Source of the DNA: Bacteroidota bacterium
Lineage (GTDB): Bacteria; Bacteroidota; Bacteroidia; Chitinophagales; CAIODY01
Direction of reading: 5' to 3'
Assembly: GCA_046051225.1 (NCBI GenBank)
Contig: JBJOOR010000017.1
Location: forward strand, 4,879 to 68,878
DNA length: 64,000 bases
A program made the translations under genes and the position numbers. The notes under the pieces are model-generated. The model saw only the letters and a program-made list of their open reading frames with translations. It was not told the origin of the DNA and did not search any database. Positions within the stretch are counted from its first letter, which is position 1. Every line of letters starts with the position of its first letter. Of the stretch, positions 1 through 64,000 are shown piece after piece.

Positions 1-515
1 TTGAGTAAATCACTAAAAAGGAGAAGGAGGCTGCTACCTCTTTCCCCTTTTTTTTTGCATAAAAAAAGCGGGAAATAAACTTCTAGTTTATCCTCCGCTT
101 AGATAAAAATATTCAACTGACTTTATGTAGCTGTAATTTTGCATTTTTTATGTTTTATTTTATCTTCTAAAAAAACTATATGTTTAGGATTATTTATAAC
201 TATGATTTTGAAATGTAAATTCATTTTTTTCTAAAATATTGGTTTATAGAATGTTTTACACGAAGTTAAACAGCAATCAAGCAGATTGCAAATGAAGTTA
301 TAAACCTTTGTTTAAAAACCCATTTTTATTCTATCTATGATGCATAGTAACTTTGTATCTTTTTCAAATTAAAATTTATTAGCTGTATTCCGCACTTTCC
401 GCATTGCATAGTTTCATCATCTTTCTAAATCTAACCTAAGCGTACAAGGGCTTCGCACGTTACTTCGTAACCCTTGACACTTGGTTGAAGCCTAGGGGCT
501 TTAAACTCATAGAAA

Positions 516-950
516 ATGATGAACTACACAATTAAAACGTACACGAAAAGTACAGAAGTACACAAGCCTCATTTCTACATCTTGAGAGAAGGTTTAAACG
601 CAGGTAAGCCATTAACAGAAGCTTGCGCCAACTGTTTCATTGTCATGATGGAGAATGACTTTGATAAAGAAACCATGTATTGGTTTTGTTACGCCTTGTG
701 GCAAACCAAAATCTTTGAACAACGCCTTACAGGCAATGTAATTCCATTTCTTCGGATTGGTAAATTACTTTGGACATTGAGTGAGTATATCCCTAAGATG
801 GATAGTAACAAACGTATTGTAAACTCAATTGCCAAGTTACGAGTATTCCAATCACGTTCCGTGAAATTACAAGAGTACTTAACCATGATAGAGCAGTCAA
901 AACGTTCTGCCTTACGTCATTTACTTACTGAAATACCAGGTCATATTTGA
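516..950 (+). CDS. hypothetical protein, cargo of integrated element (weak resemblance to a single HsdS-type target-recognition domain plus C-terminal helix)
   Basis: 144-aa ORF with ATG start inside the integrase-bounded region. The pattern GLNAGKP...CFIV...VIPFLRIG followed by a helical tail recalls type I R-M S-subunit half-domains, but this is not verified. Confidence 0.45.
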   Translation: MMNYTIKTYTKSTEVHKPHFYILREGLNAGKPLTEACANCFIVMMENDFDKETMYWFCYALWQTKIFEQRLTGNVIPFLRIGKLLWTLSEYIPKMDSNKRIVNSIAKLRVFQSRSVKLQEYLTMIEQSKRSALRHLLTEIPGHI

Positions 951-1035
951 TTTGGTATTTATATAAATTAATTTTCCATTTAAATTATATAAATTTTTAC
1001 CTTTACTTTTATTTTTAATTTTTAAAAAATTATAA

Positions 1036-1983
1036 ATGGATAAAATTTTATTTGTTTTTTCTGAAAAAAATTTAAAAACAAGTTTCCCAATAATCTTGTT
1101 AGTAATTGGGTTAGGCTTATTTATTTACGGGATTTTTGGTACGTTCGAAGACTTAAAATGGCAACATTTTTGTGATGGTCTAGGTAAGGCTATTTTAATT
1201 GGTGGAATTTTCAGCCTTCTCCTTAAGTCAATGCAATTTATGGGCATATTTAAAGAAGAGCTAACAAAGATTATTTTTGAAACTAAATTTCTATCAAACA
1301 GAAAAGATATTTTTGACTATTGGGAAAAAGTTTCTCAAGAAATGTTTAGAAATAAATTTCCTAACATTAGTCAAAAACTTTTAAAAGACGTACAAAATAT
1401 ATACTTCCCAACAACTCATACTATGTATTATGACAATTGTGAACACATTATTGAAATTGATTTAGAAAAGGAAGGATCAAATAATATACTTGTTAAAAAA
1501 ACTACAAATTTAACCGCTATTCCAATTAATAATAAAGAGACTTATACATATGATTTTTCAAATATTATGCCTTTTAAAAATGAACTCACTAATGAAACAG
1601 ATATATATTACGAATCTACTAGTGTAAAAATTAATGGAATAGTAACGAAACCAACTCATAAAAAAAGCGTAAAAGGAAAAGAGGTTATAAACGAATTCTG
1701 TGTTACTTTGTCTAATTCAGATAAATACGAGATAGAGCGTATAGAAAACAAAAAATATGATGTTACCTTTGACAACATAATATATTTTGGGGCTAGGAGA
1801 ATTTTTCACAAAATGACAGTTGAAATACATTATCCAAAAGATAAACTTAGAATAGAGTTAAAAAAATGTGGAACACTTCAAGATTTTCTAAAACAAAGTG
1901 AAACAACCCATTCTACTAAATACTCTTATAAGGGGCTTATTTATATGGAGCAAGGATACTATATTAATGTAATAAAAATATGA
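1036..1983 (+). CDS. hypothetical membrane-anchored protein (two N-terminal TM helices plus ~240-aa soluble domain of unknown function)
   Basis: 315-aa ORF. The N-terminus has hydrophobic segments PIILLVIGLGLFIYGIFG and AILIGGIFSLLL. The locus is extremely AT-rich and lies directly next to the integrase. I recognise no motif. Confidence 0.55.
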   Translation: MDKILFVFSEKNLKTSFPIILLVIGLGLFIYGIFGTFEDLKWQHFCDGLGKAILIGGIFSLLLKSMQFMGIFKEELTKIIFETKFLSNRKDIFDYWEKVSQEMFRNKFPNISQKLLKDVQNIYFPTTHTMYYDNCEHIIEIDLEKEGSNNILVKKTTNLTAIPINNKETYTYDFSNIMPFKNELTNETDIYYESTSVKINGIVTKPTHKKSVKGKEVINEFCVTLSNSDKYEIERIENKKYDVTFDNIIYFGARRIFHKMTVEIHYPKDKLRIELKKCGTLQDFLKQSETTHSTKYSYKGLIYMEQGYYINVIKI

Positions 1984-2087
1984 TATAATGAATTTTATGA
2001 TAAAAAAAATATTGGACGGAGATAAAGGTTAATACGAGAATAATTTTTAATATAATTATTGCTTGCTATTCTATTGTTTTATTATAA

Positions 2088-3317
2088 TCAAAAACTAACT
2101 ACAGCATCTAAAGCATCGTCAGCATCTTTATGTATAAAGTTGTTTTGATAGCCTATTGTTGTAGTAATGGAGGAGTGGCGGTAGAGTTTTTGCAACATTT
2201 GAATTGATATTTTATCCCCAGAAATATTACCAAAGGTATGACGTGCAATATGCATGGTTAATGGTTTATCAAGCTCAATCATAGGAGCAATAACCTTTTG
2301 AAGAGTTGTGTCAATTCGATGTATTGCAGTGGCAATTTTCTTTTGCACCATAATATTATCATTAAAATCATCAAACATTTTGAGTTCGGGAAATAGTAAA
2401 TCATCATTACTTCGCTTATCCTTTTTATATTCATTAATTATTGCAATAGCTTTAGCAGGAATCTTTAACGAACCACCTTTTGCATTCTTGCCCATGGTAT
2501 AATGTAAACGGTCATTTTGTATGTCAGTCCATCGTAAACGTAAGACATCAGAAATGCGCATACCTGCAAAATAGAAAGAAAACAACCATATGTTACGAGC
2601 ATGATTGACATATGAACCATTTTCTAATTCAAGCTCTTCTAATTGTTTAACCTCATCCGATGATAAGCCAATCTTTAGGGAGTCGGGAAATTTGATTCTT
2701 ATCTTACCATCCCCAAATGGATAGTATTTTCTATCCACTAAATTCGCTTTCATTGCTTGACTGAAAATTGAACGAATAACAACCAAATGGTTTACAACAG
2801 TACGTTCAGTAATGGTTCGGGTACTTTTAAGGTACAATTGAAAACGCTGTAATAGTGGTACAGTAATATCTGCAAACGCTATATCTTCTTGATGTAATGA
2901 AGATTTCAAGAATTCTTTAAAATGTTTTACTCGAGGTTTATCTGAACCCAATCTATTGTATTTGCCAGCTTTTTCAAGTGTATCAAGATAGAGTGTTGAT
3001 TGAGGTAAAAATGTTTCTCCATTTGTTGGTCTAAGTTTTTGCTTAACCGAAAAAGACGACACGGTACTTTTATTAGTTTCTAATTCAAGAGAAGTATCAT
3101 TTGCTTCTGCTAATTTTTTTAGCAAAAAATTATTCAACCGATTTGAATTAGGATGTGATTTTTTTACCCGTTGAGTTGTTGCATCCCATTGTGATTCTTT
3201 TAAATCATATCCTAAATGGATAAACGAAGTTTTTCTATCCTTTGTAATACGAATTGCCAAGGGAAATGTGTCATCCAGTTTTTTCTTTGCACGAAGAACT
3301 ATTTTTATTGTTGCCAT
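2088..3317 (-). CDS. tyrosine site-specific integrase (Bacteroidota phage-integrase family with N-terminal arm-binding/SAM-like domains)
   Basis: 409 aa. C-terminal catalytic signature: ...GMRISDVLRLRW..., HIARHTFGN (H-x-x-R) and LYRHSSITTTIGY (catalytic Tyr). A tRNA-derived att-like fragment lies 146 bp upstream of its start. Confidence 0.9.
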   Translation of the reverse strand: MATIKIVLRAKKKLDDTFPLAIRITKDRKTSFIHLGYDLKESQWDATTQRVKKSHPNSNRLNNFLLKKLAEANDTSLELETNKSTVSSFSVKQKLRPTNGETFLPQSTLYLDTLEKAGKYNRLGSDKPRVKHFKEFLKSSLHQEDIAFADITVPLLQRFQLYLKSTRTITERTVVNHLVVIRSIFSQAMKANLVDRKYYPFGDGKIRIKFPDSLKIGLSSDEVKQLEELELENGSYVNHARNIWLFSFYFAGMRISDVLRLRWTDIQNDRLHYTMGKNAKGGSLKIPAKAIAIINEYKKDKRSNDDLLFPELKMFDDFNDNIMVQKKIATAIHRIDTTLQKVIAPMIELDKPLTMHIARHTFGNISGDKISIQMLQKLYRHSSITTTIGYQNNFIHKDADDALDAVVSF

Positions 3318-3331
3318 GAGTAATCAATTTT

Positions 3332-3351
3332 GGTACAACAAAGGTACAACA
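3332..3351. promoter_or_regulatory. perfect 9-bp direct repeat GGTACAACA x2 (11-bp period) between integrase start and tRNA fragment; candidate integrase arm-type or operator site
   Basis: GGTACAACA at 3332-3340 and 3343-3351, read directly. Function is inferred from position only. Confidence 0.3.
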
Positions 3352-3462
3352 TTTATGGTTTTTCGACAAATTGCACCGAAACAATTTTATACATAAAACC
3401 TATATTTATCAATACTTTCGGCATTCATGCATTCACATTAAACCATATTGATTCATTAAAAA

Positions 3463-3521
3463 CGGGACTTAAAATCCCGTGGGCCGAAACGCCCGTACGG
3501 GTTCAACTCCCGTCTCGAGTA
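3463..3521 (+). pseudogene. 3' partial tRNA-Leu(UAA): anticodon arm, long variable arm, T arm and 3' acceptor strand only (putative att site)
   Basis: The parts are:
- anticodon stem CGGGA/TCCCG with loop CTTAAAA (anticodon TAA)
- variable arm GGGCcgaaacGCCC
- T arm ACGGG-TTCAACT-CCCGT
- 3' acceptor strand CTCGAGT plus discriminator A
The complementary 5' acceptor strand (ACTCGAG) and a D arm are absent from the ~100 nt upstream. Confidence 0.75.
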
Positions 3522-3532
3522 CTTAATAATTA

Positions 3533-3572
3533 GCCTCAAATACTTAACAGATAAGTGTTTGAGGCTTTTTTT
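3533..3572 (+). terminator. rho-independent terminator following the tRNA fragment
   Basis: GCCTCAAA...TTTGAGGC stem (8 bp) followed by T7. Confidence 0.7.
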
Positions 3573-3703
3573 ATTTTACAAAGTAACAAGAGTTATTGAA
3601 TTGGCAAAAAATTATAGTTGTATCCACAAAAATGCCTACATCTACTTTTTTGTTTTTGATATTTTTTTTTTGTTTTTGATAATTTTAGTAGTACCTTTAT
3701 AAT

Positions 3704-3997
3704 ATGGTTATAATTACCAAACGAAAGCTAATTGAGTTTTATGAAATAGAAACAAAGGCAAAAGAGCCATTGTTGAAATGGTATAATGAAACTGAAATTA
3801 GCGATTGGAAAAATTTAGCAGCCATAAAGCAAACCTTTAATAGTGTTGATTATGTAGGCAACGATAGATATGTGTTTGATGTAGCTGGTAATAAGTTTAG
3901 AATTGTAGCCATGATACATTTTAAAACAAGAACGCTTTACATACGCTTTGTAGGCACTCACAAACAATACGATAAAATAGACTGCAAAACAATTTAA
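3704..3997 (+). CDS. higB: type II toxin HigB (RelE-fold mRNA interferase, E. coli YgjN/HigB type)
   Basis: 97 aa. ...DRYVFDVAGNKFRIVAMIHFKTRTLYIRFVGTHKQYDKID closely parallels E. coli HigB (...HYVFNVGGNELRVVAMVFF...CYIREVMTHKEYD). The antitoxin gene follows 4 nt downstream. Confidence 0.85.
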   Translation: MVIITKRKLIEFYEIETKAKEPLLKWYNETEISDWKNLAAIKQTFNSVDYVGNDRYVFDVAGNKFRIVAMIHFKTRTLYIRFVGTHKQYDKIDCKTI

Positions 3998-4001
3998 CAA
4001 A

Positions 4002-4382
4002 ATGAAAAACGAAGTAACAAAAAAAGAGTTTGAAATAGCTGAAAAAAAGATGAATGAAATTTTGGCTATTGCTACTGAAAAAGGTGGCTTTGATTTTCTA
4101 ACTTCAAAAGAAAATACAGCCCTTGCCAAATATACCCAAATAGTAAAGGCTTATGAAGATATACACTATCAAATTCCAATGCCTCAAACTGTGCAAGGTT
4201 TGATTGAATTGAAAATGTATGAAAGGAAATTAAAACAAAAAGATTTGGCAAAATTATTGGAAACAACCGACACCAAGCTTTCAGAAATTATGCACTACAA
4301 AAGAAAACCTAATTTAGTTTTCCTAAAAGCCATGCACCAAAAGTTAGGCATAGACGGCAATTTGCTTTTTAAAGCTGTTTAA
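4002..4382 (+). CDS. higA: antitoxin HigA (HTH, Xre-like C-terminal domain)
   Basis: 126 aa immediately after higB. The C-terminal HTH-like segment is LKQKDLAKLLETTDTKLSEIMHYKRKPN, and the arrangement is typical toxin-first higBA. Confidence 0.8.
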   Translation: MKNEVTKKEFEIAEKKMNEILAIATEKGGFDFLTSKENTALAKYTQIVKAYEDIHYQIPMPQTVQGLIELKMYERKLKQKDLAKLLETTDTKLSEIMHYKRKPNLVFLKAMHQKLGIDGNLLFKAV

Positions 4383-4510
4383 CTAAAAAAGTTGCTAAAA
4401 CATAGACATTTGTCTCTCAATTGTCCCTTTAATAAAAATAAAAGTCTATAAATTCAACAATAACAAGTCTTTCAAGGTTTTGATAACTCCCTCGAATACA
4501 ACAAATAAAA

Positions 4511-4546
4511 AAGGGTTTCAAGGTTTTCTTGAAGCCCTTTTTTATT
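4511..4546 (+). terminator. rho-independent terminator downstream of higBA
   Basis: AAGGGTTTCAAG / CTTGAAGCCCTT stem (one G-T pair) with a 5-nt loop, followed by a T-rich run. Confidence 0.65.
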
Positions 4547-4629
4547 TTTATATAGTATCCCTACAATTAGTATTCAACATTTTACATAGCACTCTGCTAG
4601 TAGAGCAACAAGGCAAACAAAACATTTTG

Positions 4630-4760
4630 CTGATGAACATAGTTTCTATGTTGATGAACTTAGAACTTTTTCTGATGAACATAGTTTCTATGTTGATTAG
4701 AAAAACATTTTTTCTGATTAGAATAGTTTCTATTCTGACTAGAAAAAACATTTTTCTGAT
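4630..4760. repeat. 42-bp tandem repeat, 3 full units plus partial flanking units, each unit carrying two short palindromes
   Basis: CTGAT anchors at 4630, 4672, 4714 and 4756 (exact 42-bp period). Each unit holds two palindromes:
- AACATAG-TTT-CTATGTT (or AGAATAG-TTT-CTATTCT)
- AGAAAAA-CA-TTTTTCT. Confidence 0.85.
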
Positions 4761-5055
4761 GGTAAACAAAATGGTGTTCACTACCTAAATTACTGATAAT
4801 CAATAAATTTTTGTTTTTTCAGGTTTATTTTATCTTGCTACTATATTATTTTAGCATAAACTATCATCAATAAAAATGTTCACGTTTGTATTATAAAATG
4901 TATTGTTCCGAAGTATCATAACAAGCTGCAAGCCCAATGCACAAAAGCTATGCTTCAACTCCGAACATTCGGAGGGCGACAACGAATACAGCTTAACTGC
5001 GGTAATTCTTGTTCATACGTGCAAAAAAATATTGCATCATCTTGTATAAAACTTT

Positions 5056-5063
5056 TATATTTG
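5056..5063 (+). promoter_or_regulatory. Bacteroidota -7 promoter box TATATTTG (TAnnTTTG) for the large T9SS protein gene
   Basis: Exact TAnnTTTG match ending 21 nt upstream of ATG 5084. This supports the internal start rather than 5009. Confidence 0.45.
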
Positions 5064-5083
5064 AAAAACCTAAAACACCGAGA

Positions 5084-8000
5084 ATGAAAAAACTTCTACT
5101 TTGTTTATTGGCAATAATTATTGGAATATTTGTTTCTAGTAATGTATTGCAATCGCATTCATTAACACCACCAGCAGGGCAAGCTTGCAATTCAAGCGGA
5201 TGCCATGGCGGAGGAAGTGGTGGTGGAATTTCATGCACCCCTGTAATAACTTGTTCAAGTTTTTATTTAGGACCTCAAACCAATTTGGCTGCTATATCTT
5301 ATTTAGACCCAGGTGCTGCTATTGATACATTAACTTTTACTATTACTATTCCTGGTGCTACAAGGGGAGGTTTTCAACTTTCTTGTTCAAAAGGATATTT
5401 TATGAATGTTGATTCGAACAAAACACGTATCACTCATAGTGGCAGTATTAGTTACATTAGCCATTATAATTCAACATTTGGTTCTACAAGTTGGACAGTT
5501 AAATGGTTTCCGTATCCTACTTCAATTGGTGGTTTTAATAATTATGTAAATTTTTCTTACTCAACTGTATGTGATACGATGCCTAATAATAATGGTTCTG
5601 GTGGTAACGGAGGAACAGGAGGAAGTTGTTTACCAAATTGTTCTGGTGCTTCATCGGGCACAATGGGAGCTAGTGCCACTAATTGTTATTGCTATAATTG
5701 TAATGGAGGTCCAGTAATAAATAAAAAGGGGATACTATATTCTACTTATTTTAGTGTATGCCTAGGGGATACAATATCCTTTTCTTGGAATGGCAGTGGT
5801 AATCTATGGAGTTCGCCTAATATAAGTGATTGGTGGGGAAGTGTAACAAATTATTCAGCTAACAACTATCAATTTGGAAGCAATGTATTCCAAAATGGTT
5901 TTTTAGCGGTAGTTGATACAAATTGGATATCAGTAGATATTTCATATACGTATGATTATTATTGTAGTACGGTATATATTCAAGGTCCAACAAATACAGC
6001 GTCTTTTTCAATATATAAAAAGCCCATCATTCCAGTTTTAAGTCCAGTATCTATTTGCTCATCAAAAGGAGTTGTATTAGGCTCGAATAATAATGTTACT
6101 ACTTCACATCCACCTTTACTTTACAAATGGTTTCCTGCAACTAATTTAGATACTGTTACTAAATACCGAGCTGTGGCTAAACCTACTACTCCAACAACTT
6201 ATACTTTGCAAGTAACTGATGGTTATAGTTGCGTTTCAAAAGCAAATCAGATTGTAAATTTTTCAATTCCATCTTATTCAACTACCACTAAAACAATTTG
6301 TTCAAATCAGCCCATTTTAATCAACCATAAATTTGTAAATACAGCAGGAGTTTATAGCGATACGTTAGTTAATCACACAGGCTGCGATTCAATTGTTACA
6401 CTTAGTTTAATTGTAAAAAATATTGGTTTTCATCAATTACCAAATCAAACCATTTGCAGTAATGGTTTCTATTATTTTAATAATCATAAAATTAACTTAG
6501 CAGGAATATACTATGATACCTTAGCAAATTATCTAGGCTGCGATTCGATTTTAAGTTTGAATTTAATTGTACACAATACTAGTAATTACAGCTATTCGCA
6601 AGCTATTTGTAGCAATCAATCTTATCTGTTTAACAATCATCAATTAAATCAAAGCGGAACATATTATGATACTTTGCAAAATTATTTAGGCTGCGATAGT
6701 TTTATAATCTTGACTTTAGCAGTATTACCAATTAGTAACCATTCTTATCATCAAACTATTTGCAGCAATCAGCCTTATTTATTCAACAATCATCAATTGA
6801 ATTCTACAGGAATTTATTTAGATACATTACAAAATTATGTAGGTTGTGATTCAATACTAACTCTTAATCTTACTGTTTTACCAAATGGAAGCTCTTATTC
6901 AATGGGTATTTGTCCTAATCAAAGTTATTATTTCAATGGAAATAATTTAACCACAGCAGGAATTTATTATGATACTTTACAAAACTATCTGGGCTGCGAT
7001 AGCTTTATAACGCTGCATTTGAATGTGAATCAACCCACATCAAAAACGATAAATCAAACAATTTGCAACAATAGTTTTTATAATTTGAATGGAACTATTT
7101 TAAATCAAAGCGGCATTTATTATGATACTATTCAAAACCATTCGGGTTGTGATAGTTTTATCACTTTGCATTTGGTGGTAAAATCAATTAGTAGTTATTC
7201 TTATAGCCAAACTATTTGCAGCAATCAGCCTGTTTATATTCATAATAATTATGTAAATACATCGGGCATTTATCATGATACATTAATAAATTATATGGGT
7301 TGCGATTCGTTAATCACACTTCATTTAACTGCGAAACCTGCCACCAATTCATCATTTACAAAAACCATTTGTAGCAATCAGCCTTATTTATTTAATGGTC
7401 ATTTATTAAACACATCGGGCAATTATAAAGATACGCTAACAAATTATGTAGGCTGCGATTCTATCATCAATCTGCATTTAATATCGCATACTGCGTATCA
7501 GCAAAACACCACCACCATTGGCATGTGTAAGGGCGATAGATATTTTTATTATGGAAATGTGTACACCACATCAACTATTATTTACGATTCGATGCAAACC
7601 TATTTGGGCTGCGATTCTATTATTTCTATTACCTTAAATATGATTACAAATGCTGATACATCTGTGGTTCAAAGCGGTAATACATTAATTGCCCAAGCCC
7701 AACACAGTAGTTTTCAATGGTACGATTGTACCGAACATCAACTCATTCAAAATGCAAATGATGATACATTTATGGTGCATCATTCGGGCAGTTATGCTGT
7801 AATTGTAAAAGATAGTTTAACCTATTGCAGCGATACATCTAATTGCAGAACTATTGTAGTTAGTGGCGTTGAAGACTTTGCAGCAAACAATAGTGGACTA
7901 ATTATTTATCCAAACCCTACCAATGAATGGTTATCGATTAATGATAAATGGTTAGCAATAAATACAATTGAAATTACGGATATGTTGGGTCGTGTTATGG

Positions 8001-8152
8001 TAAGCTTATCGAACCATATCAATCAACAAATCAAAAAATCATCTACTCAACAAATTCAAATTGATGTGTCGGGTTTATCAAATGGCTTATATTTCGTCAA
8101 AGCCACTGATAGCAAAGGCAATGTGATGAATGCAAAATTTGTAAAAGAATAA
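5084..8152 (+). CDS. large secreted repeat protein (putative adhesin) with T9SS C-terminal sorting domain
   Basis: - Start moved to MKKLLLCLLAIIIGIF (signal peptide).
- Cys/Gly-rich N-terminal region (CNSSGCHGGGSGGG, NNNGSGGNGGTGGSC).
- Nine ~51-aa Cys-containing repeats.
- C-terminal IIYPNPTNEWLSIN...GLYFVKATDSKGNVMNAKFVKE, typical of the Por secretion tail. Confidence 0.85.
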   Translation: MKKLLLCLLAIIIGIFVSSNVLQSHSLTPPAGQACNSSGCHGGGSGGGISCTPVITCSSFYLGPQTNLAAISYLDPGAAIDTLTFTITIPGATRGGFQLSCSKGYFMNVDSNKTRITHSGSISYISHYNSTFGSTSWTVKWFPYPTSIGGFNNYVNFSYSTVCDTMPNNNGSGGNGGTGGSCLPNCSGASSGTMGASATNCYCYNCNGGPVINKKGILYSTYFSVCLGDTISFSWNGSGNLWSSPNISDWWGSVTNYSANNYQFGSNVFQNGFLAVVDTNWISVDISYTYDYYCSTVYIQGPTNTASFSIYKKPIIPVLSPVSICSSKGVVLGSNNNVTTSHPPLLYKWFPATNLDTVTKYRAVAKPTTPTTYTLQVTDGYSCVSKANQIVNFSIPSYSTTTKTICSNQPILINHKFVNTAGVYSDTLVNHTGCDSIVTLSLIVKNIGFHQLPNQTICSNGFYYFNNHKINLAGIYYDTLANYLGCDSILSLNLIVHNTSNYSYSQAICSNQSYLFNNHQLNQSGTYYDTLQNYLGCDSFIILTLAVLPISNHSYHQTICSNQPYLFNNHQLNSTGIYLDTLQNYVGCDSILTLNLTVLPNGSSYSMGICPNQSYYFNGNNLTTAGIYYDTLQNYLGCDSFITLHLNVNQPTSKTINQTICNNSFYNLNGTILNQSGIYYDTIQNHSGCDSFITLHLVVKSISSYSYSQTICSNQPVYIHNNYVNTSGIYHDTLINYMGCDSLITLHLTAKPATNSSFTKTICSNQPYLFNGHLLNTSGNYKDTLTNYVGCDSIINLHLISHTAYQQNTTTIGMCKGDRYFYYGNVYTTSTIIYDSMQTYLGCDSIISITLNMITNADTSVVQSGNTLIAQAQHSSFQWYDCTEHQLIQNANDDTFMVHHSGSYAVIVKDSLTYCSDTSNCRTIVVSGVEDFAANNSGLIIYPNPTNEWLSINDKWLAINTIEITDMLGRVMVSLSNHINQQIKKSSTQQIQIDVSGLSNGLYFVKATDSKGNVMNAKFVKE
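6290..7655 (+). repeat. nine tandem ~153-bp intragenic repeats encoding the C-x-N-Q-x-Y-x-F-N...G-x-Y-x-D-T-L-x-N-Y-x-G-C-D-S-x3-L-x-L-x-V module
   Basis: Nine consecutive units (for example QTICSNQPYLFNNHQLNSTGIYLDTLQNYVGCDSILTLNLTVLP) read from the translation. Recurrent GGCTGCGAT is visible in the DNA. Confidence 0.85.
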
Positions 8153-8283
8153 GGAATTTATCGAACAATAAAACTATTTAATTTATAAAAAAAATAGCAT
8201 TCATTTTATGCTATGTATTTCTTTCTGTTTAAATCAATAAATTTCGGTTGTGCTTTTTTACATTTGCGTACTAAAAATTAAGT

Positions 8284-8832
8284 ATGAAAAAAAGCATTCT
8301 AATTATTTCTGGCTCGGTATTGTTTTTATTTGCTTGTACATCGCAAAAAGATAAGTTAAAAGCAAAAATTTCAGCAAATGAAAAAATACTTTTGGCTGAT
8401 GAAATGGTTACACCCAAAGAAGATTCGATAGCATCGGTTTTAATTTCAGATTTTCAAACCTATGCTAAAGAAAATCCTGATGATTCATTAGCCGTTGAAT
8501 ATTTGTATAAAGCTGCCGAATATTCAAAAGGCATTTCAAAATTTAAACAAGCCGCCGATTTATACGGTATTATTTTCTCTAAATACCCTACTTCAAAAAA
8601 AGCTGCCAACAGCTTATTCTTTCAGGCTTTTACTTATCAAACCAATATTAATGACACCATAAAAGCTAAATTAATATTCAAAGATTTTATTGCCAAATAT
8701 CCTAACCATCCATTTGTAAAAGATGCTAAATTTTCATTACAGCAAATGGAAAACAAACTTTCGGATGATGAAATTGTAGCAGGCTTTATGAAAAAATTGG
8801 AAGAAAAAAACAAAACAAAATCGGCTAAATAA
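8284..8832 (+). CDS. TPR-like lipoprotein
   Basis: Lipoprotein signal LFLFAC at the N-terminus. The body is helical and TPR-like (LAVEYLYKAAEY..., ANSLFFQAFTYQ...). Confidence 0.6.
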   Translation: MKKSILIISGSVLFLFACTSQKDKLKAKISANEKILLADEMVTPKEDSIASVLISDFQTYAKENPDDSLAVEYLYKAAEYSKGISKFKQAADLYGIIFSKYPTSKKAANSLFFQAFTYQTNINDTIKAKLIFKDFIAKYPNHPFVKDAKFSLQQMENKLSDDEIVAGFMKKLEEKNKTKSAK

Positions 8833-8868
8833 AAGTTTAATTATAATCACATTCAATATACATACATT

Positions 8869-9762
8869 ATGCAAAAAATTTCGGTAATAGGTGCAGGACA
8901 AATGGGTAATGGAATTGCTCATGTATTTGCGTTAAACAACTACCAAGTTACATTAATTGATATTTCGGAAGATGCCTTAAATAAAGCTTTGGCAACTATT
9001 GCCAAAAACAATGACCGCATGCTTACCAAAGGCACAATTACAGCCGAACAGGTTGAAAATTGCAAAAAAAACATTGCTACAAATACATCTATTGCTAATG
9101 GTGTAAGCCAAGCCGAATTAGTGGTAGAAGCGGCTACCGAAAATGTAGATTTAAAATTAAAAATATTTAAAGAAATAGATGCCAATGCGCCTGCAGGTTG
9201 CATTCTGGCATCTAACACTTCATCAATTTCCATTACTAAAATTACGGCTGTTACAAAACGCCCCGAATCTGTAATTGGAATGCATTTTATGAATCCTGTA
9301 CCATTAATGAAATTGGTAGAAATTATTGATGGTTATTCTACTTCAAAAGAAGTGAGTAATACCATTGTTGAGTTATCTAAAAAAATTGGTAAAACACCAG
9401 TAGTAGTAAATGATTATGCAGGATTTGTAAGCAACCGAATTTTAATGCCGATGATAAATGAAGCCATCGAAACTTTGTTTCAAGGCGTAGGTGGTGTTGC
9501 CGAAATTGATACCGTTATGAAATTGGGAATGGCTCATCCAATGGGGCCGTTGCAGTTGGCAGATTTCATCGGTTTAGATACTTGCTTGGCAATTTTAAGA
9601 GTATTGCATGATGGTTTCGGAAACCCTAAATATGCGCCTTGTCCGCTATTGGTAAACATGGTGGCTGCTGGTAAATATGGTGTAAAAAGTGGCGAAGGGT
9701 TTTATGTATATACGGCAGGCAGCAAGGATTTGGTGGTAAGTAATCAATTTACAAAAAAATAA
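8869..9762 (+). CDS. hbd: 3-hydroxybutyryl-CoA / 3-hydroxyacyl-CoA dehydrogenase
   Basis: N-terminal Rossmann motif [14 protein letters not shown]. The rest is conserved 3HCDH body ([36 protein letters not shown]). Confidence 0.9.
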
Positions 9763-9764
9763 AA

Positions 9765-10535
9765 ATGAGTAGTTTTAAAATAGGTGGCGTTGAGTTTTCA
9801 TCACGATTATTTTTAGGAACAGGAAAATTTAGTTCGAATAAATTGATGCACGAATCAATTATAGCAAGCGGTACTGAATTAGTAACTGTGGCACTAAAAC
9901 GTGTTGATATGAAGGATAAAAAAGATGGTTTGATTGAAAATATCAAATCAGAAAAAGTTCAATTATTGCCCAACACATCAGGCGTAAGAACTGCTGCCGA
10001 AGCCATTTTTGCAGCCGAGTTAGCAAGGGAAGCCATGCAAACTAATTTATTGAAATTAGAAATTCACCCCGACCCAAGGTATTTATTACCCGATGGAATT
10101 GAAACATTAAAAGCTGCCGAAGAGTTAGTAAAAAAAGGATTTATTGTTTTACCATACATTAATGCCGACCCTGTTTTGTGCAAACGATTAGAGGATGTGG
10201 GCGTAGCGGCTGTAATGCCATTAGGTTCGCCAATTGGCAGCAATCGTGGATTAGAAACCAAAGCCATGTTGCAAATTATTATTGCCGAAAGCAATGTACC
10301 TGTAATAATTGATGCAGGTATTGGTGCACCATCGCATGCAGCCGAAGCCATGGAAATGGGTGCTAGCGCTGTGTTGGTAAATACTGCAATTGCTGTAGCA
10401 GGCAATCCTGTGGCAATGGCAATTGCTTTTAAAATGGCTATTGAAGCTGGTAGAATGGCTTTTGAATCAAAATTAGCATCGCCCATTTTTAATAAAGCTG
10501 AAGCCAGTAGCCCACTTACAGCATTTTTAGATTAA
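9765..10535 (+). CDS. thiG: thiazole synthase ThiG
   Basis: 256 aa. [31 protein letters not shown] and VLVNTAIA are characteristic of ThiG. Confidence 0.9.
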
Positions 10536-10540
10536 TTTTT

Positions 10541-12457
10541 ATGAATTTATTTTTACCTCAATTTAAAGTTTATTGGATTCGTGTTTGCATCACTATGTTG
10601 CTATTAACACTTTGCCGATTTATTTTTTTAGCCTATAACTTACATTCGTTTCAAAACATCACAATTGTTGATGCTGGCAAAGTTTTTTTCTTTGCCTTAC
10701 GATTTGATATGGTGGCAGCTATGTATTTAAATACCTTATTTTTCATTCTGCTTTCTATTTCATTTCAATTAAACTATAATAAGATTTATCAAAAAATATT
10801 AGTGGCTCTTTATGTGCTGATGCATGTACCATTATTGGTTTTAGAGTTGATTGATGCTATATTTTATCCTTATAATTTGCGCCGTTCTACATTTGGTATT
10901 ACAAAAGTTGGCGATGAGGCAGCAGGGCAATGGAAAACTTATGTAAGCTTTTATTGGTGGCTATTTATAGTATTATTTGTTTTACTTTTTTTGGTTTGGT
11001 TTTTAGCAAATAAAACCAACAAAAAATATTTTACTACTAAACCTATTCTGAATAAAAAATATTTTGCCAATTGGATAATCTGCTTTTTAATATCGGGTGG
11101 TTTAAGTTTTTTAATGATTCGGGGCGGTTGGCAATATATACCAATAAGCGGCACCACGGCTGGCGAAATGGTAGATGAAAAATATTCGCCATTGGTTACT
11201 AATTCAACAGTTATCTTTTTTCAATCAGCATTTTTACCACAAATAAAACCGGTAAAATATTATACAGATGAAGAGTGTAAAAAGATTTTTACCAATCAAA
11301 TTTATATAACCAAAAATGATACGCTTGAAAAAATATTGCACCGCAAACCAAATGTGATGATAATTATTTGGGAAAGTTGTGGTAAAGAATATGTAGGGCA
11401 CTTTAATAAAGGCAAAAATTTTACTCCATTTTTAGATTCTTTATGCAACAACTCGTTGCTATGCACCAATGCATTTGCCAATGCCAAACATAGCCACGAA
11501 GGCATGTGTGCCATCATGGCAAGCATTCCAACTATGATGGAAGAATGTTTTTATTATTCATCATACCAAAATAATAAAATAAAAGGCATGGGCGAATACA
11601 TGAAAGAGATGGGCTATACTACAGCTTTTTTTCATGGTGGCAATAATGGTTCGATGAAGTTTAATTCGTTTAGCAGAAGGTGTGGTTTTGATACTTATTA
11701 TGGTAGAGATGAATACCCCGAACCCGATAAAGATTTTGATGGAACTTGGGGAATTTGGGACCATAAATATTTTCAATATGTGGCAAAAAAAATAAATGAA
11801 ATGCCCGAACCCTTTTGTACTGGCTTGTTTACGCTTTCATCACACAATCCATTTAAAATTCCTGAAGAGTTTGCCAATAAATTTCCGAAAGATGAAAATG
11901 TACTTTTACAGCCAATTGCATATACTGATTATTCGCTTCGTAAGTTTTTTGAAACAGCATCAAAAATGAAATGGTTTAATAATACTTTGTTTGTAATTGT
12001 GGGCGACCACACCGCATGGAATACCGACCCAAACTACTCGGGCGATGCTGGAGTATTCAAATTACCCATGCTTTTTTATATGCCAGGTAAGCTAAAAGGA
12101 AACATAAATTTTGTAACGCAACAAGTTGATATTTTACCAACAGTATTAAACATGGTGGGCTACCAAGGCAAGGTAGCAGCTTTTGGCAGAAATATTTTGC
12201 AACAAGATTCGGCTACTGCAAAAACATTTACATGGTTAAATAATAATTTTTTATTGATGGATAATAATTTAACCATAAGGTACAATGGCAATAAATTATT
12301 AAGTGCATTTACTTACAAAACAGATAAAGCCTGTACCGAAAATGTTTTGATAACGCATCAACAAAAAGCGGAACAAATGAGTACCTATTTAAAAGCAGTA
12401 ATACAAACGTATAATGAAGGATTATTGAAAAACAGACTTTACCCAATTGAAAAATAA
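10541..12457 (+). CDS. LTA-synthase / sulfatase-family membrane phosphotransferase
   Basis: 638 aa with about 5 N-terminal TM helices, then an alkaline-phosphatase-superfamily domain (IIIWESCG, SSHNPF, VIVGDH). Confidence 0.75.
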   Translation: MNLFLPQFKVYWIRVCITMLLLTLCRFIFLAYNLHSFQNITIVDAGKVFFFALRFDMVAAMYLNTLFFILLSISFQLNYNKIYQKILVALYVLMHVPLLVLELIDAIFYPYNLRRSTFGITKVGDEAAGQWKTYVSFYWWLFIVLFVLLFLVWFLANKTNKKYFTTKPILNKKYFANWIICFLISGGLSFLMIRGGWQYIPISGTTAGEMVDEKYSPLVTNSTVIFFQSAFLPQIKPVKYYTDEECKKIFTNQIYITKNDTLEKILHRKPNVMIIIWESCGKEYVGHFNKGKNFTPFLDSLCNNSLLCTNAFANAKHSHEGMCAIMASIPTMMEECFYYSSYQNNKIKGMGEYMKEMGYTTAFFHGGNNGSMKFNSFSRRCGFDTYYGRDEYPEPDKDFDGTWGIWDHKYFQYVAKKINEMPEPFCTGLFTLSSHNPFKIPEEFANKFPKDENVLLQPIAYTDYSLRKFFETASKMKWFNNTLFVIVGDHTAWNTDPNYSGDAGVFKLPMLFYMPGKLKGNINFVTQQVDILPTVLNMVGYQGKVAAFGRNILQQDSATAKTFTWLNNNFLLMDNNLTIRYNGNKLLSAFTYKTDKACTENVLITHQQKAEQMSTYLKAVIQTYNEGLLKNRLYPIEK

Positions 12458-12505
12458 AATATTTCGGCAAGTACCTATTTATTGCAATGCTCATATATAT
12501 CCATT

Positions 12506-13213
12506 TTAAATATCTCCTTCGGTAGGTCTAATTACAATATCTTCAACCAATGATGAATAGGGCATTTGGTAGGCGGTATATATGATATCTGCAATATCTT
12601 TTGAAGCAATAAATCTTTCTTTTGGTAAATCAGTTCCTTTCCATGAATCAGTTAAAACAGCGCCTGGGTAAATGGTACTAACTCTAATATTGAATTGTTT
12701 AACTTCTTCTCTTAAATTTTTAGAAAAACCCGTTAAAGCAAATTTCGAAATGCTATAACTACCTCCATTTGCATAAGCCTGCAAACCTGCTACCGAACTT
12801 ATATTGAAGATATAACCCGATTTACGTTGCATCATATTTGGCAAAAAATATCTGGTAATTTCGTAAGCGCTTATCAAATTAGTTTGTAATAAAAATTCAA
12901 GTCTTCCTTCGGGTTCATCATACGTATTACCAGGCAAAAATGTACCAGCATTGTTTACTAAAATATCAATATTTGTAAAATGGTCAGCTACTTTTTTACA
13001 GAATAAATCACGTTCGGTTTTATTACTTACATCGGCTTTAATACATAGTACATCAATGTTTTGATTGAGAGCTTGTAACTCATTTTTTACTTCGTTGAGT
13101 TCATTTTCGTTTCTAGCACAAATAGCTAAATTGAAATTTTCTTTTGCAAATTTTTCTGCAATTGCTTTTCCTATACCTTTCGAAGCACCTGTAATTACTA
13201 TGGTTTTCATCAT
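12506..13213 (-). CDS. SDR-family oxidoreductase
   Basis: TGASKGIGKAIA cofactor motif, NNAG, and S...YSISK catalytic motif. Confidence 0.85.
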   Translation of the reverse strand: MMKTIVITGASKGIGKAIAEKFAKENFNLAICARNENELNEVKNELQALNQNIDVLCIKADVSNKTERDLFCKKVADHFTNIDILVNNAGTFLPGNTYDEPEGRLEFLLQTNLISAYEITRYFLPNMMQRKSGYIFNISSVAGLQAYANGGSYSISKFALTGFSKNLREEVKQFNIRVSTIYPGAVLTDSWKGTDLPKERFIASKDIADIIYTAYQMPYSSLVEDIVIRPTEGDI

Positions 13214-13218
13214 TTATT

Positions 13219-14325
13219 TTAAATTTTCGAACTTTTATTTTGTAATATTAAATCAGCAATTACACAAGCTGTTAAAGCTTCAACAATAGGCACAGCCCTT
13301 GGTACAGCACATGGGTCGTGTCTGCCTTCGGCTTTTATTTTTACTATATTTCCTTTTTTATCAATACTTTTTTGTTCGGTAAAAAGGGTTGATAAAGGCT
13401 TAAAAGCCAAATTAAAATATATTGGCATCGAGTTGCTAATGCCACCCAATAAGCCACCACTATTATTAGTTCTAGTTGATACTTTCTTTTTCGATGAAAT
13501 AAAAATATCATTATAAGCTGTTCCATTCATTGCCGCTGATTCAAATCCTTTGCCTAATTCAAAACCTTTAGTTGCATTTATATTTAATAATGCATGCGCT
13601 AACTCGGCTTGAAATTTTCCAAAAACGGGTTCGCCTAATCCAATTGGTAAACCATACACAACAGTTTGAATGCAGCCTCCAACCGTATCGCCTTGTTTTT
13701 TTATTTTTTCTAATAAAGAAATCATGTTGTTAGCAATCAATTCATTTGGGCAGCGAACGATGCTTTTTTCTATCGCTTTTTCTAAATTAATAATTTTTTT
13801 TGAAGAAATATTTCCATTCAAAAACGAATCAGCAATTTCAAATTTGCAATCTGCAATCTGATTTACCCACGAAACAATTTTGATATTATGTAATGCTAAA
13901 AATTGTTTAGCAATAGCGCCTGCCGCCACCCAACCTGCAGTAATACGAGCACTGCTGCGTCCACCACCTCTAACATCTCTTATGTCATATTTTTTATCGT
14001 AAGTAAAATCAGCATGACCAGGGCGATAAGTATTTTTCAACCATTCATAATCATTAGGTTTTGCATCTTTATTTTTGATAAGAAGAGTAATTGGTGAACC
14101 TAATGTTGTGTTATTTATTACACCCGAAATTATTTCAAATTCATCCGTTTCATTTCGTGAAGTAGTGATGCTTGATTGCCCAGGTTTGCGCCTATTTAAT
14201 TCATGTTGAATTTTTTTAAAATCTAATTTTAAATTTGCTGGGCAGCCATCAACTACAGCACCAATAGCTACTCCATGCGATTCGCCAAAACTTGTAATCT
14301 TAAAAATATTGCCTAATGTATTCAC
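13219..14325 (-). CDS. aroC: chorismate synthase
   Basis: FGESHG near the N-terminus, RPGHAD, GGGRSSAR and GRHDPC motifs. Confidence 0.92.
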   Translation of the reverse strand: MNTLGNIFKITSFGESHGVAIGAVVDGCPANLKLDFKKIQHELNRRKPGQSSITTSRNETDEFEIISGVINNTTLGSPITLLIKNKDAKPNDYEWLKNTYRPGHADFTYDKKYDIRDVRGGGRSSARITAGWVAAGAIAKQFLALHNIKIVSWVNQIADCKFEIADSFLNGNISSKKIINLEKAIEKSIVRCPNELIANNMISLLEKIKKQGDTVGGCIQTVVYGLPIGLGEPVFGKFQAELAHALLNINATKGFELGKGFESAAMNGTAYNDIFISSKKKVSTRTNNSGGLLGGISNSMPIYFNLAFKPLSTLFTEQKSIDKKGNIVKIKAEGRHDPCAVPRAVPIVEALTACVIADLILQNKSSKI

Positions 14326-14387
14326 ATTAATAATTGATTGATGATAAACGAAGTTAGATATTTTGAATTGAAAACTGGAATAAACTA

Positions 14388-15068
14388 TTAGCTAACTAAT
14401 TGCTCAAAAAAGCCACCCATCTTTTTTGATTTATCTATAAAATGGATTTCATAAATCCAATATCGGGCATTGCCTAAAATATCTTTATCTGAAATTTTTG
14501 TATGATTATCTTGATGAAAATAATTTATCATTTCATCACCCAATATATTTTCATGAGGAAAATTTCCAATTAAATGTCCGCAATGTACGTTTCCAAATTC
14601 CCAACCCATTTTTTCGGCTAACTGTTTTGTAAAGGTGTGAAAATCAGCACAGGTAATAGTTTGGCAGTGTTCATCAAAATATTTTTTACCTAAATGCCAA
14701 GCTTCTTCAACATCATTTTTCAACTTCAATTTTGCAGCATCATTTCCAATTACATAAGTTCTTCCTAAATCAGCCTCCCATTCTTCCACCACAGGTCCGA
14801 AATCAAAAAACAAAATATCATCGTCTTGAATCAGTAAATCGGTAGGATTTTCTTTGTAAGGAAACAATGTATTTGCGCCACTTCTAACAATACGTTTGTG
14901 CCAAAATTTTTGAATACCAAATAACTCATCTGCCAAATGAAATAATTTAATATTCAATTCGCTTTCCATTTGCCCTGCTATAAAATAATTTCTTCTTTCA
15001 GCTTCGTTGAATATTTCGATAGCTTTTTGCTCGGCTTCTAAAAGCTTACCCAATGCATATTTCCGCAT
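14388..15068 (-). CDS. M24-family (creatinase/prolidase fold) metallopeptidase-like protein, catalytic domain only
   Basis: FFDFGPVVEEWEADLGRTY resembles the D-x-G...D..R metal-ligand block. HCGHLIG resembles GHGIG, and there is a late E in YEIHF. No N-terminal domain. Confidence 0.55.
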   Translation of the reverse strand: MRKYALGKLLEAEQKAIEIFNEAERRNYFIAGQMESELNIKLFHLADELFGIQKFWHKRIVRSGANTLFPYKENPTDLLIQDDDILFFDFGPVVEEWEADLGRTYVIGNDAAKLKLKNDVEEAWHLGKKYFDEHCQTITCADFHTFTKQLAEKMGWEFGNVHCGHLIGNFPHENILGDEMINYFHQDNHTKISDKDILGNARYWIYEIHFIDKSKKMGGFFEQLVS

Positions 15069-15077
15069 AATGTGTTA

Positions 15078-16181
15078 TTATTTAGTATACTTTTTGAGTT
15101 CAGTATCAATGCAATTTAGTAATCCATTATGAAACTTATCATCATATAATTGCCAAAACATTATACCACCCAATTGTTTTTGTAATGCATATTTTACTTT
15201 CAATTGTACTGATTGTTCATTATCAAAAGTAAAAAATAATTTTCGGCTTTTGTTAATAGCATAAGGCGCTTGTGCGATAGAATCCCAATACATTTCAAAA
15301 CCATTTGAAGGGTTGATAATACTATCTTTAATAAGTTTGTAGCTAACAGATTTATAAAATGAACCTGATTGATATAGCCCATTATTGGTTGTATTTTTAA
15401 GATGAAAATACCTACCATAAAATGCAGAACCAATTACAATTTTAAAAGATGGAATGCCATTATTCATCATCATTTCCACAGCATGATTGGTAGATTCAGT
15501 TTGTTGTGATGTTGAATAAAGTGTCGTATGATGCCCAGTTGAAGTGCTGTAACCATGTATTAAATCGTAACTCATTACATTAATAAAATCAACATATTTA
15601 TTTATTTCTTCCCACTCAATTGATGAATCGATATAAGCAGTAAAACCACCAGCAGCAAAACTTATTTCAAAATTTTTGCCCATCGTTTTTCTTATTTCTT
15701 TTAGCAATAAAGTAAAATTGTGTTTATCAGCTTTTCTATAGGTATGGCTAGGAAATCCTTTAATGGCAGGGTATTCCCAATCTAAATCTATTCCATCTGT
15801 TTTAAAATAACGGGTAATTTTTTGTAATGATGTTGCAAAATCTTTTCGGCCTTGTATGGTATTAAATACATCCGAACAAGTTGCACAGCCACTCCAACCA
15901 CCCAACGAAAGCATTACTTTTAAATTTGAATTTCTGCGTTTTAATTCAACCATTTGTTTAATGGTTGCAGAATCAATTTTTGTGCGAATAGCAAATTTAT
16001 TTTTTTCTAAATGCCCAAACGAAAAAATAAGATGTGTTAGTTTTTCTATTTCAAAACTATCAACAGGAATACCAACGCCACAATAATAACCCACCACACG
16101 AAATGGTTTTGTAGGCTTGCTTTGTGCTGCTGTTGTTTGAAATATAAATGCTACAAATAAAATAAAATATGGTTTTATCAC
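15078..16181 (-). CDS. glycoside hydrolase family 18 (chitinase-like), secreted
   Basis: Signal peptide plus the GH18 catalytic motif DGIDLDWEYP. MSYD and GGIMFWQL blocks are also present. Confidence 0.85.
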   Translation of the reverse strand: MIKPYFILFVAFIFQTTAAQSKPTKPFRVVGYYCGVGIPVDSFEIEKLTHLIFSFGHLEKNKFAIRTKIDSATIKQMVELKRRNSNLKVMLSLGGWSGCATCSDVFNTIQGRKDFATSLQKITRYFKTDGIDLDWEYPAIKGFPSHTYRKADKHNFTLLLKEIRKTMGKNFEISFAAGGFTAYIDSSIEWEEINKYVDFINVMSYDLIHGYSTSTGHHTTLYSTSQQTESTNHAVEMMMNNGIPSFKIVIGSAFYGRYFHLKNTTNNGLYQSGSFYKSVSYKLIKDSIINPSNGFEMYWDSIAQAPYAINKSRKLFFTFDNEQSVQLKVKYALQKQLGGIMFWQLYDDKFHNGLLNCIDTELKKYTK

Positions 16182-16238
16182 GATACAATATTAACGAAGA
16201 AAAGTTTGTTGAGCTAGGTACAAAACTATTATAAAAAT

Positions 16239-17210
16239 TTATTTTTCTCTTTCGATAGTATAAGCTATTAAATCTTCTAAACCCTTTCTGTACTTGCTTT
16301 CAGGCATTTCGCTTAGCAATGAAATAGATTTATTAAAATAATCATTCATCTTGTTTTTGGTGTATTCAATACCACCTGTTTTTACCACAATTTCAATCAA
16401 TTCATTTACCGATTTTTTATCTTCATTTTTATTTTTTACAATGTTTATCAATTTGCGTTTGGTATTCGAATCTACATTTTGCAAAGTATAAATCAGGGGC
16501 AATGTCATCTTTTTTTCTTTGATATCAATGTGTGTAGGCTTACCCACATCAGCGTCGTTATAATCAAATAAATCATCTTTTATCTGAAATGCAATACCAG
16601 CTGTTTCGCCAATTAATCGCATTTTTTCAATTGTATTTTTATCAGCTGCTACAGATGCAGCGCCTACCGAACAAGCTGAAGCTATTAACGATGCTGTTTT
16701 TGCGGTGATGATTTGGAAATAAATATCCTCTGTAATATCTAGTTTTCGAGCTTTTTCTATTTGTAACAATTCTCCTTCGCTCATTACTTTTACAGCAGTA
16801 CTTACTATTTTCAGTAATTCAAAATCTTCATTTTCTACGCTTAATAATAAACCACGGCTTAATAAATAATCGCCAACTAATACCGCTATTTTATTTTTCC
16901 ATAATGCATTTATGCTAAAAAAACCACGGCGCTTATAAGCATCATCTACCACATCATCATGCACCAATGTGGCGGTATGCAGCAATTCAATGAGCGAAGC
17001 ACCACGATAAGTTTTTTCAGAAATTTTGCCACACATACCAGCCGCTAGCATTACATACATTGGGCGCATTTGTTTGCCTTTGCGCTTTACAATGTATTTC
17101 ATAATAATATCAAGCAGTGATACTTTGCTCTTTATAGATTGTTCAAATATGATTTCAAATTCATTTATTTCTGATTGAACTATTGATTGTATTTGAGAGA
17201 TAGAAGCCAA
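16239..17210 (-). CDS. all-trans polyprenyl diphosphate synthase
   Basis: First and second Asp-rich motifs, LVHDDVVDD and FQIKDDLFDY. Confidence 0.88.
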   Translation of the reverse strand: MASISQIQSIVQSEINEFEIIFEQSIKSKVSLLDIIMKYIVKRKGKQMRPMYVMLAAGMCGKISEKTYRGASLIELLHTATLVHDDVVDDAYKRRGFFSINALWKNKIAVLVGDYLLSRGLLLSVENEDFELLKIVSTAVKVMSEGELLQIEKARKLDITEDIYFQIITAKTASLIASACSVGAASVAADKNTIEKMRLIGETAGIAFQIKDDLFDYNDADVGKPTHIDIKEKKMTLPLIYTLQNVDSNTKRKLINIVKNKNEDKKSVNELIEIVVKTGGIEYTKNKMNDYFNKSISLLSEMPESKYRKGLEDLIAYTIEREK

Positions 17211-17231
17211 TGATGATAGGGGTTTGTAAGC

Positions 17232-18716
17232 TTAATTTTTACGAATGAATGAAATTGATTTAAAAATTATTTCGTTTATTTCAGGCGAAATTTTTAATGT
17301 GGTTAAAGATATAACAAATACAATTGTAGCTACGCAGCTTTTACAAAAAATAGTTACAAATGGATTTTGAAACGATGGAATATAATAAGCAGCTATGCCT
17401 GCCAATAATGCTAATAATAATGCTACAACACTTTTAAATGTAAAAGGTTGAAATTTTAATTTATACCACACAAATAAATATTTGATGATATTGAAAAAAA
17501 CAACGGTAAGCATGCCTGCTATTGCTGCGCCAATAATTCCATTGCCAGGAATTAAAAAATAATTGGCAGCAATTGTAAATACTAACAATGCTAAGATTAA
17601 ATAAAAATTAAAGCGATAGTATTTTGATGTTTGAATTATTTCGCCATTAATACTTGTTGCCATATCAATCAATCGGGCTATGCATAATAAAATAACTACC
17701 CATTTTGCCGCAGCATATTCAGGTGGTAACAGCTTAAGAAAACTATCAATATTTATGATGATAAGCATTACTAAAAAACCACCAGCAATGATTAATTGAA
17801 GTGATGATTTTTTATACAATTCATCAATTTTTTGCATTTCGTTTTTCTTCCAATGTTCGGATAAAAGCGATAATAAAATTTGAGTCATACTGCGCTGTGG
17901 CACTTGCACCACAGTGCAAATAAATACAGCTAATCTAAAAATACCTGTATCGGCTAAACCTACATATTTTGCTATCATCAAGCTATCAATATTGCTTGCC
18001 AAAGCCCATGCAGCACCACTTAACACATTTATTAAACCATAAAATAATACTTCTTTTTTTTGTGCAATGCTGTTAATTTCGGTTGAATTGCTCCAAGCAA
18101 ACCATGATTTTTTATAACTGTAAATTAATAATACTAAAAATAAAATTGCCCATACCAATACAAATCCTACTACAAAAGAATGGAAGCTAAAAACATTTAA
18201 AATGAATAGTAAAAGGCAACAAATAGTTAATATACGAAGCAAAACTTCACGGGTAAAATTAGTGAACACAATATCCATTTGCGACCTTACTAATGCTTCT
18301 AAAAAATTATAACAAGTTACAAAAATAGTAAGTGGCAATATCCACCAATAATACTGTATAAACAATGGTGAATGTTGCGAATAATGTTTTGCAAAAAATG
18401 GTTTAAACACAATGTAGGCAATAGAAACGGTAATTAATCCTACCACCATCATACGTAATAAATATTGCAAAAATCGGGGTTGATGGGTGGTATCATTTTT
18501 AAAATGAGAAGCAAAATAAAAGGCTGCATTGCCTGTGCCCAACATCGAAAAATTAGATAGAATACTTGCCAACGGAAGCATTACACCCATTGTTAAACCC
18601 AACTGTTCGGCAGATAAATAATGAGGATACAAAATAAGTGTAGATACCACACCAAGCCCAACGCCTATGTAGCTATAAATTGCAGCACCTATACTTTGTT
18701 TGATTACTATTCCCAT
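17232..18716 (-). CDS. oligosaccharide/polysaccharide flippase (MOP/Wzx-like) membrane protein
   Basis: 494 aa with roughly 12-14 predicted TM helices and an architecture typical of Wzx-type flippases. No diagnostic motif was checked. Confidence 0.6.
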   Translation of the reverse strand: MGIVIKQSIGAAIYSYIGVGLGVVSTLILYPHYLSAEQLGLTMGVMLPLASILSNFSMLGTGNAAFYFASHFKNDTTHQPRFLQYLLRMMVVGLITVSIAYIVFKPFFAKHYSQHSPLFIQYYWWILPLTIFVTCYNFLEALVRSQMDIVFTNFTREVLLRILTICCLLLFILNVFSFHSFVVGFVLVWAILFLVLLIYSYKKSWFAWSNSTEINSIAQKKEVLFYGLINVLSGAAWALASNIDSLMIAKYVGLADTGIFRLAVFICTVVQVPQRSMTQILLSLLSEHWKKNEMQKIDELYKKSSLQLIIAGGFLVMLIIINIDSFLKLLPPEYAAAKWVVILLCIARLIDMATSINGEIIQTSKYYRFNFYLILALLVFTIAANYFLIPGNGIIGAAIAGMLTVVFFNIIKYLFVWYKLKFQPFTFKSVVALLLALLAGIAAYYIPSFQNPFVTIFCKSCVATIVFVISLTTLKISPEINEIIFKSISFIRKN

Positions 18717-18787
18717 GAAGCAAACAAAGGTAATATTGTTTAGTTTATGCTATCTATTATCTTTTTATCTTTCAGCAAAAAAAATAT

Positions 18788-19066
18788 ATGAATTATATTG
18801 ATTTAATAATTGGTGCTACATTAATGAATGCCATGCCACATTATGTTTTGGGTGTTTGGAAAGGCAAAATGGTAAGCGGATTTGGTGTGGGGAATACAAA
18901 AAATATAGCATGGGGTATTTGCAATTTTTTGGTTTCAATTGGTTTGTTTGTATACAAATATGGCTTTAATGGTTTAGTTGAAAACCAATTATATATGGGG
19001 GCATTGTTTATTTTAATTACATTTTTTTTCACATCTTATTTTTGGTATCGTTTTTTTAACAAATAG
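18788..19066 (+). CDS. small integral membrane protein
   Basis: 92 aa with three hydrophobic segments. Confidence 0.5.
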   Translation: MNYIDLIIGATLMNAMPHYVLGVWKGKMVSGFGVGNTKNIAWGICNFLVSIGLFVYKYGFNGLVENQLYMGALFILITFFFTSYFWYRFFNK

Positions 19067-19110
19067 CATTAAACTAAAAATATATTTGATATACCGCAAA
19101 GTCAAGCGAT

Positions 19111-19497
19111 ATGTTTATTTTTACTTTATCTAAAAGTCATTTTATACAAAAAATATTTTCACTGCTTTTTCTGTTTTCATTTTTTGCTTGCCAAAACAAA
19201 AATAAATTATCAAATAATTCAACACCCAAAGAACAAGCTATAACAAAAAGTCCGTCTGTGTTTGGTAAATGGGTAATGTGTTATTCGAATTTTAATGGCG
19301 GAGGTATGTCGTACAATGTTTGTCCAATAATAAAATTTAATGCATTTAATGGTGAATATATTTATCAAGCTGAAACTTTTATATATAAAGCCGATTATGC
19401 ATTAAACAAACTTCAAGTTACAAACAAAACAAAAACTTCGAGTATAATTGATGATGGAATTTATCAAATGATTTTTTCGAAAAAGGAACAGAATTAA
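19111..19497 (+). CDS. small lipoprotein of unknown function (GKW...GGMS family, see findings)
   Basis: Lipobox LFSFFAC. It shares the GKW-x(6-9)-GGMS-...-I-x-F-...-G-x-x-Y pattern with ORF 25503-25898. Confidence 0.6.
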   Translation: MFIFTLSKSHFIQKIFSLLFLFSFFACQNKNKLSNNSTPKEQAITKSPSVFGKWVMCYSNFNGGGMSYNVCPIIKFNAFNGEYIYQAETFIYKADYALNKLQVTNKTKTSSIIDDGIYQMIFSKKEQN

Positions 19498-19574
19498 TTT
19501 TAAAAGAATTAAGAAGTGATAATAAAACTTGCGAACTATATTTGAATAAAGCTTCTGATTGATTTCAAATCGCC

Positions 19575-20054
19575 CTATTTTGTATTCCTAAAATTCCTTA
19601 TTTTTTCTAATTCAATTATATCAATTAAATCTTTTGGTCGGGCTGTGGCTTCTTTACTTGCAATTAAATGATTGATATGTAAAAACGGAACGTTAATGCC
19701 ATTTAATTCTGCAATTGAAGCCAAATCAAGGCATTCATCAAATGGAATATTTTCTAACCCTTTTACTTCGGTAAGTATATCTAATTCGTAACCATCAATC
19801 AACATAATACTCGACCAACCAGGCACAAAATCTAATGTTTCCAACGATTCCATATCGGGTAAGCCATATTCATGCAAGGCAATTCTTAAGTTTTTTCTAT
19901 TTTCTAAAGTATCTTTTAGCCATACATCACAATCGCCAGTATAACGCTGAAAACCATGCAGGTTAGTAGCAAAGCCACCAATCATAATGTATTTAACCTT
20001 AAATTTATCAAGATAAAACCACATGGATAAAATATCCTCATCTAATATATCCAT
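19575..20054 (-). CDS. minimal Pol-beta-fold nucleotidyltransferase protein
   Basis: 159 aa. IGGFATNLHGFQRYTGDCDVW fits the hG[GS]-x(9-20)-D-x-D NTase signature. The C-terminal LIASKEATARPKDLIDIIELE helix is common in small NTase families. Confidence 0.6.
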   Translation of the reverse strand: MDILDEDILSMWFYLDKFKVKYIMIGGFATNLHGFQRYTGDCDVWLKDTLENRKNLRIALHEYGLPDMESLETLDFVPGWSSIMLIDGYELDILTEVKGLENIPFDECLDLASIAELNGINVPFLHINHLIASKEATARPKDLIDIIELEKIRNFRNTK

Positions 20055-20060
20055 AAAAAA

Positions 20061-20264
20061 TTAAGGCTTGTGGCTGATGCTCATTTTTTGCATTATTCGT
20101 TGAGTTTTAACTAACTTCATCAAAAACTGAAACTTTTCCATATCTGTACGCCGCAAAGCATCTTCTAATTGATGATTATCATCAATGTTTTGCTTTTGAT
20201 AATTAGCAACCGATTCGGCGGCTATATTATTTTCGGGGCTGGTATGGGTATAATCACTTTCCAT
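20061..20264 (-). CDS. small acidic/helical protein, upstream partner of the nucleotidyltransferase
   Basis: 67-aa ORF ending 6 nt before the NTase start on the same strand. Confidence 0.45.
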   Translation of the reverse strand: MESDYTHTSPENNIAAESVANYQKQNIDDNHQLEDALRRTDMEKFQFLMKLVKTQRIMQKMSISHKP

Positions 20265-20570
20265 TTAGTATTCAAAATTACAAATTTTATTTTTACTCAA
20301 CAACTTATTAAAATTAATTTCAAAATAATTATAAGCCAATCATTAAAGCCAATAAATGCTTAAAATGCACTGAAATAGACACTTCACAATTTATAAGTAG
20401 AAATCTCACCAAAGCATTAGTTGTGCTTTATCTATGTTGTTGATATTTTTATGGAGTAGAAAATTTTAAAACAATTTTCTTTGCGTCCCTTTTATTTTAT
20501 TGGTTTTTAGTAAAATCATTTTTTGTATTCCCAATAACTAATAACTAGTAACAAATAACTTATTTAACAC

Positions 20571-22460
20571 ATGGCAAAAGAAGAAGTAATATACGATGAA
20601 TCGAGCATTCGGTCGTTAGATTGGAAAGAGCATATACGCCTGCGCCCTGGTATGTATATTGGTAAATTAGGCGATGGCAGTTCGCCTGATGATGGCATTT
20701 ATATTTTATTAAAAGAAGTAATTGATAATTGTATTGATGAGCACATGATGGGCTATGGCAATAAGATTGACATTAAAATTGAAGATAAAAAAGTAAGTGT
20801 TCGTGATTATGGCAGAGGTATTCCATTGGGCAAAGTGGTAGATGTGGTAAGCAAAATAAATACGGGTGGAAAGTATGATAGTAAAGCATTTCAAAAATCT
20901 GTGGGGTTAAATGGTGTGGGTACAAAAGCCGTAAATGCATTAAGCCATTATTTTATGGTAAAATCGGTTAGAGATGGGGTGATGAAAATGGCTGAATTTG
21001 AACGTGGCGAATTAACCAAAGACCATAAAGAACAAAAAACTACCGAGCCGAATGGCACCGAAATGAGCTATTATGCTGATGAAATGATTTTTAAAAAATT
21101 TCATTTCATTAATGAATATATCGAAAGTCAGCTTTGGAATTATTCGTATTTGAATGCAGGATTAGTAATCAATTTTAATGATAAAAAATTTGTTTCAAAA
21201 AATGGATTGCATGATTTGTTGACTAATAAATCGCAAAACATTGAATTGCGTTATCCCATTATTCATTTAAAAGGTGAAGATATTGAAGTGGCAATTTCGC
21301 ATGATGATCAATATGGCGAAGAATATTATAGTTATGTAAATGGACAATATACCACCCAAGGAGGCACACACTTAGCGGCTTTCAGAGAAGCATTGGTAAA
21401 AACTATTCGTGATTTTTATAAAAAAGATTTTGATGCTGCGGATATTAGAGGAAGCATTTTAGCGGCTATTGCTGTTCGTGTGCAAGAACCAGTTTTTGAA
21501 TCGCAAACCAAAACAAAATTAGGCTCGATAACTACTGCGCCCGAAAATGGTGTAACGATGCGGAACTTTGTAGCCGAATTTTTATCTAAGCAATTAGATA
21601 ATTATTTACACAAAAATCCAACTACTGCCGATGCTTTATTAAAACGAATTTTACAAAGCGAAAGAGAAAGAAAAGAAATAGCTGGTGTTAGAAAATTAGC
21701 CAACGAACGAGCTAAAAAAGCTAATCTTCATAACAAAAAATTACGTGATTGTAGATACCATTTTAATGATGTAGCCGAAGGAAAAAACAAAGAAGATGTA
21801 GAAACAAAAAAATTAGAAACCACCATTTTTATCACCGAAGGCGATTCGGCAAGTGGTTCTATCACAAAGTCTAGAAATGTAGAATCGCAGGCAGTTTTCA
21901 GCCTTCGTGGTAAACCTTTAAACTGTTATGGATTAACAAAAAAGATTGTTTACGAAAATGAAGAGTTTAATCTTTTACAACATGCTTTAAATATTGAAGA
22001 TGGCTTAGAAGGTTTACGTTATAATTCAGTTGTAGTAGCTACGGATGCCGATGTGGATGGTATGCATATTCGATTATTATTGATGACATTCTTTCTTCAA
22101 TTTTTTCCTGATTTGGTAAAAAATGGACATGTATATATTTTAGAAACGCCATTATTCCGAGTACGAAATAAACAAGAAACCATTTACTGTTATAGCGATG
22201 AAGAACGAAGAAATGCAATTTCGAAATTGGGCAACAAGCCCGAGATTACAAGGTTTAAAGGATTGGGTGAAATATCGCCAGATGAGTTTGCTAACTTTAT
22301 TGGTACTGAAATGAAATTGCAACCTATCATCATGAGCCCCGATATGACGATACCAAAATTGTTGGAATATTATATGGGTAAAAATACGCCCAGCCGACAA
22401 GAAGATATTATTAGAAATTTAGTAATTGAAAAAGATTTAGCTGAAGAATTAATAAACTAA
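20571..22460 (+). CDS. parE: DNA topoisomerase IV subunit B
   Basis: 629 aa. [26 protein letters not shown], the Toprim block FITEGDSA and DADVDGMHI. The length and N-terminus fit Bacteroidota ParE rather than GyrB. Confidence 0.9.
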
Positions 22461-22479
22461 ATATAAATTACGATTTAAT

Positions 22480-22500
22480 AAATATCCAATATCCAACTTT
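22480..22500. repeat. left arm of a perfect 21-bp inverted repeat bracketing the four-helix-bundle gene
   Basis: AAATATCCAATATCCAACTTT. The exact reverse complement lies at 22925-22945. Confidence 0.95.
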
Positions 22501-22519
22501 AAATAATCAATAACCAAGT

Positions 22520-22894
22520 ATGGAAAAAAACAAAAAATATGATTTAGAAGAAAGACTTATAGATTTTGCAGTAAGAATAATTGATGTAGTAGAAGCACTA
22601 CCAAATACTAAAGCAGGAAATCATTTGGGTGGTCAGTTGGTTCGTTCAGGAACTTCGCCAGCATTAAATTATGGCGAAGCACAAAGTGCCGAATCGCAAA
22701 ATGATTTTATTCACAAAATGAAAATTAGTTTAAAAGAATTAAGAGAATCAAAAAATAATTTACGAATAATTCATCGCAAACCATTGATAAAACCAGTGTC
22801 AAAGTTAGAACCTATTTTAAATGAAATAAATGAATTAGTTGCCATTTTTGCTAAAAGTATTCAAACTGCTGAAAAAAATAAACCTAAAAAATAA
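22520..22894 (+). CDS. four-helix-bundle protein (23S rRNA intervening-sequence protein / Avd-like family)
   Basis: 124 aa. YDLEERLIDFAVRIIDVVEALP...AGNHLGGQLVRSGTSPALNYGEAQSAES..DFIHKMKISLKELRES is the family's characteristic sequence. Confidence 0.85.
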   Translation: MEKNKKYDLEERLIDFAVRIIDVVEALPNTKAGNHLGGQLVRSGTSPALNYGEAQSAESQNDFIHKMKISLKELRESKNNLRIIHRKPLIKPVSKLEPILNEINELVAIFAKSIQTAEKNKPKK

Positions 22895-22924
22895 ATTCAT
22901 TTTCAACTTCGATATTGGATATTG

Positions 22925-22945
22925 AAAGTTGGATATTGGATATTT
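22925..22945. repeat. right arm of the 21-bp inverted repeat (plus a partial extra copy GATATTGGATATT at 22911-22923)
   Basis: AAAGTTGGATATTGGATATTT. It ends 14 nt upstream of the parC ATG. Confidence 0.95.
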
Positions 22946-22958
22946 TCAAATAAGAATT

Positions 22959-25469
22959 ATGTCAGAAGAAATTATTCCCATTCAAAATAGCGGAAACGAA
23001 ATAGATACCGTAAGCGACTTATACAAAGGTTGGTTTATGGATTATGCATCGTATGTGATTTTAGAACGTGCAGTACCAGCCGTTCAAGATGGTTTAAAAC
23101 CTGTTCAACGCCGTATCCTTCATGCCATGAAAGAAATGGATGATGGCAGATTTAATAAAGTGGCAAACGTAATTGGGCAAACTATGCAATACCATCCGCA
23201 TGGCGATGCTTCTATTGGCGATGCCATGGTGGGCATTGGGCAAAAAGATTTGATGATTGAAACGCAAGGAAACTGGGGCGATGTACGTACTGGTGATGAT
23301 GCAGCAGCACCCAGATACATTGAAGCCAGATTATCAAAATTTGCTTTGGATGTGGCTTTCAACAATAAAACTACACAATGGCAACTAAGCTATGATGGTA
23401 GAAAAAATGAGCCAATAGTTTTGCCAATGAAGTTTCCTTTGTTGTTGGCGCAAGGCGTTGAAGGTATTGCTGTAGGCTTAGCTACAAAAGTTTTACCGCA
23501 TAATTTTGTTGAATTAATTCATGCATCTATTCATTATTTAAAAGGTAAAAAGTTTGAATTATTTCCCGATTTTCAAACAGGTGGAATGATTGATATTGCC
23601 AATTACAATGATGGTAAACGTGGCGGAAAAGTACGTGTTAGAGCCAAGATTGAAGAATTAGATAAAAAAACTTTGTTGATAAAAGATATTCCTTTTGGCA
23701 TCACCACATCCTCTTTGATGGATTCCATTGTAAAAGCAAATGATAATGGAAAAATTAAAATCAAAAAAATAGTTGATAATACTGCGGCTAATGTTGAAAT
23801 TGAAATTCAGCTTACACCAGGCATTTCGCCTGATGTTACTATTGATGCCTTGTATGCATTTACTGATTGCGAAGTTTCTATTTCGCCAAATGCTTGTGTA
23901 ATTGTAAATGATAAACCAGTATTCATAACGGTTTCAGAGTTATTAAAAATTTCTACCGACAACACAATGGATTTGTTGAAGAAAGAGTTAGAAATAAAAC
24001 TGAACGAATTAAATGAAAAATGGCATTACACTTCATTAGAAAAAATATTTTTTGAAGAAAAAATTTATAAAGAATTAGAAAAGAAACACGAAACGTGGGA
24101 TGCTGTAATTACAGCTATTGATAAGGCTTTTGCGCCTTTCAAAAAAAGTTTGAAACGAAATATTGAACGAGAAGATATTTTGAAACTGACTGAAAAACCC
24201 GTTCGAAGAATTTACAAATTAGATATTGATGAATTGATTGAACAAATCAATAATATTGAAAATGACATCAAACAAACACAATTTGATTTAGATCATTTAC
24301 GTGAATTTACCATTGCTTATTTTGAAAATTTATTAAAAAAATATGGCAAAGGCAGAGATAGAAAAACTGAAATTCGTCCGTTTGATAATATACAAGTATC
24401 GGCTGTAGCTATTGCCAATACTAAGTTGTATGTAAATTGGAATGAAGGATTTATTGGTAGCGGTTTGAAAAAAGATGAATTTTTGTTTGATTGTAGCGAT
24501 TTAGATAACATTGTTGTTTTCAGAAAAGATGGAAAAATGATAGTAACAAAAGTGAGCGACAAAACTTTTGTGGGCAAGGATATTATTCATGTTGAAATTT
24601 TTAGAAAAAATGACGAACGAACAACTTACAACCTAATTTATTTGGATGGAGCTTCGGGAATCAGCTATGTGAAAAGGTTTCAGGCTGGTGGCATAACAAG
24701 AGATAAAGAATATGATTTAACAAAAGGCGACCCAAAATCGAAAGTTTTATATTTTTCATCAAACCCAAATGGTGAAGCTGAAAAAGTGAATGTAATTTTA
24801 AAACCTACAGCCAGCGCAAGAATCAAGGTTTTTGATTTCGATTTTGCTGAATTAGAAATTAAAGGAAGAGGCAGCAATGGCAATCAACTCACGAAATATC
24901 CGGTGCATAAAATTTCGTTGAAAGAAAAAGGAAAATCAACTTTAAGCGGCATCAAAATTTATTACGATGAAGAAGTGGGCAGATTGAATACCGACGGCAA
25001 AGGCAAGCTGCTGGGCAACTTTGAGGGCGATGATAAAATAATTGCGTTGTATAAAGATGGTACTTATGAGTTGACGAATTATGAATTGACCAACCGTTTT
25101 GAAAGCAATCAAATTGTAACGGTTGAAAAATTTGATGCACAAAAACCAATTAGTTGCATTTATTACGATGCTGAAATGAAGTGCTACAATGCCAAACGGT
25201 TTTTGATTGAAACACAAACTTTGAACACCAAATTTCTATTTATAAAAGAAGGTGAGAAAAATGAATTGCTATTAGCCACCACACAAGCCAAGCCCATTGT
25301 GCGATTGAAAGCTGGTAAAAAGAAAAGCGAAGCGGTGGAATACAAAACAGACTTATCAATGGTGACAGAAGTGAAAGGCTGGAAAACTGTGGGCACAAAA
25401 ATCGGCACTGATATTTTAAGCGCTGAATTGTTTGTGGAAGAAGAACCGAAAACGGGGGAATTGTTTTAG
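22959..25469 (+). CDS. parC: DNA topoisomerase IV subunit A
   Basis: Start moved to MSEEIIPIQ, because the 22929 start lies inside the inverted repeat. Motifs seen: YASYVILERAVP, DGLKPVQRRIL, HPHGD and AAPRYIEARL (catalytic Tyr region). Confidence 0.9.
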   Translation: MSEEIIPIQNSGNEIDTVSDLYKGWFMDYASYVILERAVPAVQDGLKPVQRRILHAMKEMDDGRFNKVANVIGQTMQYHPHGDASIGDAMVGIGQKDLMIETQGNWGDVRTGDDAAAPRYIEARLSKFALDVAFNNKTTQWQLSYDGRKNEPIVLPMKFPLLLAQGVEGIAVGLATKVLPHNFVELIHASIHYLKGKKFELFPDFQTGGMIDIANYNDGKRGGKVRVRAKIEELDKKTLLIKDIPFGITTSSLMDSIVKANDNGKIKIKKIVDNTAANVEIEIQLTPGISPDVTIDALYAFTDCEVSISPNACVIVNDKPVFITVSELLKISTDNTMDLLKKELEIKLNELNEKWHYTSLEKIFFEEKIYKELEKKHETWDAVITAIDKAFAPFKKSLKRNIEREDILKLTEKPVRRIYKLDIDELIEQINNIENDIKQTQFDLDHLREFTIAYFENLLKKYGKGRDRKTEIRPFDNIQVSAVAIANTKLYVNWNEGFIGSGLKKDEFLFDCSDLDNIVVFRKDGKMIVTKVSDKTFVGKDIIHVEIFRKNDERTTYNLIYLDGASGISYVKRFQAGGITRDKEYDLTKGDPKSKVLYFSSNPNGEAEKVNVILKPTASARIKVFDFDFAELEIKGRGSNGNQLTKYPVHKISLKEKGKSTLSGIKIYYDEEVGRLNTDGKGKLLGNFEGDDKIIALYKDGTYELTNYELTNRFESNQIVTVEKFDAQKPISCIYYDAEMKCYNAKRFLIETQTLNTKFLFIKEGEKNELLLATTQAKPIVRLKAGKKKSEAVEYKTDLSMVTEVKGWKTVGTKIGTDILSAELFVEEEPKTGELF
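25396..25430 (+). repeat. direct repeat copy 1 (inside the parC 3' end)
   Basis: CAAAAATCGGCACTGATATTTTAAGCGCTGAATTG. 32/35 nt identical to 25958-25992. Confidence 0.85.
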
Positions 25470-25502
25470 AATGATAATTGAGAACCAATAAAATTTCCAA
25501 AA

Positions 25503-25898
25503 ATGAAATCGTTTATTTTATCATTATTCTTTAAAGAAAAACCCGATGAATTAATTGGAAAATGGTTTCCGTATAATGATGGGGGCATGAGTATGATGTC
25601 AGGAATGGCAATTGAATTTAGAGATAATAGTAAAGGAATTCTTTATTCTTGGGGAAGTTCCAGCCCTGACCATGAGGAAGGTTATGATTTAGAAGAAGAA
25701 ATTTTATGGAAAAGAGTTTCCAAGAATCAAATAAAAATAAAAATGCTTGACCAAGAAAATTTTGATTTAGTTACATACAACATTGAGAAAAAATATGTTG
25801 GCTATTACAGTTTGACTTCGGGCTTTAATGGCAATGACGAATATTTTAAAAATTGTTTTTGGAAAGTTTTTAATCCGATTCAAAAACGAATTTCATAA
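25503..25898 (+). CDS. hypothetical small protein (GKW...GGMS family), cargo of the parC-3' insertion
   Basis: 131-aa ORF lying between the two copies of the parC-3' repeat. Confidence 0.55.
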   Translation: MKSFILSLFFKEKPDELIGKWFPYNDGGMSMMSGMAIEFRDNSKGILYSWGSSSPDHEEGYDLEEEILWKRVSKNQIKIKMLDQENFDLVTYNIEKKYVGYYSLTSGFNGNDEYFKNCFWKVFNPIQKRIS

Positions 25899-25957
25899 AA
25901 ATAATTCATGCTCACCGAAAAAGAATTTGAAGAAATAAAAAAATCAAACGAGCAATT

Positions 25958-25992
25958 CAAAAATTGGCACTGATATTTTAAGCGCTAAATGG
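25958..25992 (+). repeat. direct repeat copy 2 (orphan parC 3' fragment with an alternative open tail)
   Basis: CAAAAATTGGCACTGATATTTTAAGCGCTAAATGG. In the parC-equivalent frame it reads KIGTDILSAKWNIKTILNRKANYFRLHFNQ*. Confidence 0.85.
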
Positions 25993-26079
25993 AATATAAA
26001 AACAATATTAAATCGCAAGGCTAATTATTTTAGGTTACATTTTAATCAGTAATTAGTTTAAAGAATAAAAAAATACTTT

Positions 26080-27570
26080 TTATTCTTTAATGATTTTATA
26101 AACATTAACATCTCCAATCTCTGATATAATCTTTAAAAAATAAATACCCGATGGAATATTGTCAATATTTAAAATTTCATATTTTTTTGTTTTTAATTCT
26201 TTACTTAAAAAAATTTGTCCCAACAAAGAATACATTTCGCAAGAATATTTAATATCTGTGTTATTAATGTAAATGTTTATCTTTTCATGGCAAGGATTAG
26301 GAAAAATAGAAATTAAAGCTTCATTACTATTTTGAATTACATTGCATTTTATTTGGTTACAATTACTAAAATTTATACGACTAAATTCTGCATCTGGGAA
26401 ATTTGAATGATAATTAATAGTATTACTTATCAAAAATGAACAATCAGAAATCGATGCTATATTTTTATTAGAAGCCACGTTTAAGCTATCCGTTATATTT
26501 AGTTTAAATGTACAAAGACTATCCCCAATTGAACTTAATTTTATAATTCTAAATTGGCTTCCAATAGTCCCCAAACTTACAAAATTTCCATCATCAAGTT
26601 CAACCGATTGGCTTACAAATGACTCAAGTGCATCAAGGTTTTTCTCCCATATTATTTTTCCAGTATCATCAATCATTAAGTAATGAGATATATCTGAATG
26701 AAAATATAAACCAGAAATATAAATACTATCAATAAATTGACTGTAACCCGAAACAAGAAACTTGGTACTATTTTTTAATTTAATAATACTACAAGCTCCT
26801 TCGTCTATATTTTTTTTTTCAATTTTTTTAAACCAAAAAATATTTCCTCCCTCATCTATCTTTTCAACTATAATCGAAATTCCATTATAATTATAATGGG
26901 TATATAATGCTGATGTATTGTAATCATCAACTGTTCCTACTAAAATAAATTCGCCATTACTGCATTCAACAATATCCTGACCGGTGCAATATTTATTATT
27001 ACTTACATTTGTTCTAACCAAAATTTTTCCTGTATCATCAAACACTGTAAACAAAATATGCGATGTAATTCCATTTCCACTTGAAGCTGTTCCTATAGCA
27101 ACAATTTTCCCATCATTGGTACTAATCAATTTAGAATAGTTATCCCCTAAATTATTCCGAAATCGGTTCTCTAATTTACTAAACAAGATATCTCCATTTC
27201 TATTGTATTTAATTAATTGGTTATAATAATTACTATCTTTTGGATTACCTACCAAAGAAATTGCGTAAATATAATTATCAGAATTTTCACAAATTATCGA
27301 AGGTCCAATGACAAATAAAGAATCAAATACTGTATTTTTTGAATATCCAATATTTCCTAATGAATCAAAAACGGTAAATATGTATCCGCTTTTTTGAGTT
27401 TGAGAATAGGCATAGCTTTGAATTGCAACTGACGTATTGCAATCATAAACTAAAGGATTGCTAATAAAATTATAAGTTGAATCATAATCAATGATTTTAT
27501 CGAAACTATAAGTTTGTGCACTTGTAAAACCAAAGTAAAAACACAATATTATTAAAAAGTAAAATTTCAA
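26080..27570 (-). CDS. secreted protein with T9SS C-terminal sorting domain, beta-propeller-like repeats
   Basis: Signal peptide MKFYFLIILCFYFGFTSAQ. C-terminus ISIFPNPCHEKINIYINN...SGIYFLKIISEIGDVNVYKIIKE. Confidence 0.8.
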   Translation of the reverse strand: MKFYFLIILCFYFGFTSAQTYSFDKIIDYDSTYNFISNPLVYDCNTSVAIQSYAYSQTQKSGYIFTVFDSLGNIGYSKNTVFDSLFVIGPSIICENSDNYIYAISLVGNPKDSNYYNQLIKYNRNGDILFSKLENRFRNNLGDNYSKLISTNDGKIVAIGTASSGNGITSHILFTVFDDTGKILVRTNVSNNKYCTGQDIVECSNGEFILVGTVDDYNTSALYTHYNYNGISIIVEKIDEGGNIFWFKKIEKKNIDEGACSIIKLKNSTKFLVSGYSQFIDSIYISGLYFHSDISHYLMIDDTGKIIWEKNLDALESFVSQSVELDDGNFVSLGTIGSQFRIIKLSSIGDSLCTFKLNITDSLNVASNKNIASISDCSFLISNTINYHSNFPDAEFSRINFSNCNQIKCNVIQNSNEALISIFPNPCHEKINIYINNTDIKYSCEMYSLLGQIFLSKELKTKKYEILNIDNIPSGIYFLKIISEIGDVNVYKIIKE

Positions 27571-27662
27571 AGTGAAAAAAATTTATTTTTCAAATTTAAT
27601 CTTTTTACTCAATTAATTTTAGCTAAAAAAATGAGTACAAATACTATACTAAAATCTTTATT

Positions 27663-27773
27663 TTAAGGATTTAGAGCATCTTTAATAATCCAATACAAAA
27701 AACCTGAAATAGAAATAATTGTAAAGAATAAAATAATTGCAAGTGCTAGTATTCTTTCAAAACTATGTTGCAT
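27663..27773 (-). CDS. possible 36-aa single-TM peptide
   Basis: MQHSFERILALAIILFFTIISISGFLYWIIKDALNP, found by hand in an otherwise empty 260-bp gap. No other support. Confidence 0.25.
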   Translation of the reverse strand: MQHSFERILALAIILFFTIISISGFLYWIIKDALNP

Positions 27774-27830
27774 AATAAATGCTTTATAGAAATGACTATT
27801 CAAATCTTAATTACGTTGCTTTTCAAATAA

Positions 27831-28388
27831 TTAATTTAATGAAGGATGGATAGGATAATTACTCATTACAGCATAATCTCCGCCCAAATTAACAAGCGAT
27901 TGTTTCCATATTTCTGTTTCGTTTTCCGAAAAAATTAATTCATTTTTTGATGTAGAAATTATCCATGAATTATCTTGAAGTTCCTTACTTAACTGCTCTT
28001 TATCCCAACTACTATAGCCTAAAAAGAATTTTATTTTACTTAAATCAAGTTCATTTTTAAGTAATAACTTTTTTACTAATTTAAAATCGCCACCCCAAAA
28101 AACACCATCCAAAATTTCAACTCCATCTTTAATTTGGTCGCCAAGCGAATGAATAAAATTAAGCCTATCGCTATGCACAGGACCTCCAAAAAAAACTGGA
28201 ACAGGTTTACTATTTTCTAATTCAGGAAAAAAGTCTTCCAATTTTTCAGATAAAATTCTGTTTACAATAAAGCCTACCGAACCCATTTCGGTTTGATGTT
28301 CGCAAAGCAATACCACACTTCTGCTAAAATAATTATCTAACAAAAATGGCTCGGCTATTAATAAATTTCCTTTTTGTGGTTGATTCAT
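27831..28388 (-). CDS. YqgE/AlgH-family protein
   Basis: GNLLIAEPFLLDNYFSRSVVLLCEH...GSVGFIVNR and FFGGPV are characteristic of UPF0301/AlgH. Confidence 0.85.
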   Translation of the reverse strand: MNQPQKGNLLIAEPFLLDNYFSRSVVLLCEHQTEMGSVGFIVNRILSEKLEDFFPELENSKPVPVFFGGPVHSDRLNFIHSLGDQIKDGVEILDGVFWGGDFKLVKKLLLKNELDLSKIKFFLGYSSWDKEQLSKELQDNSWIISTSKNELIFSENETEIWKQSLVNLGGDYAVMSNYPIHPSLN

Positions 28389-28408
28389 GCAATCAAAAAA
28401 AATAAAGA

Positions 28409-29191
28409 TTAAGCCATTCTTTCGGCAATTAATTCAGCAATATCTTTTAGCATAATGTCAGATTCTTTACCTTTTTGTTTTACACCATCTTCCAACATCG
28501 TCATACAAAATGGGCAAGATGATGCCACCACATTTGCATTGGTTTCAATAGCTTGTTCAATGCGTTCAATATTAATTCGCTTATCGCCAGGTTCATCTTC
28601 TTTAAACATTTGAGCACCGCCAGCCCCACAACACAAACCATTCGATTTGCAATTTTTCATCTCTACCAATTCTGCATCTAATACCTCCAAAACCTTACGT
28701 GGCGCTTCATATATATCATTTGCTCTTCCAATATAACATGAATCATGAAAAGTTATTTTTTTGCCTTTCATCAATTCGCCTTCCTTCATTTTTACTTTTC
28801 CTTCGTTAATTAATTGTTGTAAAAATGAGCTGTGATGAAGCACTTCATAATTACCACCCAATTCAGGATATTCATTTTTTAAAGTGTTAAAACAATGCGG
28901 ACAAGCTGTTACAATTTTTTTAATATTGTAATTATTCAAAACTTGAATATTTTGATATGCCAACATCTGAAATACAAATTCATTGCCTGCTCTTCGGGCT
29001 GGGTCGCCTGTGCAACTTTCTTCACTACCTAAAATGGCAAATGAAATTTTTGTTTTATTTAAAATTTCGGCAAAAGATTTTGTGATTTTTTGAGCACGTT
29101 GGTCAAAGCTTCCAGCACAACCTACCCAAAAAAGAATTTCTGGAGTTTCGCCTTGAGCAGCCATTTCACTCATTATTTTAACATCTGTCAT
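28409..29191 (-). CDS. (Fe-S)-binding protein with two CCG (cysteine-rich) domains, heterodisulfide-reductase/GlpC/LutA-like
   Basis: WVGCAGSFD, TACPHC, HDSCY, GLCCGAGG and SCPFC motifs. Confidence 0.8.
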   Translation of the reverse strand: MTDVKIMSEMAAQGETPEILFWVGCAGSFDQRAQKITKSFAEILNKTKISFAILGSEESCTGDPARRAGNEFVFQMLAYQNIQVLNNYNIKKIVTACPHCFNTLKNEYPELGGNYEVLHHSSFLQQLINEGKVKMKEGELMKGKKITFHDSCYIGRANDIYEAPRKVLEVLDAELVEMKNCKSNGLCCGAGGAQMFKEDEPGDKRINIERIEQAIETNANVVASSCPFCMTMLEDGVKQKGKESDIMLKDIAELIAERMA

Positions 29192-29239
29192 AATTTATTT
29201 AATTAAATAATTTAGCAAATACGATTTTCAAAAGTAAGC

Positions 29240-29656
29240 CTATAAAACATATTTTTCTAAAAATGCTTGTGCATTTAATACTTCAATTTTACTAAAATAA
29301 AAATCAGATTCATCTTGCGTAATAATGCATTTACAATTTGAATTAATAGCCGAAAAATATTCCATTCCATCTTCAAAATCGTGCACTTGTTTTTCTGTCA
29401 CTACTTTTTTTACTACCAAACTATCAACCGTAGTAATTTGTAATTTAGATGATAGCAATCGTATTTTTTGCAAGGCTGCTGCATTTCCATTTTTCTTTTC
29501 AGCAAAATAAAATGCAATAGCCAAACACAATGGCGAAGTAAATACTTTATATTTTTTATGATCAACAAGGCTTAAAACCCTTGCTGAATAAGTAAACAAC
29601 GGATATTCATTATTAACCACCGAAACTAAAATATTAGCATCTAAAAAAATATTCAT
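29240..29656 (-). CDS. PIN-domain toxin (VapC-like)
   Basis: 138 aa. N-terminal IFLDANIL with the conserved Asp, later acidic residues FEDGMEY and TQDESDF. Its start overlaps the upstream ORF's stop by 1 nt. Confidence 0.75.
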   Translation of the reverse strand: MNIFLDANILVSVVNNEYPLFTYSARVLSLVDHKKYKVFTSPLCLAIAFYFAEKKNGNAAALQKIRLLSSKLQITTVDSLVVKKVVTEKQVHDFEDGMEYFSAINSNCKCIITQDESDFYFSKIEVLNAQAFLEKYVL

Positions 29657-29910
29657 TAGCGGCTTTTTAGATATTCTTTTTTAAGCGATTTGCTGCTTTT
29701 GGGCTTTGTATTATATTCGGCTTTGCCTTCGGATACCATATTTACCCAATCAGAAACGGGTAAATCATCAAGGCTGTAATACTTTGTAGAAGCCGTTTTA
29801 CGAAGTAAAAATTCAGTTAATCGTGAAAGGCTAATATTATGGCTTTCGGCAAATTTTTTAGCTTCATCAATTACCGAAGCATCAAAACTTAATGTAATTT
29901 TTGCATCCAT
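29656..29910 (-). CDS. putative antitoxin partner of the PIN protein
   Basis: 84 aa. N-terminal KITLSFDASVIDEAKKFAESHNISLSRL looks like a ribbon-helix-helix. It is translationally coupled (TAATG) to the PIN gene. Confidence 0.65.
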   Translation of the reverse strand: MDAKITLSFDASVIDEAKKFAESHNISLSRLTEFLLRKTASTKYYSLDDLPVSDWVNMVSEGKAEYNTKPKSSKSLKKEYLKSR

Positions 29911-29977
29911 GATTTTAATTATTTTTATACTACAAAGATAAAATACTTATACGTATAAATAAAATATTTTTAAAAAA

Positions 29978-32473
29978 TTATGGTAAAAAAGTAATCTTTT
30001 TTTCTGCTTTATCATTGGCAGATAACACTTCAATTTTATCATAATCGCCCCTCTCCCATTTCGGAATCATATTATCATAATAAAAACTACCAGGGTTGCC
30101 ACTTTGCCCACCAGGATAAATGCCATAGGCTTCGGTTTTTGGCGTTAACGAAACCACCATACGCCATGATGGTCCATGAGTTGAGCTTACTGCATTAACC
30201 GAATTTTTTTCGCCATTGCCATTTACTTTTACACTAAAAGGTTCGATTTTTGCAAGGTTAGCAATGCTTGTAGCTCTGTAATCTGCCCATTTACTTTTGC
30301 CTTGTTTTTGAAGATTTTTAAATTGAAAATATGCCGTATCAAATGAAGTAACCAGCAAATCTTTCAACGTTTCTTTTTTATTTTTTGTATTGATGTTATC
30401 CCAAAAAATAAAATTAGAATCATTCTTCATAATATCAATTACAACATCTCTGTTTGGTTTTTCTAATTTGAATTTATTCTTACTAAATTCATCATTGAAA
30501 ACATCATCAACAAAGGCATCGTACCAGAGATTGTAAAATGTAGTATTTTCATTTCGAGAGGTATTTTGTTTATTCCAACCTTTTATTTCCATTGCAAAAT
30601 TTGCATCGTTGCATCTTTTCAAAAATAAATCAAAACCATCGAGTCCATCACAATTTGGATGCACAAGTACTTTACCATTTCTAAAATCTTTATCAATTAT
30701 TTCAGCAGAATAATTCGGAAAAAAAACGTAGCTCACTGCATCAATAAAATCCTCTACCCACAAATTATAATTATCATTTTGCAAAGCTTTCATGGATGAA
30801 ACCGAAGCCATTGTATCTTTTTCTAACATCGAATTAATTCTTAAACTTCTGTATTCATAATAATCGCCATAATAAAAATACGGATAAGCTTTATCGGTAG
30901 GTTGTTGATTGGCGCTGCTTACAAAGCCACGTTCGGGATTTAAAATATGTGGATTTTGTTCATGCGGAATAAATGAATGCCAAAAATTTCGGCTATCATT
31001 TCCTTCTAAAATAAATTTCCCTTCCTCCTCTTTCAACACAGGAAATCTGCCTTGTTCCCAAATAGCAATGTCATTATTTTTTGCAGCAAATACAAAATTT
31101 TGCCCTGGTGATTGAAAATGACTGATGGCTTCATCATATTCATTAAAATTATTGGCTCTATTTAAATTATAAATAGTAAGCATTTCGTTGCTTGGCAAAT
31201 GGCTAATCCAAGCCACCGATAAATTTTCTATTTTACCATTTAATGTATTTCGTTTATCGTATTGAACAGGACCAAATGCAGTGTAATAAACCGTATCCAA
31301 CACTTCGCCCTTACCACGAACTATTATTTTTTCAATTTTTTGTTCGGTTTTTTTCCATTGGTTATCACACCAATATTCTTGTTGCGATGCATCTTTAAAT
31401 TTGATATGATAGAAATTTTTTACATCACGTTCGGCATTGGTCATACTCCAAGCACATGAATCATTAAAGCCAATAATTACGCCTGGAGCGCCTGGCAATG
31501 AAGCACCACAAACGCTTTTACCATTAATAGTCAATTGCACTTCGTACCAAATTGAAGGCAGTGATAATCGTAAATGTGGGTCGCCACATAAAATTGGATA
31601 ACCTGTTTTTGTACGGCTACCGCTTACTGCCCAATTGTTGCTACCCACTGTGTAATCTGGCTTTGGTGGCACATTTGCAAAGCCTTCTTGCTGCGTTTCA
31701 TAATTTTTATAGGGTGTTGAATCGGGCTTAATAGCATCAAAATTATATTCTGTTCCTTTTGGGATGATAGGCGAAATATAATTTTGAAAATCGGGATACA
31801 ACTCATCAAACAACGATTTATCAAACAATTTTTTTGCATTGGTGTATGCAAAATCATTACAGTATCCACTTAAATCATCTGCCATTAATTTCAACAGCAA
31901 TGCGGTTTTCAGCGTTGTCCAATGTTCAGGTTTGTAATCCAAAAGTTTATATTCTAATGGTAATTTTTTACTATCTAAATTATCAATAAAAGCATTTACA
32001 CCATTGGCATAATTTTCAATCATCTGCTTAGTATTTTCATTTTTCAATATTTCTTGCAATGATTTTTCGGCACCATAAACCATTCCTTTTCGGCGTTGTG
32101 TTTTATCAAATTCAAAACCTTTTTCGCCCACAATTTCACTTACTCTACCAGCCGCTGCATGGGTTTGCAATTCCATTTGCCACAATCTATCTTTTGCCGT
32201 TAAATAGCCTTGTATGTAGTATAAATCATGTTCGTTTTCGGCAATAATATGCGGCACATTATTTTTATCAAACAATACATTGGCTTTAGCTTTTAAGCCA
32301 TTCAAATGTATTTCAGATGAAGCATTATCTTGCACAGATTCTGCATTTTGCCAACAACCCATAAATGGATTTAAAAACTTTGCAATTGGTGGCACTTCGC
32401 CCCAGCGATGATTCAATGCAAAACATAAAAATATAGTAATTGAAAAAGTAAGTATAAATTTAAACCAGCGCAT
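29978..32473 (-). CDS. penicillin acylase family Ntn-hydrolase (possible acyl-homoserine-lactone acylase)
   Basis: 831 aa with a signal/anchor sequence. The autoprocessing/nucleophile site is TVGSNNWAVSG, and the overall S45-family layout is present. Confidence 0.85.
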   Translation of the reverse strand: MRWFKFILTFSITIFLCFALNHRWGEVPPIAKFLNPFMGCWQNAESVQDNASSEIHLNGLKAKANVLFDKNNVPHIIAENEHDLYYIQGYLTAKDRLWQMELQTHAAAGRVSEIVGEKGFEFDKTQRRKGMVYGAEKSLQEILKNENTKQMIENYANGVNAFIDNLDSKKLPLEYKLLDYKPEHWTTLKTALLLKLMADDLSGYCNDFAYTNAKKLFDKSLFDELYPDFQNYISPIIPKGTEYNFDAIKPDSTPYKNYETQQEGFANVPPKPDYTVGSNNWAVSGSRTKTGYPILCGDPHLRLSLPSIWYEVQLTINGKSVCGASLPGAPGVIIGFNDSCAWSMTNAERDVKNFYHIKFKDASQQEYWCDNQWKKTEQKIEKIIVRGKGEVLDTVYYTAFGPVQYDKRNTLNGKIENLSVAWISHLPSNEMLTIYNLNRANNFNEYDEAISHFQSPGQNFVFAAKNNDIAIWEQGRFPVLKEEEGKFILEGNDSRNFWHSFIPHEQNPHILNPERGFVSSANQQPTDKAYPYFYYGDYYEYRSLRINSMLEKDTMASVSSMKALQNDNYNLWVEDFIDAVSYVFFPNYSAEIIDKDFRNGKVLVHPNCDGLDGFDLFLKRCNDANFAMEIKGWNKQNTSRNENTTFYNLWYDAFVDDVFNDEFSKNKFKLEKPNRDVVIDIMKNDSNFIFWDNINTKNKKETLKDLLVTSFDTAYFQFKNLQKQGKSKWADYRATSIANLAKIEPFSVKVNGNGEKNSVNAVSSTHGPSWRMVVSLTPKTEAYGIYPGGQSGNPGSFYYDNMIPKWERGDYDKIEVLSANDKAEKKITFLP

Positions 32474-32628
32474 AAAAATTTAATTATTGGTGATTGATTT
32501 TTCAAAGATATAGAATTTGAAAAAGTAAATGGGTTGAATTAATCAACAGAAAATAGTATTTAAACAATTTGTAAATATTGCCTAGTAATAAAAAAACTTT
32601 TTTAGTTTCGTTGCTTTCAAAATACATT

Positions 32629-34146
32629 ATGAATAATACATCTACACTTTCTGAAATTCAAAATTTCAAAGGCAAATACCCTAAACAACTTTGGTATTTA
32701 TTTTTTAGCGAAATGTGGGAACGGTTCTGTTTCTACGGCATGAGAGGTATGCTTGTTATTTTTATGGTTGATAAATTGGTTGGTTTAAATATGCCAAAAG
32801 ATGTAGCCAATTTGCAATACGGCGCTACACAAGCTTTTGTTTATGCATTTACATTTATAGGTGGTTTGTTTGCCGATAAAATTTTAGGCTTCAGAAAATC
32901 GCTTTTTTGGGGTGGCATTTTAATGATAATTGGTAGTTGTATTTTGGCTTTAAATCCGCATGAATATTTTTTCTTTGGTATAAGTTTTACCATTATTGGT
33001 ACAGGATTTTTCAAACCTAATATTTCTACCATGGTTGGTCAATTGTATAAAGATGGCGACCACCGAACCGATGCAGGTTTTTCATTATTTTATGCAGGCA
33101 TAAATTTAGGCGCTTTGTTAGGCGGTTATTTATGTATATCCATTGCACAAGGCGATGTGTTGGGGCAAGTAATACCCGAAAATTTAAGATGGAATGTAGC
33201 CTTTGGAATGGCAGCTATTGTAATGACAATTAGTTTAATTACTTTCATTTTTACACAACGTTCATTAGGCACAATTGGGCTATCGCCTATTGCAAATGAA
33301 AACACATCAAAAAAATGGTATGAATATGCAGTTTATGGCGGTTCATTATTAGTAATTCCTATCATTATGAAAATGGTTTCGGTAACGGAATACACTGATT
33401 ATTTTATGTTTACCATTGGGCCATGCACATTAATTTATCTATTTTATGAAATGAGAAATTTTACTAAAGTAGAACGTCAAAAGCTTTTAGCAGCCTTGGT
33501 ATTCATTATTTTCTCTATTTTCTTTTGGGCATTTTTCGAGCAAAGTGGAGGCTCGTTAAGTTTATTTGCCGATAATAATCTTAGCAACAATGTGTTAGGA
33601 ATGAAATTAAATCCAGCTGGCGTTAATAATTCAGCTAATTCATTTTTCGTAATCATATTTGCAGCATTGTTAGGCATAATTTGGCTTTGGCTTCATAAAA
33701 GAAAAATGGAACCTAATTCAATTGTTAAATTCGGGTTAGGATTTTTGTTTTTAGCCGCAGGTTTTTTTACCTTTTATTATACCAAACATTTAGCTAATGA
33801 AAACGGTATTACATCATTAAATATATTTACACTGGGTTGGTTTATTATCACCTTTGGCGAATTAAGTTTATCGCCAATTGGTATGTCGGTAATGACTAAA
33901 TTATCGCCACAAAAAACACAAGCCGTAATGATGGGGATGTGGTTTTTAGCAAGCGCTTACGGGCAATATTTTGCAGGCATTTTAGGAGCTAATATTGCTT
34001 CTGCATCTAAAGATTCAAGCAATTTGGCATCCTTAATAATTTATTGCGATGGTTACAAACAATTAGCAATTTATGCCGTTATATTGGGCATTGTAATGAT
34101 TGCTATTTCGCCATTAGTTAAGAAGTGGATGCATGGTGTGAAGTAG
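32629..34146 (+). CDS. proton-dependent oligopeptide transporter (POT/PTR2 family)
   Basis: Start moved to ATG MNNTST, because the 32578 start is TTG. The POT signature FSEMWERFCFYGMRGML is present with about 14 TM helices. Confidence 0.88.
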   Translation: MNNTSTLSEIQNFKGKYPKQLWYLFFSEMWERFCFYGMRGMLVIFMVDKLVGLNMPKDVANLQYGATQAFVYAFTFIGGLFADKILGFRKSLFWGGILMIIGSCILALNPHEYFFFGISFTIIGTGFFKPNISTMVGQLYKDGDHRTDAGFSLFYAGINLGALLGGYLCISIAQGDVLGQVIPENLRWNVAFGMAAIVMTISLITFIFTQRSLGTIGLSPIANENTSKKWYEYAVYGGSLLVIPIIMKMVSVTEYTDYFMFTIGPCTLIYLFYEMRNFTKVERQKLLAALVFIIFSIFFWAFFEQSGGSLSLFADNNLSNNVLGMKLNPAGVNNSANSFFVIIFAALLGIIWLWLHKRKMEPNSIVKFGLGFLFLAAGFFTFYYTKHLANENGITSLNIFTLGWFIITFGELSLSPIGMSVMTKLSPQKTQAVMMGMWFLASAYGQYFAGILGANIASASKDSSNLASLIIYCDGYKQLAIYAVILGIVMIAISPLVKKWMHGVK

Positions 34147-34199
34147 GGAAAAAGTTATTAGTTATTCCGAATAGAAGAAAGTAAACACAAAAAATATAA

Positions 34200-35339
34200 A
34201 TGAAAAATGTAGTTCGAATTTTATTGCTAGTTGCAATATTCAATATTCAGTATTCAGTATTCAATAATACGTTTGCCCAAACAGATAAAACTGCTGGAGA
34301 GATAGATGCAGCAAGCGCTCAAAAAAGTTTTGTGCATGGCAACGAGTTAATGCATAAAGAAAATTACAAAGGCGCAATTGAAGCTTATAATGATGCCGTT
34401 GATTTAGATAGCAGCAAAGCCAACTATCAATTTCAATTGGGCTTGGCTCATTATTTTGCTAAAAATTATAAAACTACTATCACCGTTTTACAAACTTTAT
34501 TAAAGAAATTTCCTGCTGATGAGCGCTATTATTCATTGCTTGGAAGTTGTTATTCGGAAACAAGAAGCGATAAAAAAGCATACTCTATTTTAGAAGAAGG
34601 ATTAAAAAAATATCCCAATAGTGGTGGTATATATAGTCAATTAGGTAAAATTGAATACGACCATGAAAATTTTAATCTTGCCATTCAACATTGGGAAAAT
34701 GGTGTTCAATCCGACCCTATGTATCCATCTAATTATTACTATTTATCATTGGCTTATGGCAGCACAACCGAAAAAATGTGGGGCATTATTTATGGCGAAA
34801 TATTTATCAATCTTGAAAGCAATACCGAACGAACTTACGAAATAATGAAACGTATTTACGATTTTTATCAGCAATCTATTTTTATAAAATCGCCTAAAAA
34901 TAAATTTGCCTTATTTACTGATGAACTAACCCGATTAACTGATGTAGAAGCCCGTGATACCATGCTTTTGCATAAAAATTTTGCTATTGCATTTAATGAT
35001 ATTTCGCAACGAAGTTTAATTGTATTTAAAGATAAATTTAATACCGAAAAATTAATTGAATTCAGAAAAAGAAGTATTGATTTATGGTATAATAAAAATC
35101 GACCGCTTGATTTTCCTAACCCATTATTTGATTACCAACGTGAAATAATTAGCGAAGGATATTTTGAATGCTACAATCACTGGCTGTTAAGCAAAGGCGA
35201 CCCAAAAACATTTAACGATTGGATGGAATTAAACAAAAAAAAGTATGATGAATTTATAAAATGGTTTTTAAAACATCCATTCGAGGTTTATCAAAAAAAT
35301 TGTATCACTCGTAAAAAATATATTTTAGGCTTACAATAA
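34200..35339 (+). CDS. secreted TPR-repeat protein
   Basis: Signal peptide, then TPR-like repeats (YKGAIEAYNDAVDLD, YYSLLGSCYSE, NLAIQHWENGVQSDP). Confidence 0.65.
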   Translation: MKNVVRILLLVAIFNIQYSVFNNTFAQTDKTAGEIDAASAQKSFVHGNELMHKENYKGAIEAYNDAVDLDSSKANYQFQLGLAHYFAKNYKTTITVLQTLLKKFPADERYYSLLGSCYSETRSDKKAYSILEEGLKKYPNSGGIYSQLGKIEYDHENFNLAIQHWENGVQSDPMYPSNYYYLSLAYGSTTEKMWGIIYGEIFINLESNTERTYEIMKRIYDFYQQSIFIKSPKNKFALFTDELTRLTDVEARDTMLLHKNFAIAFNDISQRSLIVFKDKFNTEKLIEFRKRSIDLWYNKNRPLDFPNPLFDYQREIISEGYFECYNHWLLSKGDPKTFNDWMELNKKKYDEFIKWFLKHPFEVYQKNCITRKKYILGLQ

Positions 35340-35411
35340 TTTATCGAAAAGGTTTGCTGAAACCGAAACCAAATAAGGTTTCATCTGTTATCTTCGCATC
35401 ATTAAATAATT

Positions 35412-37283
35412 ATGGCAAAAATTTCGATAAACGTAGCAAAAGGTAAGATTGATACTCCTGCCGATCATGAAATAATTTTAGGAATTGATTTAGGAACTAC
35501 TAACAGTTTAGTTGCATACATTGATGATTGTAATCGTCAGCCCGTTTGTTTAGCAAAAAATGGCAAGCACACTTTGATTCCATCCATCATTCATTTTGAA
35601 GAAAACGGAAACATTTTAGTAGGCGATGAAGCCAAAGCAAAAATTGTTGAATCGCCTGAACGTACTGTGTTTTCCGTAAAAAGATTAATGGGGAAATCTT
35701 TTGGAGATGTAAAAGATTTTAAAAACTTTTTCAGTTATGAAGTGATTGATGACAACACAGAAAGTTTGGTGAAAATAAAAATCGGCAATCAATTTTATTC
35801 GCCCATTGAATTATCAAGTTTGATTTTGAAAGAGTTGAAAGCCACAGCAGAAGCGGCTTTGAATAAAGTGGTTACAAAATGTGTCATCACCGTTCCTGCT
35901 TATTTTAATGACACACAACGCCAAGCAACTAAAGATGCTGGTAAGTTAGCAGGGTTGGATGTTTTAAGAATTGTCAACGAACCGACGGCTGCAAGCCTTG
36001 CCTATGGATTAGGTTTGAAGAAAGATGAAGAAAAGAAAATTGCTGTGTATGATTTGGGCGGTGGCACATTTGATATTTCCATCTTGCATATTCAAAGCGG
36101 AATATTTGAAGTGTTGAGCACAAATGGCGATACATTTTTAGGTGGAGATGATTTAGATAAAGCCATTGTAGATTATTGGTTAGAAAATGTGGATGGCTTG
36201 AAAGCTGCTTACAGCAGTAGTTCTAACACACAACAAGCCATTCGATTATTTGCCGAGCAATCGAAAAAAAGTTTGGCCTGTACCAATTCAACGCATCATC
36301 AACTCGATAATTTCAAACTGGATTTAACCATTGAAAAATTAGAAGAGTTGATAAATCCTTTTGTGGAAAAAACTTTGCAATGCTGTGCAAAAGCATTGTC
36401 GGATGCAGGTTTGAAGAAAGAAGAAATTGAAGCAGTTATCATGGTTGGTGGTAGCACTCGTTCGCCTTTTGTAAAACAAAAAGTGAGTGAATTTTTCAAT
36501 CAACCTGTGAATGATTCATTAAATCCAGATGAAGTGGTTGCCTTGGGAGCCGCTATCCAAGCCGATGTACTGGCTGGTAATCAAAAAGATATTTTGTTAT
36601 TAGATATTACGCCGCTGTCATTGGGCATCGAAACAATGGGCGGATTGATGGATGTAATTATTCCACGAAATTCAAAAATTCCAACTCGTGCTGGGCGAAC
36701 ATATACCACTTCAAAAGATGGACAATCACAAATAAAAATTTCTGTTTTTCAAGGCGAACGTGATTTAGTGAAAGATAATCGTAAGCTGTCAGAGTTTGTA
36801 TTATCAGGCATTCCGGGTATGCCAGCAGGTTTTCCGAAAGTTGAAATTCAATTCACAATAAATGCTGATGGAATTTTAATGGTAAAAGCAAAAGAGCTGC
36901 GAAGCGGCGTTGAACAAAGCATTGAAGTGAAACCTCAATATGGTTTAACAGATGAGCAAGTAGAAAAAATGTTGATTGAATCTATCGAAAATGCAAAAGA
37001 TGATATGGCTGTAAGAGGTTTGCAGGAAGCCAAAACTGAAGCCGAACAAATGATTTTGGTAACAGAAAAATTCTTGCAAAAAAATGAATCGTTATTAACC
37101 AATGAAGAAATTTCTACCACAAAAAATTTATTGGTTGAATTGAAAAATTCTTTACAACAAACGGAAAGAAATATCATTCACGGGCGCATGGATGAACTCA
37201 ATCAATTCACCCGTCCATTTGCTGAACGTGTGATGGATATTGCGATTGCAGATGCGATGAAAGGGAAGAAGATACTTGAGTAA
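35412..37283 (+). CDS. hscA: HscA-like Hsp70 chaperone
   Basis: 623 aa, colinear with E. coli HscA as I recall it: [78 protein letters not shown]. Confidence 0.8.
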
Positions 37284-37305
37284 TTGGCTAATGTGCTGAT
37301 GTGCT
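37206..37305 (+). repeat. 100-bp direct repeat copy A (functional hscA 3' end plus 22 nt beyond the stop)
   Basis: Aligns base-for-base with 38462-38561 (offset 1256) at about 86% identity by hand count. Confidence 0.9.
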
Positions 37306-37370
37306 AATGAAGAAAAAGTTGCTTGTTACTTGTTGTTGGTTTTGAGTAAATGCAAATCATAATCGAGGCT

Positions 37371-37432
37371 TCATTCAGCAGGAAACTATTTTGAAGTGTG
37401 TACAAAAGTTGAAATAGATTCCTCCTGAATGA
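37371..37432 (+). other. long imperfect stem-loop (21-nt arms, 2 mismatches, 20-nt loop) between hscA and the cassette ORF
   Basis: The left arm TCATTCAGCAGGAAACTATTT pairs with AAATAGATTCCTCCTGAATGA. No T-tract follows. Confidence 0.75.
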
Positions 37433-37488
37433 CCAATACAAAACTTTAATTTTAATTCCCTATTTTTATTGCACCAAAAATTCATTTG

Positions 37489-38460
37489 ATGCAAAAAGCA
37501 TTTTTACTCTTTGTTGTTTTTTCGGTTTCATTTTGTTTGAAATCGGTGGGGCAAAGCAATATCATCAATATCACTTTCGATGACAACTCTTACAAGAAAT
37601 ATGTGGTGATTGATACCACTTCATCATTTCGTTGGCAAGTATGCAAAACCAATAAAGCTGGCTTTGGTAGCGGCACTTCAACAAAAGTAATTGTAACAGA
37701 TTCATCAAAATCTTATCCTAAAAATGATACGATGAGATTTATTGTGAAGTTTGATTCATTAATGTATTTAAATGGAAGTTTAGTGCAAGGAGTTATCGAG
37801 CATATGTATTTCAATTTTGCTTTTAGGATGAACACAGATTCCTCAAAAGATTTTTGCCAATTAGATTTCAGTTATGACAATGGTAATAGTTGGTTCTTAG
37901 CAAATCAATACTCATGCGTATCAAGCTTCAGTTTTAATAATAATTGGTCTGATAGCGCCTTGATTTCTGGGAAATTAATCAATTGGAATATTGCTTCGTT
38001 TTTTTTAAACCCATGTGGCTGCTTCCCAGCTAGAATAAAATCTGGAAGCTGGCCTCAGATTTATGCTACCCAAAATTCTATTTGGTTTCGGTTCTCTTTA
38101 CTCACTGATTCTACATATGATAGTTTACCAGGTTGTGAAATTGATAGCATTTCATTTCAAAGAATTTGGTGGCAATATTGTCCAACAGGTATTGAAAATA
38201 TTTCTTCTCAAATCCCCATCACCATTTTCCCCAATCCATCTTCTTCTAATTTTAATTTAACAACCGATGAAACTATTGCTGCAAAAGGATTTGGTGTAAG
38301 TATTACAAACTTATTAGGTGAAAATATTTTTTCGAAAAATGACATTCATCAAGCCAATTTCAAAATAGACACACAACAATTCCCTGCTGGAATTTATTTC
38401 TTAAAATCACATTGCAGTGGTTATGCCGATGCGAATGAAAAGTTGGTGGTAGAAAAATAA
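37489..38460 (+). CDS. secreted protein of unknown function with T9SS C-terminal sorting domain (cassette cargo)
   Basis: Signal peptide MQKAFLLFVVFSVSFCLKSVGQ. C-terminus ITIFPNPSSSNFNLT...FPAGIYFLKSHCSGYADANEKLVVEK. Confidence 0.8.
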   Translation: MQKAFLLFVVFSVSFCLKSVGQSNIINITFDDNSYKKYVVIDTTSSFRWQVCKTNKAGFGSGTSTKVIVTDSSKSYPKNDTMRFIVKFDSLMYLNGSLVQGVIEHMYFNFAFRMNTDSSKDFCQLDFSYDNGNSWFLANQYSCVSSFSFNNNWSDSALISGKLINWNIASFFLNPCGCFPARIKSGSWPQIYATQNSIWFRFSLLTDSTYDSLPGCEIDSISFQRIWWQYCPTGIENISSQIPITIFPNPSSSNFNLTTDETIAAKGFGVSITNLLGENIFSKNDIHQANFKIDTQQFPAGIYFLKSHCSGYADANEKLVVEK

Positions 38461-38461
38461 T

Positions 38462-38561
38462 TTCACTCGACCATTTGCTGAACGTGCGATGGATATTGCG
38501 ATTGCGGATGCGATGAAAGGGAAAAAGATTTTGGAATAATTAGCCAATTTGATGATATGCT
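38462..38561 (+). repeat. 100-bp direct repeat copy B (orphan hscA 3' end abutting and overlapping the osmC-family 3' end)
   Basis: Encodes [25 protein letters not shown], which is not in frame with the preceding ORF. The last 22 nt are antisense to the final codons of the 38540-39049 gene. Confidence 0.9.
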
Positions 38562-39049
38562 GATTCGATGTTTACACCTTTTACTAAAGTTTGATACACC
38601 ACACAATATCTTTCGGTAAGTTTTGCAAGCGATTGCATTTGTTCGTCTGTTGCATCTGCTTTAAGAAGAAAAGAAAGACGAATAGCCGTAAACCCTACAG
38701 GCACTTCTTTCGATACACCCAATGTGCCTCTAAAATCTAAATCGCCTTCGGCTGTTATACTACCTTCTTTTATTTCAATACCGATAGCTGTTGCTACGGC
38801 TTGCAGTGTAACACCTGCACAAGCCACTAAAGCCTCCAACAACATATCGCCACTACAAGCCAACAAGCCTGTGCCTCCTGTAGCACTGTGTAAGCCAGCT
38901 TCTACTATGGCTTTGCCCGTATCAATTTTGCATGATATACCTTCGCCAACTTTTCCGTTTGCTTTTAATGTGATAATGGCTGCATTAGGTTGATGACGGT
39001 ATTTTTCTTTTAGCGGTGCTTGTAAAGTTTTTAATTCTTCTGCATTCAT
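38540..39049 (-). CDS. OsmC/Ohr-family peroxiredoxin-like protein
   Basis: 169 aa. The GGTGLLACSGDMLLEALVACAG block with paired Cys and the overall OsmC-like pattern. Confidence 0.8.
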   Translation of the reverse strand: MNAEELKTLQAPLKEKYRHQPNAAIITLKANGKVGEGISCKIDTGKAIVEAGLHSATGGTGLLACSGDMLLEALVACAGVTLQAVATAIGIEIKEGSITAEGDLDFRGTLGVSKEVPVGFTAIRLSFLLKADATDEQMQSLAKLTERYCVVYQTLVKGVNIESAYHQIG

Positions 39050-39209
39050 ATTGATTTCTTGCGCCTACTCTTTATTCGGATTTTCAGCTTTGCTCCGTTG
39101 TTGTTTTTATTGTTCAAACGAGTTTATCACTCTTTGTTTTTATTTGACGATTTAATTCCGATTATTCGGAACGTCTATTACCTATGCCGAGTACAAACTC
39201 AACAGAAAA

Positions 39210-39338
39210 TCATGGACGATTGGCTACATAGATAACAAAAACTGATATTATTTTTTTCATTTTTTTACTTCTTTTTTGCTGTGCAAATAAAGCCGTAGCA
39301 AAAAGCAAAAAAAGAAAAGATAGAAATGTGTTTTTCAT
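39210..39338 (-). pseudogene. truncated third copy of the beta-barrel gene (signal peptide only, then unrelated sequence and stop)
   Basis: MKNTFLSFLFLLFATALFAQQK is identical to the N-terminus of ORF 39663-40373. It then diverges and stops after 42 aa. Confidence 0.7.
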
Positions 39339-39400
39339 GATGTTTGGTTTTTTAAATAAATGATTTGGGTATTACTAATAAAATCATCTCTTCTATCCAT
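39274..39400. repeat. junction repeat copy I (~127 bp)
   Basis: Near-identical to 40309-40436 and 41295-41421. Covers the 3' end of the small gene, the junction, and the signal-peptide coding part of the barrel gene. Confidence 0.9.
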
Positions 39401-39651
39401 TATTCTTTTAGAATAAATCAAAAAATCGTTTAAATATTTTGTATCATTAGTAGCTTCAAACATATTGATGTAGGATTGTAAAAACTTAGTACCAATAGAA
39501 TGAATAAAAAAAACACATTGCTTCTAAATGAAGCTCCCTGCCCTCCATAACTTTGTAACTCTATTGAATCAAATTTATTGCGATACGTTTGTGAAAAAGC
39601 AGTTGAGCAAACTATACCCAATAAAAATATTGCTATTAAAATTTGTTTCAT
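39335..39651 (-). pseudogene. small secreted protein gene (paralog of 40407-40685) split by a frameshift at an A8/T8 tract
   Basis: The N-terminal frame (39651 down to the tract) matches the paralog through GGQGASFRSN. The match continues in the +2 frame (KFLQSYINMFEATNDTKYLNDFLIYSKRIMDRRDDF). The tract is at 39506-39513. Confidence 0.7.
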
Positions 39652-39662
39652 AATTGTAGTTT

Positions 39663-40373
39663 TTAGAATGAAATAATTAAGCCTGTTTTATAGTATATAT
39701 AAAGCGCTGGAGACCAATCTGGAACTGGTTTTGAATAGCTAGTTTCAATAATTAATGGGACTGAAATGGAAAAGTGTTTATAAGTTCTTTTTATACTTAG
39801 TCCTATGTTTTCAAAATCTCTAAAATCATCTGTGAATTTTAAAAGTTGATAATAATCTTTATTAATAAATTTCAAGTAGCTTGAAGAAATTAGATTTTTT
39901 TCAAACCCAACATGAATTGTTAATTCATTTCTTTTTATTTTGAATAATCTGTACCCTAAACCAATAATTAAATTTCCTCTATAATCAGCATCTTCAATTT
40001 TCAAGTTACTTGTAGCTGCATGTGGTATATGGTTATATTCAAAACCATCTGCATAATATTGCCGCAATGAGTACCTATACGAAATACCAAAAGCCGAAAA
40101 AAATCTACCATAAGCTAAATTAACATTTGCAAAAAAATCATGTCCAATTAGGGTAGAATAATCTCTATAAGGTCTGATGTAGGGGGTCCAGTCTGGTTCA
40201 AATTTTTTAATATCGATTAAATACAAATTTACATTTTCTTTTACAAGCAAAGCCCCAAAAGAGAATTCGATTTTTAGCTTATCTTTATGTTTTATATCAA
40301 TACTATCCTTTTGCTGTGCAAATAAAGCCGTAGCAAAAAGCAAAAAAAGAAAAGATAGAAATGTGTTTTTCAT
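39663..40373 (-). CDS. putative outer-membrane beta-barrel protein, array copy 2
   Basis: 236 aa with a signal peptide, alternating hydrophobic pattern, aromatic-rich composition and a C-terminal Phe (GLIISF). Confidence 0.6.
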   Translation of the reverse strand: MKNTFLSFLFLLFATALFAQQKDSIDIKHKDKLKIEFSFGALLVKENVNLYLIDIKKFEPDWTPYIRPYRDYSTLIGHDFFANVNLAYGRFFSAFGISYRYSLRQYYADGFEYNHIPHAATSNLKIEDADYRGNLIIGLGYRLFKIKRNELTIHVGFEKNLISSSYLKFINKDYYQLLKFTDDFRDFENIGLSIKRTYKHFSISVPLIIETSYSKPVPDWSPALYIYYKTGLIISF

Positions 40374-40436
40374 GATGTTTGGTTTTTTAAATAAATGATT
40401 TGGGCTTTAATAATAAAAATCATCTCTTCTATCCAT
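40309..40436. repeat. junction repeat copy II
   Basis: See copy I. The offset from copy I is 1035 bp. Confidence 0.9.
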
Positions 40437-40685
40437 CACTCTTTTCGAATGTATTAAAAATTCATTCAAATATTTTACGTCATTCGTTGCTTCATACATG
40501 TTTAAATAGGCGTTCATCGTTTTTGCTTCATACTCCTTAATTTGCGAAGTAAAATTTGAAGACCAACTGTATGCACCACCATTAAAATGTTGACCTCGGT
40601 CAAGGTTGTCAAATTGTTGACGAAAAGATTGTGCATCTAGATTAATTGAAACAATTAATAAAATTACAAAAAGTATATTTTTCAT
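40407..40685 (-). CDS. small secreted protein, array copy 1
   Basis: 92 aa with signal peptide MKNILFVILLIVSINLDAQ. Paralogous to the frameshifted gene at 39335-39651. Confidence 0.6.
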   Translation of the reverse strand: MKNILFVILLIVSINLDAQSFRQQFDNLDRGQHFNGGAYSWSSNFTSQIKEYEAKTMNAYLNMYEATNDVKYLNEFLIHSKRVMDRRDDFYY

Positions 40686-40696
40686 AACTATTGAAT

Positions 40697-41359
40697 TTAA
40701 TGTAAATATGCGATAAAACCTAGATTAAAAATAAAGTATTGTAGTTTGTAATTATAGGAATCGTAGGCTAAAAATTCAGTCAATCCAACCGTTTTAACAA
40801 TATTTAATTGAGCAATTATATTTTTAAAAAGTTGGTATTGTACAAATCCACCGAAAACAATTGATTGTTCATTTTCTTTCCAAAAGAAGTGTTTGTTAGA
40901 TTGGCTTGATATGTTTAACCACAAATTATCTTCATAGGAATATTGCCACATTTCAGAATACTTGTATCCTAGTTTAGTGTATAAAAAAAATCTTTTAAAA
41001 TGATACGTTTTAATGTTTAAGCCGCCTTGATATGCATTCATATTAAAATACAAATGGTTGTTTACATTTTTTCTATAGAAATCTTCTTGTTCTAAAGTTT
41101 CTCGATTGTAGGCTACATAAATATTAAGTCTTTTGTAAATTTTATAACTTATTTCACATCCATAATTGTAATGAAATACCCCTTTACTTTTACTAAGATC
41201 GAATACTCCAATATTAGGTTTCATGTGTGTTAATCCTCCATTAATATTGATAGAAAATTTATCCTTTCTGTTTTTTAAGGATGCAGAGTCAGTTTTTTGC
41301 TGTGCAAATAAAGCCGAAGCAAAAAGCAAAAAAAGAAAAGATAGAAATGTGTGTTTCAT
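40697..41359 (-). CDS. putative outer-membrane beta-barrel protein, array copy 1
   Basis: 220 aa. Its signal peptide MKHTFLSFLFLLFASALFAQQK is almost identical to copy 2, but the mature part is strongly diverged. Confidence 0.6.
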   Translation of the reverse strand: MKHTFLSFLFLLFASALFAQQKTDSASLKNRKDKFSININGGLTHMKPNIGVFDLSKSKGVFHYNYGCEISYKIYKRLNIYVAYNRETLEQEDFYRKNVNNHLYFNMNAYQGGLNIKTYHFKRFFLYTKLGYKYSEMWQYSYEDNLWLNISSQSNKHFFWKENEQSIVFGGFVQYQLFKNIIAQLNIVKTVGLTEFLAYDSYNYKLQYFIFNLGFIAYLH

Positions 41360-41421
41360 AAGGTTTGGTTTTTTAAATAAATGATTTGGGCATTACTAAT
41401 AAAATCATCTCTTCTGTCCAT
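41295..41421. repeat. junction repeat copy III (includes an orphan 3' remnant of the small gene upstream of 41359)
   Basis: See copy I. The offset from copy II is 986 bp. The remnant reads ...VMDRRDDFISNAQIIYLKNQTL* and overlaps the barrel ATG as ATGA. Confidence 0.9.
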
Positions 41422-41596
41422 TACCCATTACTCTTGATATTCTATCAAGTTTTTTAACTCTATTTGTTTACTAGTCTTTACAAATAACCATATTGCGAAC
41501 ATACAAATCTGTTCATTAAATTTTTTTTTTAAATCAAGCGTATGTATCCAAACTAGGCTATGGCAGAATTTTTTATTATTAGCAGCATCAAATTAT

Positions 41597-43159
41597 TTAA
41601 AAATCTACTTCCATTTTTAATTCATTGGCTAATATTTTTAATGCAGGATTTTTTTCTACCATGGCATTAAATTTTTCCATTGGGGTATATAATTTTTTTT
41701 CGGGGCTTTTTTGAAGAGTAATTTCTTGTTCAATTTTTGGCAAAATTTCATTTATCACTTCAATCGGTTTTTCAACAACATTTTGCTTGGGCATTTGCTG
41801 TTGCATTTTGCTTAAATCAAAACCTTTTAAATTTATACCACTAGTATCCGATGCCGAACTTCCAGTGGCTTTCAGTGCCGTTTTGGGTATGTATTGTGGC
41901 GTTGGTTCGGCTGCTATTGGATTATTATTTTGCAGTGGTACAGGCTGTTGTGCAACAATAGGTTGAGCAACTTTTGGTGCTTCAATTCCTGCTATTGGTT
42001 CAGTTTTTTTTTTACTATCCGATTCAGTATTCGGAATGTTTACAATTTGAGTAGGCTGCAATAAAACTCGGTTCAAATAACAAAGTTTTATCAAACACAT
42101 TTCTACATGCAATCTTCTATTTTTACTACTGCGATAATGCAAATCGCAATCGTTTAAAATATTTAAAGCACTTAATAAAAATGCTAATGGTGTTTGTTTT
42201 GCTTGCGATGCATATTTTTCTCGAAGGCTTTCAGTTACTTCTAATAAGTTTACTGTGGCTGCATCTTTACACATTAATAAATTACGAAAATGGTCGGCTA
42301 AAGCATTGATTACATTATCGCCCTCAAATCCTTTTTGTAATATTTGATGAAATGTATGCAATACCGTTACTCTATCTTCAACCATCATGGCATCAGCCAT
42401 TTTAAAATTAAATTCGTAATCTAAAATATTAAGCTGTTCTAATACATCATTTATTTGAATATTGCCACTGCAAAAACTTGCCATTTTATCAAACAAACTT
42501 AATGCATCACGTAAGCCACCATCAGCCTTTAAAGCTATCAGGTGCAAGGCTTCATCGCTTGCCGATACATTTCTATCAATAGCAATTTTTTTAAGATGAG
42601 CTACCATATCATCCATCTTAATTCTATTAAAATCGAATACTTGGCAACGACTTAAAATAGTAGGAATTATTTTTTGTTTTTCGGTAGTAGCTAAAATAAA
42701 AATGGCATAAGGTGGTGGTTCTTCTAATGTTTTTAAAAAAGCATTAAATGCCTGCGAACTAAGCATGTGAACCTCATCAATAATATAAACTTTATATTTT
42801 GAACCTTGTGGCGGAATACGAACCTGCTGCACCAATTCGCGAATATCATCTACCGAATTATTGCTGGCAGCATCTAATTCGAAAATATTAAAGGATGAAT
42901 TGCTATTGAATGATTGACAACTGCGGCATTCATTGCATGGTTCAACATCGGCTGTAAGATTTTCGCAATTAATTACCTTAGCTAAAATACGGGCGTTGGT
43001 TGTTTTGCCCACACCTCTTGGGCCACAAAACAAAAATGCATGTGCTAATTGCTGTTGACGTAAGGCATTTTTTAAAGTAGTAGTAATATGGCTTTGCCCC
43101 ACCACATCTTCAAAACGTGCTGGGCGATATTTTCTTGCCGATACTACAAATGCTTCCAT
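41597..43159 (-). CDS. dnaX: DNA polymerase III subunits gamma/tau
   Basis: Start moved to MEAFVVSARKYRPARFEDVVGQ. Walker A GPRGVGKTT, the Zn module CNECRSC, and the SRC motif. Confidence 0.9.
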   Translation of the reverse strand: MEAFVVSARKYRPARFEDVVGQSHITTTLKNALRQQQLAHAFLFCGPRGVGKTTNARILAKVINCENLTADVEPCNECRSCQSFNSNSSFNIFELDAASNNSVDDIRELVQQVRIPPQGSKYKVYIIDEVHMLSSQAFNAFLKTLEEPPPYAIFILATTEKQKIIPTILSRCQVFDFNRIKMDDMVAHLKKIAIDRNVSASDEALHLIALKADGGLRDALSLFDKMASFCSGNIQINDVLEQLNILDYEFNFKMADAMMVEDRVTVLHTFHQILQKGFEGDNVINALADHFRNLLMCKDAATVNLLEVTESLREKYASQAKQTPLAFLLSALNILNDCDLHYRSSKNRRLHVEMCLIKLCYLNRVLLQPTQIVNIPNTESDSKKKTEPIAGIEAPKVAQPIVAQQPVPLQNNNPIAAEPTPQYIPKTALKATGSSASDTSGINLKGFDLSKMQQQMPKQNVVEKPIEVINEILPKIEQEITLQKSPEKKLYTPMEKFNAMVEKNPALKILANELKMEVDF

Positions 43160-43179
43160 CTTATTTTTAATTAGCGATG

Positions 43180-43187
43180 CAAATGTA
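43180..43187 (-). promoter_or_regulatory. -7 promoter box TACATTTG for dnaX
   Basis: Exact TAnnTTTG about 21 nt upstream of ATG 43159. It lies inside the ORF-track N-terminal extension, which argues against that extension. Confidence 0.45.
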
Positions 43188-43247
43188 AAAATATTTCCAT
43201 TCACTAATATCAATCCTTGCATTAACTTTACACCTCATTTCAATCAA

Positions 43248-44606
43248 ATGAAAAAAATAATCTTTGCCTTAATTATCTCTTGTGTTGCTCATTCATCCAT
43301 TGCTCAAAGCGTTTGGAATTTGCAACAATGTGTAAAATATGCTATCGAAAATAATTTGCAACTAAAGCAAAATGTGGTAAACCAAAAGATAGCCCGTGTA
43401 AATTATAACCAAGCTCAATTGGCTTATCTACCATCGCTTACAGGCGATGCTACGCAGTATTTTAGCTTTGGGCGTTCGTTAAATGTTACTTCCAACTCGT
43501 ACGAAAATTCAACATCAGTTTCGTCAAATACTTTTTCATTAAATAGTAGTATTCCGCTATTTGCTGGGCTTACTAAAATGAATCAATTAAAACAAACAGA
43601 ATTAGATTGGCAAGCATCGGGATACGATGCCGAAAAAATGAAAAATGATATTGCCTTAAATGTAGCTGCCTATTATTTATCGAGCCTTAATGCTTGGGAA
43701 CAATTAAAAATAATGAATCATCAGATTGAAATATCTGAATTGCAAAAAGCACAAACACAAAAATTAATAAAAGCTGGGGCAATGGCCGAAATAAGCATTA
43801 AAGATGTAGAAGCTACTGTAGCCAATGATGAGTTGAATATTGTATCGGCGCAAAACAATTATGATGTAGCTATTTTAAATTTAAAACGATTAATGAATAT
43901 TGATGTAAGTCAATCTGTAAACATTGATACAACAAATAAAAATATAACCTTTCAGCCCGAAGCCGATATAGATTTTAATAGAACTTATAGTATAGCATTT
44001 ACACAGCAGCCATCTATTAAAAGCCAACAATTAAAATTTAAATCAGCACAACAATCTATTCAATATTATAAAGGAACACTATTGCCTACATTAAGCCTTT
44101 TTGGAAGTTTAAGAACAAGCTATTCAAGTGCTGCTAAAAATATTATAGGTTTAGATGCAAATGGAAATTTTATTACCGAAAAAATAAAATTTGAAAATCA
44201 AATTGATAAAAACTATGGCAAATCAATTGGCTTCGATTTAAGCATTCCTATCAATAACGGATTTCAAGCCCGAAGTGCTTTGCGCCGTAGCCAATTGCAA
44301 GCCATTAATGCAAAATTTAATTTGCAAATAGCCGAAAAACAATTGCAACAAGATATTGCTCAAGCTTTATTAAATGTAAAAGCAGCAGCAGCAAAGCAAG
44401 AAGCAGCAAAGGCTGTAGCATTAGCGCAGCAAAGTGCATTTGATGCCAATACAAAAAAGTATAATGCTGGTGTTATCAATTTTTTCGATTTTAATACTTC
44501 AAAAAATAATCTTACAAAAGCATTAAGTGATGAAACAAATGCTAAATACGATTACCTTTTTAAAGTAAAAATTCTTGATTTTTATCAAGGCAAATCTTTA
44601 TACTAA
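43248..44606 (+). CDS. TolC-family outer membrane efflux protein
   Basis: 452 aa with a signal peptide and two-repeat coiled-coil/barrel architecture. The N-terminal LQQCVKYAIENNLQLKQ is typical. Confidence 0.85.
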   Translation: MKKIIFALIISCVAHSSIAQSVWNLQQCVKYAIENNLQLKQNVVNQKIARVNYNQAQLAYLPSLTGDATQYFSFGRSLNVTSNSYENSTSVSSNTFSLNSSIPLFAGLTKMNQLKQTELDWQASGYDAEKMKNDIALNVAAYYLSSLNAWEQLKIMNHQIEISELQKAQTQKLIKAGAMAEISIKDVEATVANDELNIVSAQNNYDVAILNLKRLMNIDVSQSVNIDTTNKNITFQPEADIDFNRTYSIAFTQQPSIKSQQLKFKSAQQSIQYYKGTLLPTLSLFGSLRTSYSSAAKNIIGLDANGNFITEKIKFENQIDKNYGKSIGFDLSIPINNGFQARSALRRSQLQAINAKFNLQIAEKQLQQDIAQALLNVKAAAAKQEAAKAVALAQQSAFDANTKKYNAGVINFFDFNTSKNNLTKALSDETNAKYDYLFKVKILDFYQGKSLY

Positions 44607-44630
44607 TCTTATTTTAAAAAACTTTTTTAT

Positions 44631-45923
44631 ATGATTAAGAAAACTATCATAGGGGTAATAATTGTGGCTGCTTTATTGGGCATTGCTAAATGGCAAGGCT
44701 GGTTGGGCGGCAAACATGATGAACAAGTAGCTATTGAACGAGTTACTAAGCATACAATTATTGAAACAGTATCGGCAAGTGGTAAAATACTTCCTGTAGA
44801 AGAAGTAAAAATATCGCCCGATGTACCAGGCGAAATAAAAGAATTGTATGTAAAAGAAGGCGATATAGTAAAAGCTGGACAGTTGTTGGCTCGTATTAAT
44901 CCCGAAATTTATCAAAGCAATGTAGATAGAACAGTGGCTGCTTTAAACGCCACCAAAGCCAATGCTGCTAGCAGCAAAGCTACTTTAAAACAAATACAAG
45001 CACAGCTTGAAAAAGCTGAATCAGACATGAAGCGACAAAAAAAACTATATGATGAAAAAGTAATTTCGGAACAAGATTTTTTATCGGCAACTACTGCTTA
45101 TAAAAATTTACAAGCCCAATTAGAAGCTGCTAAAGAAAATATTTCAGCTGCCGATTTTAATATTAATAGTGCTGTGGCTAATGTAAAAGAAACAAACGAA
45201 AATTTAAACAAAACCATAATTGTAGCCCCAATGAGCGGAACTGTAACACAATTGAATATTGAAAAAGGAGAACGTGTTGTAGGTACTTCGCAAATGGCAG
45301 GAACAGAAATGATGCGTATTGCAAATTTGGATGCCATGGAAGTACGAATTGATATAAGCGAAAGCGATGTAGTTAAAATTCATGTAGGCGATTCGGCACA
45401 TATAAAAGTAGATGCCTATGGCAATAAAGAGTTTGTAGGAATGGTAACCCAAGTTGCCAATGCTTCTAAAAGCTCATCGTCAAATGGCTCGATAGACCAA
45501 GCTACCACTTTCACAGTTAAAATATTAATTCAGGCCTCATCTTATCAAGCATTTGCCGAACAAAAACGGATGAAAAATATTTTTTTACCTGGCATGAATG
45601 CTGGAGTTGAAATATTTACCAGTTCAACTACCGATGTAATAGCTGTGCCTATTCAAGCCGTTACACTTCGTGATGATTCGGCTAAAAGCACCGCCGAAAA
45701 AACTATTCAATCTGAAGTAGTATTTATTGCAAAAAATAATACTGCTGAATTACATAAAGTAAAAACAGGATTGCAAGACACTAAATTTATAGAAATAACT
45801 GAAGGCATAAATATGGGCGATGATGTAATTATTTCGCCAGCCAGTGCTGTTAGCCGCCGATTAACCAATGGGATGAAAATAAAAGTGGTGGATAAAAAAG
45901 AGTTGCAAGCCGAAAACGAATAA
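44631..45923 (+). CDS. efflux transporter periplasmic adaptor (HlyD/MacA-like)
   Basis: N-terminal TM anchor, a lipoyl-like domain (VPGEIKELYVKEGDIVKAGQLLARI), a long coiled coil and a beta-barrel domain. Confidence 0.85.
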   Translation: MIKKTIIGVIIVAALLGIAKWQGWLGGKHDEQVAIERVTKHTIIETVSASGKILPVEEVKISPDVPGEIKELYVKEGDIVKAGQLLARINPEIYQSNVDRTVAALNATKANAASSKATLKQIQAQLEKAESDMKRQKKLYDEKVISEQDFLSATTAYKNLQAQLEAAKENISAADFNINSAVANVKETNENLNKTIIVAPMSGTVTQLNIEKGERVVGTSQMAGTEMMRIANLDAMEVRIDISESDVVKIHVGDSAHIKVDAYGNKEFVGMVTQVANASKSSSSNGSIDQATTFTVKILIQASSYQAFAEQKRMKNIFLPGMNAGVEIFTSSTTDVIAVPIQAVTLRDDSAKSTAEKTIQSEVVFIAKNNTAELHKVKTGLQDTKFIEITEGINMGDDVIISPASAVSRRLTNGMKIKVVDKKELQAENE

Positions 45924-45951
45924 ATAATTATTATTTCAAAACTTAATAAAA

Positions 45952-47517
45952 CTACTTTTTTTGTATTAAAATTCGATAGCGAAAATTTTTAGAAACTTTG
46001 CCATCATTCCAAGGCACATCAATAATTCGGGCTTTAGCTTGATGCATCTTTTGCAATGCAATTAATGTTATTGAATCGTTTTCAAACTGCATACAATTGC
46101 GCTTTGAATAAAAAATATATTGTGGCATATTCCAAGGTATATATTTATTTTCTTGATTTAAAAATACTACTTCATCTATATTCGATTTTGCAATTTCGAT
46201 GGCTACACTTTTAAAATAAAAAGTATCATAGTTTGGCTGATTCATCAAATAATATTGTTCAACCATTTTATATAAATAGAATGAGCTCACCACAAAAAAT
46301 AAAAGCACATATAATTTTGAATGAACTATGTTTTCAAATAATTTATCCACCAAAATGGCTGCTATTATTGAAAATAAGATAGCTGTTTTGGTGGTTGAAA
46401 AATCGTGAACGGCTGTGAAATTAAACAGCAATATATGGTGCAATAATATTGGTATAGCAGTTATCAATATTAAATTAATTTCTGTTTTATATAGGATTGA
46501 TTTAATTGTTTTTTTTGCAGAAAAATGCAACCCTACTACCAATAAAATCATCACGAACAGCCACTTAATAAGTGGTGCAAAATTAGATTTATAATGATGT
46601 ACAATGCTACCTATTCCTTCGTTCGAAAAAATAGATAATTGTGATTCGGCAGCATCATTATTCCAGCCACTTCGGCTAATATATTTTTCTGCAATAGCTT
46701 TATATAAATGTGCTAATCCATCTATTTTACCATATATAAAAATACTGAACAATAAAGCCGAAAGCGCTGTGATAGCAAGCATTAACAGCAATTTGCTATT
46801 TTTTAAAAGGCTATGATTGATAAGTGTATATACAAAAAAAGTTATGCCTAATAAAAAACCAATCCACTCGGTAAAACAAAGGCAGAAATATAAAACAACA
46901 AGTGCGAAAACATATCCATTAAATTTGCCATTATCAGTGGTTGATGTTTGAATTTTCATCCAACAATAAATAACAGCAATTAAAAAAAATTGAGCTTGCA
47001 TATCAACAAAATAGGCATTGCATAAAAACCAAAGTGTAGAAGCCGAAAAGGTGTAGACAACAAAAGCTGTAAGGGCAGCAGGATGCAACCAATATTTATT
47101 GGCAGCGCTATTATTTTTTATAAGATGATAAAGTATTAAGCCGCCTAAAAGATGCAATAGCAGATTAAACAATTCGAGGCTATAAGGTGCTATGGGTAAA
47201 TTAAATAGTTGAATAAAAAAATAAGGAAGTATAAAGCCAAGTGGAGGATACGAAACATAATAACCGTCGCCTAATGCATCATCTACACCACCTAGCGACA
47301 AAATATGTTTATTACATTGTTCATAATAAGTATAAATAGGTGCATAATGGCAATTGGCAATTCCCTTTTTATTCCAAATATCAAAAGTAATTAATGTATG
47401 GGCTGTAAGCCATTCGTGATGATCGCTTAAAGCACGATTAAATAAGGGCTTTCGGATAATTAACGATATACTAAATAGTAAAAAAAGTACAGTCCATTTT
47501 AGTATTTGGCGTTTCAT
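45952..47517 (-). CDS. polytopic membrane protein, GT-C (ArnT/PMT-like) glycosyltransferase candidate
   Basis: 521 aa with at least 10 TM helices and a C-terminal soluble domain. The assignment is by architecture only. Confidence 0.45.
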   Translation of the reverse strand: MKRQILKWTVLFLLFSISLIIRKPLFNRALSDHHEWLTAHTLITFDIWNKKGIANCHYAPIYTYYEQCNKHILSLGGVDDALGDGYYVSYPPLGFILPYFFIQLFNLPIAPYSLELFNLLLHLLGGLILYHLIKNNSAANKYWLHPAALTAFVVYTFSASTLWFLCNAYFVDMQAQFFLIAVIYCWMKIQTSTTDNGKFNGYVFALVVLYFCLCFTEWIGFLLGITFFVYTLINHSLLKNSKLLLMLAITALSALLFSIFIYGKIDGLAHLYKAIAEKYISRSGWNNDAAESQLSIFSNEGIGSIVHHYKSNFAPLIKWLFVMILLVVGLHFSAKKTIKSILYKTEINLILITAIPILLHHILLFNFTAVHDFSTTKTAILFSIIAAILVDKLFENIVHSKLYVLLFFVVSSFYLYKMVEQYYLMNQPNYDTFYFKSVAIEIAKSNIDEVVFLNQENKYIPWNMPQYIFYSKRNCMQFENDSITLIALQKMHQAKARIIDVPWNDGKVSKNFRYRILIQKK

Positions 47518-47523
47518 AATTTA

Positions 47524-48039
47524 TTATCTACTTACTTTTCTCCAAAATAAATATTCGCCCAAAATAATTAATAGTGTACTAAGTATCGAGCTTAAAAATA
47601 TTTTGGAAATGGTTAAATAAAACCTAGAAAAACTCCATACTTCGGCAATGAAAAATACAAAATGATGAATAAAAATTAATAAAAAAGTATATAATGCAAA
47701 GTTTATAAAACCTGCTCTGCTTATCGAAAATTCTTCCATTTCATCAGCATTTGCTTGCGGAAAAATAACTTGTATTATATAGGTTCGGGCAAATGCCATA
47801 ATAACCAATGCCATTGAATGCAAGCCCATGGTATTGGTAAACGAACCAACCCCAGCCCCCATAATAAAAGCCAACAACAAACAAAGCCAATTAGGAAAAC
47901 TTAATGGCAACAACAATACAAACAAGGGATAATAATATGGATTCATTAAACCATTAAGCTCAATATTATTTAATACCAATACTTGAAATAGTAGATAAAA
48001 AACAAACCGCAATACAAGTTTTACATAAGTGTTATTCAT
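47524..48039 (-). CDS. mreD: rod shape-determining protein MreD
   Basis: 171-aa polytopic membrane protein overlapping the mreC stop by 8 nt, in mreB-mreC-mreD order. Confidence 0.8.
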   Translation of the reverse strand: MNNTYVKLVLRFVFYLLFQVLVLNNIELNGLMNPYYYPLFVLLLPLSFPNWLCLLLAFIMGAGVGSFTNTMGLHSMALVIMAFARTYIIQVIFPQANADEMEEFSISRAGFINFALYTFLLIFIHHFVFFIAEVWSFSRFYLTISKIFLSSILSTLLIILGEYLFWRKVSR

Positions 48040-48859
48040 CGTGTATTCTTGAGGTTAATGTATCGGTTTGGGCTCGTAGTAATGAATTAACAACGTATAC
48101 ATGTTCTAACGATTGAAAATCGGTACTCAATTTTACTTTTATGTGATAAAAGTTGTAACCATTTTTTAATTCAAATTCATCAATAGTGCCTACCATTAAG
48201 TTAGCAGGATAAATCAAAGATTCACCACTAGTATAAACGGTATCGTTTTTTTTAATTTTTATATGTTTAGGTACATCGCCAATAGTAGTAGTAGTAGCAT
48301 CATAGCCTTCCCACATCATACTTACAAAATTACTTTCTTTTACTCTTACGCTTACTTTTAATTTGCTATGCAATACCGAAATAATTAAAGCAAAATCATC
48401 TGATACATCTTTCACAATGCCCACCACACCATGGTCGCAGATAACACCCATGTTTTTTCTGATGCCATTTTTAAACCCTTTATCAATAATAATGTAATTA
48501 TTTAAATTATTAGTTTCATTACTAATTACTTTAGCAGCAATGTATCTGTAAGCAGCTCGTTTATTGCTATCTACAATCATTTTACTCGAATCTTTTAACA
48601 TCATAAACGAATAGGTTTGATTAGCTTTTAGCATTGCATTATCAGCAGCCAAGCTATCATTTACTCGTTTTAAATTTACATAAGATTTTATATTATGATA
48701 ATAATTCAACACATTTCCCACTAACTGATTTGAACTATTAATATAGGCAGATTGATGAAAAGAACTTTCTTTTACTATCCACGAAATACTAATGATTTCG
48801 AGAAATAGAAAAAGAAAGAATTGAAAATACTTTAAAAAAAACTGGAATAAATTCCGCAT
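48032..48859 (-). CDS. mreC: rod shape-determining protein MreC
   Basis: 275 aa with an N-terminal anchor, a coiled-coil segment (LAADNAMLKANQ) and beta-rich domains (GVVGIV..V). Sits between mreB and mreD. Confidence 0.85.
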   Translation of the reverse strand: MRNLFQFFLKYFQFFLFLFLEIISISWIVKESSFHQSAYINSSNQLVGNVLNYYHNIKSYVNLKRVNDSLAADNAMLKANQTYSFMMLKDSSKMIVDSNKRAAYRYIAAKVISNETNNLNNYIIIDKGFKNGIRKNMGVICDHGVVGIVKDVSDDFALIISVLHSKLKVSVRVKESNFVSMMWEGYDATTTTIGDVPKHIKIKKNDTVYTSGESLIYPANLMVGTIDEFELKNGYNFYHIKVKLSTDFQSLEHVYVVNSLLRAQTDTLTSRIHDE

Positions 48860-48881
48860 TAATAAAATTTCATTTTAACGA

Positions 48882-49904
48882 TTAGCTCATTAAAAAAGGA
48901 TATTTATGAATATTTTTCAATGCTATGCCAGTACCTCTAACTACGGCTCTTAAAGGGTCATCGGCTACATGCACAGGAAGTTTTGTTTTGGCTGAAAGAC
49001 GTTTATCCAAACCTCTTAACAAAGCGCCACCACCTGTTAAATACAAACCTGTACGATAAATATCAGATGCTAATTCGGGTGGTGTAGTTTCTAAAGCTTT
49101 TAAAATTGCTTCTTCAATTTTAGAAATTGATTTATCTAATGCTTGTGCAATTTCGCTATAATTTACAGTAATTTCTTTTGGAATCCCTGTCATCAAATCT
49201 CTACCGCTTACTCTAAAATCATCAGGTGGATTTTCTAATTCAGTTAATGCCGAACCCACATTAATTTTAACTGATTCGGCTGTACGTTCACCAATTAAAA
49301 TATTATGTGCTTTGCGCATGTATTCAATAATATCAGCCGTAAATTCATCACCAGCCACACGAATACTTTGGTCGCATACAATACCTGCTAAAGCAATGAT
49401 TGCAATATCGGTAGTACCACCACCTATATCAATAATCATATTGCCCACAGGTTCTTCTACATCAATGCCAATGCCTATTGCAGCCGCCATTGGTTCATGA
49501 ATTAAATATACTTCTTTGCCGCCAGCTTGTTCGGCACTATCTCTCACCGCACGTTTTTCAACTTCGGTAATAGCACTTGGTATGCAAATAACCATTTTCC
49601 AACTTGGTGTAAGCAATGGCCGTTTCGGATTAATTAATTTAATCATTTCACGAATCATACTTTCGGCAGCATTAAAATCGGCAATTACACCATCTCTTAA
49701 TGGGCGAATTGTTTTTAAATCTTCGTGGGTTTTTTCGTGCATCATCATCGCACGTTTGCCTACTGCTATTACTTTTCCTGTAATTTTATTGATAGCAACA
49801 ATAGAAGGTTCGTCAACCACCACTTTATCGTTATGAATAATAAGAGTGTTGGCTGTGCCTAAATCTATTGCAATTTCTTGCGTTAAAAAGTTGAATAATG
49901 CCAT
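48882..49904 (-). CDS. mreB: rod shape-determining protein MreB
   Basis: IAIDLGTANTLI, EPMAAAIG and DIGGGTTDIA actin-fold motifs. 340 aa. Confidence 0.95.
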   Translation of the reverse strand: MALFNFLTQEIAIDLGTANTLIIHNDKVVVDEPSIVAINKITGKVIAVGKRAMMMHEKTHEDLKTIRPLRDGVIADFNAAESMIREMIKLINPKRPLLTPSWKMVICIPSAITEVEKRAVRDSAEQAGGKEVYLIHEPMAAAIGIGIDVEEPVGNMIIDIGGGTTDIAIIALAGIVCDQSIRVAGDEFTADIIEYMRKAHNILIGERTAESVKINVGSALTELENPPDDFRVSGRDLMTGIPKEITVNYSEIAQALDKSISKIEEAILKALETTPPELASDIYRTGLYLTGGGALLRGLDKRLSAKTKLPVHVADDPLRAVVRGTGIALKNIHKYPFLMS

Positions 49905-50028
49905 TTTTGGGCTATTTTTTTATAGCTGCCAAAGTTCATGTTTTTATTCCATTTTTTTATTTGTTTGATAAGATATTTTTTCAAACATCTGTAATAAATA
50001 TCTGCTTCAAAATAAGCACCTTTGCATT

Positions 50029-51081
50029 ATGAACGAAAAAAACAAACGTGATATACGTGAACTTACTTTAGATGATATTCAAAAAGCAATTGAAGCGATT
50101 AATGAAAAATCGTTTAGGGCTCAACAAATACATGATTGGCTTTGGTTGAAACAATGCCGTAGTATTGATGAAATGACAAATTTATCGAAAGATTTAAGAG
50201 CATTTTTAAAAGAAACATTTGATTTTAAAGCTATTCAAACCGACCACATACAAGTTAGCACGGATGGTACAATGAAATTTAGATTTAAAACATTTGATAA
50301 CCATTTTATTGAAGGCGTTTTAATTCCAACTACTGATAGATTAACGGCTTGCATAAGTTCGCAAATAGGCTGTAGCCTTACTTGTAAGTTTTGTGCAACA
50401 GGAAAAATGGAAAGAGAAAGAAATTTATCATTTGCCGAAATATTTGATCAAGTTGCCATCATTAATAAGAAAACGATGGATGAATACGGTAGAAGATTAA
50501 CAAACATTGTGTACATGGGCATGGGCGAACCGCTATTGAACTATAAAAATGTAATGAAATCAATTGAGCTAATTACATCGCCAAAAGCTTTAGGTATGAG
50601 CCCTACAAGGATTACTGTAAGTACAGCAGGCATTGCCAAGCAAATAAAACAATTGGCTGACGAAAATGCAAAATTCAATCTTGCTTTATCGCTTCATGCG
50701 GCAGATAATCAAACCAGAAGCAAAATAATGCCGATTAATGATTCGAATAAAATTGAAGAATTAATGGAGGTATTGGATTACTATTATAAGAAAACAAAAT
50801 TGCCTGTAACCTACGAGTACATTTTGTTTGAAGATATTAATGATTCGGAAGAAGATGCTCAAAACTTAATTAAGCTTTGCCGCCGAGTGCCTTCAAAAGT
50901 TAATATTATTGAATACAATCCTGTGGCTGGAACTGGGTTTGAAAAACCTACCGATAAAAGATTTGATAGTTTTATTGAAATATTGGAAGAAAGCAGAATA
51001 AATGTTCGAGTTAGAAGAAGCCGTGGTAAAGACATTGACGCTGCTTGCGGACAATTAGCAAACAAGGGTGAAAAGAATTAA
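50029..51081 (+). CDS. rlmN: 23S rRNA (adenine2503-C2)-methyltransferase RlmN (radical SAM)
   Basis: CISSQIGCSLTCKFCATG radical-SAM cluster, GMGEPLLN, and C-terminal DIDAACGQL. Confidence 0.92.
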   Translation: MNEKNKRDIRELTLDDIQKAIEAINEKSFRAQQIHDWLWLKQCRSIDEMTNLSKDLRAFLKETFDFKAIQTDHIQVSTDGTMKFRFKTFDNHFIEGVLIPTTDRLTACISSQIGCSLTCKFCATGKMERERNLSFAEIFDQVAIINKKTMDEYGRRLTNIVYMGMGEPLLNYKNVMKSIELITSPKALGMSPTRITVSTAGIAKQIKQLADENAKFNLALSLHAADNQTRSKIMPINDSNKIEELMEVLDYYYKKTKLPVTYEYILFEDINDSEEDAQNLIKLCRRVPSKVNIIEYNPVAGTGFEKPTDKRFDSFIEILEESRINVRVRRSRGKDIDAACGQLANKGEKN

Positions 51082-51194
51082 GTGTATTAAATTGTACAAG
51101 TTTTTTAATTTTTGTTAATTTTATAAACTTAAAATATATGCATAGCTGCAATAGTTGATTATTTTTACATCGAAACAAAAAAACACTAAGTAAT

Positions 51195-51863
51195 ATGGCA
51201 ATTGAAAGAATTAAAGTTTTATTAGCAGATGACCATCAATTAATTTTAGATGGAATTAATTTGTTGATTAAAGACGCACCAGATATTGATGTGGTGGATG
51301 AAGCAAACCACGGCGAAGAAGTATTGGATGTATTAAGCAGAAGGAAAATTGATGTGGTGTTGATGGATGTGAATATGCCTGTAAAAGATGGTATTGCTAC
51401 TACTAAAGAAATTAAAGCTAATTATCCTGATGTAAAAGTATTAGCCCTTTCAATGGTTAATGAAGGACCAATTATTACAAAAATGTTAGAAGCTGGTGCT
51501 TCGGGATATGTATTAAAAACTACATCGAAAGACGAATTATTAAGTGCTTTAAGGAAGGTGGCAAGTGGCAGTAAATATTTCAGTAGTGATGTAAGTGAAA
51601 CAATGATGAATGGTTTTGCGGCATCTCGTGAAAAAATGAAAATGGCTCAACAAACGATGATGAAAGACCATTTAACACTTCGTGAAATTGAAATTATCAG
51701 ATTAATTGTTGAAGGATATTCGAATGCTGAAATTGCTGAAAAATTAATTCGTAGCCCTCGAACAATTGATACACATAGAACAAATATTATGAAAAAAATT
51801 GAAGTTCACAATATTGCAGGCTTAATAAAATACGCCATGGCTAATGGTTTAATGGAATCGTAG
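51195..51863 (+). CDS. NarL/FixJ-type response regulator (REC plus LuxR HTH)
   Basis: LLADDH, the phospho-acceptor context VVLMDVNMP, YVLKT, and the LuxR HTH LTLREIEIIRLIVEGYSNAEIAEKL. Confidence 0.9.
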   Translation: MAIERIKVLLADDHQLILDGINLLIKDAPDIDVVDEANHGEEVLDVLSRRKIDVVLMDVNMPVKDGIATTKEIKANYPDVKVLALSMVNEGPIITKMLEAGASGYVLKTTSKDELLSALRKVASGSKYFSSDVSETMMNGFAASREKMKMAQQTMMKDHLTLREIEIIRLIVEGYSNAEIAEKLIRSPRTIDTHRTNIMKKIEVHNIAGLIKYAMANGLMES

Positions 51864-51887
51864 TATATTAAATTTTTGAAAAAAGTA

Positions 51888-51929
51888 AATGCCTCAATCA
51901 TTCATTTGATTGAGGCATTTTAAGTTTTA
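51888..51929 (+). terminator. rho-independent terminator after the response regulator
   Basis: 13-bp perfect stem AATGCCTCAATCA / TGATTGAGGCATT with a 7-nt loop, then a T-rich tail. Confidence 0.8.
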
Positions 51930-52097
51930 TTACTTACTGCATCCCTATTTATACGGATAAAAAAATACGTTGCAGATGAAGTATAATTACGATTTGTAAG
52001 TGAATAATTTATGCTTAAGTTGATAGTAGTTTTGTGGAGTAATTTTTCTGAAAACACAACAAGGAAAAAAAACACAGAACACAAAACACACAACCCA

Positions 52098-54278
52098 ATG
52101 AGCACAAAAACAAGAAGAGCATTTACCAATGCACTTAAAATTGCCAGTATCTTAATGCTACAACTTATTGTAGTAATTTATGTAACCAAAGCCAATCTTC
52201 AAACATCTGCTGGCTTCAGTCATGCATTAATAATAAAAAACGGAAAAGTATATGCATGGGGCAATAATGATCATGGTCAGTTAGGCAATGGCACTAAAGT
52301 AAATAGTTTAATACCTGTTGAAGTAAAAAATTTAAATAATGTAGTATCTGTTAGTACAGGTTTATATTTTTCAATGGCTTTAACATCCGAAGGAAAAGTT
52401 TATAGTTGGGGTACAAATACTTTAGGACAATTGGGATTAACTGATATACAAATGGCTACTGAACCAGTTGAAATAACTTCATTATCTAATATAAAATATA
52501 TTGCATCAGCTGGCGATCATGCATTGGCTTTAACATCTAAAGGAAGTGTAATGGCTTGGGGAAGCAATGCAAATGGCGAACTAGGTGATGGCTCAACAAT
52601 TAATCAATTTAAACCTATTGAAATAAAAGGATTAGAAAAAATAGTAAAAGTAACAGCAGGCATTGGTAATTCATTTGCTTTAGATGCTAAAGGTAATGTA
52701 TTTGCTTGGGGCAGTAATGAACAAGGGCAATTAGGATTAGGAAATAATAATTCGCAATTAACACCAATAGTAGTTAGCGGATTAAAAAATATTATTCAAA
52801 TTTCAGCAGGTAGATTTCATGCATTAGCATTAGATAGTAAAGGAAAAGTTTATAGTTGGGGAAATAACGAAAAAGGACAACTCGGAATGGATAACGGAAT
52901 GACAAATTCGTATTTGCCAATTGAAGTAAACGATTTACCAATTGTAAAAAATATTTCGTGTGGTGCCGATCATTGCACAGCCATCACAGGCGAAGGACAA
53001 TTATATGTATGGGGTAGTAATGAATTATATGAATGCGGACAAACTAAACCCAATATTTTCAAACCATTTTTATTAAACGAATCTTCTAATTTTCTAAGTA
53101 TTGCTTCGGGTAGCCATTTTAATGTAGCTATTAAAAGCAATGGAATGGTGTATGTATGGGGTAATAATACTGACGGACAATTAACCACCAATTTTAAAGA
53201 TGTAAAAAATAATATTGTTACCGTTCGTGGATTAAAAGAAACCGAAACTATATCAGCTTCATCAAAATTAATGCACACCTTATTGGTATCAGCCGATGGT
53301 AAAATTACATCTTCTGGAACAAATGAATACGGCCAATTAGGCGAAAGCGACAATAATAAAACTGGAAGTATAGCCGATTTAAAAAATGTTGTTCAAGCAT
53401 CTGCTGGCACTTATCATTCGGTGGCTGTAACGGGTAGTGGCAAAGTATATTGTTGGGGTGTAAACGGCTATGGGCAAGCAGGCGATACAGCATCATTACA
53501 AATTAATTATCCTTATTTAATAAAAAGTTTAGCCAATATTAAATATGTATCAGCTGGTGCAAATCATACATTAGCTTTAGCTACAGATGGAACTGTATAT
53601 GCTTGGGGAAGCAATCGATATGGGCAATTGGGTACAGGCAATTATAAAGGAAGCAATAAACCTGTAAAAATAAAAGGATTAACAGATGTAGTAAAGATTG
53701 TAGCTGGCGAAAAACATAGTATTGCTATAACATCTAATGGTAGCGTATATGCTTGGGGAGCAAATGATGTAGCACAATTAGGTATTGGAAGAGTAAAAAA
53801 TGCATTAAATCCTACTAAACTTGAGTTAGCTGCAGTGATAGATATTGCTTCTGAATTTAATCATACATTAGCACTTACCGCCGATGGAGCTGTGTATTCA
53901 TGGGGCTTTAACGATCAAGGGCAAATTGGCGATGGAACTATTACTAATAAATTTTATCCAACTGTAGTAAGCGGCATTGCTAATGTAAAATCAATTGCGG
54001 CAGGTGCAAATCATTCAATGGCTTTACTTGCAAATGGTGCATTTGTAGCTTGGGGAAATAACGAAAAAGGACAATTTGCCGATGGTACAAAACGCAGCTC
54101 AAGATTACCTATTCAAGAAAACAATATCATGAAAATTGCTGCTATAAATGGTGGTTATAATACCAGTACATTACTTACCACCGAAGGTATTTTAACCACT
54201 GCTGGCGAAACAATTACAAGCGATGATAAAAATACAGCTACCACTATGAATATACCGAAAGCTTATTCTAAAAAGTAA
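52098..54278 (+). CDS. membrane-anchored RCC1-repeat protein (about 13-14 blades, probable tandem beta-propellers)
   Basis: Start moved to MSTKTRRAF... followed by a TM/signal anchor. There are 13 recurrences of the WG.N..GQLG.G repeat signature. No T9SS tail. Confidence 0.8.
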   Translation: MSTKTRRAFTNALKIASILMLQLIVVIYVTKANLQTSAGFSHALIIKNGKVYAWGNNDHGQLGNGTKVNSLIPVEVKNLNNVVSVSTGLYFSMALTSEGKVYSWGTNTLGQLGLTDIQMATEPVEITSLSNIKYIASAGDHALALTSKGSVMAWGSNANGELGDGSTINQFKPIEIKGLEKIVKVTAGIGNSFALDAKGNVFAWGSNEQGQLGLGNNNSQLTPIVVSGLKNIIQISAGRFHALALDSKGKVYSWGNNEKGQLGMDNGMTNSYLPIEVNDLPIVKNISCGADHCTAITGEGQLYVWGSNELYECGQTKPNIFKPFLLNESSNFLSIASGSHFNVAIKSNGMVYVWGNNTDGQLTTNFKDVKNNIVTVRGLKETETISASSKLMHTLLVSADGKITSSGTNEYGQLGESDNNKTGSIADLKNVVQASAGTYHSVAVTGSGKVYCWGVNGYGQAGDTASLQINYPYLIKSLANIKYVSAGANHTLALATDGTVYAWGSNRYGQLGTGNYKGSNKPVKIKGLTDVVKIVAGEKHSIAITSNGSVYAWGANDVAQLGIGRVKNALNPTKLELAAVIDIASEFNHTLALTADGAVYSWGFNDQGQIGDGTITNKFYPTVVSGIANVKSIAAGANHSMALLANGAFVAWGNNEKGQFADGTKRSSRLPIQENNIMKIAAINGGYNTSTLLTTEGILTTAGETITSDDKNTATTMNIPKAYSKK

Positions 54279-54324
54279 AATTTTACCCTGTAAATTAAGT
54301 TGTTCTTGTACAAAAAAACAGAAT

Positions 54325-55302
54325 TTATTTATACATCACTTCCTTTACTGCTTTCACAGTTTTTTCTACGCTTGGTAAAAACGCAGCTACCAAATTTGGT
54401 GCATAATGCATAGATGAATCTGCTGTCATTATTCTTCTTACTGGTGCATCTAAATAATCAAATGCATCACGTTGTAAATTAAAAGTAATTTCGGTAGCCA
54501 CCGATCCAAATGGCCAAGCTTCTTCAACCACAACACATCTATTTGTTTTCTTTACCGATTCAATAATTGTAGCCATGTCTAAAGGGCGTATAGTACGCAA
54601 ATCAATCACTTCAGCACTAATTCCTTCTTTAGCTAATTCTTCAGCAGCACCCAATGCAACCTTCATCATTTTATTAAATGATATTATAGTTACATCTGTT
54701 CCTTCACGTTTCACATCCGCTTTTCCTATCGGAATATAATATTCCTCTTCCGGTACTTCGCCCATATCGCCATACATCATTTCGCTTTCAAAAAAGCAAA
54801 CAGGGTCGGCATCAACAATGGCAGATTTTAATAAACCTTTTGCATCATAAGGATTTGAAACGCTGATTACTTTTAGCCCTGGTACATTTGCCATCCAACT
54901 TTCAAAAGCTTGGCTATGTTGAGCGCCTAATTGCCCTGCACTACCCGATGGTCCACGAAAAACAATGGGACAACCAAATTGCCCTGCACTCATTGCCCGT
55001 GTTTTTGCTGCCGAATTAATAATTTGATCAAAAGCCAATACTGCAAAATTCCAAGTCATAAATTCTACAATTGGTTTTACACCATTCATAGCTGCACCCA
55101 CCGCAATAGCCGCAAAACCTAATTCGGCAATGGGTGTATCAATAATTCTTTTAGCACCAAATTCATCTAACATGCCTTGGCTTACTTTGTATGCACCATT
55201 ATATTGTGCCACTTCTTCGCCCATTAAAAATACTTTAGGGTCTTTACGCATTTCTTCTTGCATGGCTTCACGTAAGGCTTGGCGAAAGGCTATTGTTCTC
55301 AT
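54325..55302 (-). CDS. pdhB: pyruvate (2-oxoacid) dehydrogenase E1 component beta subunit
   Basis: 325 aa. FLMGEEVAQYNGAYKVSQGM, DTPIAE.GF, and the transketolase C-terminal domain. Confidence 0.9.
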   Translation of the reverse strand: MRTIAFRQALREAMQEEMRKDPKVFLMGEEVAQYNGAYKVSQGMLDEFGAKRIIDTPIAELGFAAIAVGAAMNGVKPIVEFMTWNFAVLAFDQIINSAAKTRAMSAGQFGCPIVFRGPSGSAGQLGAQHSQAFESWMANVPGLKVISVSNPYDAKGLLKSAIVDADPVCFFESEMMYGDMGEVPEEEYYIPIGKADVKREGTDVTIISFNKMMKVALGAAEELAKEGISAEVIDLRTIRPLDMATIIESVKKTNRCVVVEEAWPFGSVATEITFNLQRDAFDYLDAPVRRIMTADSSMHYAPNLVAAFLPSVEKTVKAVKEVMYK

Positions 55303-55338
55303 TGTAGTATAAATATTTTTTTATAAATTTATGGATTG

Positions 55339-55346
55339 CAAAAATA
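55339..55346 (-). promoter_or_regulatory. -7 promoter box TATTTTTG for pdhB
   Basis: Exact TAnnTTTG about 37 nt upstream of ATG 55302. Confidence 0.4.
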
Positions 55347-55398
55347 GAAGTATAAGGCGTAAATAATAACTTTTATGTATTGATTTTTAAGAATAGAA

Positions 55399-56460
55399 TT
55401 AGCTATTTTCTTTTTCAAATTCTTTCATTGTATTTGTTAATTTCTCTACACAATACAGCCCCATCGCATTATAAATTGAAGCTCTAAAAGCGCCAACGCT
55501 ACGGTGTCCTATAATATTGATGATATTTTGTTTTGCTGTAAAATCAATAAATGGTTGTTGATATTTTTCATCGCAATTAAATACTATATTCATTGGGCTA
55601 CGATATTTTTTTTCAACCCAATTATTAAAAATTTTACTTTCATCAATTGTTTTGTACATCAATTCGGCTTTTAATTTATTTTGAATAAATATTTTTTCAA
55701 GCGTTTGTTGTTTCATCCATCTTAGCATTAATAAACTTACATACACTGAATAAACAGATGGTGTGCTATAAATTGAATTGGCTTCTACATTTTTTTTAAA
55801 ATTAAAAACCGAAGGGCAATTATTATTAATTTTTTTAAGTAAATATTTTTTTATAAAAACGATGGTACTGCCTGCTGTGCCTGTGTTTTTATGCGTTGAG
55901 GCATAAACAAAATCAAACTGATTGTAATCGATTGCTTTGCTTAGCAAACTGCTGCTCATATCGGCAAACAATGAAATTGCAGATTGTGGAATTTCATCAA
56001 ATTGAGTTCCTTCAATTGTATTATTATGTGTAATATGTAAAAATTCGGCTTGGTTATCTAGTTCTACAATGTTGGGAATGGTATTATAATTATTTAAATA
56101 ACCTGATGCTATTACTTTTGCATGGCTTACTAAATTAGTTTCGGCAATTATTTTTTTACTCCAATAGCCTGTATCAACAAATGCAGCATATTTTTTTTCA
56201 GTTAAAAAATTAAGTGGAATCATTGCAAACAAATTGCTAGCACCACCTGGCAAATACAAAATTTCAAAATCATCATTTAGATTGCAAAGCTCTTTCAATA
56301 AAGCTTTTGCTTCGTTAATTATAGCATCATAGGTTTTGTTTCTATGCGATATTTCTATAATGCTTTCTCCATTTTTATAATGCAACACAGCTTCGGCGGC
56401 TTGTTTCAATACTTCATTAGGTAGCATTGCTGGACCAGAATTAAAATTACAAACAGACAT
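55399..56460 (-). CDS. serC: phosphoserine aminotransferase
   Basis: 353 aa. NFNSGPAMLP at the N-terminus, a class V aminotransferase layout, and SxHK-like STHKN. Confidence 0.88.
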   Translation of the reverse strand: MSVCNFNSGPAMLPNEVLKQAAEAVLHYKNGESIIEISHRNKTYDAIINEAKALLKELCNLNDDFEILYLPGGASNLFAMIPLNFLTEKKYAAFVDTGYWSKKIIAETNLVSHAKVIASGYLNNYNTIPNIVELDNQAEFLHITHNNTIEGTQFDEIPQSAISLFADMSSSLLSKAIDYNQFDFVYASTHKNTGTAGSTIVFIKKYLLKKINNNCPSVFNFKKNVEANSIYSTPSVYSVYVSLLMLRWMKQQTLEKIFIQNKLKAELMYKTIDESKIFNNWVEKKYRSPMNIVFNCDEKYQQPFIDFTAKQNIINIIGHRSVGAFRASIYNAMGLYCVEKLTNTMKEFEKENS

Positions 56461-56639
56461 TACTATAAATATTGAAACAAAGATAACAGAATTGAAATAA
56501 TGCTTACTGATTAAAATCGTTCCTATTTACACATTTTAAAATTAGGATGATGATAAGCTTTTCATAATTGGGGTTAAAACAAAACACCCCATTTAAACAA
56601 AAGCTTAAACGGGGTGAAAAAAAACTGTAAAAAAAAATT

Positions 56640-56978
56640 TTATTGTTCTCTTGATGGATTGCGGCTATAAACCTTTCCATCCATATATTCTTGTGTAGCA
56701 AGAATTGTAGGATGTGGTAATTTTTCGTAATACTTACTGATTTCTATTTGTTCACGGTTTTCGTGAATTTCTTCTAAATTATCTGATGTACTAGCAAATT
56801 CGGCTAATTTATTGTGTAACTCTTCTCTTATAGTGCTGCTTAATTGATTAGCACGTTTCGAAATAATTACTACAGTTTCGTAAGCATTATTTGTTTTAGC
56901 TTTTAATGCATCCATGCTACGTGTTTCAACGCCTGGATTGCTTGGAACCATCTTCTTTGCTGGAGGTGTATTGCTCAT
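56640..56978 (-). CDS. rpoZ: DNA-directed RNA polymerase subunit omega
   Basis: 112 aa. NAYETVVIISKRANQLS core. Sits immediately downstream of bamD, as is usual in Bacteroidota. Confidence 0.8.
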   Translation of the reverse strand: MSNTPPAKKMVPSNPGVETRSMDALKAKTNNAYETVVIISKRANQLSSTIREELHNKLAEFASTSDNLEEIHENREQIEISKYYEKLPHPTILATQEYMDGKVYSRNPSREQ

Positions 56979-56990
56979 ATATAAATATTA

Positions 56991-57806
56991 TTACTTGTTG
57001 GTTTTTAATTTTTCTAATTCGGCTCTTGAATTATCATAAATTTTTTGAGCATCCTTAGAATATTTTGAAGTGGCAAATTTATCAATAAAATCTGAATAAT
57101 AGTTTATTGTTGTAGATAATCTTTCTGTTTTTTTTGCAGTAATGCTTTCTTTAGCAAAATCATAGCTAGCTTTTATCATTTGAAATGATAAATAATCGGC
57201 ATTTTTTGAATCAGGAAAATCTTTTAATACGGCTTTGTAGGCTATAATTGATGCTTTAAAATTGCCAATATTATAATACAAATCGGCGGCTCGGGTGGCT
57301 TTTAGTTCTAACTTTTCTCGTAATTTAGTTATATACTCGTTGGCTTTTTCTACTCGTGGATCTTCAGGATGATTATTGATAAATAATTGCAAGCCATTAA
57401 TGCCTTTTGTAGTTTCGGTTTGGTCTAAATTTACTTCGGGCGATAGCAAGTAATAACAATAGGCACCCATGTATTCGCATTCAGTTGCATTTTCATAATT
57501 TGGAAAATTATCGCTAATGTATTTAAAATGATAAGCCGCCATCATATAATCTTTGCTACCATAATGCGACCATGCGTAGTAATAATAAATCTGTTCGAAA
57601 TTTTTTGTGCCTCGTAGGGTAGCCAATACTTCTTCGAATAAAGGTTGGGCTTTTTCAAACTCTTCTTTATTGTAAAATTCTTTGGCTTTGGTTAGTTTTA
57701 AATTCAAATCACCGCTTTTAAGCAGCTTTTGATAAGGGTCGCAGCTTGATAAAAGCATGGTACCTACTAAACCAATAATGGCGATATATATATACGATTT
57801 TTTCAT
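56991..57806 (-). CDS. bamD: outer membrane protein assembly factor BamD (TPR lipoprotein)
   Basis: Lipobox LLSSC, TPR-like repeats, 271 aa, in the bamD-rpoZ context. Confidence 0.85.
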   Translation of the reverse strand: MKKSYIYIAIIGLVGTMLLSSCDPYQKLLKSGDLNLKLTKAKEFYNKEEFEKAQPLFEEVLATLRGTKNFEQIYYYYAWSHYGSKDYMMAAYHFKYISDNFPNYENATECEYMGAYCYYLLSPEVNLDQTETTKGINGLQLFINNHPEDPRVEKANEYITKLREKLELKATRAADLYYNIGNFKASIIAYKAVLKDFPDSKNADYLSFQMIKASYDFAKESITAKKTERLSTTINYYSDFIDKFATSKYSKDAQKIYDNSRAELEKLKTNK

Positions 57807-57813
57807 CGGGCTG

Positions 57814-57821
57814 CAAATGTA
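57814..57821 (-). promoter_or_regulatory. -7 promoter box TACATTTG for bamD
   Basis: Exact TAnnTTTG ending 8 nt upstream of ATG 57806, which implies a very short leader. Confidence 0.4.
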
Positions 57822-58163
57822 GCTAAAAGATTAATGAGTGGTATAACATCTTTAATTCAATTTTATTGTGTGCTGATTTTTATTGTTGTTCAGGCTAAGT
57901 AAGTGGAAATAAGCTTTGATAAAATTTGATGATTGACAAAGGAAGATTGCCGAACAATTCGGCAAAAACGACACTACTTCTTGTTTTGTTACCAAGCTAT
58001 TGGTTAAAGTTTATCCATCATTTTTTAAGATTATAAAATGGTTTTGGATGTTATATAATGATTTTACAAGCTTGGTACAATTGGAAAATATTTACGAAGT
58101 AAAAAATAGACTTATATTTTAAAACTAACTAAGAAAAATTGCTTCTCATAATATTTTGAAATT

Positions 58164-58811
58164 CTACGCCTCATTTTCAATCACTTTTTCTTCTTGTTTT
58201 TGGGAAAAAAATTTAGTTTGAAATAAAAGAATAGCAATTACCCCACAAGTGATTGCAGAATCGGCTACATTAAAAATGGCATCAAAAAAAGCAAAATATT
58301 TTCCACCCCAAAATGGAATCCAATTGGGTAAATAGCCTTCCCACAAAGGAAAATAAAGCATATCAACTACCTTGCCTTGCAAAAATGGAGCATAGCCCCC
58401 ACCCTTCGGAAATAATGTAGCTATCTGAAAAGGTGTGCTTTCAGAAAAAATTAAACCAAAATAAATACTATCTAAAATATTGCCAACAGCACCAGCAAAA
58501 ATGGCACTCATACAAATGATAAAACCTATATGCAAATTATTTTTTATTGATTTATAAATGAAAAAATAGAAGATAGATGCCGATGCAATTATCCTGAATA
58601 CAGATAATAATAATTTACCCCAAACACCTTCTAACTCTAAACCAAATGCCATTCCTTTGTTTTCGATAAAGTGTAATTGAAACCAATTAGTAAATTGAAC
58701 TTCATCGCCAATTTTAAAATTTGTTTTAATATAAATTTTTAAAAACTGGTCTATCAACAATACCATGAAAATGGTAAGCAATGCAAACTGAAATTTTTTA
58801 TTTTTTAACAT
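58164..58811 (-). CDS. lspA: lipoprotein signal peptidase (signal peptidase II)
   Basis: ENKGMAFGL and FNVADSAI motifs with four TM segments. ATG at 58811 is preferred over the TTG at 58817. Confidence 0.88.
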   Translation of the reverse strand: MLKNKKFQFALLTIFMVLLIDQFLKIYIKTNFKIGDEVQFTNWFQLHFIENKGMAFGLELEGVWGKLLLSVFRIIASASIFYFFIYKSIKNNLHIGFIICMSAIFAGAVGNILDSIYFGLIFSESTPFQIATLFPKGGGYAPFLQGKVVDMLYFPLWEGYLPNWIPFWGGKYFAFFDAIFNVADSAITCGVIAILLFQTKFFSQKQEEKVIENEA

Positions 58812-58884
58812 TTGCAAATATAAAAAATAATAAAGCTTTGCCGATAGTGTAGCAAAGCTTTATTGATAATTAATATTAAATTAG

Positions 58885-58922
58885 CAAAAAAAGCCCCGAT
58901 AAAATGTATCGGGGCTTTTTTA
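58885..58922 (-). terminator. rho-independent terminator after the 58938-61019 gene (symmetric A/T flanks, could act in both directions)
   Basis: 10-bp stem AGCCCCGATA / TATCGGGGCT flanked by A7 and T6. Confidence 0.8.
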
Positions 58923-58937
58923 AAATAGCTAAAACAA

Positions 58938-61019
58938 TTAATGATTTACAACTACACTTCTTGTAAACGAATTGTGATGCGAATCAGTTAATGAAATATT
59001 GTAAATGCCTGAAGGCAATTTTGCAACATCAAACTCTAACACATTTTTACCTTCCACTAAATTCACATTCTTATTTTCATAAGTTGCGCCTTTTTCATCA
59101 ATCAATGTTATTACTGCATAATCGGCAGTGTTCATATTAATACCCATTGATAATACATTACTAACAGGGTTAGGATATACATTAATATTATCAATAGATT
59201 TTACTAAACTATAGATACCAGCTGGATCGGCAGGGGTTAAGTTTTTAGGATAATTAGAATTGTGAACCAATTTAGTAGCAGATTGAATCCAAGCCACAAA
59301 ACTTAAATCTTTCCAATGTTCAACCGAATTTTCAGTAGTGTTGTTAATCACATTAGCCGATTGCCCATCGCTTGGCAAACGATAATTGCCATTAAATGTG
59401 TAGCTTACTGATAAGCTATCCCATGCACCAGCAGCCAATGTGCCAATTGAAGTACCATTTTCATTTGGCAACATTTTTTTCATTACATGATAAAATTTAG
59501 TTTCGCCATTGGTTTTAATATTTTTTTGTGTTACTTTTTCAATTATTCCAATGTATAATTTATCGGTAGAAGCATTGAATAATGGAGAATATTTAACTTT
59601 AACTGAATACGATTTATTCACAGTATCCATATAAAATGTACCGCTAATTTTATAGTTAGCTGGTATGCTTCTAGAACTTTGATATAATGGATAAGTAAAC
59701 GAATTGGCATTACCATCCCATCCACCATCAATTTCCATTCGTGGAATAGAGTTGATAGCATAATATGCACGGCGGTTTACACTTTCTGTAGTTGCATAAG
59801 GATCGCCAGTGCCAGGAAAATCTTGTTGGAATTTGATATAACAAAAATTGTTTTGATTTACAGTATCTAAAATATTATGAAAGTTGGTATTACCAGGCGC
59901 ACAAGGCGGACAGGTAGAGCTTGTAAATACTTCATACAATGGCACACGTTGAACCAATTCAGATAATACATTAACTGTTTTTGTATAATAGTCATTAGAT
60001 GGATTTGCATCTACGTGGCTACCATTTAAATTAGTTGCTTTAGCAGCTACTGTGTATACGCCAACAGCAGTTGGTGTCCAATTAGTAGGATGTGTGAAAG
60101 CATAATGAGCAAACGGAGCAATATTTAATCCAGTTAAGGTAGATGTAACAGCTGTACCGCCATTAATACCATAATTAATATCTAACGAAGTAATAGTAGC
60201 AGTACCTAAATTAAATATATCACCCGTAATTGATGTAGCACCTAATGCAACATAAGTAGGTGTAGTAATATTTGTAACTGATAAATCGTAAGCTGGTTGT
60301 GTACCAAATATAAATTGGTAATAAGCATTATCTACAGGCGTAGGATCAGCACCTGCTAATGCTACTAAATTAGGCGATGTAGCTACTGAATATGCAGTAG
60401 AAGAATTTACTTGAACACCAGCCGATACATTTTTTGCACCAGCATAGCCACCTGTTCTATTATCTACTAAATAGATATTATTAGTAGTTTCTTCAACCAC
60501 AATACTCCAATAACAAAAGTTGCTACCATCCGATGCAGTAGCGCCATAACCATAAGAACTAAATTGAATCCAGAACTGACGATTAGGAGCTGTACCAAAT
60601 GTTTTTGACACAATATTATCGTTAGCACCTAAACCACCCAAACCCCAAATACAAATAGAGCTATCAGGAATGGAAACATCTGGCAAAGCAGCTTTAGTGT
60701 ACGAAGGAGCAGCCATTGCAGTATGAGCCGAAAAAGTTAATACACCAGATGATGATACTTTAAATTGAGTAACAGCCGAACCATTAAACGAAAATGCAAA
60801 AGGTAAAGTTTGAATTGGCGACCAATTAGGCACAGAATTAGAAGCCCCCAACACAGTAACCCAACCTGCTGGCAATCCGCCACCACTTGGATATTCAACA
60901 TCAGAATTAAGGTTGCCAGGATTAATACCAGGGCTGGTGAATGGAACATAATAGTACTGCGCATTGGCAAAAAAACCGAATGCCATAAACAGGGTAAGAA
61001 ATAGTAATGTTTTTTTCAT
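58938..61019 (-). CDS. secreted protein with an internal thioredoxin-like CPPC motif and T9SS C-terminal sorting domain
   Basis: Signal peptide MKKTLLFLTLFMAFGFFANAQ. PLYEVFTSSTCPPCAPGN resembles the E-x-FT-x3-C-x2-C block of Omp28/thioredoxin-fold surface proteins. C-terminus NVYPNPVSNVLSMGIN...SGIYNISLTD. Confidence 0.75.
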   Translation of the reverse strand: MKKTLLFLTLFMAFGFFANAQYYYVPFTSPGINPGNLNSDVEYPSGGGLPAGWVTVLGASNSVPNWSPIQTLPFAFSFNGSAVTQFKVSSSGVLTFSAHTAMAAPSYTKAALPDVSIPDSSICIWGLGGLGANDNIVSKTFGTAPNRQFWIQFSSYGYGATASDGSNFCYWSIVVEETTNNIYLVDNRTGGYAGAKNVSAGVQVNSSTAYSVATSPNLVALAGADPTPVDNAYYQFIFGTQPAYDLSVTNITTPTYVALGATSITGDIFNLGTATITSLDINYGINGGTAVTSTLTGLNIAPFAHYAFTHPTNWTPTAVGVYTVAAKATNLNGSHVDANPSNDYYTKTVNVLSELVQRVPLYEVFTSSTCPPCAPGNTNFHNILDTVNQNNFCYIKFQQDFPGTGDPYATTESVNRRAYYAINSIPRMEIDGGWDGNANSFTYPLYQSSRSIPANYKISGTFYMDTVNKSYSVKVKYSPLFNASTDKLYIGIIEKVTQKNIKTNGETKFYHVMKKMLPNENGTSIGTLAAGAWDSLSVSYTFNGNYRLPSDGQSANVINNTTENSVEHWKDLSFVAWIQSATKLVHNSNYPKNLTPADPAGIYSLVKSIDNINVYPNPVSNVLSMGINMNTADYAVITLIDEKGATYENKNVNLVEGKNVLEFDVAKLPSGIYNISLTDSHHNSFTRSVVVNH

Positions 61020-61071
61020 GATTAAATATTTTATTTATTGGATTGCTAAGTTATACTTTTTTGGTATGAAA

Positions 61072-61110
61072 CAAAAAAAGCGAATAGAAATTTATTCCTA
61101 TTCGCTTTTA
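61072..61110 (-). terminator. rho-independent terminator after sucC
   Basis: 9-bp stem AGCGAATAG / CTATTCGCT. On the minus strand it is followed by T7. Confidence 0.75.
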
Positions 61111-61130
61111 ATTATTACTAATTAAATAAA

Positions 61131-62342
61131 TTAATTTAACGCTGCCTTTACTAATGTAGCCGCTTCTTCTAATTGGATAGCCGATTGAACTTTTAGTCCC
61201 GATTTTTCTATTAATTCTTTTGCAGCTTCAGCATTTGTGCCTTGCAAACGAACAATGATAGGCACTTTTATTTCGCCAATATTATTGTAAGCATCTACCA
61301 CACCTTGAGCTACTCTATCACAACGAACAATACCACCAAATATATTTACCAATATGGCTTTTACATTAGGGTCTTTTAAAATAATTCTAAATCCAGCTTC
61401 TACTGTGGTAGCATTTGCCGAACCGCCTACATCTAAAAAGTTGGCAGGTTCGCCACCGCTTAATTTAATCATATCCATAGTAGCCATGGCTAAGCCTGCG
61501 CCATTAACCATACAACCTACATTGCCATCTAATTTTACAAAATTCAAATTGTATTCGCCAGCTTCTACTTCGGTAGCATCTTCTTCCGAAACATCTCTCA
61601 TCGCTCCAATATCTGAATGGCGCATTAAAGCATTATCATCCAAATTCATTTTACAATCAACGGCAATAATTTTATCATCAGCTGTTTTGAATAATGGATT
61701 TATTTCTAACATTGCACAATCTAAACTTACATAAGCAGTATATAAATTGCTTACAAATTTTACACACGATTTAAATGCTTCGCCACTTAATCCTAAATTA
61801 AATGCAATTTTACGAGCTTGAAAGCCAGCTAATGGTGCACCTGGCTGAACCCATTCTTTAAATATTTTTTCAGGTGTATTATGCGCTACTTCTTCAATAT
61901 CCATTCCACCCTCGGTGCTATACATAATTACATTTTTACCTTCTGTTCTATCTAATAAGATAGATAAATAAAATTCGGCAATTGGCGATGGACCACTATA
62001 GTAAGAATCTTTAGCTACAAATATTTTATTTACCACTTTACCAGCAGCACCTGTTTGAATAGTTACCAATGTACCACCTAATAAATTGGTAGCAATTGTT
62101 TTTACATCTTCGGCACTTTTAGCTACTTGTACACCACGTTGTTCGGTACCTACTATTTTACCTTTTCCTCTGCCACCTGCATGTATTTGAGCTTTAACTA
62201 CTGCAAATTTAGAATTGGTACTTTTACTTATTTCGTTATAAGCATTTATAGCTTCATCAACTGTAATGCAGGCAAAACCTTCTTGAACTGGAACGTCGAA
62301 TCGTTGCAATAATGCTTTGGCTTGATATTCGTGTAAATTCAT
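61131..62342 (-). CDS. sucC: succinate--CoA ligase (ADP-forming) subunit beta
   Basis: MNLHEYQAKALL N-terminus, ATP-grasp domain, and CoA-ligase C-terminal domain (NIFGGIVRCD). Confidence 0.95.
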   Translation of the reverse strand: MNLHEYQAKALLQRFDVPVQEGFACITVDEAINAYNEISKSTNSKFAVVKAQIHAGGRGKGKIVGTEQRGVQVAKSAEDVKTIATNLLGGTLVTIQTGAAGKVVNKIFVAKDSYYSGPSPIAEFYLSILLDRTEGKNVIMYSTEGGMDIEEVAHNTPEKIFKEWVQPGAPLAGFQARKIAFNLGLSGEAFKSCVKFVSNLYTAYVSLDCAMLEINPLFKTADDKIIAVDCKMNLDDNALMRHSDIGAMRDVSEEDATEVEAGEYNLNFVKLDGNVGCMVNGAGLAMATMDMIKLSGGEPANFLDVGGSANATTVEAGFRIILKDPNVKAILVNIFGGIVRCDRVAQGVVDAYNNIGEIKVPIIVRLQGTNAEAAKELIEKSGLKVQSAIQLEEAATLVKAALN

Positions 62343-62517
62343 TTTTAATAATTATTTATTGATGCCAAACATAATGCAACTAAATTGATTACACAAATTG
62401 TAGGAATAATAATTATCAAAATCATTATTGTTGAATAATTTTTATCGTACAATAAAAAACTTTTTTTTATTATTATTAACTTAGCGTTTTAGTATTTATA
62501 TCAATCTAGAATAAACT

Positions 62518-63420
62518 ATGCGATTACTAATTTTTGTTGTTTTAATTTTCATTTCAATTATTTCAAATGCCCAGCCCATAGGCATTTTAAAGCCAATCAA
62601 CACTTTTAATATTGATATTGATGATACCATTCCTCATATTGATATTAAAAATTGGGTAGGTAAAAAATTATTATTTCTGAAAATTATTGATTCAAAACAG
62701 ATGTACGATTATGTTTCATTTACTGGTGGCGATGGTTTTAATGGCAGACCTAAATATGCAGATTGCGTAGACCAAACGGCTACCGTATTAAGCGTAAAAA
62801 ACGATAGTTTGATGCCCAACGAATATATAGTAAAAATAAAAATGAATACTAAAACGGGCAATGTATATTATGGTCGAACATATAATGGAAGCCTTACCCG
62901 TGTGGTATTAGAAGATGATATCGATAAGGCTGAAAAATTATTAAAAGGTAAAATTTTTTGGATGAAAGTAGATTACATGTATATTTTTAATCAACGAAAA
63001 GAACGCAATGAAATTAAATATGGTTTTAGATTTAAAAAAGTTAAAGCAAATCATTTTGAAATTGGATACGATGATAATGCCTTGTATTTATTAACATTAA
63101 CTGATGAAATGGGCGAAACTGGCAGTGTATATGTAAATGTAAGCAATAACAATATAGACAATACCATGTATTACTCAAATTTGCCAAGTAAATTTTTTTA
63201 TAAAAAAGACCCTCGAAAAATATATAATTGGCAAGAAAATATTTGGCAAGCGATTGAAGCAAGAGAAATTTATAAGGGTATGACTAGTGAGCAAGCACAA
63301 CTTAGTTGGGGCGATGCCGATTATAAAACAAAAACAAAAGATGGAACTTTGAAATATAAATTTAATAACGGAAGCTATTACCTAATTAAAGATGGAAAAG
63401 TAACTGATATTAAACAATAA
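62518..63420 (+). CDS. secreted hypothetical protein
   Basis: 300 aa with signal peptide MRLLIFVVLIFISIISNAQ. No motif recognised. Confidence 0.55.
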   Translation: MRLLIFVVLIFISIISNAQPIGILKPINTFNIDIDDTIPHIDIKNWVGKKLLFLKIIDSKQMYDYVSFTGGDGFNGRPKYADCVDQTATVLSVKNDSLMPNEYIVKIKMNTKTGNVYYGRTYNGSLTRVVLEDDIDKAEKLLKGKIFWMKVDYMYIFNQRKERNEIKYGFRFKKVKANHFEIGYDDNALYLLTLTDEMGETGSVYVNVSNNNIDNTMYYSNLPSKFFYKKDPRKIYNWQENIWQAIEAREIYKGMTSEQAQLSWGDADYKTKTKDGTLKYKFNNGSYYLIKDGKVTDIKQ

Positions 63421-63423
63421 AAA

Positions 63424-63792
63424 TTACAATGTTTTTCGAAGATAAAAGCCTGAAAGCATTGCCATTGCTGCTACAATCCCACCAATAAAAGAATTTACTA
63501 TCATTAATAATACTACCCACTGATGTTTAAAAAACAAGATACTTAATCGATTGGCTAATATGGAATGATTATTTTGATTGATAAAAAATATCATAATAAA
63601 CCATAATAGAAAAACAGCTATAAAACCAAGTAAAAAAACAGGAAATGCAGATTTACTTTTATACAAAAAACCTACAATAAAAGTAGGAATGGCTAATGTA
63701 TACCAAGGCAACCACCATTGCATTAATAAAACTAAAACAGCTATAAGTAAAATAAAAAAAAAGTTTCTCATACAATCATTTAACGATTTCAA
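63424..63792 (-). CDS. small polytopic membrane protein
   Basis: 122 aa with four hydrophobic segments. Confidence 0.55.
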   Translation of the reverse strand: MKSLNDCMRNFFFILLIAVLVLLMQWWLPWYTLAIPTFIVGFLYKSKSAFPVFLLGFIAVFLLWFIMIFFINQNNHSILANRLSILFFKHQWVVLLMIVNSFIGGIVAAMAMLSGFYLRKTL

Positions 63793-63902
63793 AAGTAGGA
63801 ATATTCATTTAAAATTTTCAATCAAAAATAATATTCTGAAATAAATCCTCCTTAGTTCTCACTATCAAAAATAATATTAACCATATTTGAAAAAATAAAT
63901 TC

Positions 63903-64000
63903 ATGATTTCAGTTCAAAATTTAGTAAAATCTTTTCCCGAAAAACGTAAAAGTATTTTTTCGAAAAAAGAGGAAATACAAACATCTACTACACGAAAAAA
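63903..64000 (+). CDS. partial CDS (5' end only), likely ABC transporter ATP-binding protein
   Basis: MISVQNLVKSFPEKRK... is the typical ABC ATPase N-terminal strand. Truncated by the window edge. Confidence 0.45.
   Translation, partial: MISVQNLVKSFPEKRKSIFSKKEEIQTSTTRK

Follow-up and report, generated by a model that had tools for sequence, protein, structure and literature searches.

A repeat of the hscA 3' end around a native T9SS-tail protein gene: a recombination scar at a rearrangement-prone locus of a Bacteroidota bacterium

In a stretch of 64,000 nucleotides from a Bacteroidota contig (the window), the gene of a T9SS-tail protein (the cargo) lies between two diverged copies of the 3' end of hscA. 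The upstream copy (A) completes the working gene and the downstream copy (B) is an orphan. The structure is genuine, a scar left by recombination between two versions of a locus prone to rearrangement. We tentatively read the locus as a hetero-allelic partial tandem duplication made by homologous recombination, with a probability that we put a little short of even; it is not good evidence for a new self-mobile gene cassette.

Repeat search and self-BLAST of the window gave a single direct repeat of 109 nt, 37200-37308 (copy A) against 38456-38564 (copy B), both on the forward strand and 84.4% identical at an offset of 1256 (E 2.5e-27). A preliminary description had placed it at 37206-37305 and 38462-38561 with about 86% identity; the repeat is confirmed and widened here. 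Copy A comprises the working hscA 3' end (to 37283) with its 3' flank, and copy B the orphan end, 27 hscA codons and a stop (to 38539), followed by a degenerate array. The homology of copy B to hscA begins at about 38456, where AAATAATTTCAC corresponds to ..N N F T of the hscA alleles of the L002/L004 type, and it takes in the cargo stop TAA (38458-38460). The hscA origin of copy B was thus correctly recognized earlier, but neither its length (25 codons plus stop) nor its start one nucleotide past the cargo stop holds. Base-by-base comparison of the coding part (37206-37283 against 38462-38539) found nine differences, eight of them synonymous as previously counted; tabulation by codon position assigns seven to third positions, and a CTT/TTG Leu pair differs at positions 1 and 3 of one codon. 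The sole non-synonymous difference, GTG to GCG (V to A), is private to copy B.

Copies A and B are separated by a pS of 0.44 and a pN of 0.034, and hscA genes of different species in the clade by a pS of 0.42-0.48. Since the A/B values resemble those between species, copy B is best seen as a formerly working hscA end, which agrees with the earlier suggestion that the orphan was once a functional terminus. If copy B had drifted neutrally, at most one non-synonymous change among nine would be expected with P = 0.0014 (mixed model), or with P = 2e-5 when all nine changes are placed in copy B, values that exclude chance. The 11 real hscA ends encode a near-identical peptide and differ among themselves by 0-13 mostly synonymous bases; copy B is 8-12 bases distant from each of them. 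The 3' end type of copy A, GATACTTGAR, is common to copy A of L004 and to L006. Judged by its coding-like evolution within and between genomes, copy B very probably served as a working hscA end until recently. Translation of copy B at present was considered and rejected: an in-frame TAG lies 4 codons upstream, no start codon precedes an internal Met, and this Met would yield a 16-aa peptide only.

The intact hscA (35412-37283, forward strand) encodes an Hsp70-family Fe-S chaperone (Pfam HSP70, 4.7e-189) that is 95-96% identical to HscA of L001-L003 and whose homologues are named HscA in their sources; its last 27 codons are those of copy A. About 25 nt after the stop form three 8-nt units, G[CA][TC][AG]ATNN. 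This hscA-linked octamer array (GCTAATNN, three to four times after the hscA stop) reads GCTAATGT GCTGATGT GCTAAT in copy A (37287-37308) and GCCAATTT GATGATAT GCTGAT in copy B (38543-38564), both on the forward strand. Like arrays follow hscA in L004, L006, L051 and L050, with no osmC near in these. The duplicated unit, formerly taken for the hscA/osmC junction, therefore appears better described as the hscA end with its own 3' octamer array, which also occurs in genomes without osmC nearby.

The stop of the OsmC-family gene (38540-39049, reverse strand; Pfam OsmC 6e-18) directly abuts the orphan hscA stop, as had been noted, and the antisense of the copy B array encodes the final OsmC residues (ESAYHQIG*). 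DNA similarity to osmC of relatives ends at 38574, and the last 10 codons are unlike those of the closest orthologues. The OsmC tail of the window is antisense to the array, yet it resembles a genuine tail of the OsmC family, which counts against the insertion model set out below. The family-like tail also favours reading the post-stop flank as a plain decayed osmC tail; against this reading stand the octamer periodicity and the presence of the array after hscA in genomes without osmC. Neither an empty site, with hscA directly against osmC, nor a free circle was found, two absences that likewise count against the insertion model. In none of 34 genome loci does hscA have an OsmC gene within 6 kb; the closest OsmC orthologues of relatives stand near dnaX, tail-to-tail with pgm, or in a different setting. 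Of the two flanks the left one, hscA, is conserved, and the right neighbour differs per lineage (osmC, a 181-aa gene, a Mo-oxidoreductase, a rhomboid, DUF559).

The cargo gene (37489-38460, forward strand) encodes 323 aa from ATG, a TTG start at 37486 being possible. Its T9SS tail, recognized in the preliminary description, matches Por_Secre_tail (PF18962, residues 247-321 of 324, E 1.1e-11), and its N-terminus reads MQKAFLLFVVFSVSFCLKSVGQ. With a C-terminal sorting domain and an N-terminal signal peptide, the product is predicted to be of the T9SS-secreted type. It is a short form, without about 195 aa that are present in orthologues of 512-519 aa, and P0003 is a short form as well. Homologues of the cargo are P0001-P0006, and L001 and L038 were matched by tblastn; the L004 cargo carries one in-frame stop. 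The dN/dS of 0.15 between the cargo and L004 points to purifying selection.

The region upstream of the cargo (promoter and 5' end; 37451-37488, forward strand) matched L003 (3084-3217), L004 (8069 onward) and L050 (2063-2143) in blastn. Further upstream lies a stem-loop (37372-37431, forward strand), whose arms (37372-37391 and 37412-37431) measure 20 nt, rather than the 21 bp first given, with 2 mismatches and a loop of 20 nt. It lacks a T-run and has no second occurrence in the window, and the L003, L004 and L050 sequences have unrelated hairpins (S1, S2) at its position. A promoter/terminator scan found nothing exceeding shuffles, the intergenic fold is not exceptional (z -1.3), and no window sequence reached the gathering score of any Rfam family.

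The preliminary description took the ORF for a single-gene cassette that had integrated here. In at least five related lineages, however, a cargo orthologue comes just 3' of hscA, in most of them without the repeat, a finding that the description had named beforehand as speaking against its view. The order hscA then cargo without flanking repeats is found in L001, L038, L048, L052-L057 and the P0005 contigs, and the cargo also adjoins hscA in L003 and L050 (the P0003 and P0005 contigs were compared by gene tables). Because its orthologues occupy the position 3' of hscA in relatives, the cargo is native, not foreign: in this clade hscA is normally followed by the T9SS-tail gene.

At 38455-38461 (forward strand) an illegitimate join at the microhomology (A)AATAA connects the last codon of the cargo with codon -27 of hscA. 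In L001 and L038 the cargo has its native end, GAG/GGG CGA TAA AAAAATT; the window and L004 read GAA AAA TAA TTTCAC at the joint, and hscA of L002 and L004 reads TTA AAT AAT TTY AC. The cargo stop TAA is derived from the hscA piece. A novel end-to-start joint is what is expected of a tandem duplication, and the window and L004 have one, identical in both. No complete second copy of the unit exists: the second unit consists of the hscA end and array only in the window, and of the hscA end, a hairpin and a promoter remnant in L004. With its 4-6 nt of microhomology the joint looks like a one-off illegitimate join (a tandem-duplication or circle joint) and not like a designed att site. Campbell-type or site-specific integration had been proposed; recombination via hscA-end homology stands as the best explanation, and site-specific integration is unsupported, since the right-hand joint cuts the last codon of the cargo and supplies its stop.

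The architecture recurs in L004, a MAG obtained independently in a different study, with an identical joint (GAAAAATAA|TTTCAC) and with DNA right of copy B that differs from that of the window. In L004 copy B is followed by a hairpin that matches the sequence 3' of the real hscA of L003 at 91% identity and, past the hairpin, by what is left of the promoter and start codon of the cargo (ATG to ATC). This implies that copy B and its flank resemble a displaced resident unit of hscA end, terminator and cargo. Only these two genomes carry the structure; one old event or independent insertions both fit. Their A copies share one end type and array, and their B copies are of the end type common in single-copy genomes. 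Between the two genomes the B copies differ at 9 of 78 nt (5 synonymous and 2 non-synonymous codon changes), which gives P 6e-10 to 0.014 against neutral drift; the dS is 0.66 for the adjoining cargo and 0.26-0.34 for the flanking genes. This pattern fits B copies that may have worked until recently in two closely related residents.

Divergence is uneven along the locus. With a pS of 0.42-0.44, hscA and the cargo show about double the divergence of the genes on the left flank (pS 0.22-0.27), which implies that the hscA-cargo block has its own recombination history; the left flank is 91-97% identical between the window and L004, and the region is a mosaic in identity. The left part of B differs at 5 of 30 nt between the two genomes, a near-match where the insertion model expects old orphan DNA, so that crossovers close to the joint, or later gene conversion, are needed. 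Two central sites (columns 39 and 60) agree within a genome and not between like copies, and hint at some A-B gene conversion. Concerted evolution as the sole cause of B conservation was rejected on the within-genome A-B distances (9 and 7), which are not appreciably below the cross-genome distances (10 and 9). These comparisons draw on the few close relatives in public collections. Two metagenome scans yielded no close relative: the cargo protein found no match, and the DNA pattern of the hscA end picked up no more than a distant relative at 68% identity.

In the order of events that we infer, the ancestral state would be a T9SS-tail gene normally 3' of hscA. In some ancestor the last codon of the cargo would have been joined illegitimately to hscA codon -27 at the microhomology, either by a tandem duplication or in a circle excised out of one. 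DNA with this joint would then have been inserted at a resident hscA end by host recombination, presumably RecA-dependent and after transfer between lineages, the inserted unit consisting of hscA end, octamer array, hairpin, promoter, cargo, joint and the start of the hscA end. Insertion could proceed by a single crossover of a circle (Campbell type) or by a double crossover of linear DNA, with the hscA body as left arm and the duplicated hscA end as a portable right arm. By either route the incoming copy A would complete hscA, and the resident end B would be pushed 1256 bp downstream and keep its former 3' neighbour, which would be osmC in the window and an L003-type terminator with a cargo-promoter remnant in L004. 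No dedicated recombinase would be needed.

A purely vertical history would dispense with any transferable cassette: the segment from hscA codon -27 to the cargo would have been tandemly duplicated in place, once, in an ancestor shared by the window and L004, the bulk of the second unit deleted later, and B with its right flank replaced, by gene conversion or allelic replacement, with sequence from working hscA ends. The joint is of the kind that such an event would leave, unit end to unit start at a microhomology, and L004 retains a second terminator and cargo-promoter remnant after B; the left flank shared at 91-97% identity, the mosaic left by recombination imports and the within-genome conversion suggested by columns 39 and 60 also agree with it. 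However, the units differ in allele type in both genomes, divergence in the cargo and hscA is double that of the flanking genes, no long neutral drift is visible in B, and for the window one must assume a further rearrangement, in which array copy 2 was fused in frame with codon 160 of osmC and a family-like tail nevertheless resulted. We regard this history as a serious competitor of the insertion model, though a less likely one. More doubtful still is that the 1.26-kb unit is a recombinase-free mobile cassette, with the copied 3' end of the conserved, essential-type hscA as a portable homology arm, inserted by host RecA alone behind hscA in related genomes, whatever lies downstream. Each insertion would then restore hscA and leave the resident end freshly orphaned, which would explain a coding-like orphan in two genomes with long-diverged cassettes. 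In line with the earlier description no recombinase is encoded in or beside the unit; its boundaries have no terminal inverted repeats, and plasmid and phage collections hold no match to it; all this agrees with the insertion model.

A decayed site-specific integrative element in the hscA 3' end, bringing a replacement end, having lost its integrase and movable in trans by a tyrosine recombinase such as 2088-3317, is improbable. CIMEs are defined as elements that keep attL and attR and have lost their integration genes (PMC5704250), and the locus shares with them and with other 3'-end-targeting elements the attL/attR-like layout: direct repeats (here 109 nt) that include the 3' end of a conserved gene, an element-side copy that restores it, an orphaned native end and no integrase inside. 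One joint in two genomes with different right flanks, and a Bacteroidota-type integrase encoded 34 kb away (2088-3317, Arm-DNA-bind_5 type, the only recombinase among the window ORFs scanned against Pfam), would also suit such an element. Unlike in CIMEs, the gene inside is the native hscA neighbour of the clade, with orthologues 3' of or next to hscA in relatives, and in place of a short identical core there are repeats of about 100 nt with 84% identity. The right boundary falls within coding sequence, in the last codon of the cargo, and leaves no non-coding arm for attP; the Por_Secre_tail protein is the only ORF between the repeats, with no relics of integrase, excisionase or transfer genes and no plasmid or phage match, and the integrase at 2088-3317 sits by its own tRNA-like fragment. 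A long target-site duplication or replication slippage at cargo insertion, followed by neutral decay of the unused halves, would account for direct repeats around an insert and for an array after copy A that is more degenerate as an osmC reading frame, but it is very improbable in view of the synonymous bias (P 0.0014 to 2e-5), an A-B synonymous divergence that reaches the level seen between species and a cargo that is native at its site; the earlier argument against slippage is upheld, and extends to target-site duplication. Nor do the boundaries have the inverted repeats of a transposon, IS or MITE, the duplication being 109 nt at 84% identity and not a short target-site duplication, and no attC with a nearby intI marks an integron cassette, the only hairpin (37372-37431) lying upstream of the ORF and no Rfam match occurring in the window. 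That the structure is a chimeric join of two strains' hscA ends can practically be dismissed. The window is a metagenome contig, but a JGI contig and two Logan assemblies match it with 0 mismatches over the whole structure, and it is therefore not an assembly artefact; moreover, copies that are only 84% identical would not confuse an assembler, and the independent MAG L004 has the same architecture.

Among known systems, Campbell-type insertion-duplication, in which a non-replicating circle with part of a chromosomal gene integrates by one crossover, is mainly a laboratory tool. The locus is like it in that a duplicated homologous segment flanks the insert, with one copy completing the gene and the other left as an orphan, and in that host homologous recombination suffices; it is unlike it in that the role of the "vector" would fall to a natural unit of 1.26 kb, made of the neighbour that lies downstream of the gene itself. 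As far as the cited passages describe them, the minimal mobile elements of Neisseria are small alternative gene cassettes at one chromosomal site, which encode no recombinase and are exchanged through uptake followed by homologous recombination within conserved flanks (Saunders & Snyder 2002, as cited in PMC1797815; PMC3787668). By the same passages they have two different conserved flanking genes and leave no duplication, whereas here the conserved flank is the left one (hscA) only, the right neighbour varies in every lineage and the right-hand homology would be a duplicated hscA piece carried with the unit. In transformation-induced merodiploids, alternative pairing of a partly repeated donor fragment generates tandem duplications by unequal crossing-over, with copies free to diverge (Johnston et al. 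2013, PMC3784515). Tandem duplication by unequal crossing-over would be the common feature; those duplications span 100-900 kb between IS copies and are unstable (PMC3784515), and the present one, hetero-allelic and 1.26 kb long, has persisted in two diverged genomes.

If the reading as a recombination product is right, a short duplicated gene end would let homologous recombination add, remove or move a neighbour gene between related genomes, a simple route to gene-content variation in the surface and secreted proteins of Bacteroidota without mobile-element machinery. An orphan gene end could also serve as a dating tool, its codon-position pattern showing how recently it was in use. For annotation, a single gene flanked by repeats should be checked for nativeness in relatives, as here, where it is native, before it is called an "integrated cassette". 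The preliminary description saw the same architecture at parC; a repeat fragment does exist there, and the parallel is much weaker, as it is a 33-nt internal fragment only.

The cargo (37486/37489-38460, + strand), an ORF of 323/324 amino acids in which a domain search finds a T9SS C-terminal sorting domain, lies between an intact hscA (35412-37283, + strand) and a gene assigned by the same kind of search to the OsmC family (38540-39049, - strand). A single direct repeat brackets it: 37200-37308, the working hscA end with its flank (copy A), and 38456-38564, an orphan hscA end that follows the cargo (copy B), are 84.4% identical over 109 nt at an offset of 1256 (E 2.5e-27). Repeat search and a BLAST of the window against itself both recover the pair, bearing out the duplication noted in the preliminary description. 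Its count of synonymous changes also held base by base: within the 78 nt coding for the last 25 HscA codons and the stop there are nine differences, eight synonymous and one V→A in copy B. At most one non-synonymous change among nine has a probability of 0.0014 if B is neutral and A constrained, and of 2e-5 if every change fell randomly in B. The repeat structure is confirmed by JGI contig Ga0451748_0000027, which contains the window, and two independent Logan assemblies, which have no mismatches to the window from hscA through osmC. The sole ORF between the copies is the cargo, and no recombinase is encoded there, as had been stated. The stem-loop reported between hscA and the cargo is real and unique in the window, with arms of 20 nt and two mismatches (37372-37391/37412-37431) instead of 21 bp; it has no T-run, and the intergenic region folded as a whole is unremarkable.

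Copy B begins further left than first described. From 38456, AAATAATTTCAC is what hscA alleles like those of the related loci L002 and L004 have at ..N-N-F-T.., so that the orphan comprises 27 hscA codons, not 25, and the cargo stop TAA (38458-38460) falls within the hscA-derived piece. Cargo orthologues lacking copy B (L001, L038) end in ..GAG CGA TAA AAAAATT, while those of the window and L004 end in ..GAA AAA TAA TTTCAC; from this difference we read the joint between cargo end and hscA codon -27 as an illegitimate join, apparently made at 4-6 nt of microhomology and replacing the last cargo codon. A tandem duplication, or a circle that came out of one, would be expected to have a joint of such a form; a join of this kind inside the last cargo codon does not fit a designed attachment site.

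In both copies, about 25 nt behind the hscA stop consist of three 8-nt units (consensus G[CA]T[AG]ATNN, mostly GCTAATNN), namely GCTAATGT GCTGATGT GCTAAT in copy A (37287-37308) and GCCAATTT GATGATAT GCTGAT in copy B (38543-38564). Three to four units stand immediately 3' of the hscA stop in L004 (7899-7920), L006 (8035-8064) and L051 (2384-2413), and one in L050 (about 1973-1984). Beyond hscA 3' sites the array occurs nowhere in the window or in 51 related loci, which makes it an hscA-linked 3' element, putatively a regulatory or binding one. The antisense of the copy B array encodes the last OsmC residues; relatives' osmC genes have no such array, and DNA similarity to them ends at 38574, ten codons short of the stop, while the OsmC tail of the window (KGV-NIESAYHQIG) matches the family pattern. 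The tail may stem from an ancestral convergent hscA-osmC overlap using the bases twice, or from a later fusion of osmC to the array. OsmC orthologues (85-88%), one of them in the same genome as L001, are sited elsewhere, either convergent with pgm at 3 kb from dnaX or in a third context, and no hscA-osmC empty site was found among related hscA loci. Calling the duplicated unit an hscA end with its own 3' array fits better than calling it an hscA/osmC junction.

A genome scan with HscA found close relatives at 95-96% (L001-L003), 89% (L004) and 80% (L005 and L006) amino acid identity. The ORF behind the hscA stop in L005 (3220-3500) may, judged by sequence alone, be a transposase fragment. Only six cargo homologues were found in 5.8 billion proteins, and all with a readable neighbourhood lie downstream of hscA: as hscA-orf175-DUF1275-cargo518/519-Mo-oxidoreductase (L001, L038, L048, L052-L057), hscA-cargo512-rhomboid (the P0005 contigs) or hscA-hairpin-cargo (L003, L050). 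The adjacency is kept despite a varying gene upstream of hscA (TPR, MerR, EGF-like, MgtE). Genes on both outer sides of the pair vary by lineage in these same loci, and the pair acts as a unit through rearrangements. A second hscA end is absent from every locus without L004's structure that reads beyond the cargo; L003 and L050 stop inside or just past the cargo start and are uninformative on this point. This persistent position makes the cargo a native neighbour of hscA, and the foreign single-gene cassette of the preliminary description is contradicted by relatives that carry the cargo at hscA without flanking repeats, an outcome which that description had itself named as a refutation.

L004 (JBEEMV010000067.1) is the only relative with the same structure. 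It has 6.6 kb of left flank in common with the window (91-97% identical in clonal parts), followed by an hscA end with array, a hairpin (S2) different from that of the window, a short-form cargo with the same internal deletion, an identical joint and an orphan hscA end (9084-9166). No osmC lies to the right of its copy B; instead there is another hairpin, S1, and B plus S1 matches L003 at its real hscA end and terminator with 91% identity. Beyond S1, 57 nt are left of the cargo promoter with its start codon (ATG→ATC). In L004, B and this flank together form a second [hscA end-terminator-promoter-cargo] unit, truncated and of an allele type unlike the first. In both genomes copy A is of the end type GATACTTGAR plus array, and copy B of the type GATTTTRGAA, common among single-copy genomes. 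The L004 cargo contains an in-frame TGA (8669-8671; pseudogene or MAG consensus error). Identity between window 30746-38545 and L004 1340-9170 is a mosaic: 91-97% in 30746-32694 and 34334-35683, 61-83% over the gene of a POT transporter (32695-34333) and 55-57% in a stretch of hscA that has indels (36134-36404); the low stretches look like recombination imports on a clonal frame of about 95%.

Between window and L004, dS is 0.63 for hscA and 0.66 for the cargo, whose dN/dS of 0.15 is that of a working gene, against 0.26 and 0.34 for the TPR and amidase genes of the left flank. Inside the window, A and B differ with pS 0.44 and pN 0.034, indistinguishable from working hscA genes of two species, which upholds the suggestion that the orphan was formerly a functional hscA terminus. 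The two B copies differ at 9/78 nt (five synonymous and two non-synonymous codon changes), too few for neutral drift (P is 6e-10 with the pS of the cargo and 0.014 with the lowest pS in the flank). Each genome has one private non-synonymous change in B (window, V→A; L004, R→N), and both fall within the first nine codons; over the last 16 codons all differences are synonymous. By these rates and this codon pattern, B did not drift through all the time after the common joint had formed; in each lineage the greater part of it still belonged to a working hscA until not long ago. Plain homogenisation of B by A does not account for this, because A-B distances within genomes (9, 7) are not below those across genomes (10, 9). 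Translation of copy B is likewise ruled out, except for a possible 16-aa peptide starting at an internal Met.

The reading first given has to be revised: instead of a cassette imported into an hscA/osmC junction, the feature is a scar left by recombination at an hscA-cargo locus that is prone to rearrangement. Our leading explanation, held at somewhat under even odds, is that host homologous recombination put a [hscA end-array-hairpin-promoter-cargo] unit, closed by the illegitimate joint, into the resident hscA end. If circular, the unit would have entered by a single crossover of Campbell type; if linear, the hscA body would have been its left arm and the duplicated hscA end its right. Such insertion accounts for the joint common to both genomes and for right flanks that are unlike each other beyond the hscA stop and resemble native hscA downstream regions. 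It likewise explains why there are two allele types, why B still looks like coding sequence, why the hscA-cargo block has twice the synonymous divergence of the left flank, and why no recombinase is present. Its weak points are that empty site and circle are both unseen, that carriers number just two, and that B near the joint is less diverged than expected of an old orphan.

Most of these steps would be common to a purely vertical history, in which one ancestral tandem duplication was followed by deletion and later by allelic replacement or conversion at B; for the window this history calls for one more step, a fusion in frame to osmC, and we consider it possible but rather unlikely. Of the integration modes first proposed, the Campbell-type stays among the favoured options and the site-specific one does not: a decayed CIME-like element mobilised in trans would explain the attL/attR-like layout (as defined in PMC5704250), but it is improbable, as the content is native to the site, a codon is cut by one of the boundaries, and neither relics of mobility genes nor matches in plasmid or phage collections turned up. 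Neutral decay after slippage or after a long target-site duplication is very improbable, since the differences are not evenly spread over codon positions, in line with the earlier rejection of local slippage. An assembly artefact, raised beforehand as a concern, has a negligible chance given three concordant assemblies and the same structure in L004.

Among known systems, Campbell-type insertion-duplication is the closest in working to the proposed insertion, which also resembles the way in which Neisseria minimal mobile elements exchange cassettes by recombination; its origin is akin to transformation-induced tandem duplications (PMC3784515). The locus is not a CIME or other integrative element, an integron cassette or a transposon, because defining features of each were looked for and found lacking. 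What may be new is that the end of a conserved gene, duplicated over a short length, would serve as a portable homology arm, a role that we regard as doubtful.

The parallel drawn to parC (22929-25469) is much weaker: a 33-nt internal piece of its 3' region is indeed duplicated (25396-25428 and 25958-25990, the second after a small ORF, 25503-25898, with no Pfam match), with one synonymous and one non-synonymous mismatch, but the copy stops short of the parC stop. A Bacteroidota-type tyrosine integrase (2088-3317, - strand; Arm-DNA-bind_5, SAM_5 and Phage_integrase domains) lies 180 nt from an upstream 17-nt tRNA/tmRNA-like 3' end fragment (3497-3513, + strand; positions 347-363 of the Rfam tmRNA model, E 0.012); an ARAGORN search of the window gives no intact tRNA. 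Between osmC and dnaX (39272-41424), signal-peptide ORFs (39663-40373, 40697-41359 and fragments) form a tandem family with repeats of 131-202 nt, 89-95% identical, within which both Logan assemblies stop (39303). Between a parE-like gene and parC, a 124-aa '23S rRNA intervening sequence protein' ORF (22520-22894) has an arm of a 40-nt inverted repeat on either side (22480-22519/22906-22945, 87.5%), and 22480-22945 looks like a small inserted module.
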